A stretch of 64,000 bases of DNA from Marsupella aquatica (lineage: Eukaryota; Plantae; Marchantiophyta). Under the pieces are notes generated by a model that did not search any database, was not told the DNA's origin, and worked only from the letters and a program-made list of their open reading frames with translations. Shown here piece after piece: positions 1-64,000 of the stretch. A program made the translations under genes and the position numbers. The DNA lies in the NCBI GenBank assembly GCA_973895155.1, contig OZ316899.1, forward strand, positions 14,969,974 to 15,033,973. The letters run 5' to 3'. Numbering within the stretch: the stretch's first letter is position 1; the number at the start of each line of letters is the position of its first letter.

Positions 1-1932
1 TGTGGGGACAAACCGGCCACAGGTCCTTACTCCTGGAACGTGATGGTCCGACCCATAGCCGGAATTATCATGGCTGCAGTCCTCCACTGCCTCCTCTACT
101 TCTTGGACGTCCGGCTTCTCCCTCTCCTCTTCGTCGGTAGGAGCTTCAGGCAATTCTGCCTCAGATTTGGAGCTTGAGATTCCCACATACATTCGAACAC
201 CTGGCTTGGATTCCGGTCTGATTCTCTCCTTGTCTCCAGCAAAGGGGTTTTCTCTTGTGAGCCGGTGTAGGCCTACCTCTGTAGTAGTGTCCTGCATTGT
301 TGCCGTTGCCGTTGTTGTTGCCGATGCCGATTTCTTTTCTTTCTCCAGTAGTTTCAGCAGACTCTGCATGCCTGGTTGCTGCATCGGCAAGTCCTCCTTC
401 CTGGGCCTAAACACCTGCTCGATCGTAGGGCTAACAGGTGGTTGAGGCTTCTCAGCCAGCGGCCTCGGCGTTGGAGCTTCCTCGGGTGCCCTTACCTGCA
501 GGGGAAGTACTGGGGCAAAAGTCTGACCTCTGGCATACCGGCACAACAGCGGCATGTGATAGCCAAGCCGCGACACGCTCCCCATGCCGATTACCTGCTG
601 CTCCTCCTTTAAGATCTTCTTCAATTGGTTGAGGAGGTACCCGTTGTAGTCCCGACTTGGGTCTGGCCTCTCTGCCAGATAGACCTGTGCCTTGCCGATC
701 TCTGCCCTCGGCAAGTTACAATGCATGGTCACCCGCAAGAAGTCGATCATCTCTCCTATGTGCGGGTTGGTGCAGGTGTTCCGGAAGAAGCCATTCTTCG
801 TTGATGGCCCGGGGAACGACCGGAACTCCTTGTCAGGCAAGGTCTTCCTGGTATCAACTTTGGTCTTATTGCCTATCGGCAAGCCAAACACTTCGGCAAT
901 TACCTTGGGAGTAAGATAGAAATCCTTCCCATATATCCTCGTGCAATTGGTCTCGGGTTCCCATGACCCCACGAATTCTAATAGGTCTGACTCCGGTACC
1001 TTCGGCTTTAGCCATGGTAATCTTACAAAGGCCTCTAAGCCGGATCCGGCCATGAAGCCTTGGTACTTCTTGGTCTGCATGGCCGTAAAGCATGCATCCT
1101 CCTCCCGTGCAAAATGTAGTTGCACCTCCACCGGTAGGGTTGCCGCCCAGCCCTTCCAGGTGTCATCCCTAGTTGGAATGGCCTTGATGGGATCGACCTC
1201 CTCCTCTTCGGCTTCTCCCTGCCTCCTGCTCTGCTGCTCGGCTGGCTTCTTTGGTGCCGCCGACCTCGTTCTTTTTGTCGGGGTGGCTTCATCGTTGACG
1301 GCTCCCTTCCTCTTCATCTCTGCTGCCGTGGAGGTTTCTCCTAGCACCGTTGCCTGGGTCCACCTTTCCATGCTACCCTTTAATTCCTAGTGTATGTCGT
1401 TGCAGTTCTTGATGGCCTCTTGGATGCCGACGACGCTGTCTTTGCAAAACAGAAGATCGTCGAGTTGATTGGAAGTAGGCGTCCACAGGAACTCGTCCTT
1501 GATGAGTTCGCCTCCTAAGAAAGCCGTCTTCTGCAGCTCCCACAATCGAGCGAGCTCCTGCCGTTCTCGAGCTGCCCTTTCTGATTCCTCGTCCTCGTAA
1601 GTCTTGATGTACTTAGTTGCCCGTTCGAACAGGCATCCCCAGAAATGTGCCGCTTGATTGACGTTGCTCATACCCTCCTTAGGTCGATCGTCGGTATCTA
1701 CTCTCTCCCCGAGTGCTTGCCTAAGCAGCTGACAGTAGTTGGCCTCCCGTAGTCGTCTGCCTAGTTCGTGCTTGCAAATGAGCCACCATCTCCTGCAAGC
1801 GCTCCTTACCCCTCTCCTCTGCCGGTCCTTCTTCCCGTTGATCCTTCCTAGCTGTCGACGCTTAACGCGCCCTAACCCTAATCGAGTTTTCACCCTCAGC
1901 GTCCTTACCTCCGGCCTCGGCCCGGGTTCCAT
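1..1932 (-). pseudogene. LTR-encoded ORF, N-terminal half (PMD/Athila-ORF-like domain)
   Basis: MEPGPRPEVRTL... with one TAG at 1387-1389 where the 49.6 kb copy has TGG; continues through GLEAFVRLPW...IAEVFGLP...NGFFRNTC. Confidence 0.8.
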
Positions 1933-2047
1933 GGTTGCCCCTAATTGTTTATATTTTCCTTGTTTTGTCCCTATACTAAGGTGTTCCTAGGGTGCCTTCC
2001 TGCTTTACCCACTTAACTGGCCGAGTGATTCCTGTCTAGGCATCACA
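1..2047 (-). mobile_element. Gypsy LTR, 5' part of a ~4.7 kb coding LTR; runs off the window start
   Basis: Begins TGTGATGCCTAGACAGG on the minus strand at 2047; near-identical reverse complement of 49492-~51518. Confidence 0.9.
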
Positions 2048-3577
2048 GATTGGCCGGAGGACATCAGGCGGCTAGCCAAAAAAGGAAGCAAACCTCTAGC
2101 CACGATTGAAGAGATCCGCAAGACGGCTTGGGAGCAGAGGCCGCGATGGGCGATGCCGATCACTTCTACTTACTCCACCTACGCTAAGAATAGAGCCATG
2201 GAGTATGGTGAGATGTGTGGGGAACTTGCGCTCGGCATCTTTGGAGAGGAGTTGGAGGTAGGACCCTTTTTCCATAGGGAGCAGTTGGAGAAGCACCAAT
2301 TAGAAGAAGCGGTGGCTTTAGAGAGAAGCAAGAAGGACGAGGTCATTCGGCAGCTTAGGAGGATGGAAGCCGAGATTGAAGATCTAAGGGCGGCCAAGAA
2401 AGCCCAAGATGAACTGCGGATTAAACGGCATGAGCTGAACATCATGCAGGGGTAGTTGGACACCGCGCAGGCTGATAATCAGAATATCAAGGATAAACTG
2501 ACTCAGACGCAGGGAGAGTTGGCCGACACGATCAAAGAGAGGGAGAAGTGGAAGCAAGAGCTGAAGAATACAAAGGAGGCCCACATAACAGCCAACAGCC
2601 GGGCCATGGCGGAGACCCAAAGAAAGGAATGGGCATTGAAGGGGGAGCTCGAGAAAATCCGCGGAGCCCTTGAGCAGAAGGAGGCCGAGTTAGGGAAATC
2701 CTATCAAGGGATTATGGCGCTGCAGCAGGAGCTTGCGTCCCTGACGGCCAGCTTCAAGGCCAACCTAAGGGAGAAGGACGAGATACTCGATCAGACTTAC
2801 GCCAAGATGAACCAGATGGAGTCTGTCATCATTGCAGAGCTCGACAAGGAGCTAAGAGCAACCCGGGAGGAGAGGACTACCTTGAAACAAGAACGGGAGG
2901 AAGCCCAGAAGGAACTAGAGGAGGCGCGCAAGGACCTGGATGAGACCCAGGAGGAGTTGGAGGAAATCACGAGGAAGATGGAGAACCTCCAGCGGCGGGC
3001 CGACAACCAAACGGAGCGGCTGAAGAAACAAGCCGCAGTATTTAAGTGCTTGTCTTCATCAGGCCCAACTCCAATTGGGGCAACCAAGTTACCAGGAGTG
3101 GTACTGGCCGAAGAAAAAGCCGCGCCACCTGCACCAGTGCCGGAAGTAAGTGGGAAGGGGAAGGGACCAGCTGCCGAACCAGAAAAGAAGAAGAAGCGGA
3201 AACCTTCAGGGTCAAGGAGTAATCCGACTCCACAAGCCGTGGTGACCAAGGAGGTAGAACCAGCACCATCCTCCGGCATGAATACGGCAATAGATCCCGC
3301 TATCATCACAGGTGGGGGTGGTGCGGCCCAAGCCGAACTACTCAGTAATGAGACCGGTATCCCAGATCCGCCTCTTGAGCAGGCCAGGGAGACCGTAGCC
3401 GAGGCTGAGGCCGTAACCGATTCCCGAGCCGATGCCGACGCCGATGGTGGACCCAGTCAGGCCGATGGAGAGTTGACTCAATCAAGGGCAGGTAATCTGT
3501 CAGAGAATGAACCTACGGTAGTGGCTGAGGAGGAAACGTTGGGGGCGTCCATTAAGGATCCACCACCGGTGTCGTGA
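2048..3577 (+). pseudogene. LTR-encoded ORF, C-terminal coiled-coil half with KKKKRK basic patch
   Basis: ORFs 2153-2455 and 2456-3577 are in frame, split by a TAG that is CAG in the 52.1 kb copy; E/K/L heptad-rich. Confidence 0.8.
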
Positions 3578-4488
3578 CGGTGCAATGGCGCCGTTCCTTT
3601 TAGGGAGGGCGGACGTGGAGGGAGGAGGCGTGAGTGGGCAGGGCGGGCGCTGATCTCCAAGTTTAGGATTAGGATCAGGACCAGGAGCGGCCCTGACACT
3701 TAGCTTAGTGGGATTGCGGTTCCACTGGTAGGAGCAACACTTGTGCTCCTGCCTTGCTGTACATAGGTAGATTTGGGCAAGTAGATTACTATTAGGTAGA
3801 TTAGGCTTACGATGCAAAGAATGGCGGATCCACTACCAGGATAAGTACCTGGGCAGCGGGGAGCTCAGGGCCTCTTCTTTAGCAAGTTTTTAGTTTGCAC
3901 CAGCCGGGCTGGGATCAAGTAGTACGAGAAGCTCTCGGTTAGTCATACAGTGACCCTTGTGTATATTCATGTTTCCTCATGCCTAAGAGCTGAATAGAGT
4001 TGGTCTCACGGCTTAGTTCGTAGAGCTTGTGTATGAGATGTACTGTTTGTATGGCAAGTGCATGGTATGACTCAGTCAGAATGAGTCATTTTGCTATTTG
4101 TGTGTCGCATTAACTTGTGTGAAGAGTGCCCACATCAACCAGAAGGAAGGAAAGTAAGCAGGGGAGTGAGAGTTGGATGTGTCGAGCTGAGAGAGGTCTT
4201 AGCGGCTTAACCAAGCCTATTGGGGATCATTTCGGCGGCGGAATCCAAACATACCTAACAAGACGGAGGGGAAGACAGGGGAAGGCCTAGATTAGGCCGG
4301 CTACGTATCTCATGACCCGATGAAGGATCTGTCCAGTATATGTGTGTAAAATGTTAATAGTAGTAGTAGAAGGTTAGCAGCGTCCCATGCCGCTAAGCCG
4401 CGGAAACGGCCTCGCCAAGCGCAAAACCTGCGGGAATCGGCTTGAGCTGGGGGTTTCTTGGGTTTAGGGAGCCATGGGACGCACCACA
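2048..4488 (+). mobile_element. Gypsy LTR, 3' part, inserted in the CACTA-A transposase
   Basis: Matches ~51693-54167; ends GGGACGCACCACA at 4488, directly abutting TnpD C-terminal coding sequence. Confidence 0.9.
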
Positions 4489-7400
4489 CCCATTCACCCT
4501 TCATCAAAATTACAGGAGTGGATGTGGCTCCATAGTCAAGAAGCCAGATATCACTTAGTTCTCCTACATACCCCATCTGCAACACTCCTCTACTTTCATC
4601 AGGGCTCTCATGCTGAAATACACAAATGAGCCCGCAATCATATGTTACCCTGGAAGAAGTTGTTTCATCTCTCACTCTATAGTGATTGCCATATGCTGCC
4701 ATCCATTTGTAAGACTTTACCAGCAACCGTGGAGGATTGGACAGGAGATAGACATCTGCATCCATATTAGGATGGCTTGCATGATGCTCTCGAACTGTGC
4801 ATCTCAGCCATTCTGACATGCATGGGAATGTGGCAGACGTGCTTGATTGAATAGCCTTTTGTGCCTCGTACTCTCTACACATACAAGTGCATGGATTTAG
4901 CAATCAGAGTACACATTTTATACATGTCTGAAATTTAGAAACCAAGGGTAGCAAAGAAAATTGAAAACAAGTTACATACAGGGAGACCAAAGTAGGTACT
5001 CACTCCAGCCAGGGTTGCATTGCATCAGTGTTTTCTAGAACGTACTGATGAGCCAAGTCTCTAATTTTGATGGTCAGCTTCACTGTGGTTGCAGCACCTT
5101 GTAGGACTTCCCCAGACACCCCTTCTTCTTCATCAGAATTCCATACTCGCCTTGTCACATGCTCGTAATCTGCTAGGTACTCTGTGATGTAGCCCAGAGT
5201 TTCATCTTTTATATAACCCCGAGCCATACTTGCCTCTGGCCTATAGTAAGATCGCACATGACCCTTCATCAACTTCATGTACCGCTCCAGGGGGTACAAC
5301 CAGCGTGCTGTCACCGGCCCGTACTGGTCTATTTCTTCCACGACATGGATGAGCAGATGAGTCATTACATCAAAGAATGCAGGTGGGAAATATATTTCAA
5401 GATCACACAACAATAGTGCCACATCTTTCTTCAATTGGGGAAACTGTGTAGCATCCCACACCTTCACACAAACTCTGCGGAACACATCACTTAGACGCAG
5501 TATAACTTTACGCACAGGCTCTTGCATGAGGCCCCTCAGGCACAATGGCAGGACTTGTTGCATCATGACATGGTAGTCATGGGTTTTCATTCTACCAAAT
5601 TGGAATTTGTTATCCTTCACATGCCTCTTGAATGCACTAGCATAATCTGTAGGAGCTCGGAGTGAACTCAGCCTTGATAAGAAGGTCTGCCACTCTGTGT
5701 CTGTGCAACAATATGGTGCTTGGTACTTCAAAAACACATTTGCCCTGCTCTGGTGTGTTGTAAGCCAAAGGTGGGGTCGAATTCCCCTGTCCTATAGATC
5801 CATACGTACAGAGCCCGTGTCCTTTTCTCCACTCAAAAATCGGAGTAGACTCTTGCATATGTTCTTCTCTATGTGCATAACATCAATATTATGTTTGTTT
5901 GGATCAAACTCCTGCAACTCCAAAACATCAAGCAGTGAGCAAATCTCAATCTTCATAATACATACATACTACTTCATACAATCTAACAACTAAATTGACT
6001 GAATCACATATATGGGTTGTTGGGGAGAGGAGATTACTCGCCAATACTCCAGCTGCAAGTCCAAAATGGACTGTCGTTTCACACCATACAACCTTGCAGG
6101 ATCTCGTACTCCATCCTCTGCTCCTCCATCTGCATCATACTGTGCCTTGGCAGCCCCCCAAGAACTTATTTGCTCCTTCTTCACTCGAGGTGGGGGACTG
6201 CGGAGCTCCGTGCGCTTGTTAAAATGTGCTATAAGATTGGGTCTACGTCTGTAGGGGTGATCAGAGGGCAGAAATTGACGGTGACCAAGGTATTTGATAC
6301 ACTTCAAGGACTTTGAATAGTCACTTGTCACATGGGGGCCACATCTTGTGCAAGCTAAATATCCTTTCCCAACCTGGCCTGCAATCATGCTATGGGCAGG
6401 GTAATCTGCAATAGTCAACATTACAATAGCTCTAAGCAAGAATGGATTGGCTTCACCAATCCTCTGCAGCATATCATATGTGAGCACTCTAGTGTACCAT
6501 AGCTTTCTCAGTTCCTCTACTAGAGGAGCAAGATAGACATCTATATTGGCTGCAACAGCACTGTCTGGCCCTGGAATCAACAATGCCAACATTACAAAGA
6601 ACCGCTTTGTAGTCAACCATGGGGGAAGGTTGTAATTCAAAAGGGTTACAGGCCAACAAGAGTACGCATTGTTCTTCTCACCAAATGGGTTCACCCCATC
6701 CAATGATAACCCAAGCCTAACATTCCTTGTCTCCCTAGCAAACTCAGGATACACATCATCAATCAACTTCCATTGCTTTGAATCTCCAGCATGGCGTTGT
6801 AGCCCATCTCGACTTTTGTTCTTAGCTGTCCATGTCATCAACTCTGATATGGCACGGCTCCTGAACATTCGCTACAGTCTGGGAATTATAGGAAAGTGAC
6901 GGAGTACTTTTGCAGGTTGCTTGGACTTCCCATTGTTCCGGTACCTGTGCTTCCCACATGTAGGGCATGTCAACTTCTTCTGATGTTCGTTTCTGAAAAG
7001 AACATGCCCATCAGGACAGACATGTATTGACTCATAGTTCAGCCCAAGTTTTGATATCAGTCTCTTTGCCTCGTACATGTTTTTTGGCACTAGATTACCT
7101 CCTGGTAGCACTGTTTTCTGCAAGAAGGCCAGAACCTTGAACACAAAGATGTTTGGCACATTGTGGTTCCCACAAATATTCAGAAACATTAGCACAAATG
7201 CTAATTTGGAACACTTGCTTCCTGGGAACAGCGGATTGAAGGCCTCCTGAACTTTGGTTGGGGAGCCAAACATGGTGTCCTCTCCAGCTGTAGCCTGTTG
7301 CCCAATCTCAAACTCATCTGAAGACTCGTGGTCATCACCCGGTGCGGTCTCAAACTCTTCTCATCTTCCATGTCCTCCCGCATTGCATCCATATCCTGGA

Positions 7401-7854
7401 AAATATCCTGCACCATTTGCTGAACATTGATCCCTTCGTCTGCAGGCTGCTGAAGGACTTCAGACCCACCCAGTTGAGTCATCACATCTGCCAACCCACC
7501 AGTGAAGAACCGGTCTCGCCTTGCACTATTTGCATTCTCAAAGTCAGCCCTCCATTCCTCATCTGAAGAATCAGCCTCATTCGGATCGTTTGTAACACGC
7601 CAACGAGGGTGTCTCCCATGAATTGCCAAGTGCCCATGAATCTGCCTCAAGACTCTGGTGTGGGAGCCATTGCATTGAGTGCAAGGACACCTCATTCGTG
7701 AACTTGGACCTGACCGTGCCACTTTGGCCTGTTCCCGATTCCAGAGCTTCTGGTCGTGTTGGGAAACCCTCATTGGATGATGTAGAGGCAACCTGGCAGA
7801 TGTTGGATGGGTCCAAGGGGGAGGGTGACCTACGGACACTCTTCTAGACTCCAT
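4489..7854 (-). pseudogene. CACTA TnpD/TNP2 transposase (transposase-associated CPCxxC, Transposase_21, DUF4218, DUF4216-like), frameshifted and LTR-truncated
   Basis: RMRCPCTQC...HL; RNVRLGLSLDGVNPF...SCWPV...NLPPW; MKTHDYHVMMQ; FFDVMTHLLIH...RWLYPLERYM. Introns ~5915-6036 and ~4880-5000; frameshifts near 7340, 6870 and 5745. Confidence 0.93.
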
Positions 7855-8241
7855 CTTAGAGTTCAGAACACAGGCACTCAGATTTAATTGTCATTTCATT
7901 ATGAAAGTGGAAAATACATTTCTTGTTTAGTTGTGTTCCGATGTTCACACTATCTACCAAAACATATGACATGATACAGTGTAATAAATCATGCATAGAC
8001 TTTCTACAACCACCAACAAAAACAAGAAAGGTTCCTGAATCGTGTACTTATTCTCAGGTCACACTGTAACAAAATTCCTAACTGTCTCAGGGTGTCACCT
8101 CCTTCGCTGTCCTCACTTATACTGCCTCAGTCTGCAATGGCCAACCAAGCACGTACATCCATGACCATATCAGAGTCCAATCACCTATAGTCATAGACAA
8201 ACGTGCCTGGTGTGAGAGCAGTATGAGATCTCCTCACATTA

Positions 8242-8844
8242 TTACCAGAGTTCATCTGGATACCCACCCTGTTCTTGATGGTAGTCACACCTGAGGTACA
8301 CTGGCATGTACATCAGGTCATCAAGGAGTATGCCCTGGGCATACCAGGGTGGGGTTCGATCTGTGTCTACAAGAAGTGGTTCTAATGCCCTCCACTGGGG
8401 GGAGCTAGCTACCAAGTCCCTCCATTGTGTGCTAATTAGTCTATATTTGCAAATGTCTTGTGCGGTTGACCACTGAAGAATTCTGGGCCACACATCCGAT
8501 AGCATTATATCATCTGGCAAACCAAGCAACAAGGAAGTCCCCACAACATTCTGCTCTTCAATTTCATCTGCTGAAAAATAAGATTCATCGTCTCTTGCAT
8601 CCTCAGGCGGTGTTGAAATATGTTTCAACACCAACCCATGCAGGAGAGTCCAAACAGTGGCCAGCCATGTGGCAACCCGGAGGAGGAGCCTACATAGCGC
8701 CTGTTGATGTAGGAAAGGCAACATACCCACCAAAGTCTGCCGCCAAGATTTGAGCCCACCCAGTAAGTTTACAGTGACACCCCTAGGCCCAGCAAGAAAC
8801 CACAATCCGCCAACAGTAAAATAAGTCCAACTGCGACCAACCAT
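8242..8844 (-). CDS. F-box-motif protein (CACTA cargo)
   Basis: LLGLPDDIMLSDVWPRILQWSTAQDICKYRLISTQWRDLV fits the F-box consensus; open 200 aa ORF; true start uncertain. Confidence 0.6.
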   Translation of the reverse strand: MVGRSWTYFTVGGLWFLAGPRGVTVNLLGGLKSWRQTLVGMLPFLHQQALCRLLLRVATWLATVWTLLHGLVLKHISTPPEDARDDESYFSADEIEEQNVVGTSLLLGLPDDIMLSDVWPRILQWSTAQDICKYRLISTQWRDLVASSPQWRALEPLLVDTDRTPPWYAQGILLDDLMYMPVYLRCDYHQEQGGYPDELW

Positions 8845-8935
8845 AACAAGCTACGTTAGTTCAAATATCACATTTATTTCAAAGATGTGATTTGTACACA
8901 AAGCTTGTCTCAAAACTGATGCTACTACGTACTCC

Positions 8936-9808
8936 TCACTCTGATTCAGAATCGCTAATAACCTCTTCCTCACTTGTTGTCACATAGTTTTCACTGTGAG
9001 GATCCTGACCCTTCCATGGCCAGGCCTCAAAAAGATCATAGTCCATTGGGTTTTGACGCTTCCCAGCTGCTACTGATTCCACAAGCCAAGCATATGAAAC
9101 CACAAACACATTATGGGACATGACATAAAAGCGAATGTCACCCTTCCCAAACTTGCGGCAGGCTTTGGGATATGACTTAGTAATGACATGAGTGGTGTCC
9201 TCTATTATATTCTCCTCCACTGTCCCACCTAGGTCAAGCACTGTGGACTTGTACACTTTGCACTTAACCTCTCCAATTCCCGCCTCCACAAAAACCATGC
9301 TCAGCCCTTTCAGAATGGGGGTTGGTTGCTTCATCTCCTCAGCCAACATACTCTTCAGCCTTCTTGAGCTTTGTCCTTTGTTGAGTACAGGTCCATATTG
9401 GACATCAGCAAGCCGTGCCTTTGCTTCCCAGACTTCTTGTTCAGTCCAAGCTGATGCAGTAGCTTCTTCATCCTCCCACAGTTCATATTGCTCAGTATCC
9501 TGTACAATCTGATGTGCTATGGAATCTGTGATCCAAGAGGCCTCAACTACTTTTAGGCCTCGCTCAGTAATTGCAGAATTCATGTAGGACCATGACCATT
9601 TCTTTATCACTGATAGCCATGTCCCTGCAACAACATGTGTAGTCTCTGGAGTGATGTCCTGCACTACAGTGCCATGGAGCTTAGAGAATCGTTTCTGTAC
9701 AGTTGGCCAATGCACTTTGGTCAACCCATGCTGGCCATGGACCAAAATGGCTCTGACCCCTGTAAACACTGCTGGGTGGTCACACTTTCTACATTTCCCA
9801 GGCTCCAT
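8936..9808 (-). CDS. Tandem-BRCT protein (CACTA cargo)
   Basis: Two repeats of F/LxG...(G)GT...TTHV...vvxxxWixdS, plus an acidic tail; collinear homolog at 59873-60799. Confidence 0.85.
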   Translation of the reverse strand: MEPGKCRKCDHPAVFTGVRAILVHGQHGLTKVHWPTVQKRFSKLHGTVVQDITPETTHVVAGTWLSVIKKWSWSYMNSAITERGLKVVEASWITDSIAHQIVQDTEQYELWEDEEATASAWTEQEVWEAKARLADVQYGPVLNKGQSSRRLKSMLAEEMKQPTPILKGLSMVFVEAGIGEVKCKVYKSTVLDLGGTVEENIIEDTTHVITKSYPKACRKFGKGDIRFYVMSHNVFVVSYAWLVESVAAGKRQNPMDYDLFEAWPWKGQDPHSENYVTTSEEEVISDSESE

Positions 9809-10372
9809 GTACACACACCCTACGTGATCAGAGTGAATATTGGAAGAGTGGGTTCACCTGCCAATAGAAGGACACCAAAATTCCTGCTTTTTAAGTTGAT
9901 CCGGTCCACTATTGCTCAAGTCCAATTTTGATAGGTACAGGGAATATGTGAACAATAAGTACTAGGCACCTGCACCGATGCAGGACATTGTTTGAGTATA
10001 TACCAGGAAATCCATATCAAAGGTGAAATGAAGTGCAACCAACTTGTCATGGCCGCACATACATATTTTGTTGTAAAGGAGGATACATTCAATGACAAAC
10101 TTATAGGGCAATTTGATTAATTGCATGCCTGATAATTTATATGCTTACAACTTTGAAGTCCTGTTTTAATTTAGCAGTCTGATGAGAGTGTTTGTGAAAA
10201 TGACCACTCAGCCTAAATACTTCCAAGAAGGCTTGTTAGGATAAGTTTTTATAGGCATGTACCCAGCCACTGACGCTATAGCATAGGATAAGTGCTGCCT
10301 ATACAAACTTGCCTACCCAACTCCTTTTCAAAATTGGAATCTCTGCAATCCCCCAAAAATAGTACACCCACA

Positions 10373-11083
10373 TCAGGTGCCCTGTGCATGTACAATGTTC
10401 AGCTTCATAGCCAAGATATGTGATCTCTCACAGGAGCCCGAGGTAGGATCAATGGCATGGCGATGACAATAAAATATCCATCGATCAACACCATGTGCAG
10501 AGTGATCATAGATTTCTCTGTCACAAGCATAACCCTCTGCTTGACGATCTTTCAAGCAATGATAGTGCCACATAGTGGGACACCTAGCACAGTGGACTAT
10601 GTCAGCCCAGTACTCATCATCATGCTCACCACATGCCTTGCACCTATGAAGTGGGCAAGCTGTGGCATGAGCAGGCAAACACTCAAAACAGAAAAACCTC
10701 ACACAAAAACGGTCTGGACATTTCCTAACATCCGGTGCAGCATCAACAGAGCCCTCATAGGACCCCAACTTCCCACACTGTGCACACTTAGCTTGCTTCT
10801 CCAAACAATCAGTGCACATCCAGTCTCCCTGGTGTGTTGACGGGAGGCCCACCCCTGGACAATTGTTTTTTGCAGCAAGGTGAGACTCTGGGTTGAGGTG
10901 GAAATGCCTCATGCAAGGGCCCTCACAGATGACCAAGCTCCCACCATCGTCACAAATGGCACAACAATGAGCTGCCTTCTGGAAAATCTGACTTGCAGAG
11001 AAGTTAGTAACATGTGGCCCAGGTACACCTGTGTTGCTCACCTCTATCACACGCTTTTTCGCTGGAATTTTGGGGCGTGCCAT
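10373..11083 (-). CDS. Multi-PHD-finger protein, EDM2/NSD-type (CACTA cargo)
   Basis: CAICDDGGSLVICEGPCMRHFH...WMCTDC; CPLHRCKAC...HCARCPTMWHYHCL; intact 236 aa ORF; homolog at 58247-58969. Confidence 0.88.
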   Translation of the reverse strand: MARPKIPAKKRVIEVSNTGVPGPHVTNFSASQIFQKAAHCCAICDDGGSLVICEGPCMRHFHLNPESHLAAKNNCPGVGLPSTHQGDWMCTDCLEKQAKCAQCGKLGSYEGSVDAAPDVRKCPDRFCVRFFCFECLPAHATACPLHRCKACGEHDDEYWADIVHCARCPTMWHYHCLKDRQAEGYACDREIYDHSAHGVDRWIFYCHRHAIDPTSGSCERSHILAMKLNIVHAQGT

Positions 11084-11830
11084 GCCTACGCATGAGACAG
11101 ACAGTACAATTAAGTAGACAATACAGGCAATATATTTTGGCAGACTTTACAAACAATATATTCTAGCAGACTTCACAGAAAGTAAAATTTAGCATTTAAG
11201 GTACAACGACAACTTATACTGCAATGAATTGCAATGGCCACACAAGGATGCAGGGCAGACATACTTTTGGTATGTTGAGCCCACACACAAAACTGACCTA
11301 GTACAATTGCTCCACCAACACCTCAATTTCGTGGCTATGATTCACCAAAAAAGATCTGCAACAACATTTCATGCATTTGAATCACATACAATAGTCATCA
11401 CATGAAAAACAGGCGTTTTTCCAACAAGATTGGGATCAAGTAGTGTGATGAGGGTTGTACTTTATACATCCTATATAGGCTATGATAGTGAGACAAATAA
11501 GTTTGAATACGTGACTATATGGGATGTTTGCAGGTTATGACATGGCCCATTAATTCTGTCATATAATGTTACAATGTTGGCCAAGTTAAAGCAGTCATTC
11601 AAGCAGTCTTTCATTGGAGAATTTAAAGAGATCTTGCTTAATTCTTACATTAGGATATTCCACTTAGTGCAGCCAAATTAGGATAAGTTATATACTATGG
11701 ATCCTAAACCCTGCACCCAAAATTGCTCAAACTTCAAAATTTTAAATAATTATCCGCGGTGCTTAAGTCAGAGCATTAAGTTATAGGTCATTGCACTCTG
11801 GTCTGTGCATACGGTGTGACAAGTGCTCCT

Positions 11831-12280
11831 CTACAGCGTGTGATCCAAACATGTGTAGACACCAAACGCACCGGTGGTGGGGTCTGGGAGGCCAGGACAA
11901 GTGACATTGCCAGGCACACTGCAGGATGGCGAGTGGTTCCAGATGATACATTGTGCTCTATGCAAAAATTGACACCCAAGAGAACGGTCATCCAACTCTG
12001 GGCTAGAAGCCCGACAGGCAGGATAGTCATATTGGCAGCTGTGTACACACCCTTGGGCCCTAATTTGTGGCGGGTCATGTACAAGAGACAGAAATACCAA
12101 GGATGTTGGGAAGGGTAGAGAAGCAGGTACAGGCCGACTGTAGTTATTCCTGGCAACAATAGGGTACTCAAAGTACCATGCAGACTGGGCAGGAAGGATC
12201 CCAAGTCTCACATACTCAAGGTGCAACCTCTCTGCCTTGCGTGCAAGCCGCACATGTTCAGCATTGCGGGTGCTCACCAT
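11831..12280 (-). CDS. Orphan ORF inside CACTA-A
   Basis: ATG-initiated 149 aa ORF (MVSTRN...) co-oriented with the other cargo; no motif recognised. Confidence 0.25.
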   Translation of the reverse strand: MVSTRNAEHVRLARKAERLHLEYVRLGILPAQSAWYFEYPIVARNNYSRPVPASLPFPTSLVFLSLVHDPPQIRAQGCVHSCQYDYPACRASSPELDDRSLGCQFLHRAQCIIWNHSPSCSVPGNVTCPGLPDPTTGAFGVYTCLDHTL

Positions 12281-15200
12281 AACTGTTGCTTTTGTTCAGA
12301 TGTCTTGTGTTCACGTCCTCTGACGTCCTTTGATCAGCAAGGTGAGCAGGAGCTGTACTTGCCTCACCAACAACAACCAACCTGAACTTATCAGTTCCCA
12401 CTCACTGTGTCATTCCCTTGATTCCAACTAGAGGTCATAGTATAAACTTAGCATGAAACACTCCTAATCAACAATGTTGCAAACTACAATATCCAGAAAC
12501 ACTGAAAGTCTCTGCCTGCAGTGAGCAACAGAGAGGTAGTTCACTGCTTGCAAGAGTGACTGAGCAGGAGTGTAGGCAGACTGGCATTCAGTTGGCACAA
12601 CTATATTGTGCATCAGCACAAAAGCTCTTATAAACATGATATGCATGAAACTCATCGATAAAATAGAAGGAAACTAAACAGTGGATGCAAAACAAAGCAA
12701 ATTACAGCACAGGTCGGCACAGGGCAAAACAGAGCAAAACAGAGCATGGATCGAGAAAATGAACAACATGTAGTTCTTACGCAAGAAACTCAGTGACAGC
12801 AAACAAATTCACTAGCCCCAGGGAGTGAAGCAAATGAATACCAAGCCAACCAACTAAGATTGACTATGAAATGCAAGTGACATCATTTCAACCAAAAAAA
12901 ACAATAAAGCACTTAGGCAACATTAATATAGAAGTGTAGTGGAATTATATCATGCGACAGATCATACTTGGTTCTACCTGAGGTGTACAGGCATACTGCC
13001 CTCAGGTAGAATGTGTATGCCCGCACATACACAAGAGGATCCCCAACAAAGCATACAACAATATGATCTGAATTCCCAATTACTCTGTTCTGTCTATACC
13101 TATGTTCATCAAAAAATGATATGAGCAGACATTGAGAAGCTAGCAAAATAGAGGAGCCAATCGAAGCCAAAATATTACATTGCAGGTTGAATACATCAGT
13201 CACTGCCAAGAATCTATGCATGAAACAAACATGAAGGTATCGAATATGTATATGCATTACAGACTTTCATGCTAGACAGTGGCCAAAGTTAAAATGAACT
13301 AGTTTTGACTTTATGACTCTCTGAATGAAAATATTTTATTTCAGAATTATATTCTATTTCAGCATGGGTTCAACTCTGTGGATTGTGAATTGTCCCACTT
13401 GGAATTCCACTATTTGGGCTATCTAAGAATGCAGTTCAAAGGACATACAGTGCAAGACAGTTAGAGATCATGTCTTCATTCCGACGTCCAATTGGACATT
13501 TTATGTCACAAACTGCGCAAGCAATGAAGTCCATGGAATTTTCTCAAAAATGCAGCTTCTGTTGTTGGTAAAAGCAACTATGAGTTTCCTATTGAGTGCC
13601 CCCAATGCACAATACTACCAGAGGCCCACTTTAGACAACGATGGCTGTCATTACTTATTGGGAACTCGGATGCATATTATTGAAATGCTTCGCAGAGTGT
13701 TCCGACCACAAGCAAACCTAACATCAATCTCAACATTCAGTCCCGTCTCAGAATTGATTTAGAGGAGGCTTAGCATTCAGTACAGTGTCAACAATCAGAC
13801 TTGTCTTCACATTCAACATCCGATTGCAAGGGGCTTCGATGAAAGCACAAGACAGAGCTATAGAAGAAGAGACAGAGGAAGGCACCTGTGTGTTTGGGGA
13901 AAATGTGAAGCTCCAAAGACCACCCTAAACTGAAATCGCAGCGCGCAGTTGGCCGGTCGTAGGTTGATAAAAGCAAAGCATAGAGCCACTTGGACGTCTG
14001 CAATGTTGTGAACTTGCTCCTTTCCTCACACTGTGACCGATGTCGCAAGGCACAACAGTCCTATCAATCCCCACAGAATGTGGAATCTTTCCGTCGTAGT
14101 TGAGGTCCTATGCCTGATGACATGATCAAGAATGAGTAGCTACAATGTCCAGTCTCTCTTGACAGGGTGACATAGCAGCAATACATACATTGGATCAAAG
14201 CACGAGTCGGAGAAAAACAATGAGAGATAAAAATGGACTTTCGCTCACCCATGTGTTGGATGGAAGAATGCAGCTATGAGGGCTGGTCTCCAGCTACAGC
14301 TCCTTGATGGCAAACCGCAGGCTCTTCCCGGTTCTTCAACCAAAAACTGACCCGAAACACACTCTTGCAATGTCCTGAGTTAGTCGCAACAACTCCAATG
14401 TAGGTTGCAGCTGCCAATCCGTTCCCTCCGCCCTCCTTGCCAATGCCAACTCCCGATAGCAATGAGGCTTGTTCAGCTGACCTCCTTTGTAGGAGCTCCC
14501 AACTCCCAAAGGAAAACTGTCACTACTCAGCTAAAAAATGGCCCTTAGACCTTGTCGCTGCCAATGTGCGTCGTGCGCTCAGTTCTCCTGCCCACCAAGA
14601 ACTTCAACTATAACTTCAACTCCAATGCCCAAGAAGATTGATGAGCTCCTTAGTCAAAGACGCAGCTGGAAGGGTATGCACGCACTTACAGTTCACTAAG
14701 CTCCAATGCCCGGGACAATTGAGGAGCTGGTCCTGAGACTGGTCGCAGCTTGCACTCTTCACCTCAGGAATCCCGCGACGTTGTTTGAGCTCACAATACA
14801 CTTGGAAGAGAAGGATAGTTGCAGTAGACTTCACCCTAAGTCTTTACGCCTCCCACACAGGTCCCGCATTAGTAAAGCTTGTGCAGTGCCTTCCGCAACA
14901 GTAGCAAAACTCCCGACTGACTCCCTCCTTCCGCAGCAGTAGTGATCACCTCCCTTGGCGCAACTGCGAATGCGCTCTACTTGCAGCCCAAGGACTCAAA
15001 TGTGTCCAGCAGCAGCGATGGAAGGTTGGCAATGGGAGAAGTTACATACGGGACCCACACCACCACAATGAGCTCGTAGTTTTATGAGGGAAAGTGAAGG
15101 AAATGCGCACCCTAGCCAGCCGCAAGGATGCACTTCCGCCTTGGTGTCTGCACCTTCTCTCGTCTCCCGATCAAACGAAGCTCAGACATGTGTGACTAAA

Positions 15201-15659
15201 CGGGACGTGCGACTAAACGGGACGCGGGAACGGAAAAGTTTCACCTGATGGTGGCGATCAACTCCATCCAATGGTGCATGTCCCCCGATTAACCCCCTCC
15301 CCCTTGAGATCGATATAACCCCCACGCCCATGTCATATAACCCCCCTAAACCCCCTTTAGGTGTCTTGGTAAAACCCCCCTAAAACCCCCTTTAGGTGTC
15401 TTGCTACAATCCCCCCTAAACTCTGGCAGGATCGGTTACATGCATGTGGATGAGTTAGCTAGGCCTAAACTGCACTTCATGTAACACAAAACCCAAAAAA
15501 AGCCTCCCTAGCAAACCCTTATGCCCCTTGCATATAGTTCAGTCAATGGCTATGTAAAGCGTAATCCCATGGCTCAGAATGTGTATGGGATCGGGTAAAT
15601 ATCCTTTAACCAGGCATATGGCACTACATTATTTTAAAAAAGTGTTCAATGGCCACAAT

Positions 15660-15934
15660 GAAAATGAATGGACAAGTCAATTTTGTTGACTAAATTGGAC
15701 TTGGCTTACTATTGGCCATTGTCTTATGTTGACTAAGTATGACTATGTAGTCAGACCTGAATGACTCATTCAATAGAGCAAGATTTTTAAAAAGTTCAAT
15801 TGTCTTAAGTAGTCATATACATGACTACTAATGACTATCAAGTCTTGTGGGGTCTCAAAAATAAGACTGATGTTCAAAGGTTGCACTTGCGTGGTCACCC
15901 CAGTCACAAGTGGTCTGGTCACGAAATGCCCCGG
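15660..15934. repeat. Subterminal TGACT/AGTCA motif cluster of CACTA-A
   Basis: About a dozen TGACT/AGTCA/GGTCA copies in both orientations next to the TIR, as expected for CACTA subterminal repeats. Confidence 0.6.
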
Positions 15935-15946
15935 TTTCTACTAGTG
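15935..15946 (-). repeat. CACTA terminal inverted repeat (A)
   Basis: tttctactagtg is the reverse complement of CACTAGTAGAAA; identical 12-mer at 55060, both followed by GACCAnACCACT. Confidence 0.85.
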
Positions 15947-16883
15947 CCCCTCAAAAAAAGTTAACCACCCCTCCAAAAGCAAGGTACTACACATCAAATC
16001 CAAACACAAAGATTAGCCTAATGAAGGGGTTTAATATTATCCTAACAAAAGGTATAATGTTATACTAATAAAACCTCTACGTACACCCATAATCCCCTAT
16101 AAAGAAATGAAACAAAAGGCTTTCACCCGAAAATGGTTCATACAAAAACTTTTTGTAGTATTTTCTTGATCCTATATTACATATCATAGTATTGAGTTCC
16201 CATCACCACAACGTAACCACCCCTAAAACACCAAGACTCTATACACAATTGCATCATTAATTAGAGCCCAATATATTAAGCATGCAAGACCATAGCTTAT
16301 CAAAAAAATTACATAGTCCGGTACAAACCCCAAAATTTGTTCTCCGCAACAAAGAAACTTGCAAGAGGTCCCTCTACATGCATGACACGTTCACTGTCCC
16401 GTTCACATATGTAGAGCCCTACAAAACGCGGATTCAAATATGAAAGCAAATAATAACTCCAACCATGTGCCCTTACCCCATACAAAACCTAAATATCCTA
16501 AATTATACTCTAAACCCTCCAATCCCATACCCAACCCAAATTCAAAACATTATATTGGACCCCCTTTGGGAAAGCCAAGAGGTATCCGGTATAACTTCAT
16601 GAGGGGTCCGATGCAATAGGAAACGGGCCACACTTGGTAAATACATGGCCACAAGAAAAGGACAAGGGGTCCGAAGCAGATAGTTTCGGAAAGTCCGATT
16701 GCGTGTCCAATACCTTTGGTTTTGCAAAGTCCGAAACATAAAGAATCAGAAGCAGCAGGTTTTGTTTCGGAAAAAAGAACCGATGCAGGTGCGAAGACCC
16801 GCGCGTCGGGCCCCGTTTCGCACTTGGTGTTTTCAAATTTTTTGAAGCTGGATCAAGGAGGAGAGCTTGAAGGAGGAGGAGAG

Positions 16884-19234
16884 ATGGAGGGGGGCAGGGG
16901 ATCAGGTGGTGGGGGAGACAAAGGGGGATCAGGTGGTGGTGGAGAGCAAGGGGGACCGTCCCAGCCATACAATGAAGTTATGAGGGACATTTTTGTGGCC
17001 AAGGCAGGGCTGAGTGTGGAGGACGCAGAGAGAGTAGTCCCACTCCTCCAAACGCTGATTGATGCCTCTCGGCGTGAGGCAGAGAAGACTACTGCTGCAA
17101 GCATTGCAAGTGAGAAGGAGGCAAAGAAGAGGAAGAAAGAGGCAAAGAGAGGCAAGGGGGATGCAGAGGAGACACTGTCTCCAAGAAAGCGAGAGAAAAA
17201 GCTTCGAAAAGAAGCTAGGGCAGTTGAGAAGGTGTGATTGGAGGAGCAGAGGTGAAAGGAGGCAGAGAGAGCTCTCAGGCCTGAGCTAGCTCTCCATTCG
17301 GGTGGTGGTCCATTGCCTAAGAGCTACCATCTATTCCGAAGCCAATTCAAGCAGGTGCTGAGGGCCAATTTGGGGCCACTAGATTACTGGGGCAAGAAGA
17401 AGGAGGAAGAGAGATTGAGAATCAGAGAGCAGGTGAAGGAACGGTTCAGGAACGGGGCCTACATTGATGACAGGTTCCTAAACAAACGAATTTCAGCATC
17501 ACTCTCAGACATGCGCAATCATCAGCGAGAGAAATTCAGAAAGTACCTTGGAGATATGGCAGTGGATGCAGAGGTGATAAGGGAGGAGGGTTGTCCAGAC
17601 AATGTTTCCCCGGATGAGTGGGCGGCTTGGCTTGAGGAGGAACTCTCAATCCGTGCCTGGCTGAAAAGAAGACATTGGGACAACGAAATTAGGCTGGCAG
17701 AGGAGAAGCGAAAGGCTGGGGAGAATGTTGATATCCTCCCCCTTCAACAGAACCTGCAACAATGGGCAGCTCAGGCAGCAAGACTCCCCAAACCACCAAG
17801 GCACATCATAGCAGCATTGGAGAGAGTGCAGGGGAGGCCAACCATCACTCACCGGATGGGGCAAGGCGGCTCCAATCGATTGAAGGCTGAGTTTGTAAGT
17901 GCCCTCCCTCTCCTCCCCACCTCGACTCCCTGATCACCTGACTCCTCGCATGAAGAATGAGTTGTTTGTGCCTTATGTCTTTTGTTTAAACCCTTTGCAA
18001 AACTCATTTTTGCTCTCGGGCCTGTTCTTTCCGATACTCATCCGATAGGTTTTGCATTGGAAGCAGCATCGGACACCGTGTCATGCCATTTTTCTTGTTA
18101 TGCATCCAATAGACGTCCGATGCAGGATGTATCGGACTTTGCATCGGACCCCTCGGCAAAACATTTAAATTTTTGAATGAACGTACTTAACGTTAATTTT
18201 TTACTAGGGTAGAGTAAAGTTAGGGTGAACTATGGTTTAAGGTTACATTAGGGCTATGTAGGGTGGCTTGGTTTAGGGTAGGGCACGCTAATACTAGATT
18301 TGATATTAACCTGGCCTCTATGGTTTGGATCTTTAAATTTCAGGAGCGGGAGTATGGTCGCCCTATTGCGCCGTTGGAGAGGAATTTGGCAAAGACGGAT
18401 GGACCCCGCACTCTAAAGCGCCACCTTGAGGATGAGTTGGGAGAGGTAAGTGTTCACCCTAGGGTGATATAATGTTTAAGGTTGTCATGAATTTGTTAGA
18501 GTTATGGTCGGGACCATTCATTCTAACTGCAATTAAACCCTATTGCACAGGATGAGGAGGGGCCTGGGTCGGAGGAGTTGGACTCAGATTCTGAGCAGGA
18601 TGTTGAGGTAGGGTTGGGGAGGGTGCCCACAGTCACCCCTACTCCTTAGGTCCGAGGTGTTGTTGCCCCATCTGGTGCCGTTGCCCCATCAGCAGGGAGG
18701 GGTGGGTCACATGCTGCTGATGGTGTGGGCTCCCATCGCTCTGGAGCATCACGGGGTGCGGGGCCCAGGCAATTAGGGGGTAGTAGAGGTGATGGCATGG
18801 GACGAGGCAATTACGTAGGAGTATCTGGTGCAGGCGGCCCTTCCCGATGAGGTAGTGGCGACGTGCCGGATGGTGGATCTAGAGGGCGCGCACCATCTCG
18901 TGAGTCTGGTGGGAGTACAACACGACATGGGCCACCCACAGGATCTGTCGGTGCACCATCCCATCACTCTAGCAGGTCTGCAGGAGGAGCTAAGGCGTCC
19001 TTTCACTCTACCATGTCGGGGGTTGGTGGGACATCTACCTTGCCTGACCACCCTAGCGGTGCATCTAGTGGGTCAGGGTCTAGGCCTGCATCAGGCCAAC
19101 CCATGCCATCTGGTGAGCAGGTGGCTGCCACGGTTGTGGGCAGCCAGAGGGAGGAGGGCTCTCATGATGCTAGACCTGTACCCACCCTTTGTTCTCGCCC
19201 AAAGAAGAAGAAGGGACGCAACACACCTTTTTAG
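16884..19234 (+). pseudogene. TnpA-like (Ptta/En/Spm, Transposase_24-like) spliced gene with G/S-rich tail
   Basis: CPDNVSPDEWAAW...THRMGQGGS...EF / EREYGRP; predicted introns ~17895-18343 and 18446-18550; in-frame TGAs at 17235 and 17253; ends RPKKKKGRNTPF. Confidence 0.65.
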
Positions 19235-20138
19235 AGGTTAGTTGCATTTAGGTGGCCGGGTATCTAGTGCTAGACAGCTTTGATTAGACACTCACTAGGA
19301 GGTACCTTGTATATAGCTCAGTGTGTCTCTAGTCAAAGCTCTCTTTACATCTTCTATCGTGCCATCACGACCAGGATGGGTCTACCTAGTAGGCCTAATC
19401 CATTTTGTACATATTGGGGTGATCCCCTTTTTGAATATGATATTTTGACCTCGTGTTTATAGCATTATCTTTGGTTCCTAATTGGTGTATGTCACCTTCA
19501 ACCCTAAACCAATACCCAAACCCCCAAAAAACCACCCATGAAACCCTGTATTCCACCCCCAGAACATTTGATAATCCGTTGCAAGTCTGTTACCATCCGT
19601 ATCGGTAATATAGCAGTGTCCGATGCTGTTGCCTTTGAACTTTCCCATCCCCAACGCATTGGACCCTCCTTCAAGGTTCCCATCTTAAACATATCGGATA
19701 GTCCGATACAAAAACTAACGCACTTTCTGTTATTATAAATAATGCAATGTCCGATAAAAATTACTTCGCAAATTGCCATATCAAATATATCGGACATCCC
19801 GATCTAAATAGTATCGGACATAGGAAATCGTTGTGTGCCGTCGTGTGTTAGTTATCCGATTCATTTTACATCGGACATAAAATATCCGTAACACGTTACA
19901 ACGGAACATCCGTTGTCCAAAATATCGGAAAGTCCGATGGAAGTCCAATGGTCGATATGCGATGGTTTACGCATCACAAAGTGCGTTGGGAATTGCATCG
20001 AATGATAGAAATTTCTGCGTCAATTTTCCTGAAGGGATCTGATGTAAATCCTATCGAATAAAGGCCCGAAAATGTACTAGTGCATCGGCACTTGATGCCA
20101 TCTTACGGGCAATAGACCGTGTATTTGATAGGGTGAGG

Positions 20139-20819
20139 ATGGCACGGGTGCACCCTATTGAGAGGGAAGTAGTGGTCAGTACTAGACCACGGTCGTTGGA
20201 GTCTCGTCCGCCTAGGATGAGGCCACCCCGTTGCCCTTTTCTTGATGCATCTAGTGCCCGGGAACCGAGAGAGTTACGTGGGAGAGCCTTGGACATCATA
20301 AAGGACTCATTCCCTACCCAATTTGGGCTCCCATTGGACCTTCCAATTAGGGAGCCTATCATAGTCTAGGGTCGCCCTTGGGTCCTCCTTCCCTCCACAT
20401 TGGGCCCTCACGTAGGATTAGGATTATTTGCACTTGTAGATATTGTCGTCCCTGATGGTTGTGAGCCCGAGGACTTGCCTCAGCTCTTTCCATTCTATGG
20501 GCCAAAGTATTTTGCACAACAATGTCGCATCTTGTCTCGACAATGTCTGACCTTTGGTCGATATGGCATGTCTGTCAAGCTAGACCCTAGGTATGCTCAG
20601 ATGGATGGTTATCCACCTTGCATTGGAAACTTGGCAGGTTACATCAATAGCACTGTGGGTTGTCGGCGTTTAGGTTTTAGGCCAAACGCTGAGTGGCACG
20701 AGTCCCATGACCAGACCCACCCTCGTTTGCCACAGGCTTGTACTCATTACATCTTGACCCATGCTAGCCGCACCATTCAAGCAGGGGAAGAGATTTTTGT
20801 AGATTATGATTGGCATTGA
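20139..20819 (+). pseudogene. Minimal SET-domain (lysine methyltransferase-like) gene with one in-frame TAG
   Basis: STLGPHVGLGLFA...FYGP...GNLAGYINS...PNAEW...HASRTIQAGEEIFVDY. ORFs 20133-20369 and 20400-20819 share a frame and are split by TAG at 20367. Confidence 0.8.
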
Positions 20820-20935
20820 GGATGGACATGATATATTCAGAATATATGGACCCATTGTTGCATATTGCATTAAATCATATTGTATTATTTGTTTGATTAT
20901 AATGTTGTATTAAATAATAATTTTAACAATTGTAG

Positions 20936-21499
20936 GATGGTGCATACATTACCCCTACACCTCACCCATCCATGATGACGATGTCAGCGCATGACTTTCA
21001 CCTACGTGCCACTCTGCACTTTTTTGATGAGGAAGATGTTGAGGGGGATAGTGACCATGAGGAGTACCATGATGCATATGATGGAGACTTTGATGAGGAC
21101 GATGGAGATGAGGGGGATGCACCCATTCTTGAAGAGGAAGCTTTTGCCCACCTTGTGGACGTTCACTTTGGACCACATGCACCTCAGGGCGAGAGGCCTA
21201 CCATGGAAGTAGACCAGGAAGATTGGGACCAGTTGGAAATGGAAGCCAGAACTCCACTCTTCCTGGATTCTCCATCATCACGGTAAGTCTCATGATTGAA
21301 TAGTATACACATGAAGTTGAGGGTATGCCCCAACCCAACTAGCTAGTGAATGTGTCGACCATTACTTACCACACCCAATATCATACCTCAAACTAATTGC
21401 ATACAATTCCCTGGTTTCACAAATGCAGGTTGGGTGCCACTTTGTTGATGATATTGAATTTGCAGGGAGTTTTCAACACTTCAGACGTCCGTACAGATG
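20936..21499 (+). pseudogene. TnpD N-terminal fragment of element C
   Basis: Acidic exon ending EARTPLFLDSPSSR, GT-AG intron, then LGATLLMILNLQGVFNTSD; compare EATSPLYGGANCSKLGFIVMFLNI in TnpD of B. Confidence 0.65.
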
Positions 21500-22016
21500 T
21501 GTCACATTGTCAGCCTAGGCCTTAACCCGGGCTTTGGCTTAGACAGGCACATCCTTCATAAATATGAGGGTTCAGGCAGGGAGGGACGCACAGAATGCTC
21601 CTAACTGGTCAATTGCAAGATTGAGGGGGGCAAAAGGATGCAAAAAGGATTAGCTCAAAAAGGAGAGAAAAATGACTCAAAGATCATAAAGATTTAGTTG
21701 AACACCACTTCCATAAAGGTTTGACACACTTCCAAAATTGTTGTGCACACTTCCAAGAAGATTGGGACTTCCTAAAAGCCTGGACACACTTCCAAAGACT
21801 TGGCATGCAAGATCTCACCATCCAATCTCAACAAACTAATCCTAGCCATTTGGTGTAACACCTTGTCCACCCCTTGTAAATTGGGAAGGACTAGAATCCT
21901 TTTGGTGGAGAAATTGGATATCCTTTTTGCCCCCCTCAAGCTTGCAATTGACCAACTCACGTAAACTAGCGCTAAGTGCGCTTACTGTTATGTACAGACA
22001 CCTCCTAGGTATAGTT
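21500..22016. mobile_element. Probable LTR-end fragment (TGTCACA...) carrying a MITE
   Basis: Starts TGTCACA where TnpD coding sequence stops; no partner end seen. Confidence 0.4.
21607..21953. mobile_element. MITE, ~347 bp, ~33 bp TIRs, 4-bp TSD AACT
   Basis: GGTCAATTGCAAGATTGAGGGGGGCAAAAGGAT ... ATCCTTTTTGCCCCCCTCAAGCTTGCAATTGACC; AACT on both flanks; internal CACTTCCA repeats. Confidence 0.75.
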
Positions 22017-22727
22017 TGTGTTCCGCCGCCGGAACGTACCTTAGTCAACACGGGGTTGACTCCGGCTCAGGGACTTCTAAGCCTTCGTGTTACCACCTTC
22101 AATCTGGATCCATTAGTACAAGGGCTCAACCCGGGCTCGCAACCCCGTACCCATATCCGGCACCCTGTGCACGGTTGGCATCACGTGTTCGGCCCGGCGT
22201 TGATACTTGCACACGAGACTCATACATGCATTCATACATAACAGAAATCTTGATTTACACAAAGGAATTAAGGAGAAAGGATTTCATTCATTTATGATCA
22301 TACACTTTACGATTGGTTGACTCGACACCTCGTGAACAAACGGGCCCAAGGCCGAGGAGTATACACTACAACGGAGCCCGGCTCCGCACTCGCCCAGCGA
22401 GCTTAGTCGTATACCCTCCCCTTGGCACTCCGGTACTTCACCGAGTTTGGGACTCCCCATGCGTACTGCAAATGGCCAACCTCTGAGTCTAAAATCCCCC
22501 TCCCCTTGCCTCTATTGGGGGGCCGCTAAACACTAAGGGCTGAGGACTGGCCTGGCCTCGTGCCCGAATCTATGCTAACTTATATCCTTGCTAAGCTGGT
22601 GCCTGCTTTTCCTATTAGTCTAACCTATTCTACACAGGCTGGCTAATGTGTTAGCGCCGCTATCTTCTGGCCGGCACTTGTCCTACCAGCCTATTTTAGC
22701 TACTCCTAAGTCTATTCTAAGCCTAAC

Positions 22728-23214
22728 CCTCCGCTAATGTCTGGTGCGCTTGCCAAAGCCGTCCGAGTGGGAGCGGCCATCCCGCTGCCTACGGAGTCTA
22801 TCGTTGTCCGCCTTGAGGAGCTGGACTTGGCCCAGCAGAGATTCTTTTTCTCGCTTCGCCGTCTCCTCAGCTGCCTCCTGGCATGCCTCTTCCAGTTGCT
22901 GGGCGTTGCTCGTCAGCTTGTCCACCATTTGGGTCTGTTTCTTGGCTTTGGCTTGAATCCGTGCCACTTCGGCCTCCGCTAATGTCTGGTGCGCTTGCCA
23001 GAGCCGTCCAAGTGGGAGCGGCCATCCCGCTGCCTACGGAGTCTGTTGTTGCCCGCCTTGAGGAGCTGGACTTGGTCCAGCAGAGATTCGTTTTCTCGCT
23101 TTGCCGCGTCCGTCTCCTCAGCTGCCTCTTCCAACTGCTAGGTGTTGCTCGTCAGCTTGTCCACAACCTGAGTCTGTTTCTTGGCTTAGGTTTGAATCCG
23201 TGCCACTTCGGCCT
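22728..23214. repeat. ~245 bp tandem duplication of the ORF 3' end
   Basis: CCTCCGCTAATGTCTGGTGCGCTTGCCA at ~22728 and ~22973. Confidence 0.85.
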
Positions 23215-25403
23215 GCAGGGTGGCAATCTCCGCAGTATCACGCTGGGCCCGCTCTTCGGCCTCCTCTAGGTCTTTCTGCCAGATGACAGTTTGGTTCTTC
23301 AAACTGTCAACCTGGGTCCAGAGCCGTGCAATCTCGGCCTCCTTCCCAGCTAAGGTGGTAAGGGCATGCGCATTTGCTAACAACTCATCGGCGGCTGCAA
23401 CCTTGGGTCGTAGTTGCAGAAGCTCAGCCTCTTGAGCCGCAACTTCATCCTTTAGGTACACGGACTCAACCCGGTACCGCTCTATCCGCTGAAGGGCCTC
23501 CGATTGAGCCCGACCTGCCTTTACTGCGGTAACCAACTCCTGATTGAAGAAGTAGGCTACCTTCCGAGCCATGAACTCCTCGGTATCCTGGGCTATCTGT
23601 TGGGAGAAATCTCCCAAAAGCCCATTTAGAAATGTACCCGGTACAAAGAGTTCCGGGTGGTCCAGGTTATGCCCGTCTGGAGTTGGGCACGGGCAGACGT
23701 TAACTCGCATGGGAGCCGGGGTAGTGACATCCAGCCCTGGGGATGTAGTGTTGGAAGGGGCTGGAGTGTCCTCCTCCACCATCGGGCTGTCCTCTAGAAT
23801 AGCCACTGGTAGGTCTTCTGGACCCTTGGGCAAGGCCTCCACCGCCCCGACTTCTACACCAGGCCCAGCCTGGTTGATCGCGTCTAAGGTTGCAATCACT
23901 GCCTCTTCCGGTACTTCTTTGGCCACGGCTACCGCTACCTATGGAGGTTGGATGGGTGAGGCTTGCGTCGCCACCAGACTTTGGGCCTTGGGTTGAGGCC
24001 GTCTCTCCAAGGTCGGGAAGATCCACTTAGTCTTGACCAACTTAGTTACGTTGACCCGGGGAAGGGTTTGTCGATCAAACCGGGCGTACCACTCGAGAAT
24101 GATCTCAATGTGGCTCGCAAAATATGCCTTCCCGCCGATGTATAGCGACTTCCTTCGCCGCTCCATCTCTTCATGGAACTTCTTAGCGAAGTACAAAGCC
24201 CACTTCCTAGGTCGATAGTTCTCGACCTGGATAACCTGGGCAGCGGAGATCTTGCCCAGGGTTCTATCATGTGGAGGGCGTACCTCTGGAACTCCAGCCG
24301 CTCAGTTATCTCGGGGATGAGGCAGGTCCTCATCACGAACCCATTGTCCACTGACCCCTCGGAGGGAAAACTTGAGGATTGGTACTTGGCTCCCTTGCCC
24401 CCAGGAGCCCATGATTCAACTCGGTGATCGCCCTTGGGTAGCCCAAAGATCATCCTGAGCCGCTCCTCTGTGAGGGACATATTCCTCCCCCGCAGCCGAG
24501 TATACTGACGGACGTTGTCATAATTCTTGATAAACTCCATCATGTCCTCCCCGTAGTATTTGCAAGTGTTCCAGGGGAGAGAGGCGAGGTGCTTGAACCC
24601 CTGAGTCTTCAAGTACACCGCATGTTTGGGGTGGAGGATGTTCTTATGCACGTTTTCCCCCATGCGGTGTATTTTACCTTGGCCGCGGCTACCGTGGCCA
24701 TGGGTAGCCCGGATACATCTGCGGGTTCCTTCCTCTTCTTTCCCCGAGACTGCTCCTGTGATGGCTCGGGGAGGGTGACACCTCCCCATCCTCCCGATCG
24801 GGTATGGGTAGTGCCACCGCCGTTAGTATTGGGGCTGGGGAGGCTACGGTCACCGTGTTATCCGCTGGAGCCGCTACTCGGGTCCGGGCCTGGGGAAGGG
24901 GCGATGTAGTGCCGGCTCCCTGGGTGCTTGCTCCTCTAGGCCGTCTAAGCAGGGGTAAGGTATTGTCTTCGTCCTTGCTGAGGTCCACAGCGTTGACGAC
25001 GGAGCGTACTTGTACTGGTGGGGCGACCAGCGGTGGGGATCGGCTAGGTTGAGGTTGAGGTTGAGGCTGAGGCTGAGACTGAGCCTGAGCTTGGACTGGT
25101 GCGGGTACGGGCATGGCTGGGCTGGCACCGGTGGTCGATGGTGTAGTTGCCATGAAATTCTGTAGGTGCTAGTAGACGCCCTTGTAGATCGGGTAGCGCT
25201 GGACTTGCTATTGATGATGTCCCGGACCCGAGCGGGGATGTGGTCAAAGTGGTGCCGCTGTAAGTTGATCGTGCCCGGGATATTGAAGACCTCGTCCGGG
25301 AGCCAAAGCAATGCCTCCCAGAAGCCGATATATTTGCCTTCTTTGAAGAAGTACCCTGATATTTCTTCGGGTCGGTAAAGCTCGCTCTGGGACGGGTAAT
25401 CAA
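22734..25403 (-). pseudogene. Distant homolog of the LTR ORF (PMD-like domain plus coiled coil), frameshifted
   Basis: LASLPW...MMEFIKNYD...TRLRGRNMSLTEERLRMIFGLPKG...NGFVMRTCLIPEITERLEF aligns by eye with FVRLPW...LLEFVGSWE...TRVYGKDFYLTPRVIAEVFGLPMG...NGFFRNTCTNPHIGEMIDF. Confidence 0.7.
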
Positions 25404-26025
25404 AGTTAAGGAGATAGTGATGGCGGCTTGCTAGGCGGATGGCTCTCTCGTACTCACGTTCGATCTCGTATCATCGCGGGTTGGCGTGTTTCAACGAGTT
25501 GGCCAAGTGCCCTCCGATGGACAGGAACTGCGTCCAAAATCGTATGGCCGAACTGGAAAGGATCATGTGCAACATTCAGAGGAGATGGAAGGCGACTAAG
25601 GATAAGCAAGAGAACTAGGGTCAAAGCTGGCGCGTGGACTGAAGAACTGGTGCACTGCAAAGGATCGGCCCCTTTTTATACCCTGAGAGCTTGTCGATTG
25701 CCCGTCGCCTCCTCATCGCTTATAGGCCGAGCCTTTCACACTTGCAGTGTACCGGCCACTCCGCCAGTCCAGGTCAGCGAGTGTCAGTGGCCGCCTTCCA
25801 AAGTTTGTTATATGGACCCGAGGGGGAAAGGGGAGGGCCCATTACACGCTCGCAGTCCAGGCGTGCGAATGGCGACCCGCCGCCAGCCCAAACACAAACA
25901 CCCTTATTGACTAATGATTTCCTACTCATAATGGCTACCTAAATACTGTCGTTATGCTAATAATTATGGCCTAAGATACCTCTATTGCGCGTGCTAAGCG
26001 TGGTTAGGCCAAATCATTTATTAGC

Positions 26026-29000
26026 CACCGTACCAACGACGTCACTAGATGCACTATTCCAGCTATTCCACAAAAAACTCTTGCCCCAACCAAACACTCT
26101 CCCTAGGTGTGTGAGGGAAGCTAAGAAGTTGTTAACCTCAATTGGATTGGCTTTAGAGACTATCCACATGTGTCCAAGTGGTTGCATCCTGTACAGAGGG
26201 ACATACTCTAAGCATATAGAGTGCCCAGAGGCACAATGTAAGCTTCCATGGTACTGACCGGATACCATCAGCAAAAAGATCCTAGAGAAGGTGATGTCCT
26301 CCTCCTCCTGGCGGTGTTACGTTTGATAGAACGTTGTTTCAATTATTCAAACGTAGTTTTGCTCATATTCCTCGTCATTTCCGACGTACGCACATGTACG
26401 TCCTTTCTAAAGACGTAACTTACGTCTCCAAATGACCAGTTAGTTTTTTACGTTGTCTATTACATGGTACACATATATTTACGTCGTTTATTAAGATGTA
26501 AAATGAAGTAGCCGACATTACTAACATCGCTGAGAAACTTTACGTCGCATGTTACGTTGTACGGGTGTATTTACGTCATGTGAGATGACGTTAAATTTGA
26601 TTTAATGTTGTAGTGATGGTTGTAACACTGTTTATGGCAGGTCTTCAAGTATTTCCCGATCACACCCTGACTACAACATCTTTATTGACGGAAACATTTA
26701 TCAACACTTCAAACATGGCATGCTGAGAACAAATCTCCACCAGGGATTATGCGGTATCACCACAATAGTCCAGCATGGAAGCACATCAACAGCACTTGGC
26801 CGGATTTTTCTAGGGAGCCAAGGAACGTTTGATTGGGGTTAGCAATAGATGGGGTAAACCCATACAAGCAACGACAGAAGCCTAAGTCCATATGGCCAGT
26901 TCTTTTGCTCAATCAAAATATCCCTCCATGGTTGGCAATGAAGAAGGATCATGTTCTCCTCCTTGCTATCATTCCGGGTCCTCAGGCCTATAAGAATCCA
27001 GACATTTGTTTGGCTCCAGCTTATGAAGAGTTGCAGAAGCTATGGGAGTTTGGGCAGTGACCACAGATGTGACTCGTACACCGGATAATGGGAGGACATT
27101 TAATATGAGAGCAATGATCACCCATTGCACCACGGATGGTCTAGGTAATTCTCAGTCATAGAAATAATTGAGACATACATTGTGCATGGTTCTATTGCAT
27201 GTGACAATGGTTTTTGGCCTGAATGTTTTAAATGTCATTGACAGATATGGGCACAATATCTGGCTTGAAAGTGGCCGGTTATTCAGCTTGCCCTTCATGT
27301 GGTCCTGAGTTGCATGGGAGATACTCTAAGCGTCTACACAAAACCACATATGACGGCAGTAGGGTTCGTTTGCCAATGGATGATATATTGCGACATAACA
27401 CCACACATTGGGCTGAGACTGAGTTTAGGCCGTGTCCCAATGGGCCTTCAGCTGAGGGTCAAATTCAAATGGCGGAGAAAGTGGAGGCAAAGTTACTTCA
27501 ACCTAAGCACTGTGGTGTCAATTGTCGCTCAGCTTTGTGGGACTTGCCTTATTGGAGGGTAAGTAAAATCAGATTGGACCTATTTTAAGTTAGTGACTTG
27601 CAGTATTCTATTTATGAGTTTCTCACTAGCAAAACCTGGTTCTTCATCTTGTAGAGGCTCTAGATCTGATGGTTGTTGGACCCCATGTATATTGAATTAA
27701 ATGTTGCCAAGAACCTGGTGAAGCACATTTATGGGATGAATGGTACTCGTGGGGTCCGAGAGGATGCAAAGCAGGTTGGAGTGGTCAAGAGTTGTTGGAT
27801 AACTCGAGATGGGGAGAAGCCACCTGCTCCTTGGGTTTCCCCAAAACAGATTTTGAAGGAGATCAACGGGATGATATGTGAAATGAAGTTCCCTAGCCAT
27901 TACGGAGCCGGCTTCCGTGGGTGCACTACAAGGGAAGACCACATACCCCCAATAGGCTTGAAGTCTCACAATTATCACAAGTTGATTCAACAATTGTGTT
28001 ACCTGCTGTCTTGCGTTGTTGTGATGATTCTAGAGAGCGACGCCTACTCCGACATACAGTATATGAGTTGTGCTCCATTTTCAGGTTAGCATAGTCTTGT
28101 TGGCATATATTTATGATATGATCATTGCATATGTTTATCATACTAATAATTTGACAAAATCTTGAGTACCCCTTACAGGTGGGTATGCGCCAAGGAAATA
28201 AAGGAGAGTGAGATTCCAGAGATGAGGGAATGGTCTGCCCGTGTTATGTGCAATATGGAGAAGGTCTTTCCCCCATGTATTTTTGACATGCAGTTGCATT
28301 TGCTATGTCATCTGGTGGATGAGGTAGCCATTGCTGGTCCAGTGCATGCGCGGTGGATGTATTGGGTAGAGCGGTTCATGAAAGTGCTAAAGTCTTGGGT
28401 GCACCAACCCGCTCGACCAGAGGGAAGTATGGCAACAGGGTATATTATGTCGGAGTGCCTGTTCTACTCAAGCGGGGTGATAGGGAGTTTGGACACACAA
28501 GCTCCCACAGCTTGGGAAGAGGCACAAGATGATGACAATGGTGGGTTGCAAGTGATGGGCACATCAAAGAAGTGATCATTACATGATGACATTTTTGCCG
28601 ACAGATCCACAATTATGTGTTGGAGAACCGCACCGAGATGTCAGATTGGAGAGAGTTGTATAGGTAGGGACGTAATCCTTCATGTTGAGTCCTACTTAGA
28701 TTTAAAATGTACATTCAAGGTTGTTGGCACAAATTGGGATCTAATGTATATGTGACCCAGTACTTGCAGGGCATGGGTGGAGCAGTAGTGGATAGGGGCA
28801 GCACGAGACCGTGTTCATGCATCATTTTGCATATGGGCCTTGGAGCGCATGGAGGGGCTCCTTGCAGTGCATGGCCCTACATTCATTCCCATTGATGTAC
28901 AGAACATCATTAGGGGCCCTTCGATGTGGGCTATGAGTCATACTCACATGTATGAGTCAGGGCACCACTTTCGAACTTGGAGGACGGACCATATGAAGAA

Positions 29001-29385
29001 GAGTACTTGTAACTTTGGAGTATATATGGTGACCGATGTAGGTGATGTTGAGGTTCCTTATTGTGGCATTGTCTTGGATATTTTGGATGTTAATTTTGGC
29101 TTGTTTACCACCACGGTGTTAGAGGTGAGGTGGCACAAGTCCATCATGTCACCTCCAGCAAGAGCTACCATGGTGAAGGATGAGTGTGGATTTTATCGTG
29201 TGGACACGACCCATGTTGCACCAAGCGGGACTGAGTTTAGTGACACTATAGTTTTTCCTAGCCAAGTGGATCAATGCATTATGGTTCCGATGCACAGCAT
29301 GGGAGGATGGTGCATTGTGATTCCCATCTTTCCACGCCGTAGGAAGGGCTTCATGCCATCAGCTATTGCAGACGATGAGGATTGA
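26026..29385 (+). pseudogene. CACTA TnpD transposase of element D (5'-truncated, multi-exon, many stops)
   Basis: LLPQPNTLP...IHMCPSGCILYR; GLAIDGVNPY...SIWPV; GLKSHNYH; FDMQLHLLCHLVDE...GPVHARWMYWVERFMK; DECGF...FPSQVDQ. Confidence 0.9.
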
Positions 29386-30037
29386 CATGATAGACTCACT
29401 ATCCCCATTTGTATTGATTGTTGTCACGGTTTTCATATAAACAGACATATTTCATGGCCTAGGCATCTGTCAATTTGGAGAGTGGGATGGGCTTGTTAAT
29501 CACTTGGTAAAGAAAACAAGTAACAACCATACATTTATGGACATGATCCCTCGGCCTTCTGCTACAAGGGATAACTGTCATTAACGTCGTCCGACCAATT
29601 TTACGTCAATGCCAAATTCTCTAACGTCATTTATAGCTATGCAAACTCGACGTAACGGGAGTTAACGTTGTGTACCAAACCATCAGCCGATGTTATAAGG
29701 GATTATTAACGTCGTTCTATACTTCATATCATAGTAAAAACAACATTCTTAACAATGTATGGCGTGACAAAAATATATTACCTCGAGTAGAACAAAGTTA
29801 ATAATTTAGATACGACGTTCCAATCAACGTACTAAATTTTCTTCAACGTTAATCACAGGAAAAAGATACAACATTCAAACCACACAATTGTTGCGACAAA
29901 TAGCACTCATGGATGTGTTTATTGCTGCACATGGACCAAATAGAGATACACAATAGCTCTACCATCCTTTCTATTGCAAATGTAGCCTACATGAGTCATG
30001 GTCATCCCTCTACACCCTCCCTCCAGACTGATGTTGA

Positions 30038-30598
30038 TTAAGGAGTCCCTTCTCCAGACCAGTAGTACTCCTCGTCCGCTTTCCTCTTCTTGTACAAAGC
30101 ACGCCTTTGGCTGGCATTCCAATTCTTCCGCACAATAGCTTCACCGGCCTGTAGCCTCTGAGCCTCCACCTCGGCTGCACAACTTTCCTTGTAATCAAAC
30201 ATAGCAATATGAAGTTCAGTGGGTGACAAGTCACATTTAGACAAGGTGGGAGGGTAGGCCTCACCATCATCATCCTCGGACAAATCTTCCAGACCACGAT
30301 CATTGCTCGGATGCAACAAGAACTCTCCTGGATCCAACTACTTTTTGGCAAGAATGGAGCACTCTACCCACCGAGTAGAGATGAAATGCACGGTTTTAGC
30401 GAAATGCTCGATCAAGCCAGCATAGTCACTGAAGTGCTCCACAACCTGTTTCCACGTATTTGCAATCAAGAAATTGGTGTGTGAGGTACATAGCTTGTCA
30501 ACAAGCCCTCCACGGCAAAAGTACCCTCGAACCATCTTCTCCTCCTCACCAAGCGGGAGGAAACAACAATGCACATTTGCAAAGAACTTCCGCACCAT
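30038..30598 (-). pseudogene. Single-BRCT cargo gene, antisense to TnpD of D, one in-frame TAG
   Basis: FFANVHCCF...RGGLV...TNFLIANTW...FISTRWVECSI; continues in frame after TAG 30338 (LDPGEFLL...). Confidence 0.6.
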
Positions 30599-31299
30599 AG
30601 TTGAACACTTTGCCTCCCACGGTTCAACTTCTCTACACTGAGGACCTTTGATGTCTTCACTCGAGAATGCTGGCTATAGTGAGCCTCCCGCCTATAGTTC
30701 AGTCTGTCCTCCGCTGATATGTGGAATTAACGTCGTTTTTCTCGATGCACGTATGGTATTCTATGACGACGCATCTGCAGATACGTCATTCCAAATGCCT
30801 AAACTTAAGAATGTCGTCCTATACATCGTTCTCATTTATGTCTTCTGGGAACAGGTAAGTTACCACGTCTAGTAAGACGTTATGTGAGGTACAACGTAAG
30901 ATACGAGGTAACTTACCGTGTCTTAAAGGACGTAAAGTTAACGTCACACAAATCGACATTATCTGATCCCATCGAAACTCCGAATGACATCCAACAATAG
31001 TCCGGAGCTTAACGATGTATAGTCTGACGTTAATGGAAGGAACGTCGTCTTGGGTTAGGTTAAACCTGGTCCCGAAATGCAAAAATTTAGTTGTGCATAG
31101 GCCTATTTAATTGCAAAAAATACTTTCTATAAAGTTTTTAGGGGTTTTTTTAATAAAAATGACAAAATTTAAAGAAAGAAAGGGCTTTGAAAAAATTTAT
31201 TTTTCACTTATAAGTTAGGGGGGTCAAACCCTAAAACATCGCACGCGATGTATGGCCCTCCATATAGTGACCCCCCCGAGTTTCATCACTTAAAGAAGG

Positions 31300-34200
31300 A
31301 GAAATGGTCTCTTGAGAGGAGATTGATGCTCCTGGCGTAGCTCCCAAGGATTAACAGTGGTTTGTGGGTGAGGAGATTTCCAACGCAACCAAGGGCTTGG
31401 TTGGATTGGTGAGGATTAAACGGAGTCTTATTCTTGCGGAGTGGCTGCGGTGGTGTATGGTGAATCTGTTGGTGGCTGATTCAGGGAGATGCACTCGGAG
31501 GGAAGCAAATATGGTGGAAGGGGACGGATCGATAGCACAAACAAAATGGAATGGAAATGGGGAGATGTGGTGGACGAGCCGGGAGTGACTCAACAACGTG
31601 ATGCTCTGGAGTGATGATCCAAGTGATAATCACATACAAAGAAAGGACTGCGAATAAAAGGGCCATTCTGAGGAAGAAGAGTTTTGGTACTCAAGATAGT
31701 GAGTGAATGTGGGCGGTCGGCAAATACAAGGTAAGTTTGCGAGAAGCCCTTGAAGCTCGTGTTCTTGAGTGGTTGTAACAGTAGATGGATACAAAGGAGT
31801 TGGCTACACAAAAGGTTTAGCATGATGGGAGAACAAGGGGTAGACTATTATGGATCCTCGGGGCGTCGGTTTGCTCAGGTTGGACGGATGGTAGGTGGTC
31901 CTGCTACGTCGATGACGCAGCTGCTCCCTAAAGCTACATGCAAGGGAATTTGGCTGGAGGGTGAGGATAGGGGGAGAGCACAGAATATGGGGGGAGAGAG
32001 CGGAGGACCTGTGTTCTCTGCGTAGGATGCGCGTTCGGGTAGAATCAAACCAAGTAGAACTTCACCTTCTGCTGGTCGGATCTTCTGTCGAGAGGAGATG
32101 AATGAGCAGGCGCACCTGGTAAAGGAAATTAGACCTATGCTAAACAAGGAGAGAAAAAAGGTGATACCAAGAATTGTGAATGACACAGTGGGAGCGGTGT
32201 TGGATCATGTTACCTTTCAGCCCTGGGGGAAGGAAATAGAGGTGAGAGCTAGGAGGGAATGTTGGTCAATGGAACTCAACGGAGGGGAGAGAGGAGCCAC
32301 GGGAGGAAAGGGAGATGCGAGGAGATTCTCTAGACAAGGAAGAACGCATCAGTATCCTTTGCAAAATTGCTATTAGATCCAAAGGTGATCTTGATAAGCG
32401 ACTATTTGCAGAGGTGGATTGGAATCTACGTGAAGCAACACGGAATGTGAGGCAATTATATAATTGTGCTCTCATTTGCTACTTCACTAGGAGAACACCG
32501 TTCCTCACGGAATTCAGAGCCTAGGTTGAGGAGGTGATGACCATTCAGGAGAATTGGCCAGTTTTACAAGTCAAGTTTGTTGGGAAAAACTTTTACATGA
32601 TTGTATTTGAGAACCCTAATCATAGGGACATGGCTCTCAACTATGCGCCTTGGTTCATGGACAGATGATTTGTCTATACATTCCCATGGGATCCGTCCTT
32701 TGGTGTAAAATGTGAGAGCTTTACTAAACTCCCGGTTTGGATTGAGATCCCATTCTGGGACCTTGCACTCGAAGGCTGCCAAAGAACGATAGGTAGTTTG
32801 CTAGGGACGCTGCTTTACTACATTCAAGGGAATGAATTCAGCTCATACCTCCATGATTGAGCTTGCATTCTTTGGGATACGGATTGAGAAGTGCCTGCTA
32901 GTGTTAAGATTTGGATTTGAGATGACATTGTTATTTGGCAACCAGTAACATTTAAAAACATTCCATATCACTGCTACCGATGCAATCAAAGAGGTCATCT
33001 GGCTCGAAATTGTAAAGCCAACTTGGAGGCTGACGGCTTAGTGCAGTCTGAAGTGGAACGCTAGAGGAAAAAGATGATGAGAGACATTTAGAGGTGGATC
33101 ATGAGGAGGTGCTACGAGCAGAAGCAAATGCTAAAGAGCGAGCTCTTTTTTGATCAACTATTGTGCCCCCGCATGAGGTAATATCCATTTCATGTGAGAA
33201 AGAAAGTGCTCAATTGGGATTGATTGTGGGCAACCCTGAACCCGGAGGTGCTGCACAGCTGGCCTTGGTTACTCAACAGAATGTGCTTCCTGTGGGTGAG
33301 ATCTCAAAGACAGGATTGGGTGATGGAGTAATGGTCCCGTCTTTGGGCTTGGTTGACTGTATCACTGACTCATAAGCTCTTCTGGTAGCCCAGGATCCAC
33401 CTTTGAATACCATTGACCCTTCACTTGGGGCACAACTCACCCTGAGTTTTACTTTGGACAGGGGAATTGACCCCCCTGCTTCCAACTTGGGTGCTGGAAA
33501 TGACGAGACCTTCTCTTTCCATGAGGAATCTGATGTTGAGATGTCTGAATATGAGGCATACATCTCACATAGAAAATTCAAGGCTTGAGCACGTAAACAA
33601 GAGCTTTGCACCCGCCTTTTGAGAAGACGGAGAAGAATAAAGGAGAGGCCAAGAAACAAAGATCACTCAGATTCTCACGCGGTGCTATGTGTAATGCAGG
33701 CAGCGCGGATTGCTTGAGGAATAATTGACTGAGGTGCAGCCTTCCAGGAGGGCATGATAACTTGACTGGGGACCCTGAGAGTGCTCCACAATGCGGAATG
33801 GAGAATATAGCCTCTCCCATGCGGGTCTCTTCAGCAAGGTCCATTAGTGGCTACATGAGTGGACCTATGGACCGTGATGTGATGGGGATGTCCCTGGTGG
33901 ACGTAATCAAATTTGAGAAATAGGGGACGGGAGGAGGCTGCGCTACAAACTAACCAGGGCATAGTAGCAGGATGGAAGGAATATTTAGACTGGCATTGTG
34001 GAATGTCTGCGGACTGTGTGAACCTAACCGCAAGCATATAATTAAGAACTGGGTAAGTTCATTGAGGGTGCCACTGGGAATACTGGCATTACAAGAAGTT
34101 AAAGCGGATAAATTTAGGCTCGATGGGGCGTTGAGAGCTATTCTCCCTATGTTTCAACATTTCTCTTCTGAGCCGGATGAAGGCAAAGGGGAATTGCATT

Positions 34201-34620
34201 ACTTGTTCACCCAAGGCTGAAGGTGGTGAGCTCGGGAACACTAGACTTGGGAAGGGCAGTGTGGGCAGTGGTTGAGAAGGAAGCCATGACATTCGGGGTA
34301 GCCTGTATCTATGCCCCCAACTCAGCACGATTAAGATCACTTTTATGGAATGATTTGAAGGTTTTGCTGCCACACAATGACTGGCTGTTGTGTGGTGATT
34401 TCAACATGACGGAACGTTGCACGGACTCAATGGGTACCTCACCATTGATTTGAGGTAGAGAGGCTGAATTCTGGAGATTTTTGAAGATGAGATTTAATCT
34501 TACTGATGCGTGGGATCTTAGAGGAGGAGCAGTGGGCCCTCATTTCACATGGAGGAGGAATAGGAATGGAGTGTTGATACAGTCTAGCTGGATAGGATTA
34601 TGTTAGTGAAAGTGGTGGAT
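31300..34620 (+). mobile_element. Plant L1-type LINE, 5' part (ORF1 DUF4283 + CCHC; ORF2 endonuclease), decayed and 3'-truncated
   Basis: APWFM...FPWDPSF...LPVWIEIP; CYRCNQRGHLARNC near 32970; WNVCGL...LALQEVK...IYAPNS...WLLCGDFN...FTW from 33972. Confidence 0.85.
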
Positions 34621-34627
34621 GGCTTAG

Positions 34628-34727
34628 CGAAGTTGAGCTTATTCACGATGGGGGATACTGTTGAGCTCAGCAAAGTTGAGCTCATTCACGAAGTTGAGCT
34701 CATTCACGAAGTTGAGCTCATTCACGA
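34628..34727. repeat. 18-bp tandem repeat GAAGTTGAGCTCATTCAC at the LINE breakpoint
   Basis: Three consecutive units plus degenerate copies. Confidence 0.8.
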
Positions 34728-34739
34728 TTCTGATACTGT

Positions 34740-36584
34740 TCCATTGCTTTAAGTATCGGAAGCGGCATCGGACCCCTCGTAAGAACAATGAGTTTTTTTA
34801 AATGTTGCTCTTTCACTCAATTCCACTTTAGGAGTACGGTAGGGGTAGGGGTTTGCATTCTTCAGTACCCTAAGAAGGCATGGGACCCCTTACAAGAATT
34901 GGGAAAAGTTGGGCCGATGCAAAGACTAGTTTTCATGCTAATGGGTTTCTCGTTTGGTATTGTGATGTGGTAGGAGCGGGACTAGGGTCAACCTATTGGG
35001 CCGTCAGAGAGGGAGTTAGCAAAGAGGGATGGACCCCGAGCTCTTAAGCTCCACCTTGAGGAGTTGGGAGAGGTAATTGGTGTTGAATTGGCCCTATATA
35101 GATTCACATTGTTTTTGGTTGTAGTCAATATTAGAGAGCTTTCAAGGAACTATGTTTTCAAATGCAATTTAACCCTACTTATGTATTGTGCAGGATGAGG
35201 AGACAGGGTTTGATGAGGGAGAGGAGGGTGAGAGTGAGGAGGGTGAGGGAGAGGGAGAGGAGGGTGAGGGTGAGGGTGAGGAGGAGGGTGATGGTGATGG
35301 TGAAGAAGGAGAGGATGGTGAGGGAGAGGAGGGAGATGATTATGAGGCGTCTGTGCCCTTAGAGGGTGCGGCAGAGCGATCAGGGAGGGTGCCCCGAGTT
35401 ACCCCTACCACTGCAGTCCCTCATGTTGCCCCCACATCAGCACAGAGGGGTAGGTCACATGGTGTTCATGGTGTGGCCTCCCATCAGTCGGGAGTGTCAC
35501 AGAGTGCGAGGCCCGGCCCCTCAGAGGGTAGTACAGGTGGCACGGGACCAGGCCATTGCTCTGGAGTACTATCCGGTACACCTGGCTCTTCTCAACGAGT
35601 GGGCCGTGACATGGAGGATGGTGGTTCTAGGGGGCGAGCGGCATCACGTGAGTCTGGTGGGAGTACCGCACGACATGGGCCACAGACAGCATCTGCAGGG
35701 GATGCATCCCATCACTCTCACAGGTCTACTGGAGGGGAGACGGCTCCTTCCACTCTGCCGTGTCAGGGGGTTTAGAGACATCTGTTGCACCTCAGCATCC
35801 TAGCGGTGCATCTAGTGGGTCAGGGTCCCGGCCAGCATCAGGCCAACCCACTGGTGAGCAGGTGGTTGCCACGGTTGTGGGCAGCCAGAGAGAGGAGGGG
35901 TCTTGTGTTCCTGGACCTGTACCACCCCGTCGTTCTCGCCCGAAGAAGAAGAAGGGATGCAACACACCTTTTTAGAGCTTAGTGGCATGACCTAGATATA
36001 TAGTGCATGGTAGCTTTTATACTAGCATATATGTACCGTCTAGTATAGTAAGCTACCTAGGCTACTACATATTGTACATACTGGGGGGTTTCCCTTTTTG
36101 AATATGACATTTTGAGCTTGTACATATAACATTCTTTTGCATCAATCATAATTTAACCCAATTTGGCCCATTTCACCATGAAACTAACCCTAAACCCTCA
36201 AATACCAACCACATGAGGCCCACTCTTCTATCAAGAAAGAATCACCCTTGTCTGTTACTAGTCCAATGCAATATACATCGGAAAATCACATAATTATCCC
36301 ATGCTTTCAGTATCGGGACATCCGATACTCCGCTCTTCGCACAGTCCTATACTAAACGCATTGGACCCCTCGTCCAGCAAGCATGACAAAAATCCAATGT
36401 CCGATACCAAACACTTCGGACCATCCGATATAAAAACAATGGGATTTTCCGATACATTCAACATTGGACCTTCCGATTTGTAATCCAACGGATGTTGCGA
36501 TACTAAAAGCATCAAAAATTCAAAGGTCCAATGTTATAAATTTGGATGTATTGGAAGGATCATTTGGATATGTTTTTTGGAAGA
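34740..36584 (+). mobile_element. Second fragment of a C-like CACTA (3' exons of the TnpA-like gene plus TCCGA spacer)
   Basis: Homologous to ~18140-19950: same splice sites, SGSGSRPASGQP...GSQREEGS...RPKKKKGxNTPF, same downstream motif cluster. Confidence 0.75.
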
Positions 36585-39387
36585 TGTGATGCCTTGCCAG
36601 GATCACAAAGTACTTAGTTAAGCCTAAAATAATGGCTAAATAAAGATAATGGCTAAATAGTATAAGGTAGGAATTAAGACCGAAGCCGATTGCAATGTGT
36701 TATAAGGAGGATTGCGATAAGGTAAGATCCAACGGTCGCGATTGAGTGGGAGTAGGGTTATGACCTAATCCGGGCTTGATCAGGCAAGCCATCAAGAGGC
36801 GGCTTCGCAAGGAGGGGACCGACATTCTGTACACTTGCTCATTTGCTTGTTCGATCAACCTAGGACCGCGGAAGCAGCTGCCGATTGATCGAGGGAGGTG
36901 GTTAGGGAATTGTTCAAGCTCCTTTTTTTTGGTGGAATGACCACGGTGAATCAGGCGGCCAAGTTCTGGGGCTGTTTGCTTGAAGAAGCATGGCAGCTCA
37001 TACCAACTTACAAAGACGTCAAGCCGGAACAAGCAGCAAGGGAACGGGCGGAGCTTGCTCGATTATGGGGAATTCATAAGACGGCGTTTGTGGGAACGGA
37101 GGAGGTACTTGAGAAATTTGTATGGATTCCCACCAGTGCCAAGCTTGACGAGTTGCTGATCAGAGAGAATCGAGTCGTTGGAATTCAGGAGGCAATTAAG
37201 AACGTTGGGCAGCCGGTGTGGGAGTTGAAGGGTCACACTTCGGCTTGGTTCAAGAAAGCCATTCTTGGGGAGTTTGCAGGAATTGAAGAGATAAAGCGTA
37301 AAGGTAGTTCGGTGTCTGCAACACCAGCTAAGCAGAATCAATCAGAGAGGCAGGCCAAGGCTGAAGCCGAGCCAGTTTGTGATAGGGCAGTGGAGGATAA
37401 GTTTATGACGGGTTGGGCGGATAAGCTACCTGCCGACTTACAACTACAATTTGCACGAGAAGAAGATGAGGTCTTCTGTGCTATCTAGGATAACAAGTAT
37501 TCTAGATACATGAACGACACCGGCTTGGAGGGATTCATTCGGTTACCATGGAGGTTAATTGACATACGAGACAAAGATCTGTTAGACTTTGTAGGATGCT
37601 GGGAGGCTTCTTCTAACACAACACTAATGTATGAGAAGGTGGTGGAATTAACGCTAGCACTAATTGAAGCCGTCTTTGCTCTTCCACAAGGGAATAAAAC
37701 TAAGGTGGAGCAGCGAAAGACATTGCCGGATAATCAATTCCGATCATTTCCAGGGCCCTCTACTACGAATGGGTTCTTTAGAAATCAATGCACTAATCCA
37801 CATGTGGGGCAGTTGATTGATTTCTTATGAGTCACACTACACTGTACATTGCTGAGAGCAGAGATCGGCAAAGCCCAAGTATTTTTGGTGGAGAATATTG
37901 ATTCAAGCCGAGACTACAATGGCTATCTTTTAATGCAGTTAAAGAAGGCATTGAATGAAGAGAAGCAGAGTATTGGGGAAGGAGCGGTATCCAGACTAGG
38001 GTACCATCTACAATTACTTTGCTGATATGCAAGAAGCCAATATTTTGCACCCGTGTTACCACTACAGGAGAGGATGTCGATTACAGCACGAGTGGAGGAG
38101 GAGGACAAGCTGCCCCTGAACAAGCGATGGCAAGAGAAGAGGCCGGCAATACAGGCAGTCCAGGGATGGGAGAATAGGCCGGCAACACAAGCAGTCCAGG
38201 GATGGGAGAATAGGCCGGCAACACAGGCAGTCCAGGGACGGGAGAATTCCCCTCTCAAGGAACTAGAGGTGGTAACATATGATGTGGTGAGAAATCCGTT
38301 GCGACGGCCTACTCGTAATAACCCATATGCAGGTATTCAACTGGCAGAGAGGAAAATGACTGCCGAAGAAAGAAAGAAACGAGATGAGCAAATGGATTTG
38401 GAGTCAGAAGACGGAAGCCGAGGCCGTAGTCAGGAGAGGCCAGTCCTTAGAGCTTCTAGCCGGGCCCGAGTGGAGGAACCGGTGGAGGTAAATCAACCAG
38501 TGGCAGCCCAACAATACTCAGTGGAGGAGATTGGGGGATTTGTAGAAGAGGCGGACATGCTCAATAGTCAGGTTAATATAGATGACTACGACCATGATTA
38601 TGTTGATCATGGGGAGAGACCGGTGCCAGGAGTGAGAACGTTGGGAAGGTTTTGTAGAAGACTTCCCTCGGTCTTTTATGGCAAGCCGGAGGATCATAAA
38701 ACCCTGGAGTCTCTGCCATCGGACATGACACCATTGGAATTTGACCAAATGAAGGAAGCCGAGGCAGGTTTCAAGGAGAAACTTGACAAGTGGAGGGCCC
38801 GAAATGACATACAAGAACGGCAGCTACCAAGCGGTGATTGGCCGGAGAAAATAAAATGGCTTAGTGAGAAGCAGGCCGCACCTCTCACTGACTTTGATCA
38901 GTTACGGGCAGAAGCTTGGGAGAAACAACCTCGTTGGCAGATGCCAGTATCACCTGGCAGGTCAAAATATACGACGGATTGGGCTAGGGAGTATGGAGAC
39001 ATGTGTGGACTACTAGCCTTAGAAATCTTCGGCAATGAGTTAGAATCTGGACCAGACAAGGCAGGAGGAGGCAATGATGTTGGAGCGATTAAAGAAGGAG
39101 GAGGTAATGGCTCGGCTTCGATCCATGGAAGCCGAAGTTGCTAAGACAAAGTTTGATCAACAAGCTCAACAGGATCTCTTGGCTAAGCAGCAGGAATTGG
39201 AGGTGACAAACAACCAATTGGAAAACTACCAATTGGATAACTAGCAGATCAAAGAAAAATTGACGAAAGTAGAGCTGGAGTTAGCCGATTCAAAAGCAGA
39301 GGTACAAGGTCTAAATCGGCAAGTCGAGAGGCTCAGAAAGACGGCAAAGGACTAGGCCACCTAGAGCAAGAAAGCCTTGGTAGAAGC
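36585..39387 (+). mobile_element. Diverged subfamily of the coding LTR, 3'-truncated, with decayed ORF
   Basis: Starts TGTGATGCCTTGCCAGG; ORFs 36898-37488, 37510-37830 and 38053-39144 are homologous to the LTR protein (VNQAAKFWGCL, GLEGFIRLPW, EYGDMCGLLALEIFG). Confidence 0.85.
38134..38247 (+). repeat. 36-bp coding tandem repeat (ENRPATQAVQGW x ~3)
   Basis: Visible in the DNA and the ORF translation. Confidence 0.85.
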
Positions 39388-39440
39388 TGTGATGCCTTGC
39401 CAGGGTCACGGAGTAATACCTTAGTCTAAAAAAATGGCCT
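39388..39440 (+). mobile_element. ~50 bp LTR 5'-end stub
   Basis: TGTGATGCCTTGCCAGGGTCACGG, then an abrupt join to inverted LTR sequence. Confidence 0.65.
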
Positions 39441-41022
39441 CTACTCCGGGACCTCCTCCGGTGCCCTTGCCGATAGGGGAAGTACTGGGGCAAAGATTTA
39501 ACTTCTGGCATACCAGCACAACAGCGGCATGTGATAGCCAAGTCGGGACACGCTTCCCACGCCGATCACCTGCTGTTCCTCCTTCAAGATCTTCTTCAGT
39601 TGGTTGAGGAGGTACCCGTTGTAATCCCGGCTTGGGTCTGGCCTTTCTGCCAGGTAGACCTGAGCCTTGTCGATCTCTGCCCTTGGCAAGTTACAGTGCA
39701 TGGTCACTCGCAAGAAATCAATCATCTCTCCGATGTGCGGGTTGGTGCAGGTGTTCCGGAAGAAGCCATTCTTCGTTGATGGTCCTGGAAACGACCGAAA
39801 CTCCTTGTCAGGTAAGGTCTTCCTGGTATCAACCTTGGTCTTATTACCCATCGGCAAGCCAAACACTTCAGCAATCACCCGGGGAGTGAGATAGAAATCC
39901 TTCCCATACACCCTCGTGGAATTGGTCTCGGGTTCCCATGATCCCACAAATTCTAACAAGTTTGAGTCCGGCACCTCCGGCTTCAGCCAGGGTAATCTTA
40001 CGAAGGCTTCCAAGCCGGATCCGTCCATGAAGCCTTGGTACTTCTTGGTCTGCATGGCCGTAAAGCATGCATCCTCCTCCCATGCAAAGTGTAATTTCAC
40101 TTCCTCCGGTAGGGTCGCCGCCCAACCTTTCCAGGTGTCAGCGTTTGTTGGAATGGCATTGATGGGATCGACCTCTTCCTCATCGGCTTCTCCCCTTGTC
40201 CTGCTCGGCTGCTCTGCTGGCTTCCTAGGTGCCGCCGACCTCGTTCTTTTTGCCGGGGTGGCCTCGTCGTTGTTGTTTCCTTTCCTCTTCATCTCGGCTG
40301 CCGTGGATGTTTCTCCTAGCAAGATTGCCTTCGTCCACCCCTCCGTGTTACCCTTCAAGTCCCAGTGTAGGTTGTTGCAGCGATTGATGGCTCCCCGGAT
40401 GCCGACGATTCTGTTTTCGCAAAACAGAAGGTCGTCAAGCTGATTGGCAGTAGGAGTCCACAAGAACTCGGCCTTGATAAGTTCTCCTCCTAAGAAAGCC
40501 GTCTTCTGCAGTTCCCAGAGCCGAGCGAGCTCCTGCCGTTCTCAAGCTGCTCTCTCCGATTCTTTGTCCTCGTAAGTCTTGACGTACTCACCTGCCCGTT
40601 CGAATAGGCATCCCCAAAAATGTGCCGCTTGATTGACGTTGCTCATACCCTCCTTGATCGATCGTTGGTATCTGTTCCCACCCCGAGTGCTTGTCTAAGC
40701 AGCTGACAGCATTTGGCCTCCCGTAGTCGTCTGCCCAGTTCGTTCTTGCAAATGAGCCACTATTCCTCGCGAGCGATTATTACCCCTCTCCTCCTCTGGT
40801 CCCTCCTCCCGTTGGTCACCCCTAGCTGCCGACGCTTAGCGCGCCCTAACCCTAATTGTGTTCTCTCCCCCGGCGTCCTTACTTCCGGCCTCGGCCCGGG
40901 TTCCATAGTCACCCTTAATTGTTTATATTTTCCTTGTTTTTGGTCCTATACTAAGGTGTTTCCAGGGTACACTCCTGCTTACCATGTAAACCGGGCTTAG
41001 TGATTCCTGGCTAGGCATCACA
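39441..41022 (-). repeat. 3' LTR (first ~1.6 kb only), holding the N-half of the LTR ORF
   Basis: TGTGATGCCTAGCCAGG at 41022; ORF 39498-40463 is close to 49868-50656. Confidence 0.88.
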
Positions 41023-44000
41023 TAGCTCCCCAGTTAATTGTGAAGTGTCCCCGCGAACAACTTCATCTTCGTCCATATAGTATTTCTTGAGGCGGTCGTA
41101 ATGGATGCGAACTGGGTACACCTCTCCAGTAATGTTGGCCAATTGCACGGAGCCATTGGAGAACTTCATGGTTACTCTAAAGGGTCCTAACCAGCGAGTG
41201 TAAAGTTTAACTGGAAACCTATTATACCTACTGTCATAAAGTAATACAAGATCTCCTATGTGAATACTAACTGGTTTCAACTTCTTATCATACTGTTGCT
41301 TCATGGTATTCTGTCTATATTCTACTCTCTCAGCTGAAATCATTCTTGCCTCTTCTAAAGCTTCTAACCTATACTCTCGCTCCTTTAGGCTTTCCTCCTC
41401 TGAAGATCTCTCCTCAATTGTAACTTGAAATGTAGGAATCTCAAGTTGCATGGGTACCAGGGCTTCCTGCCCAAAGGTTAGGAAAAAACTTGTATGACCG
41501 GTAGTGGATTTATAGGCTAAATTGTAAGCAAAAACAGCAGCAAACAATTTATCATCCCAATCGAGTTTGTTCTGGGCTACATTTTTGTTTAATATTTTTC
41601 CTATAATTCCATTGGCTCGTTCTGTCAACCCGTTTGCCTTTGGGTGGTAGGGAGTAGTAGGCCTATGTCTAACTAAATACTGCTCATTTAAACGACTAAT
41701 TATATCATTCAGAAAATGGGTTCCTCTATCACTAACTAATTCTAAGGGTGCGCCATATATACCTGGTGAAGATCTGCTCATACATGAATCGAGCCGTAGT
41801 AATTGCATCATCCTTGGTTGTCGGCCTGGCCTCTACCCACTTAGTTGCATAATCCGTGGCCAAGATTATGTATTTGTTTTTTCGAGGGTGAGTCAATGGT
41901 TTCAGAGGTCCGATGTAATCAATACCCCACTTCTCAAATGGTGCCAGAGGTAGAATAGGGTGCAGTGGATGTCTTGTGGACGCCCTTGGTCCTCCCGCTC
42001 GCTGACAAGGATCGCATTGTTGGATAAACTTATAGACATCCTTGTGCAAGGTGGGCCACCAGTAACCGGCATTTAATATTTTTTTAGAAGTGGTTATTGG
42101 ATCGAAATGCCCCCCGGCCTCCTCTCCATGCATAGCTCGTAAGACTCGTTTTACTTCTCCCTCCTCCAAACACCTTTGAATCGTGCCACTGATTCCATGC
42201 TTGTGTAGTACGCCCTTAATGCACTGATACCGTCTAACCTTCCGTAGAAAGACTGTGGCTTGCTCTCGGCTTAGCCCTGGCTGTAATCTGGAAGTGCTGA
42301 GAAATCGTAAAACCTTAGGGTACCATTATCAGCTATTTCCACAATGAATAGCTCCTCGTCGGGAAATCGATCGTCGATGCAATCCGTGGCAGGTTCTCCT
42401 ATGATCCTTGAAAAGAAGTCGGCATTGGCGTGTTGCTTTCCCGGCTTGATTTTTAGCTCGTAGTCAAATTCCTGTAATAGCAAAATCCATCTTGCTACCC
42501 TGCCTGTAAGGTCCGGCTTATTTACTAGGTACTTCAAACTTTCATGATCAGTATGAAAGATTACCTTGTACCCTAGTAGATAATGCCTACACTTTTTACA
42601 TGAATAAATGACTCCTAATGCTTCTCTTTCTGTGGTGGAGTAGTTTTGTTTGGCATTGGCAAGCTGGCGGCTTGCAAAGTATATGGGATGGTCCCTTCCT
42701 TTCTCATCCAATTGACTTAGTACTGAGCCGATACAGAAGCCTGAGACATCTACAAAGACATGAAAATCCTTGTTCCAGTCTGGTGCTATCATGACTGGGG
42801 CCTCTACTAACATCTACTTCAATTCCACTACTGCTGTTACTCGTTCTGGTGTGGGTTTGAAGTCCACACCTGCCTTGAGCATGTTGGTTAATGGTAAAGC
42901 TAGCTTGGCAAAATCCTTGATGAACCGGCGATAATAACCAATGCACCCCAAGAAGGATCTCACATCTTTTATGTTCTTAGGTTGCATGATATCCAGCCAC
43001 ACTGCTAGCTTACCTTTGTCAATCTCAATGCCCTTCTTTGATACCTTGTGACCTAGTAGCACACCCTCTGTTACTCCAAAGAAACATTTATCGGGGTGCA
43101 ACTTGAGACCTACCTCTCTGCATCTCATGAAGGTTTTCCTGAGGTATTTAGCATGTTTCGATGCCTTCCCAAACACTGCAAAGTCATCAATGAAGATTTC
43201 CATGAATTTTCTCAAGTAGTCATGAAAAATGTTCACCATTAATCGTTGGAACATAGCTGGTGCGTTATAGAGTCCAAACGACATACGATTGAAGACATAG
43301 ATCCCCCATTCCGTGATGAAGGCTGTTTTGATTTGGTCCTCCTGCCTAATCCTGATTTGGTTATAACCAGAGTATCCATCCATGAATGAGTATAGTTCTT
43401 GACTGGCTACCATGTCTAACACCATATCAGTAAAGGGTAAAGGAAAATGATCTTTCAACGTAGCCTCATTCAACTTTCTGTAATCCTGACAAACACGGAT
43501 CTTGGGTTGACCATCGGGTCCAGCTTTCTTGGGTACTATCACAATTGGAGACACCCAGTCTGAATGCAGGACTGGAGTGATGAATCCGGCTTCCACTAGT
43601 TTATCGATTTCAGCCTTGACCATCAGAGAATACTTAGGGTTCATCCTTCGGATCGGTTGTCGAAATGATTTGGCCCCTAACATGAGATCGATTCGGTGTT
43701 CTCCTAGTTTTGGGTCTACTCCCTTCAGATCTTGGTGACTCCATGCGAACACATCCTGAAATTCAATTAGTAATTCACTGATCTCTTTCTCAAGCTCAGG
43801 TGCTAGGTCCCGCCCCAAGTTCAGTTCCCTTCCTTCTCCTAAGTCGAGCTTCCGGTATTGTCGTGCTTGGATCATATTAATCTGCTTCTTCAAATTCGGG
43901 TCCAACCCGGCCTCCAGCCTTTCCAGTCTCATACCTCTATAGACTGGAATCTCTGCGGTACTACCCAAATTGGTTGACTCGAGTTCTCCTTGGTTATTAA

Positions 44001-45497
44001 CAGATTGTTCCCTTACCGTTCTGTTTGGTTTTGAATTGGTTGGCGGCTCCCTTTCCTGACTCGGCTCTGGTTTCTTTCCGTGCATCTTATCTATTCCTGT
44101 TTCCTGAGGGTCAGGCCGTCGTGCTCTTCCGGCTTCTAGTAGGGCCTCAATTTGTTCTGCCCTTGTGATCGGCTTGTAAGCCGATCCTTTGGTATTTAAT
44201 TTGTTGCCGATGATAGACAGCGTTGTGGATCCCGTCGGCTCTGCCACAACGCCCGTGGAAAATCCACTGTCTCTGGTGTAGCTCCCCACCTAGCCGTTTC
44301 TAGCCGATCCGCCTCTTGTGTCTCCTCCGGAATTGAAGATAAAAATGTTGACTCTATGGCAAAACAATCCTCAGTCTCTTCTTCCCCTTCCTCCAGGTTA
44401 CTCTCCATAGGTTCGTGCCATAGTCCGCTGGGGGGTACTTCCAATCCAAACACACTTTCTTCGATTAGGTCAGTGAGGCATTCTAACCAACGTACTTCAT
44501 CGGCTGACTCGAGTCCACTGTCGTACCCATCTACTTCCCTGATGCTTTTCCTACACTCATCTTTAGTGTCCCAAGACACCGTGATAGAGGGGGTCCCAAA
44601 AGTGAACTCCTTCTTACCCCAATCTTCTATTACCTTGGCTAGGTACAGCCATGGCCTGCCAATTAATAGTCGGAACGACGTAGGATTTATTGGCTTCATC
44701 ACTACATAGTTAATGCTAAAGAAAATACCTCCTATCTCAGTCTTGATGCCGGTTAACACCCCCGTGGGAATGACTTGATACCCATTGGCCATGTTTAACA
44801 CTCTTCCAGTCATCTCCGGCGTTAGACCCCATCCTTTTGCTGTTGAATCAATCATAATACATACCCCGGATCCTCCATCAATGGGTACTCGCAGTAATAT
44901 TTCTCCTTGAATCATTAATGGTAATGCTGGGGCTCCTTGATCTTCTTCTATCATTAGCACATCGGATCTGGTTGCTACCTTGGGTAATCTCGGTTTGCCG
45001 AGAATCGCCTTCCTTAACTGCTTCCGGAAGTACGGGCTATTTTTCAATAGTTGACCTACGGTTGCCGAGACTCTAGATTCTAGCACATCCTTAGCCAGAT
45101 CATAGGGAACTATCGGCTTCTCTTCTGACGGTGTCTTCATCTTGGCTTCGGCCTGTTTCTTCACGCTGGTTTCCACAGCCGTTGGATCCTCAGAAGCAAA
45201 CAGTGCTTTTGCTCGTTCCACATCCTTGGCTATGGCTTTGGTATTCTCCAGGTTTTCTAATTCTTGCAGTTGTTCCTTAACACTAGCCGTAATAGCGGGG
45301 TAGAACAACTTAGGGTGATCTCGATTGAAATCGCTGTCCTGTGAAGGATTGGGGTCACTGGTGAGCTCATGGCTTACCTGTGTTGCCGGCGCCTTTCCTT
45401 CCCCTTCCGTCGATGTTGACAAAGAGTCGATCCTTTCTTCCTTATCCTTCCCTTTATTTTTGGCCAGCCCATCCCACCTTTCCTTCCTTCTAGTGGA
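41011..45497 (-). pseudogene. pol: pol: protease, RT, RNase H, integrase (stops and frameshifts)
   Basis: IDGGSG; WVSPIVIVPKK...CQDYRKLN...FIDD; FVDVSG...NYSTTEREAL; H-H-C-C, GIDYIGP, SDRG, NGLTER, WLGPF. TAG at 42814; frameshifts near 44290, 42320 and 41760. Confidence 0.95.
41023..41031 (-). promoter_or_regulatory. Short polypurine tract
   Basis: GGGGAGCTA immediately before the 3' LTR TG. Confidence 0.5.
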
Positions 45498-47186
45498 TCA
45501 AGTAGAGACCCGGTAGCAATCATGATCCAATTCTTCTTCTGAAAATGTTGATAAGGCCTCGGCCTCATCATCAGATGGTCCGAACTCTGCCTTGGCATCA
45601 GTTTGCCATCCGAGTTCGATGTGGTTGATTTGAACTCCTCCGGGGGTAGTACTTGGCGGTAAAACTTTGACTAGCAAGAGCTTATGATTTGCGGCCAGGC
45701 CTACCAACCAAGTAGGACATTGTCCTAGCATGTGACCCTCCTGTCGGCATCCCATACATAGCTGAGCTGGTTGTCCATCACCTTGTTTGCATGCATTTGG
45801 GCATTCTCTAGCAAAATGACCAGGTTGACCACAATTATAGCATGCCCCAAATCTTTGTACATTCGGTCTAGGAGGTACTGACGGATTCTGAATAATCCGA
45901 GGATACATCTCTCCCGGATTGTTCCTTAATCCTGACCAGAGAGATGCGGGTCGGTTGGATAGATCTCGTGCTCCAGTCTCACTGATGCCGAAAACACTAT
46001 CAGCGGCATCCCCTAAAAAGTACTCTACTTCTGCCTGACCTGGTCTACCCTCAGCCACATGCCGAACATGACTAGTATTAAGTTTAGGACACGCATCTTT
46101 ATGGTGTCCGGTTTTATAACATAAGGCACACCATACAGAGCTATCCTCTTGTACTGCCTTCTTCTTTGGTTTTACCTCTGCTATTATAGCCTTAAGCTGC
46201 TCGGTAAGGGCTATGATGTTATCTGGTGTTTTAGCCTCTAGTTTGACTTTCAACTTCCCCCTCCTTCTACCCTTCTTTTTCCTAGTTTGTTCTTCTTCAG
46301 AACTAGAAGATGACTCACTCTTGCTACTTCCACTATCCGAGCTTGAGTTATCACTTCTTGACTTCTTAGAATGTTTCTTTTTCTTATCTTTTTTCTTGTG
46401 GGGTGATCCCTCCTCCGATGAGGAACTCTCAGACTTAAGCTGTTTCTTCCGGCTTGTGATATCTGCATTAATGTATAATTCAATATCCTTAATTGCCTTG
46501 GTTAAAGTCTCTGGGTTCTCCTTCCTAATTGCAAAACTCATCTTCTGTGGCAAAGCATTTACTAACCATTGAAGTTGCATACCTTCAGATGCATTGGTCT
46601 TTGTACGTCTTACCAACTTTTGGAAGCGTTGCAAGAACTTCCTGAAGGATTTGTTCTCCTTGAACCGAAGTCGTCCCAACTTCAGCACTGCTAACTCTGA
46701 AGTTCCAATGGGTCGAAACTCCTTGACAAATAGTGATCTGAAAGTATTCCATATGGCTTGATCTTCCACATCCAAGGCTCTGTACCAAGGCCTAGCCTCA
46801 CCTTTGAACAGGCCGGGAAGAATTTGCATCTTGATGGCCGATTCTCCATTTGCTGCAGCAGTTCCTTCGAAGTCATCCAACCATTCGTCCGGATCCTCAT
46901 CTCCTCTACCATAAAAGGCCTTGTAATGAATGCGTGACCGTTGGCTCAGTCTGGTCCCTGGCCTCTCGTCTGGCCGCGCCTCTGGTTCCCCCATGTCGGG
47001 TGGAGACTCACTTCTCCTTACCGACCCTTCTTCTGGTATGTCTTCTTCGATGCCACTTTCAGTCATGGAGCTACTAGCTCTTTCTGCCCCTCTCAGTCGC
47101 TGTGTATCATGCCACCCGGCGAGCTGCTGCAGATGAGCTCTCTCCCGTTGAATTGCTCTTTCCTCCCTTGGTGTAGGTTCAGTCAT
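45498..47186 (-). CDS. gag: gag with three CCHC zinc knuckles
   Basis: FYGRGDEDPDEWLDDF...GEARPWY...W..FR..F; CYKTGHHKDAC, CYNCGQPGHFAREC, CMGCRQEGHMLGQC; in frame with PR across a single TGA. Confidence 0.92.
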   Translation of the reverse strand: MTEPTPREERAIQRERAHLQQLAGWHDTQRLRGAERASSSMTESGIEEDIPEEGSVRRSESPPDMGEPEARPDERPGTRLSQRSRIHYKAFYGRGDEDPDEWLDDFEGTAAANGESAIKMQILPGLFKGEARPWYRALDVEDQAIWNTFRSLFVKEFRPIGTSELAVLKLGRLRFKENKSFRKFLQRFQKLVRRTKTNASEGMQLQWLVNALPQKMSFAIRKENPETLTKAIKDIELYINADITSRKKQLKSESSSSEEGSPHKKKDKKKKHSKKSRSDNSSSDSGSSKSESSSSSEEEQTRKKKGRRRGKLKVKLEAKTPDNIIALTEQLKAIIAEVKPKKKAVQEDSSVWCALCYKTGHHKDACPKLNTSHVRHVAEGRPGQAEVEYFLGDAADSVFGISETGARDLSNRPASLWSGLRNNPGEMYPRIIQNPSVPPRPNVQRFGACYNCGQPGHFARECPNACKQGDGQPAQLCMGCRQEGHMLGQCPTWLVGLAANHKLLLVKVLPPSTTPGGVQINHIELGWQTDAKAEFGPSDDEAEALSTFSEEELDHDCYRVST

Positions 47187-47233
47187 TACCTACGCTTCCT
47201 TCTTAACTTCATATCTCACGGCGTAAGAAATGC

Positions 47234-47251
47234 CCCCTCCATCTAGCGCCA
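47234..47251 (-). promoter_or_regulatory. Primer binding site
   Basis: TGGCGCTAGATGGAGGGG after a 4-nt TTTT spacer behind the 5' LTR end; primer tRNA not assigned. Confidence 0.75.
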
Positions 47252-47255
47252 AAAA

Positions 47256-49372
47256 TGTGGTGCGTCCCCTACCTCTCCAAACCCAAGAAACCCCCTTGGT
47301 CAAGCCGATTCCCGCAGGTTTTATCCTTGGCGAGGCCGTTTCCGCAGTTTAGCGGCATGGGACGCTGCTAATCTATTATTAACATTTTACACACATATAC
47401 TAGACAGATCCTTCACCGGGTCATGAGATACTTAGCCGGCCTATTCTAGTCCCTCCCTTGTATTCCTCTCCTGGTCCTCCATTAGGTATATTTGGATTCC
47501 GCCGCCGGAATGATCCCCAATTGGCTTGGTTAAGCCGCTAAGACCTCTCTCAGCTCGACACATCCAACTCTCACTCCCCTGCTTATTTCTATTCCTCTAT
47601 TAGTTGATGTGGGCACTCTTCACACAAGTTAGTACGACACACAAATAGCAAAATGACTCCTTCTGACTGAGTTATACCATGCACTTGCCATACAAACAGT
47701 ACATCTCATACACAAGCTCTGCGAACTAAGCCGTGAGGCCAACTCTATTCAGATCTTAAGTATGAGGAAACATGAATATATACAAGGGTCACTGTATAAC
47801 TAACCGAGAGCTTCTCTTACTACTTGATCCCAGCCCTACTGGTGCAACTAAAAACTTGCTAAAGAAGAGGCCCTGAACTCCCCACAGCCCAGGTACTTAT
47901 CCTGGTTGTAGATCCGCCTGATTCCTTGCAGCGTAAGCCTAATCTACCTATTGTAATCTACCTAACTGTAATCTACCTAAGTACAGCGAGGTAGGAGCAC
48001 AAGTGTCGTCCACACCCGTGGATCCAAAATCCCACTAATCTAAGTGTCAGAGTTGTCTCCTGATCCTGATCCTAAGTCTAAACTTGGAGATCAGCGCCCG
48101 CCCTGCCCACTCACGCCTCCTACCTCCACGTCTGCCCTCCCTAAAAGGGACGGCGCCCTTACACCATCACGACACCGGTGGCTGGTCCTCAATGGACGCC
48201 CCCAACGCTTCCTCCGCAGCCACTGCCGTTGGTCCGTCCTCTGACAAATTACCTGCCCCTGACCGAGTCAACTCTTCATCGGCCTGACTGGGTCCACCCT
48301 CGGCTTTGGCCTCAGCATCGGTCACGGCCTCTACTACGGCTACGGTCTCTGCGGCATGTTCTAGTGGAGGACCTAGTACCTTGCCAGCATTATTGGTTCT
48401 CCCATCTTCGGCCTTGCCATCTTCACTTCCTAGGACTGGTGGATCCACTACCGTGCCGATGCCGGAGGTTGGTGCCGAGTTTATCTTCTCGGTCACAATC
48501 GCTTGAGAAGCCGTATAACTCCTAGACCTAGAAGGTTTCCGCTTCTTCTTCTTCCCTATTTCGACAGCCGGTTCCTTCCCCTTGCCACTTATCTCCAACA
48601 CCGGGGTGAGTGTTACGGCTTGTCCTTCGGCCAATACTACCCCTGGTAACTGGGTTCCACCAATTGGAGTTGGACCTGATGAAGCCAAGCATTTAAATAC
48701 TGCAGCTTGTGTCTTCAACCGCTCCGTTTGGTTGTCGGCCCGCCGCTGTAGGTTGTCCATCTTCCTCGTGATTTCCTCCAACTCCTCCTGGGTCTCGTCC
48801 AGGTCCTTGCGCGCCTCCTCCAGCTCCTTATTGGCTTCCTCCAATTCTCTTTTCAAGGTAACCCTCTCCTCCTGGGTTGCTCTTAGCTCCCTGTCGAGCT
48901 CTGCGATGACCAGACTCCATCTTATTCATCTTGGCATAAGTCTGGTCGAGCTGGTCGTCCTTTTCACGCAGGCCGGCCTTGAAGCTGGCCGCCAGGGACG
49001 CAAGCTCCTGCTGCAGCGCAATAATCCCTTGATAGGATTTCCCTAACTCTGCTTCCTTCTGCTCAAGGGCTCCGCGGATATCTTTGAGCTCTCCTTTCAA
49101 TGCCCTCTCCCTTCTCTAGTTCTCCGCCATGGCCCGATTGTTGGTTGCTAAGTGGGCTTCCTCTGCATCCCTTAGCTCCCGCTTCCATTTCTCTCTTTCT
49201 TTGACTGCGCCGGCCAACTCTCCTTGGGTCCGAGTCAGTTTATCTTTGATAATCTGATTGTCAGACTGAGTGGTATCCAACTGCCCCTGCATGATGTTTA
49301 GCTCATGCCGCTTAATCCGCACTCCTGCTTACCATGTAAACCGGGCTTAGATATTCCTGGCTAGGCATCACA
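47256..49372 (-). repeat. 5' LTR with ~2.5 kb internal deletion
   Basis: TGTGATG start at 49372 and ...GGACGCACCACA end at 47256; at ~49320 it jumps from LTR nt ~52 to the coiled-coil region (RIKRHELNIMQG). Confidence 0.88.
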
Positions 49373-49491
49373 AGAAAGAAAAGACAAGACGTGTTGACGG
49401 CACTTTAAAAGAGTACTCTAGTAAGCACATTAGATCTGAAAAACAATATGGATTTGAATCTTTAAGTCTTTTCATTTTGACTTATGATTAA

Positions 49492-52400
49492 TGTGATGCC
49501 TAGACAGGAATCACTCGGCCAGTTAAGTGGGTAAAGCAGGAATGCACCCTGGAAACATCTTAGTATAGGGACAAAACAAGGAAAATATAAACAATTAGGG
49601 GTGACTATGGAACCCGGGCCGAGGCCGGAGGTAAGGACGCTGGGGGTGAAAACTCGATTAGGGTTAGGGCGCGTTAAGCGTCGGCGGCTAGGAAGGATCA
49701 ACGGGAGGAAGGACCGGAAGAGGAGAGGGGTAAGGAGCGCTTGCAGGAAATGGTGGCTCATTTGCGAGCACGAACTAGGCAGACGACTACAGGAGGCCAA
49801 CTACTGTCAGCTGCTTAGGCAAGCACTCGGGGAGAGAATAGATACCGATGATTGACGTAAGGAGGGTATGAGCAACGTCAATCAAGCGGCACATTTCTGG
49901 GGATGCCTGTTCGAACGGGCAACTGAGTACATCAAGACTTACGAGGACAAGGAATCAGAAAGGGCAGCTCGAGAACGGCAGGAGCTCGCTCGATTGTGGG
50001 AGCTGCAGAAGATAGCTTTCTTAGGAGGCGAACTCATCAAGGACGAGTTCTTGTGGACTCCTACTTCCAATCAGCTCGACGATCTTCTGTTTTGCAAAGA
50101 CAGCGTCGTCAGCATCCGAGAGGCCATCAAGAACTGCAACGACATACACTGGGAATTGAAGGGTAGCACGGAAAGGTGGACCCAGGCAACGGTGCTAGGA
50201 GAAACCTCCACGGCAGCAGAGATGAAGAGGAAAGGAGCCATCAACGATGAAGCCACCCCGACAAAAAGAACGAGGTCGGCGACACCAAAGAAGCCAGCCG
50301 AGCAGCAGAGCAGGAGGCAGGGAGAAGCCGAAGAGGAGGAGGTCGATCCCATCAAGGCCATTCCAACCAGGGATGACACCTGGAAAGGCTGGGCGGCAAC
50401 CCTACCGGTAGAGGCGCAACTACATTTTGCACGGGAGGAGGATGCATGCTTTACGGCCATGCAGACCAAGAAGTACCAAGGCTTCATGGCCGGATCCGGC
50501 TTAGAGGCCTTTGTAAGATTACCATGGCTGAAGCCGGAGGTGCCGGATTCAGACCTATTAGAATTCGTGGGGTCATGGGAACCCGAGACCAATTGCACGA
50601 GGATATATGGGAAGGATTTCTATCTTACTCCCAAGGTGATTGCCGATAGGCAATAAGACCAAAGTTGATACCAGAAAGACCTTGCCTGACAAGGAGTTCC
50701 GGTCGTTCCCCGGGCCATCAACGAAGAATGGCTTCTTCCGGAACACCTGCACCAACCCGCACATAGGAGAGATGATCGACTTCTTGAGGGTGACCATGCA
50801 CGGTAACTTGCCGAGGGCAGAGATCGGCAAGGCACAGGTCTATCTGGCAGAGAGGCCAGACCCAAGCCGGGACTACAACGGGTACCTCCTCAACCAATTG
50901 AAGAAGATCTTAAAGGAGGAGCAGCAGGTAATCGGCATGGGGAGCATGTCGCGGCTTGGCTATCACATGCCGCTGTTGTGCCGGTATGCCAGAGGTCAGA
51001 CCTTTGCCCCAGTACTTCCCCTGCAGGTAAGGGCACCCGAGGAAGCTCCAGCACCGAGGCCGGTAGCAGAGAAGCCTCAACCACCTGTTAGCCCTACGAT
51101 CGAGCAGGTGTTTAGGCCAAGGAAGGAAGACTTGCCGATGCAGCAACCAGGCATGCAGAATCTGCTGAAACTACTGGAGAAAGAAAGATCGGCATCGGCA
51201 ACGACAACGGCAATGGCAACAATGCAGGACACTACTCCAGAGGTAGGCCTACACCGGCTTACAAGGGAAAACCCCTTTACTAGAGACAAGGAGAGAATCG
51301 GGCCAGAATCCAAGCCGGGTGTTCGAATGTACGTGGGAGTCTCAAGCTCTGAATCTGAGGCAGAATTGCCTGAAGTTCCTACCGACGAACAGGAGAAGGA
51401 GAAGCCGGAAGTCCAAGAAGTAGAGGAGGCAGTGGAGGACGGCAGCCATGATAACTCCGACTATGGGTCGGACCATCACGTTCCAGGAGTAAGGACCTGT
51501 GGCCGGTTTATCCCCACACTTCCAAGGGTAGTACGAGGGGACCCCAACCAGCAAAGTAGCCCTGAGTCTCCCCCACCAGATGTTGCTCCCCCGAGCTTTG
51601 ACGGCATAAAACAGACGGCGCAGGAATTTTAGGAGCGAATCAGGCAGGAAGAGGAGGCAGCCCTGGCTAGAGAAAAGGATTTTCCAGGAGGAGATTGGCC
51701 GGAGGACATCAAGCGGCTAGCCGAAAAAGGAAGCAAACCTCTAGCCACGATTGAAGAGATCCGCAAGACGGCTTGGGAGCAGAGGCCGCGATGGATGATG
51801 CCGATGACTTCTACTTCCTCCACCTATGCTAAGGACAGAGCCATGGAGTACGGGGAGATGTGTGGAGAACTGGCGCTCAACATATTTGGGGAGGAGTTGG
51901 AGCAGGGACCCTTTTTCCAGAGGGAGATGTTGGAGAAGCGTCAATTAGAAGAAGCGGTGGCCTTGGAAAGAAGCAAGAAGGACGAGGTCATCCGTCGGCT
52001 TAGGGAAAGGGAAGCCAAAATCAAGGACCTGAGGGTGGCCAAGAAAGCCCAAGATGAGCTGCGGATTAAGCGGCATGAGCTAAATATCATGCAGGGCCAG
52101 TTGGATACCGCACAATCTGATAATCGGGTGATCGAGAATCTACTGACGCGGACCCAAGGAGAATTGGCCGACGCAATCAAAGAGAGGGAGAAGTGGAAGC
52201 GAGAGCTGAGGAATGCAGAGGAGGCCCACATAACAGCCAACAGCCGGGCCATGGCGGAGACCCAAAGAAAGGAATGGGCATTGAAGGGGGAGCTCGAGAA
52301 AATTCGCTGAGCCCTTGAGCAGAAGGAGGCCGAGTTGGGGAAATCCTATCAAGGGATTATGGTGCTGCAACAGGAGCTTGCGTCCCTGACGGCCAGCTTC

Positions 52401-54167
52401 AAGGCCGACCTAAGGGAGAAGGACGAGATGCTCGATCAGACTTACGCCAAGATGAACCAGATGGAGTCTGTCATCATTGCAGAGCTCGACAAGGAGCTAA
52501 GAGCAACCCGAGAGGAGAGGGCTACCTTGAAGAAAGAACTGGAGGAAGCCCACAGGGAACGGGAGGAAGCCCAAAAGGAACTAGAAGAGGCGCGCAAGGA
52601 CCTGGATGAGACCCAGGAGGAGTTGGAGGAAATCACGAGGAAGATGAAGAACCTCCAGCGGCGGGCCGACAACCTAATAGAGCGGCTGAAGAAACAAGCC
52701 GTAGTATTTAAGTGCTTGTCTTCATCAGGCCCAACTCCAATTGGGGCAACCAAGTTACCAGGAGTGGTACTGGCCGAAGAACAAGCCGCGCCACCTGCAC
52801 CAGTGCCGGAAGTAAGTGGGAAGGGGAAGGGACCAGCTGCCGAACCAGAAAAGAAGAAGAAGCGGAAACCTTCAGGGTCAAGGAGTAATCCGACTCCACA
52901 GGCCGTGGTGACCAAGGAGGTAGACCCAGCACCAACCTCCGGCATGAACACGGCAATAGATCCCGCTATCATCAAAGGTGGGGATGGTGCGGCCCAAGCC
53001 AAACTACTCAGTAATGAGGCCGGTATCCCAGATCCGCCTCTTAAGCAGGCCGGGGAGACCGTAGCCGAGGCTGAGGCCGTAACCGAGAATGATTCCCAAG
53101 CCGATGCCGATGCCGATGGTGGACCCAGTCAGGCCGATGGAGAGTTGACTCAGTCAAGGGCAGGTAATCTGTCAGAGAACGAACCTACGACAGTGGCTGA
53201 GGAGGAAGCGTTGGGGGCGTCCATTGAGGATCCACCACCGGTGTTGTGACGGTACAAGGGTGCCGTTCCTTTTAGGAAGGGCGGACGTGGAGGGAGGAGG
53301 CGTGAGTGGGCAGGGCGGGCGCTGATCTCCAAGTTTAGACTTAGGATCAGGATCAGGAGATGACGCTGACACTTAGATTAGTGGGATTTTGGATCCACGG
53401 GTGTGGACGACACTTGTGCTCCTACCTCGTTGTACTTAGGTAGATTACAGTTAGGTAGATTACAATAGGTAGATTAGGCTTACGCTGCAAGGAATCAGGC
53501 GGATCCACAACCAGGATAAGTACCTGGGCAGCGGGGAGCTCAGGGCCTCTTCTTTAGCAAGTTTTTAGTTTGCACCAGCCGGGCTGGGATCAAGTAGTAA
53601 GGGAAGCTCTCGGTTAGTCATATAGTGACCCTTGTGTATATTCATGTTTCCTCATGCCTAAGAGCTGAATAGAGTTGGCCTCACGGCTTAGTTCGCAGAG
53701 CTTGTGTATGAGATGTACTGTTTGTATGGCAAGTGCATGGTATGACTCAGTTAGAAGGAGTCATTTTGCTATTTGTGTGTCGCATTAACTTGTGTGAAGA
53801 GTGCCCACATCAACTAACAGAAGGAAGGAAAGTAAGCAGGGGAGTGAGAGTTGGATGTGTCGAGCTGAGAGAGGTCTTAGCGGCTTAACCAAGCCTATTG
53901 GGGATCATTCCGGTGGCGGAATCCAAACATACCTAACAAGACGGAGGGGAAGACAAGGGAAGGCCTTGATTAGGCCGGCTACGTATCTCATGACCCGATG
54001 AAGGATCTGTCCAGTATATGTGTGTAAAATGTTAATAGTAGTAGTAGAAGGTTAGCAGCGTCCCATGCCGCTAAGCCGCGGAAACGGCCTCGCCAAGCGC
54101 GAAACCTGCGGGAATCGGCTTGAGCTGGGGGGTTTCTTGGGTTTAGGGAGCCATGGGACGCACCACA
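49492..54167 (+). mobile_element. Complete 4,676 bp solo LTR with 5-bp TSD ATTAA
   Basis: ATTAA|TGTGATGCC ... GCACCACA|ATTAA; both ends match the LTR ends flanking gag-pol. Confidence 0.95.
49607..53249 (+). pseudogene. Full-length LTR-encoded ORF (~1,220 codons reconstructed)
   Basis: Pieces 49607-49855, 49868-50645, 50640-51632, 51795-52310 and 52335-53249 join across three single stops and a 17-bp deletion between TTGCCGA repeats. Confidence 0.85.
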
Positions 54168-54172
54168 ATTAA

Positions 54173-54480
54173 GGAGCAACCTTGGTCTATTCCAGACTCC
54201 CTTAGCATACTTTAAGATATTTTCCCTTGTGTTTTGTTAATCATTCTCTTTTCATTAATTTATGGTTACATGATGCTGAGTTATCATTGAAAACTACTCA
54301 CCGCTGTGGAGCGATCTTCAAAATACCTTAGTAAAGTAATCAAACTTGATTACTATGTGTGGAAAACATCTTAAGTCTATTATTGTTGTTTAAATCTATC
54401 AAACCAACCCCATCTTGTTCTTTACGGGAATGAATACCGAGTTTGAAGACCTTTAAGTGTGTTTTTGGTTCTTCATAGCA
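54173..54480 (-). mobile_element. Possible decayed LINE RT C-terminal fragment
   Basis: SRKEQDGVGLIDL resembles the PKxxGGLGLxDL LINE motif. Confidence 0.3.
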
Positions 54481-54489
54481 AACTACAAC

Positions 54490-55059
54490 TACCTTCTGAC
54501 TAACTGGCCGCACTACCTCTGACCGGCTTACCGTCAGTGGCAAGGGGCGCTGACCGGGGTGGTAGTGGCTAAGTCTACTGACCAAAATCTAGTCCGTCAA
54601 TGGACTCTATCCTACGTCGGCTGATCCTAATTGATCCTGTCTTAATTCTTCTTATTGCGCCGCTAATTGGCATCTAATGACAGCTATTCTGTCGTTAAGC
54701 CTAATCAAAAAGATGTTGCTGACTCAACTACCTTGCGCGGCGCCAGCCCACACCCTTCGCTAACCACCCCTTACGTGCGTGTTGTGGTCGGGCCAGGGTT
54801 TGTCCCCTTGCCGGGGCAAGACCTCGAGCCGCCTTGATCAGAGGTGGGCCCAGGTCTTGCCCGTTGGAGGACAAGCAAGGTAATGCGGTCCTGCAAGGCC
54901 TTGTTATCCTGTACCGCCTCCTCTGCCTCATTTGTAGCTTCATCGGCCTTGGTCTGGACCCGTGCTACCTCTAGGCTGAGCTGGCCGATGGAGTCACGAT
55001 GGGTCTGGTTCTGTGCCAGCAATTTATCCCGCTTGGCGGAGAGACTAGCCACCTGCTAA
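54490..55059 (-). mobile_element. Fragment of another coiled-coil LTR-ORF element, cut by CACTA-B
   Basis: LSLEVARVQTKA resembles LQAEVARIQTKA of the 22.7-25.4 kb ORF. Confidence 0.4.
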
Positions 55060-55339
55060 CACTAGTAGAAATACCCCCTATTTTTGACCAAACCACTATT
55101 GACTAATGTGACAAGGTTATGGAAGTTTAGGGAGTTATCACTACATATGTCTTAAGTATCACTTCTACAAACTATCCACTCATTTGTTGCGACTCCTTCA
55201 TAAGGAAAATGGCAGGTCCACTATCCAAGCCAAATGTCTTAGTGCTAAGTACTTATGTGAGTGAGCGCTAATCACCAATTGCCAAACATTCAAGCTTTTA
55301 ATGTGAGAAAGTCTCAAATAGTAGAGGTACCCCATTAGG

Positions 55340-55497
55340 TGAGCCCCTTACATGTCATTGGCTCCTTTACATGAGCCCCTTGCATGTCACTGGCTCCCTT
55401 ACATGTCATTGGCTCCTTTACATCAGCCCCTTACATGTCATTGGCTCCTTTACATGAGCCCCTTGCATGTAACTGGCTCCCTTACATGTCACTGGCT
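55340..55497. repeat. Subterminal minisatellite (CCCCTTACATGTCAYTGGCTCC units)
   Basis: About six TACATGTCAYTGGCTC-type copies with a higher-order period. Confidence 0.85.
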
Positions 55498-56189
55498 GAG
55501 TACATTAGTACTCTCCACCCTTGTGTGCGGGAGCGAAAGTTTAAGGTCTTTGTCTGCAGAGAGGGTTTAGCGAGGGGAAGGGAGGGGAGGGGAGGAGGAG
55601 CGAATGAGGTGACTATCGATAGTCGATAGTTGATTGATCAAGGAGGGAGGAGGAGCGAATGAGGAGTGTGTCGGGATTTCTTCTCGCTACCACTCTTACT
55701 AGAGCTTTTAGGAAGGCGGAAGTGTTTACGACCACACTTGAAGCGCAACGGCAGCGATTTTCAGTCGAGTGCTAAGTGCGAGAGCGAGTGCTCCCCGAAG
55801 GCATTGCGGGGGCATTGCGGTCAGTTATTTTAGGGTCGGAGCATAAGTTTGTGGTGTGGGGGTCCATCTTCCGCCATCTGCTTTGTAAGTACTTACCTCT
55901 GACTTTGCCATGCGCAGCATTGGAATGGAGCTTTGCATGTCTGCTATCACAATGCTTGCTCTCGGTAGAAAGTGACAATGCGCAAATGCGCCCTAGACTT
56001 ACTCTTTGCCTTGCGCGAAGCCTTGTTGTGGTCATGGTAGTCATCCAACACCTCTACAAAGTTGAGCTGCGGTGCTGGTCATCTCCGTCTCTCGGTAGGG
56101 TCTGATTGCTGCTATTGCCTTGCTTTCTTTCTCTTTGATATGCTACGGTAGGGTTAAGTTCTACTGGGTTCCCTGAGTTCTACAGGGTT

Positions 56190-57762
56190 TCCTCTCTTGC
56201 TCAATTCTCTCCTCGCTCTCTCTCGCCCTCTCTCTCGGTCTTGCTCATCCATCGTCTCCGCTCTCCATTGTCCTCTCTCCTGCAGATTTTCTCACTCGCG
56301 ATCCTCAAGTACGTACAAAATCTCTCCCTCTCTTATGCACGCCCATCACTATAGCAATCTGAGGTCGGGGCCGGGGTCAAACTTGGATTTCACTATGGAA
56401 ATGTAGATCAAAGTATATTGTCGGCACTTTCATTCTGCTTTGGCTGTGAAGCTTGAATCCCCACCATCCTTATACACTAATATTCTAGTGTGCGAAAGTG
56501 TTGTGCAGAACTAAGGTGGGGTGCGGGGGGTTTTTCTTTGCCTTTGCTGAGCTGCGATTTCAACTCAACGGTCCTGTATTCCATGTACAGGACATTAGTC
56601 AAATGTGATACTCTATAATGTACTCCTCCATGGACAACAGATGAGCCACAGAATTGATGAGCCACACTCTGTCTGTGGCACTCGCAGATCAATTTTCCAC
56701 CCATTCGAGAGCTTTCTCTTTTGCCAAGCTAGGCACAAAGAAATCATTCCAGGGTTTCTCAACTCCTGAGGTCTGCAATCACTCAGAGCCCTCTGCATTG
56801 TCATTGCTTTGTCTTCACTGGTGGTCTCAGGGTCAGGCATTTGTGCTGCCATTGCCAATATTTTAATTTGCTGCTTGTAGACTCGCATGTTTGCTTCAAT
56901 ATGCTACTCTACAACTAAGTTCTATTGGGTTCTTTGACTTGTGAATTCCTTTATTCAACTGTGAAAATGCTAGCCCAACAATTGTCCACTTTTATTCTAC
57001 ACAATCTTTCAGGATTAGCAATCGAGTGTCCAATCTTAGAGTCATGGGTCTTCTCGCACGTCTGTACCAGCTTTGGTTTGACTACTTCAACACTGAGCAG
57101 AATTTTCTCCTTGCTTAATTCTCTCCTTGCTCTCTCTCCGTCCGTGTGTCTCTCTCCACTTTGTCAGTACTCTGTTTGTTTGTCTTTGCTCACCATCATC
57201 TTCTCTGCTGCAGAATTCTCTCTCTCTCAATCCTCAAGTATGTACAAAAATCTCTCCCTCTCTTATGCATGCCCATCACTATAGCGATCTCAGGTCGGGG
57301 CCAGGGTCGAGCCAGGATTTCACTATGAAAGTGTAGATTGGATCATAGTATAGTGTCGGCACTTTCATTCTGCCTCGGCTGTGGAGCTTCAATTGCTCTA
57401 ATGTCATATACTAGTATTCTAGTGTGCGGAAGTGTTGTGCAGAACTAAGGTGGGGTGTCGCGTTTGTGCTGCCATTGCCAATATTTTAATTTGCTGCTCG
57501 CAGACTCGCATGTTTGCTTCAATATGCTACTCTACAACTAAGTTCTACTGGGTTCTCTGACTTGTGAATTCCTTTATTCAACTATGAAAATGCTAGCCCA
57601 ACAATTGTCCACTTTTATTCTACACAATCTTTTAGGATTAGCAATCAAGTGTCCAATCTTAGAGTCCTGGGTCTTGTGGCACGTCTATACCAGCTTCGGT
57701 TTGACTACTTCAACACTAAGCAGAATTTTCTCCTTGCTAAATTCTCTCCTTGCTCTCTCTCG
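56190..57762. repeat. Interleaved internal duplications in the CACTA-B leader
   Basis: ~56190-56525 matches ~57110-57457; ~56838-57135 matches ~57463-57762. Confidence 0.8.
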
Positions 57763-58246
57763 GTCTGTGTGACAAGACAAACCAATTTACGGGATGTGGT
57801 GGATAGGATGTTAAGGCTGGGTTGGGTTGATAGGGTAGGGGTTATTTGGGATATTTGATTGGATTTTATGTTTGGGGCGTCGATTGTATTCTACTGGCCT
57901 TCTTGCTGTGCTGAGCAATGTCCTGTTGTGGACTTTTGAATTCTTCTGCTGGTTCCCCTTATTTTCGTGGCCCCCAAAATTTATAAAAATTAATGTGTGA
58001 AAATGCTAGCCCAACAATTGCCCACCTTTAATGGCAGAAATCGTTCAGTAATTGCCTGTGTACAATCTCAGGGTCCTAAACTTAAAATTTCCTCCATGCA
58101 CACAACCCGTCTTGAATTTACAACTTGAAATTACAGTTTCTCAAATCTTTGGTATTAATTCATAGTTTTAGTTTCTCATTCCTTGCATGCTTCACTACGT
58201 CACTGACTCTGGCCATATTGTGTTGTTTTCTATCGGGGTAGAAGTC

Positions 58247-58969
58247 ATGGCTCGTCCAAAACGGCCAGCACACAGAGGCGGATCACAGGTGAGGCACAAT
58301 TCCATGAGTAGACATCATCATTGGTCCAATGCACAAATTCATCATAAAGCCGCTCATGTCTGTGCCATTTGTGATGATGGAGGTGACCTGGTCATGTGTG
58401 ATGGCCCCTGCCTGAGACAATTCCATGTCAATTCCTGGTCCACTTACGCACCACAAAATGCATGCCCTGGGGCTGGGCTCCGGGGGGACCATCGGGGTGC
58501 TTGGACTTGCTTTGATTGTGCCACTAATATCAGCAAGTGTGCTCAATGTGGCACAAACGACACTGTTGGGGGGGATCAACCAGAGCTGCGGAAATGTCCT
58601 GACAGGTTTTGTGTTCGTTTTTTTTGTTTGACATGCCTGCCCCATGATAACTCTCTTTGCCCACTACATATTTGTCCTGCTTGTGGGGAGCCTGATGATG
58701 ACTACTGGATAGACATGGTCCATTGTCCCAGATGTCCCACGGCCTGGCACCATGAGTGTTTACTAGCCCTTCAGGCAGAAGGGTATGCATGTGACCGCCA
58801 AATTTATTCCCACTTTGCACACGGGGTTGATAGGTGGTTTTTGTATTGCCACCTCCATACGATTGACCCTCATTTGCAGACCCCTGCGAGAGACCACTTG
58901 ACTTGGCTATTGCTGGATGACACCTCCAGCGCCAGCAACAAAACAAGTGGATCAGCACCAACAGGCTGA
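58247..58969 (+). CDS. Multi-PHD-finger protein, EDM2-type (CACTA cargo)
   Basis: MARPKRPA...VCAICDDGGDLVMCDGPCLRQFH...CPLHICPAC...CPRCPTAWHHECL...FLYCHLHTIDPHLQTPARDHL; intact ORF. Confidence 0.88.
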   Translation: MARPKRPAHRGGSQVRHNSMSRHHHWSNAQIHHKAAHVCAICDDGGDLVMCDGPCLRQFHVNSWSTYAPQNACPGAGLRGDHRGAWTCFDCATNISKCAQCGTNDTVGGDQPELRKCPDRFCVRFFCLTCLPHDNSLCPLHICPACGEPDDDYWIDMVHCPRCPTAWHHECLLALQAEGYACDRQIYSHFAHGVDRWFLYCHLHTIDPHLQTPARDHLTWLLLDDTSSASNKTSGSAPTG

Positions 58970-59872
58970 GCTAAATGAATCCAACATTGCACATCTCACA
59001 TTTTGGACTTTTTAATGAAGTGGGCACCTCACTGCGCTGTCAACCATAGCTCAGAGACACCCCGCTGCAGTGAGCTATTGATCGACTTTGTGACTGCATA
59101 GTAAATTTGGATCTTGCTTTTTCAGTTCAGCCATACATGGTTCTGTCCTTATACTTTCGTACACGATGACACCTCCAAAACTAACTAAGTTAACTTATTT
59201 TTTGAAGACTGATTAAGTTAATTGCAATTTCAAAGTTAGGGCCTGCACAAGGATGTCTGTGTTTTTTCCACTTTGAGTGAATCATGTGTATGGTAAGAGA
59301 CCATAACTGTGAAAGACTAAAGATTCCAAGCAGACTGTTGCCTGGAGTAAAACAACATGCATGCATTGGAGTATGAAAATACATATATAGCTCAAATTAT
59401 GTATTTGTTTCTGCTCTTAACAAAGGTCATCTTAAGTCGTGTGCCTGACCCATACATTTGTACAATTACAGATGTGACTGGAAATTGGGCAGTTGAATGA
59501 TATCATTCTCAGTCCCCACCATTGTCACGTAAGATACAGGTATTCGAATGTGAATTCAGCCTATATGCAAACAAGACAATATAAAGGGCCACATGTATGC
59601 TATGTGTATACTGAAGTAGGCTGTCGCTCTACTTTCATCAATGTAATTACATGAACACATGGTGAAACTAATTTGACTGAAGAGTATATGGTTTGTCCTA
59701 TAACTCCGTGCTGGGATTTACTGCATGTATTGACTTTTGATCCTGTCATGTGGGCCACAATCAGGGAGCTAGAGTGCACTTTGTGTCATCAAAGAGCATT
59801 GGGCTGAAGCATTGAGGGGCAGGCAATGTGGGCACTGGTATTTCTCTATTGGCTTTTATTACAGGAGGCATC

Positions 59873-60799
59873 ATGCCTTCCAAACGGAAGCGTGAACCTG
59901 TCCCCCTTCCAACTTCCCAGTGTGCTCCCATCTTCCAAGGGGTCAGAGTCTTTTTTGTCCCAGGTATTCAGAGTGCAAGATTGGATATCCTTAGGAGAAA
60001 ACTCATTGAGTGTCACGGTACACAGATACAATCTCAACTACAGGACACTGAAGTCACCCATATTATTGCAGAAACATGGGAACATTGTCTGAAAATGGCA
60101 TCTTGGTCGGTTTTCTATGACAAAGTCTTCTTGAGGCATGTCAAAATACTTTCAGCAGAATGGATGTCTGACTCCCTTAGAAAAGGGAGTGTCCAAGATC
60201 CTGATGATTATAATTTGTTTGAGAGCAAGTACAATAGCGTCCAAATGATGAAAGACAGTCGAGATTGGCACAAGGCTTGTAGAATTGCAGGGAGCGGTGG
60301 GAGTAGGGTTCCGTCTATTGACCAGATCACAAAAGTATACAACAACATTATCCCATATGAGACAGAACCCATCCCAGACCGTACCATGTTCAGAGGTGTG
60401 AGGGCTGTTATACTTGACAAGTCTATCAAGCCATATAGGGTCTGTCATTTCAAGAGGGAGATCAGTAGAAGAGGTGGTACAATGATTGAGAAGCTCACTA
60501 ATGAGACCACCCATCTCATTGCTCATTCATATTCTAAGGCATGCCGAGAGTATGGAAAGTCCACAGTACGATGGCTCATCACACATGGGCTGCGTGTGGT
60601 CTACCCTGAATGGGTCAGGCAGTCACTTTCAACAAATATGCGATTAGATGAGCATAAATATGATTTATATGAAATATGGCCAGCAAAGCCATTCATTCCC
60701 TATGACGACCCAGAATATGTTACTTCTGAGTTCCAGACCACGGATGAAGAGTTTTCTGATAGTGCGTATGATTCTGTTAGCCCTAATGATTATGAATAA
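59873..60799 (+). CDS. Tandem-BRCT protein (CACTA cargo)
   Basis: MPSKRKR; IFQGVRVFFV...VTHII...SAEWMSDSL; MFRGV...RRGGT...TTHLI...YPEWVRQSL; intact ORF. Confidence 0.87.
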   Translation: MPSKRKREPVPLPTSQCAPIFQGVRVFFVPGIQSARLDILRRKLIECHGTQIQSQLQDTEVTHIIAETWEHCLKMASWSVFYDKVFLRHVKILSAEWMSDSLRKGSVQDPDDYNLFESKYNSVQMMKDSRDWHKACRIAGSGGSRVPSIDQITKVYNNIIPYETEPIPDRTMFRGVRAVILDKSIKPYRVCHFKREISRRGGTMIEKLTNETTHLIAHSYSKACREYGKSTVRWLITHGLRVVYPEWVRQSLSTNMRLDEHKYDLYEIWPAKPFIPYDDPEYVTSEFQTTDEEFSDSAYDSVSPNDYE

Positions 60800-61162
60800 G
60801 GTCTCAACTGTCTGTATGCTAGATGGTTACATTTTTGAAATAAACTTTTGTGTGTTATTTTTTGTCTACAAGACATTACTCCTTTTCATCCTCCAAATGT
60901 CTTGGTTTTGCATGTGGAGATGTATGGCAGTGTATGATGTACGTTGTACCATTGACTGGTCAACGACCAAGCACTTCACTGATTATAGCAAGTCTGTTAT
61001 GATGTTGCTGCCTGCAGTGAGCAGATGATACGTGAGCAGGTCGGGCGCCAGCACAGAGTGGACTTGATAGTGAGTGTGTTTAGCGTTTGTGATATGTCCT
61101 TCATGAAACTTGCATGTGTCCCCTCCATGTACTTAGAATATGCAATTGTATAAGCGTGTCTA

Positions 61163-64000
61163 GTGCAAAGGGTACATAGCCAAGGGGTGCCTACAACAGC
61201 TGAAGGTATGGATCAAGCAAATGAGGATGGACAATTGGGGCAAAGGAATCAGAGACATACCAATGAACTGCGACTCCCTTTGCATCACCCACTGAGGATT
61301 ACACGTCATGACTCCAAGTTGTGGAATAGAGAGGTGCTTAGAGCAAGCCGGGGCAGAAATGCCCGGATGAGATGCCCCTGCATGCAATGTCAAGGATACC
61401 ACTCGATGACCCTGAACCAAGTGCATTCTCATCTTCAAAGGCATGGAAGACATCCAATCCGCAGGGTGTGGAATGTGCCAGAGGAAGAGGATTGATTGGA
61501 TGATGAATGGAGAGCAGATTTTGAAAATGTGAATACAGCAAGACGCTCTGCATTCTTTCATAACGTCACTGGTCATGCAGGCAACAATGCCGAAGATGAG
61601 TATGTTCCACAGGGAGGTCCCGAGACTTCTAATGAGGATGGGGCAGATGTTCCTAGGATGGTTTCGGACATTTTTCAAGACCTGGATGCACTTTATGAAG
61701 ATGCAGAGGCACAGGGGGACGAAGAACCAGACATGCAAGGTGCAGATCCATCGGACCAAGAAGAGTTTGACATTGGAGAAGGAGCTGGAGATGATGGTCA
61801 ATTCTTGGGAACTCGGGCCTACTTGGAGGAAGCTACGTCCCCATTGTATGGTGGTGCAAATTGCTCCAAACTAGGGTTCATAGTGATGTTCCTCAATATA
61901 TGTGGATGTCACCTTGTGCCCAACATATGTGTAACAGAGTTGTTGATGTTCCTACAGAGGACAGTACTACCCGCTAGAAACATTGCTCCTAAGAACATGT
62001 ATGAGGCAAAGAAGGTGATGAGCAAACTTGGTTTGAATTATGTGTCCATCCATGCATGCCCAGATGGCCATGTACTTTTCAGAAAAGAATATGTTGATTG
62101 CCTATCGTGCCCTATCTGCGGAAAGCACAGATATAAGAACGTGGGGAAGTCAACTCAACCTGCTAAGGTCCTACGGCATTTCCCTCTCATTCCAAGATTG
62201 CAGCGCCTCTATAGGTGTCCATCCATTTCTAAGATGATGACTTGGACCTCTGATCAGAAGAGTACAGATGGTTTGCAACATCACGTTGGAGATTCCAACC
62301 ACTGGAAGTACATAGATGAGAAGTGGCCGGACTTTGCAGCAGAGAGCAGAAATGTGAGGTTTGGTCTAAGCCTTGACGGTGCTAATCCTTTTGGAGACAA
62401 GAACAACGTGTATTCTTGCTGGCCAGTGACTTTGATAAATTATAATCTCCCGCCTTGGATATCCACCAAGCGTTTTTTTGTGATCTTGTGTCTTATGATT
62501 CCCGGCCCAAACTCTGCTATAAGTGCAAACATAGATGTTTGGTTGGCCCCTGCGGTGGAGGAATGGGTTACTCTATGGACACATGGAGTTATGACAGTTG
62601 ATGCACTTTGTGGACCTGGTAGACCGAGGACATTCGACCTACGTGCAATGTGTGTTAATTCAATAGCAGACTACCCTGGACATAGCATGATATCTGGGCA
62701 GGTAGGGAAGGGATATCTGGGTTGCACATGATGTGGCCCAGATGTTACATCTGAACAGTCCGTTTCCTTGGGCAGTATCAAATTCCAGGGCCACAGGCGA
62801 TATCTTCCTGCCGACCACCCTTTCAGGCACAGGCAATCCCACATAGCCCGCTTCAACAACCAGAGGGAGCTTTGAGAGTCTCCTGTGTTGGTTAGTAGAG
62901 ACCAACTTCTGCAGTGGGGACTGAACAAGGTGTCTTATGATGAATATGGTGCTTGTAGAGACGTGCCAGACGACCCAGCAAAGACTCATGGCATCAAAAG
63001 GCAGACAATGATGAACACATCATTGGAGTATTGGAAGGTAACATTTGCATATTCACTTGTACTCAGCGAACCTCTTCAGATCCTATGCACAACAGTTTTT
63101 AGTTCTTGTGTCTGAACCTAATTGTGGCAATCATGCGTACTTCATGGGTGCAGGATTTTGAGCCAAGCAAACATAACATTGATGTAATGCACATTGAGAA
63201 GAATGTATGCAAAAGTCTTTTGAAGTTTCTGTCGGGGGACAACGATACTGCAGCAGTACGAAAGGACCTTCAGGAGAAGGGCATTCGTCCTCAACTTTGG
63301 CTGCAAGAATCCCAGAATAGGCCGGGTGTGGTTTTCAAGGACCAAGCTCCATATGTTTGCACCCAGAACGAGTGGAACATAGTTTTGTCTAGGCTGAGTT
63401 CGTTCAGAGTACCCTCTGGGTACGCTAGAGCCTTTGCAAAGCATATAAGGAAGAAGAAGTTGGGAAGCATGAAAACTCATGACTTCCATGTTATGATGCA
63501 AGACATTCTACCAGTATGTCTGAGGGGATTGATGCAAAACCCAGTTCGCAATGTCATTTTGAGACTGTGTCAGATCTTTCGTCGTATTTGTGTGAAGGTG
63601 TGGGACCCTACAACATTTCCTCAGTTAAAGGCAGATACTGTGCGTGTGCTTTGTGACTTGGAGATTTATTTCCCTCCAGCATTTTTTGATGTCATGACTC
63701 ATTTGATCATCCATGCGGTTGAAGATCTAGGCCACTACGGCCCAGTGAGTACAAGGTGGATGTATCCGATGGAACGGTACATGAAGTTGCTAAAAGGCCA
63801 TGTACATACTTATTACAGGCCTCAAGCAAGCATGGCTCTTGGTTACATTCAAGAAGAGACCTTGGGGTTCCTTACAGAGTACATGGCTGGTGTAGATAGT
63901 GTTAGGAGCAGGGTGTGGGATGCTGAGGAAGAAGAGGGGGTGGCTGGAGAGGTTCTTCAAGGCGCTTTTACTTCCTTGCAATTGTCTGCAGAAGTTCGTG
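61163..64000 (+). pseudogene. CACTA TnpD transposase of B with in-frame stops
   Basis: RMRCPCMQC; RNVRFGLSLDGANPF; MKTHDFHVMMQ; RWMYPMERYM. Stops at 61493, 62729 and ~62873; intron ~63038-63152. Confidence 0.93.

What the first reader, a model, noticed from the sequence alone, without database searches (positions are those of the whole stretch)
49492..54167. A 4.7 kb LTR that is ~78% protein-coding (~1,220 aa ORF inside the LTR)
Seen: the boundaries are fixed by TG..CA ends, the ATTAA TSD, and PBS/PPT adjacency in the sister element. The ORF runs from LTR nt 116 to ~3760, in sense with gag-pol, and most lesions are absent from the other near-identical copies. It has a domain reminiscent of plant-mobile-domain/Athila extra-ORF proteins, a long coiled coil and a KKKKRK patch. 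Knowledge: extra ORFs of plant gypsy elements normally lie in the internal region; LTR-borne genes are known mainly from retroviruses (MMTV sag, HIV nef overlap); MAIN/MAIL1 PMD proteins act in silencing. Inference: a U3-encoded nuclear accessory protein, duplicated in each element and left behind in every solo LTR.
Basis: partly seen in the sequence, partly recalled or inferred. Interest (0 to 1): 0.82.

Follow-up and report, generated by a model that had tools for sequence, protein, structure and literature searches.

The report
VANC-like gene inside giant retrotransposon LTR
This 4.7-kb leftover end-repeat (solo LTR) of a jumping gene, likely from a liverwort, is three-quarters filled by a protein gene that was kept by selection; the protein's core is predicted to fold like a known transposon anti-silencing factor, so it likely binds a short DNA word scattered along its own family and would help the family escape host silencing.

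Summary
Confirmed, with a corrected start. 49492-54167 is a 4,676-bp solo LTR: ATTAA target duplication, TG..CA ends, empty sites in public runs, and ends that abut the PBS and PPT of the sister Ty3/gypsy element. The gene is real (dN/dS 0.29-0.38; 0.12-0.16 in the core) but most likely starts at 49868 (about 1,130 codons, 72% of the LTR), not 49607. This copy is dead (one frameshift, two stops). No direct PMD or Transposase_32 hit. A confident model of the core matches VANC21-DNA alone (Z 8.6, next 2.2), and relatives link it to Athila-type extra ORFs. Two more diverged units in the window (F, G) and a metagenomic element (L004) carry the gene in the same place; in L006 and Athila-type loci it is internal. 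A[AT]GCCG is enriched about threefold over synonymous shuffles across this family but not in G; relatives have their own words. Best reading: a sequence-specific, self-recognising anti-silencing or activating factor moved into the LTR. Function, expression and U3 versus R are untested. The scan noted this family before at other places in this genome.

The parts
49487..49491 (+). left target-site duplication ATTAA
   Evidence: empty-site joints
49492..54167 (+). solo LTR (copy A), 4,676 bp, TG..CA
54168..54172 (+). right target-site duplication ATTAA
49492..49867 (+).
   Evidence: dN/dS about 1.5 over codons 1-85; upstream ATG out of frame in copy E
49868..53249 (+). LTR-borne accessory gene, about 1,130 codons, broken in this copy by a 17-nt deletion near 50639 and stops at 51630 and 52308
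49868..50200 (+). N-terminal helical domain of unknown kind, shared with F, G, P0136 and P0148
   Evidence: alignment; model pLDDT 70; only generic helical-bundle matches, Z up to 6.6
50366..50996 (+). VANC/PMD-like core domain (about 215 aa), split by the frameshift in this copy
   Evidence: HMM; model of copy B pLDDT 87; VANC21-DNA Z 8.6, rmsd 4.0, 207 aligned
51940..52700 (+). long coiled-coil region (predicted)
   Evidence: composition scan; only sub-threshold coiled-coil Pfam hits
52851..52868 (+). KKKKRK basic patch, candidate nuclear localisation signal
   Evidence: kept in copies C and D
53250..54167 (+). 3' non-coding part, more conserved than the gene; likely holds poly(A) site, R and U5 (inferred)
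   Evidence: 95% and 93% identical to C and D over LTR nt 3759-4676, against 93% and 82% in the ORF
47256..49372 (-). copy D: 5' LTR of the sister element, both termini present, LTR nt about 55-2568 deleted
47234..47251 (-). primer-binding site, 4 nt after the LTR end (tRNA-Arg type from recall)
41011..47186 (-). gag-pol of the sister element (GAG, zinc knuckle, PR, RT, RH, INT; no aRH), decayed; its frame ends 12 nt inside the 3' LTR
41023..41058 (-). polypurine tract and its conserved upstream motif, overlapping the end of pol
39436..41022 (-). copy E: 3' LTR of the sister element, truncated after LTR nt 1570
1..2047 (-). copy B: LTR nt 1-2027 (95%), inserted into copy C; source of the folded domain
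2048..4488 (+). copy C: LTR nt 2201-4676 (92%)
36585..39387 (+). copy F: diverged subfamily (58% DNA identity) with the same terminus and gene (ATG 36937), cut by a further F-type LTR start at 39388
21500..26046 (-). unit G: 4,547-bp insert with 5-bp duplication CATCT, third family with the same gene layout (ATG 25566, core 24675-24086); likely a solo LTR

Best explanation
This is a solo LTR of a Ty3/gypsy retrotransposon, likely of a liverwort, whose 4.7-kb LTR carries a selected accessory gene; the protein's core is predicted to have the VANC/PMD fold, and it likely binds a short family-specific DNA word (A[AT]GCCG) scattered along the element to keep the family active against host silencing. 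SHOWN: the LTR, its ends, the gene inside it, purifying selection, the same layout in diverged families, and the enrichment of the word. PREDICTED: the fold, the coiled coil and the nuclear signal. INFERRED: (1) the gene is the homologue of the Athila-type extra ORF that sits between pol and the PPT in relatives, and here lies on the LTR side of the same PPT motif, so reverse transcription copies it to both ends and LTR-LTR recombination leaves it in every solo LTR; (2) it most likely lies in U3 with its own promoter at the left end of the LTR and uses the LTR's poly(A) signal, so an intact solo LTR would be a complete gene acting in trans (about 60:40 against an R/U5 position); (3) oligomers formed by the coiled coil would bind the dispersed words and lower methylation or activate transcription, as VANC does for VANDAL transposons.
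For: LTR status. Selection: dN/dS 0.38, 0.37, 0.37 and 0.29 against B, C, D and E with bootstrap upper limits 0.42-0.64; core 0.16 and 0.12; against F 113/87/231 differences by codon position. Fold: 30-row alignment, pLDDT 87, pTM 0.85; VANC21-DNA is the only chain of 48,161 with Z of 5 or more (Z 8.6, rmsd 4.0, 207 aligned; next 2.2) and Foldseek's top row (TM 0.48, E 0.76). VANC and MAIN/PMD share a fold (PMC13547354, bioRxiv 2024.09.27.615353; passages). Link to Athila-type ORFs: the domain profile hits the L006 ORF (iE 5.8e-6), which hits Transposase_32 weakly (E 2.5e-4); Atlas leads are Transposase_32 and ATHILA. Same layout elsewhere: G and L004, whose post-PPT terminus is a perfect 9-bp inverted match to its pre-PBS terminus with the ORF 514 nt inside. 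Word: A[AT]GCCG 22 against 6.7 in A's ORF, 9 against 2.8 in F, 17 against 6.1 in the sister gag-pol (each 0 of 1,000 synonymous shuffles), but 2 against 2.1 in G; share of CCG sites 27/165, 13/77 and 17/132 against 3/163 in G and 13/461 in the rest of the window. L004, L016 and L006 have their own words and are the only 3 of 33 pol regions to pass a corrected Markov test.
Against: Z 8.6 at 8% identity is only just above the tool's stated background for best hits (7-8), and Foldseek's E-value is not significant. A shared fold shows no function: PMD proteins also act in silencing (PMC5418596, passages). No direct Pfam match to DUF1985, PMD, ATHILA or Transposase_32; the profile-profile match to 8 Transposase_32 ORFs is weak (probability 3.6%, E 0.012) and to L004 modest (probability 42%, E 2.6e-4). 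The word was picked on copy A. In a blind family-wise test the sister gag-pol (18 of 120) and G (42 of 120) fail, and 1 of 12 other pol regions (L010) passes too. G has the gene but no significant word. VANC targets are 8-9-mers in tandem arrays of non-coding DNA (PMC5735166, passages), whereas this word is a 6-mer dispersed mostly in coding DNA. No element with two whole LTRs lies in the window. Copy A has no canonical TATA box near the gene start, unlike G, L004 and L016.
Confidence: 0.6

Rival explanations
1. Same LTR-borne gene and DNA-binding fold, but it works in the replication cycle rather than on silencing: it tethers the integration complex to the family's word (guiding insertion into older copies), imports or organises the cDNA, or acts as a plain transcription activator.
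For: Family members nest in or beside each other: B inside C, an F-type LTR inside F, A 119 bp from the sister's 5' end. Such roles have been proposed for extra ORFs (PMC7264820, main text read). The word enrichment fits this equally.
Against: A itself sits in an AT-rich stretch outside the family's copies, and G sits in other DNA; nesting is expected in repeat-dense regions; the only solved relative is an anti-silencing factor.
Confidence: 0.22
2. The gene lies in a very long R (or U5), downstream of the single LTR promoter: transcripts that stop at the 5' LTR's poly(A) site make the accessory protein and read-through makes the genomic RNA. This concerns position and is compatible with either function.
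For: TATA-like boxes lie upstream of the gene in G, L004 and L016, and no clear TATA box was found in A's 3' non-coding part.
Against: The 3' 900 bp are the most conserved part of the LTR, as expected if they hold the genomic promoter, R and U5; a 4-kb leader with a 1,130-codon ORF before gag would need splicing or internal initiation (inference).
Confidence: 0.35
3. The protein has lost or never had DNA-binding specificity and serves as a coiled-coil scaffold or particle protein; the word reflects mutation or codon-pair bias.
For: Weak sequence links; the blind word test fails in the sister gag-pol and G and passes in L010; Athila-domain proteins are modelled as coiled-coil pentamers (PMC13547354, passage).
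Against: The core domain is the most constrained part; the word is family-specific within one genome, G having similar CpG content but no enrichment, and it survives synonymous shuffles on both strands.
Confidence: 0.14
4. The ORF is a captured host gene or nested DNA transposon riding passively in the LTR, or a neutral open frame.
For: All copies in the window are broken; PMD and VANC domains occur in Mutator-like elements.
Against: dN/dS well below 1 between subfamilies and triplet indels inside the frame; same position in F, G and L004 at large DNA divergence; no inverted or direct repeats flank the ORF; homologues follow pol in L006.
Confidence: 0.04

Closest known systems
Athila (non-chromovirus, OTA) with its sense extra ORF between pol and the 3' LTR (ATHILA PF03078, Transposase_32 PF20167)
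   Same: Ty3/gypsy order, no aRH, 5-bp TSD, sense accessory ORF 3' of pol with a related domain plus coiled coil; LTRs up to about 5 kb are known in non-chromoviruses (PMC6317226, passages and supplement table).
   Different: Here the ORF is beyond the PPT, inside the LTR; in L032 (both LTRs seen, 1.15 kb) the PF20167 ORF is internal. The PBS differs, the RT falls outside the angiosperm Athila-type clade (quick tree), the protein is longer with an extra N-terminal domain, and it has no membrane stretch.
VANC anti-silencing proteins of VANDAL Mutator-like DNA transposons (DUF1985; VANC21, PDB 9LNJ/9LNK)
   Same: Predicted fold of the core (Z 8.6), coiled coil, and a family-specific short word enriched in the encoding element.
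   Different: A retrotransposon, in a likely bryophyte (VANC is called dicot-specific in PMC13547354); 8% identity and no DUF1985 hit; the word is a dispersed 6-mer in coding DNA, not tandem 8-9-mers in non-coding DNA; activity untested.
Plant mobile domain proteins (PF10536): gypsy-encoded PMD-A, host MAIN/MAIL1/MAIL2
   Same: Same fold group by way of VANC; PMD-A is carried by gypsy elements (PMC5418596, passages).
   Different: No PF10536 hit; PMD extra ORFs are typical of Ogre elements, which carry aRH; none was described inside an LTR in the papers seen.
LTR-borne retroviral genes: MMTV sag in U3; nef and foamy-virus bel ORFs overlapping U3 (recalled, not read here)
   Same: A protein gene inside the LTR, copied to both ends and kept in solo LTRs.
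   Different: Unrelated protein, three to four times longer than sag (recalled length), in a plant retrotransposon with no env.
Phygy and Selgy non-chromoviruses of moss and lycophyte
   Same: Non-seed-plant non-chromovirus, polyprotein filling almost the whole internal region, no internal extra ORF (PMC6317226).
   Different: They have 4-bp TSDs, Trp or Ala primers and whole lengths of 4.4-10 kb; this element would be about 15.6 kb with a 5-bp TSD. Whether their LTRs hold ORFs was not checked.

Membership tests
LTR of a Ty3/gypsy retrotransposon | TG..CA ends with 4-6 bp target duplication | tested here: met
   empty sites
LTR of a Ty3/gypsy retrotransposon | 3' end abuts a PBS and 5' end follows a PPT in the parent element | tested here: met
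   joint 47255-54167
LTR of a Ty3/gypsy retrotransposon | GAG-PR-RT-RH-INT order between the repeats | tested here: met
   Pfam (PR weak, E 0.29; rve sub-threshold), tblastn
LTR of a Ty3/gypsy retrotransposon | two whole LTR copies on one element | not testable with these tools
   D is internally deleted and E truncated; no genome is held
Athila | no aRH domain, 5-bp TSD | tested here: met
   RH runs straight into the integrase zinc finger
Athila | PBS for tRNA-Asp or -Asn | tested here: not met
   PBS begins TGGCGCTAGA; Arg type from recall, no tRNA in the window. L004 has the Athila-like PBS
Athila | extra ORF between pol and PPT | tested here: not met
   PPT overlaps the end of pol; the ORF is in the LTR
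Athila | RT inside the Athila clade | tested here: inconclusive
   quick tree only: groups with Calypogeia RTs (95), apart from a 23-row angiosperm clade (100) that I label Athila-type from host names and PF20167 ORFs; no curated references
Tat / Ogre / Retand | additional archaeal-type RNase H (aRH) | tested here: not met
Phygy / Selgy | 4-bp TSD | tested here: not met
   5-bp TSD in A and G; table
Phygy / Selgy | RT placement with reference elements | not testable with these tools
   no REXdb references on hand
VANC (DUF1985) | VANC fold | tested here: inconclusive
   sole strong match, whole domain covered, but Z 8.6, rmsd 4.0 and Foldseek E 0.76
VANC (DUF1985) | sequence match to DUF1985 | tested here: not met
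VANC (DUF1985) | encoded by a VANDAL Mutator-like transposon | tested here: not met
   encoded in a gypsy LTR
VANC (DUF1985) | family-specific short motif accumulated in the encoding element | tested here: inconclusive
   A[AT]GCCG enriched in A, F and the sister gag-pol, not in G; blind test fails for the sister gag-pol; dispersed, not tandem
VANC (DUF1985) | binds the motif and removes methylation | not testable with these tools
   needs DAP-seq, EMSA and methylomes
PMD (PF10536) | Pfam match | tested here: not met
Transposase_32 / ATHILA extra-ORF domain | profile match | tested here: inconclusive
   no direct hit; indirect through L006, Atlas 0.87-0.91, hhalign probability 3.6%

The most novel reading that the evidence does not exclude
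A clade of bryophyte gypsy elements has built a VANC-like self-recognition system into the LTR: each family co-evolves a DNA-binding protein with its own short CG-containing or other word written at synonymous sites along the whole element, and because the gene is in the LTR, solo LTRs remain working trans-acting anti-silencing genes that shield the family after the host has excised the rest. VANC and PMD would then descend from an anti-silencing function older than flowering plants and native to retrotransposons, and the Athila 'env-like' ORFs would be its cousins.
Probability: 0.35. Interest if true: 0.88.

Novelty: new variant of a known kind. Interest (0 to 1): 0.72.

Why it matters
Plant LTRs are treated as non-coding, and surveys place extra ORFs in the internal region (PMC7264820; PMC6317226). 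A 1,100-codon selected gene inside the LTR turns the host's main route for removing retrotransposons (recombination to a solo LTR) into a route that keeps the accessory gene. The fold and the family-specific word give a direct, testable answer to a long-open question, what Athila-type extra ORFs do, and would extend sequence-specific anti-silencing from eudicot DNA transposons to retrotransposons and to early land plants. Annotation tools that mask LTRs, cap their length, or look for ORFs only between the LTRs would miss such genes.

Tried and rejected
Short-LTR or non-autonomous element with an internal ORF: no internal direct repeats; rejected. Start at LTR nt 116: rejected. Env-like membrane protein: highest 19-residue hydropathy 0.73; rejected. 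Word-indexed homologue searches found nothing; PDB sequence search none; viral structure library none at E 0.001; metagenome scan with the domain none of 138 pattern matches; phage-type contigs gave 3 distant RTs used only as outgroup. Of the 34 profile hits I left 6 out of alignment A3 (P0135, a repeat artefact; P0136, P0146, P0148, P0152, P0154). The N-terminal domain model gave only generic helical-bundle matches (Z up to 6.6): no assignment, which does not show a new fold. No RNA holder was listed, so expression is open. Summed contig depth is higher on the LTR than on gag-pol but is no copy number and is not used. CpG depletion is milder in the family (0.59-0.75) than in other repeats (0.30-0.53) but is confounded by age. 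The profile test of the L016 ORF used a wrong frame and was not repeated: L016's homology and LTR position rest on reading by eye and on the PPT motif. My own TSD search missed G's ends; the empty-site joint found them. The careful RT tree did not finish; only the quick tree is cited. Eight of 23 pol regions were skipped for more than 3 stops; that test's null uses the same 120 shuffles that set its means, so it leans slightly lenient. Paper searches for an ORF inside a plant LTR listed no description of this layout; most subscription journals are not held, and Tanaka 2026 (VANC21 structure), Sasaki 2022 and Steinbauerova 2011 were seen only in reference lists. bioRxiv supplements were not opened and could bear on TE-encoded PMD lists.
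Full report
The observation. The unit 49492-54167 is 4,676 bp, begins TGTG, ends CACA and is flanked by ATTAA on both sides. It holds no internal direct repeat, so it is not a small element with short LTRs. The sister element on the minus strand settles what it is. Its 5' repeat runs from 49372 to 47256 with both termini of the unit and an internal deletion, and is followed after four T by a primer-binding site. Then come GAG, zinc knuckle, protease, RT, RNase H and integrase, and a purine tract that overlaps the end of pol and is followed at once by the unit's first bases at 41022. Public contigs add two independent checks: empty sites that skip the unit in 3 of the 4 runs laid, and three contigs that join the unit's right end to the PBS side.

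The gene. Pairwise codon comparisons of copy A with B, C, D and E give dN/dS 0.38, 0.37, 0.37 and 0.29 over 634, 507, 379 and 477 codons, with bootstrap upper limits of 0.64 or less; the core (codons 256-480) gives 0.16 and 0.12; against the 58%-identical copy F synonymous sites are saturated and differences fall 113/87/231 by codon position. These are decayed copies, so the values overstate the true ratio. The acidic tail is weakly constrained (1.05 and 0.56). Codons 1-85 show no constraint (about 1.5, on few differences), copy E has the upstream ATG out of frame, and F, G and two database proteins start their homology at the Met of 49868. The gene is therefore most likely about 1,130 codons, 72% of the LTR. 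Copy A is dead: a 17-nt deletion near 50639 and stops at 51630 and 52308, each open in at least one other copy.

The protein. It has an N-terminal helical domain, a core of about 215 residues, a long acidic linker, a coiled-coil region, KKKKRK and an acidic tail, with no membrane stretch. Pfam gives nothing above cut-off, neither PMD nor Transposase_32. A full HMMER scan found 34 relatives, none with a relevant Pfam family; the three named representatives among the 15 looked up are from the liverwort Calypogeia fissa. With 28 of them and two window copies, AlphaFold2 gave a confident model (pLDDT 87). Among 48,161 solved chains only VANC21 bound to DNA scored above Z 5 (Z 8.6, rmsd 4.0, 207 aligned, 8% identity; next 2.2), and it was also Foldseek's first row, though at E 0.76. 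The match is specific but modest and shows no function. The N-terminal domain gave only generic matches.

The lineage. The nearest named RTs are Calypogeia (65-68%) and Riccia (60%), against about 35-52% for flowering-plant elements. In a quick tree the window groups with the Calypogeia RTs (support 95) inside a 22-row clade (91) apart from the angiosperm Athila-type clade (100). It lacks aRH, has a 5-bp duplication and a primer site unlike Athila's usual one, so it fits none of the lineage profiles in the REXdb table exactly (PMC6317226, supplement table read whole). A liverwort host is inferred, not shown.

Where relatives keep the gene. Inside the LTR: F shares the terminus and the gene. 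G is a 4,547-bp insert with a CATCT duplication and an empty site in two runs, carrying both domains and the coiled coil; it is likely a solo LTR, but no internal region links it to a PBS. L004 has the same PPT motif after pol, a terminus that is the perfect 9-bp inverted match of its pre-PBS end, and an ORF 514 nt inside that matches the core modestly. Internal: in L006 the homologous ORF (iE 5.8e-6; weak Transposase_32) lies before the best PPT motif, and of 28 post-pol ORFs from 19 loci, 9 from 8 Athila-type loci pass the Transposase_32 cut-off, in L032 clearly between pol and a 1.15-kb LTR. The simplest reading is that an Athila-type internal accessory cassette came to lie on the LTR side of the PPT in one bryophyte clade; the direction rests on one long-branched relative and a quick tree.

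A family word. VANC proteins bind short motifs that accumulate in their own element (PMC5735166, passages), so I looked for one. AAGCCG stood out in A and F and, as chosen on A, also in the sister gag-pol (10 against 4.3, p 0.008). Widened to A[AT]GCCG after seeing those results, it is 22 against 6.7 in A, 9 against 2.8 in F and 17 against 6.1 in the gag-pol, each beyond all 1,000 synonymous shuffles, but 2 against 2.1 in G. As a share of CCG sites it is 13-17% in the family against 2-3% in G and the rest of the window, which argues against a genome-wide mutation bias. L004 and L016 have TCCGGA and L006 AATTGG instead; they are the only 3 of 33 pol regions to pass a corrected Markov test. Against this: in a blind family-wise test the sister gag-pol and G fail, and 1 of 12 other pol regions passes (8 of 23 skipped); the word is dispersed in coding DNA, whereas VANC targets are tandem and non-coding.

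Mechanism. Shown: a selected gene inside a true LTR, in several families. Predicted: a VANC/PMD-type DNA-binding fold with an oligomerising coiled coil and a nuclear signal. Inferred: reverse transcription copies the gene to both ends, recombination leaves it in solo LTRs, and the protein recognises the family's word to oppose silencing or to activate (0.6). Rivals are integration or replication roles (0.22), a scaffold without specificity (0.14) and passive cargo (0.04). Separately, U3 with its own promoter is preferred to a long R about 60:40: the 3' 900 bp are the most conserved part, but TATA-like boxes sit upstream of the gene in G, L004 and L016 and no transcript data were available.

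Novelty. Reviews place plant extra ORFs in the internal region (PMC7264820, main text read) and note LTRs up to about 5 kb without genes being mentioned (PMC6317226, passages); a 2026 paper calls retrotransposon anti-silencing ORFs an open question (PMC12844716, passage). Eight searches listed no description of this layout, within a library that lacks most subscription journals. LTR-borne genes of retroviruses such as MMTV sag are recalled, not read. This scan has noted the same family at about ten other places in this genome; those notes agree but are not independent evidence, and my fold and selection results preceded reading them. I file it as a new variant of a known kind, interest 0.72.

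Noticed in passing
window 21500-26046 (-): Unit G: third, highly diverged family with the same gene, a 5-bp duplication, a TATA box about 110 nt before the ATG, a roughly 245-bp tandem duplication in the coiled-coil end (22728-23214) and TTAGC repeated 10 times in its non-coding ends (not significant after correction).
   Followed up: yes
window 21604-21957: About 350-bp element with long inverted ends (MITE-like) inserted in G; an empty-site joint appears in run X2.
   Followed up: partly
window 2047/2048 and 39387/39388: Family members inserted into each other: B into C at LTR nt 2201 in opposite orientation; an F-type LTR start inside F, joined after about 48 bp to the truncated copy E.
   Followed up: partly
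L004 164-6148 and 6148-7517; L016 whole: Related elements with extreme element-wide TCCGGA enrichment (CCGGA is 37-41% of CCG sites) and CpG at expected levels; L004 has the homologous ORF inside its LTR.
   Followed up: yes
L006 3631-5296: Homologous ORF between pol and the PPT (internal), with AATTGG enriched in both pol and the ORF; a weaker PPT-like motif also precedes the ORF at about 3367.
   Followed up: yes
L010, L079, L018 pol regions: Athila-type clade with Transposase_32 ORFs whose top hexamers share a CAAAG/TCAAG core (L010 0 of 120, L079 2 of 120, L018 7 of 120): a possible word of their own.
   Followed up: no
L024 5087-5524, L029 8366-8953, L044 3734-4240: Athila-type elements carrying a Viral_NABP / carlavirus nucleic-acid-binding ORF after pol; L029 and L044 also have a lysine-decarboxylase/LOG-family ORF behind it.
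   Followed up: no
window 53437-53476: Short tandem repeat (period 15, 2.7 copies) in the conserved 3' non-coding part, also in copy D (47940-47980); a candidate cis-element.
   Followed up: no
window 5093-7216, 10407-10981 and 58343-63966: Two diverged copies (67-70%) of another long coding repeat in opposite orientation, strongly CpG-depleted; not identified.
   Followed up: no
window 55340-55497 and 56157-57771: Complex tandem arrays and short direct duplications right of the solo LTR.
   Followed up: no
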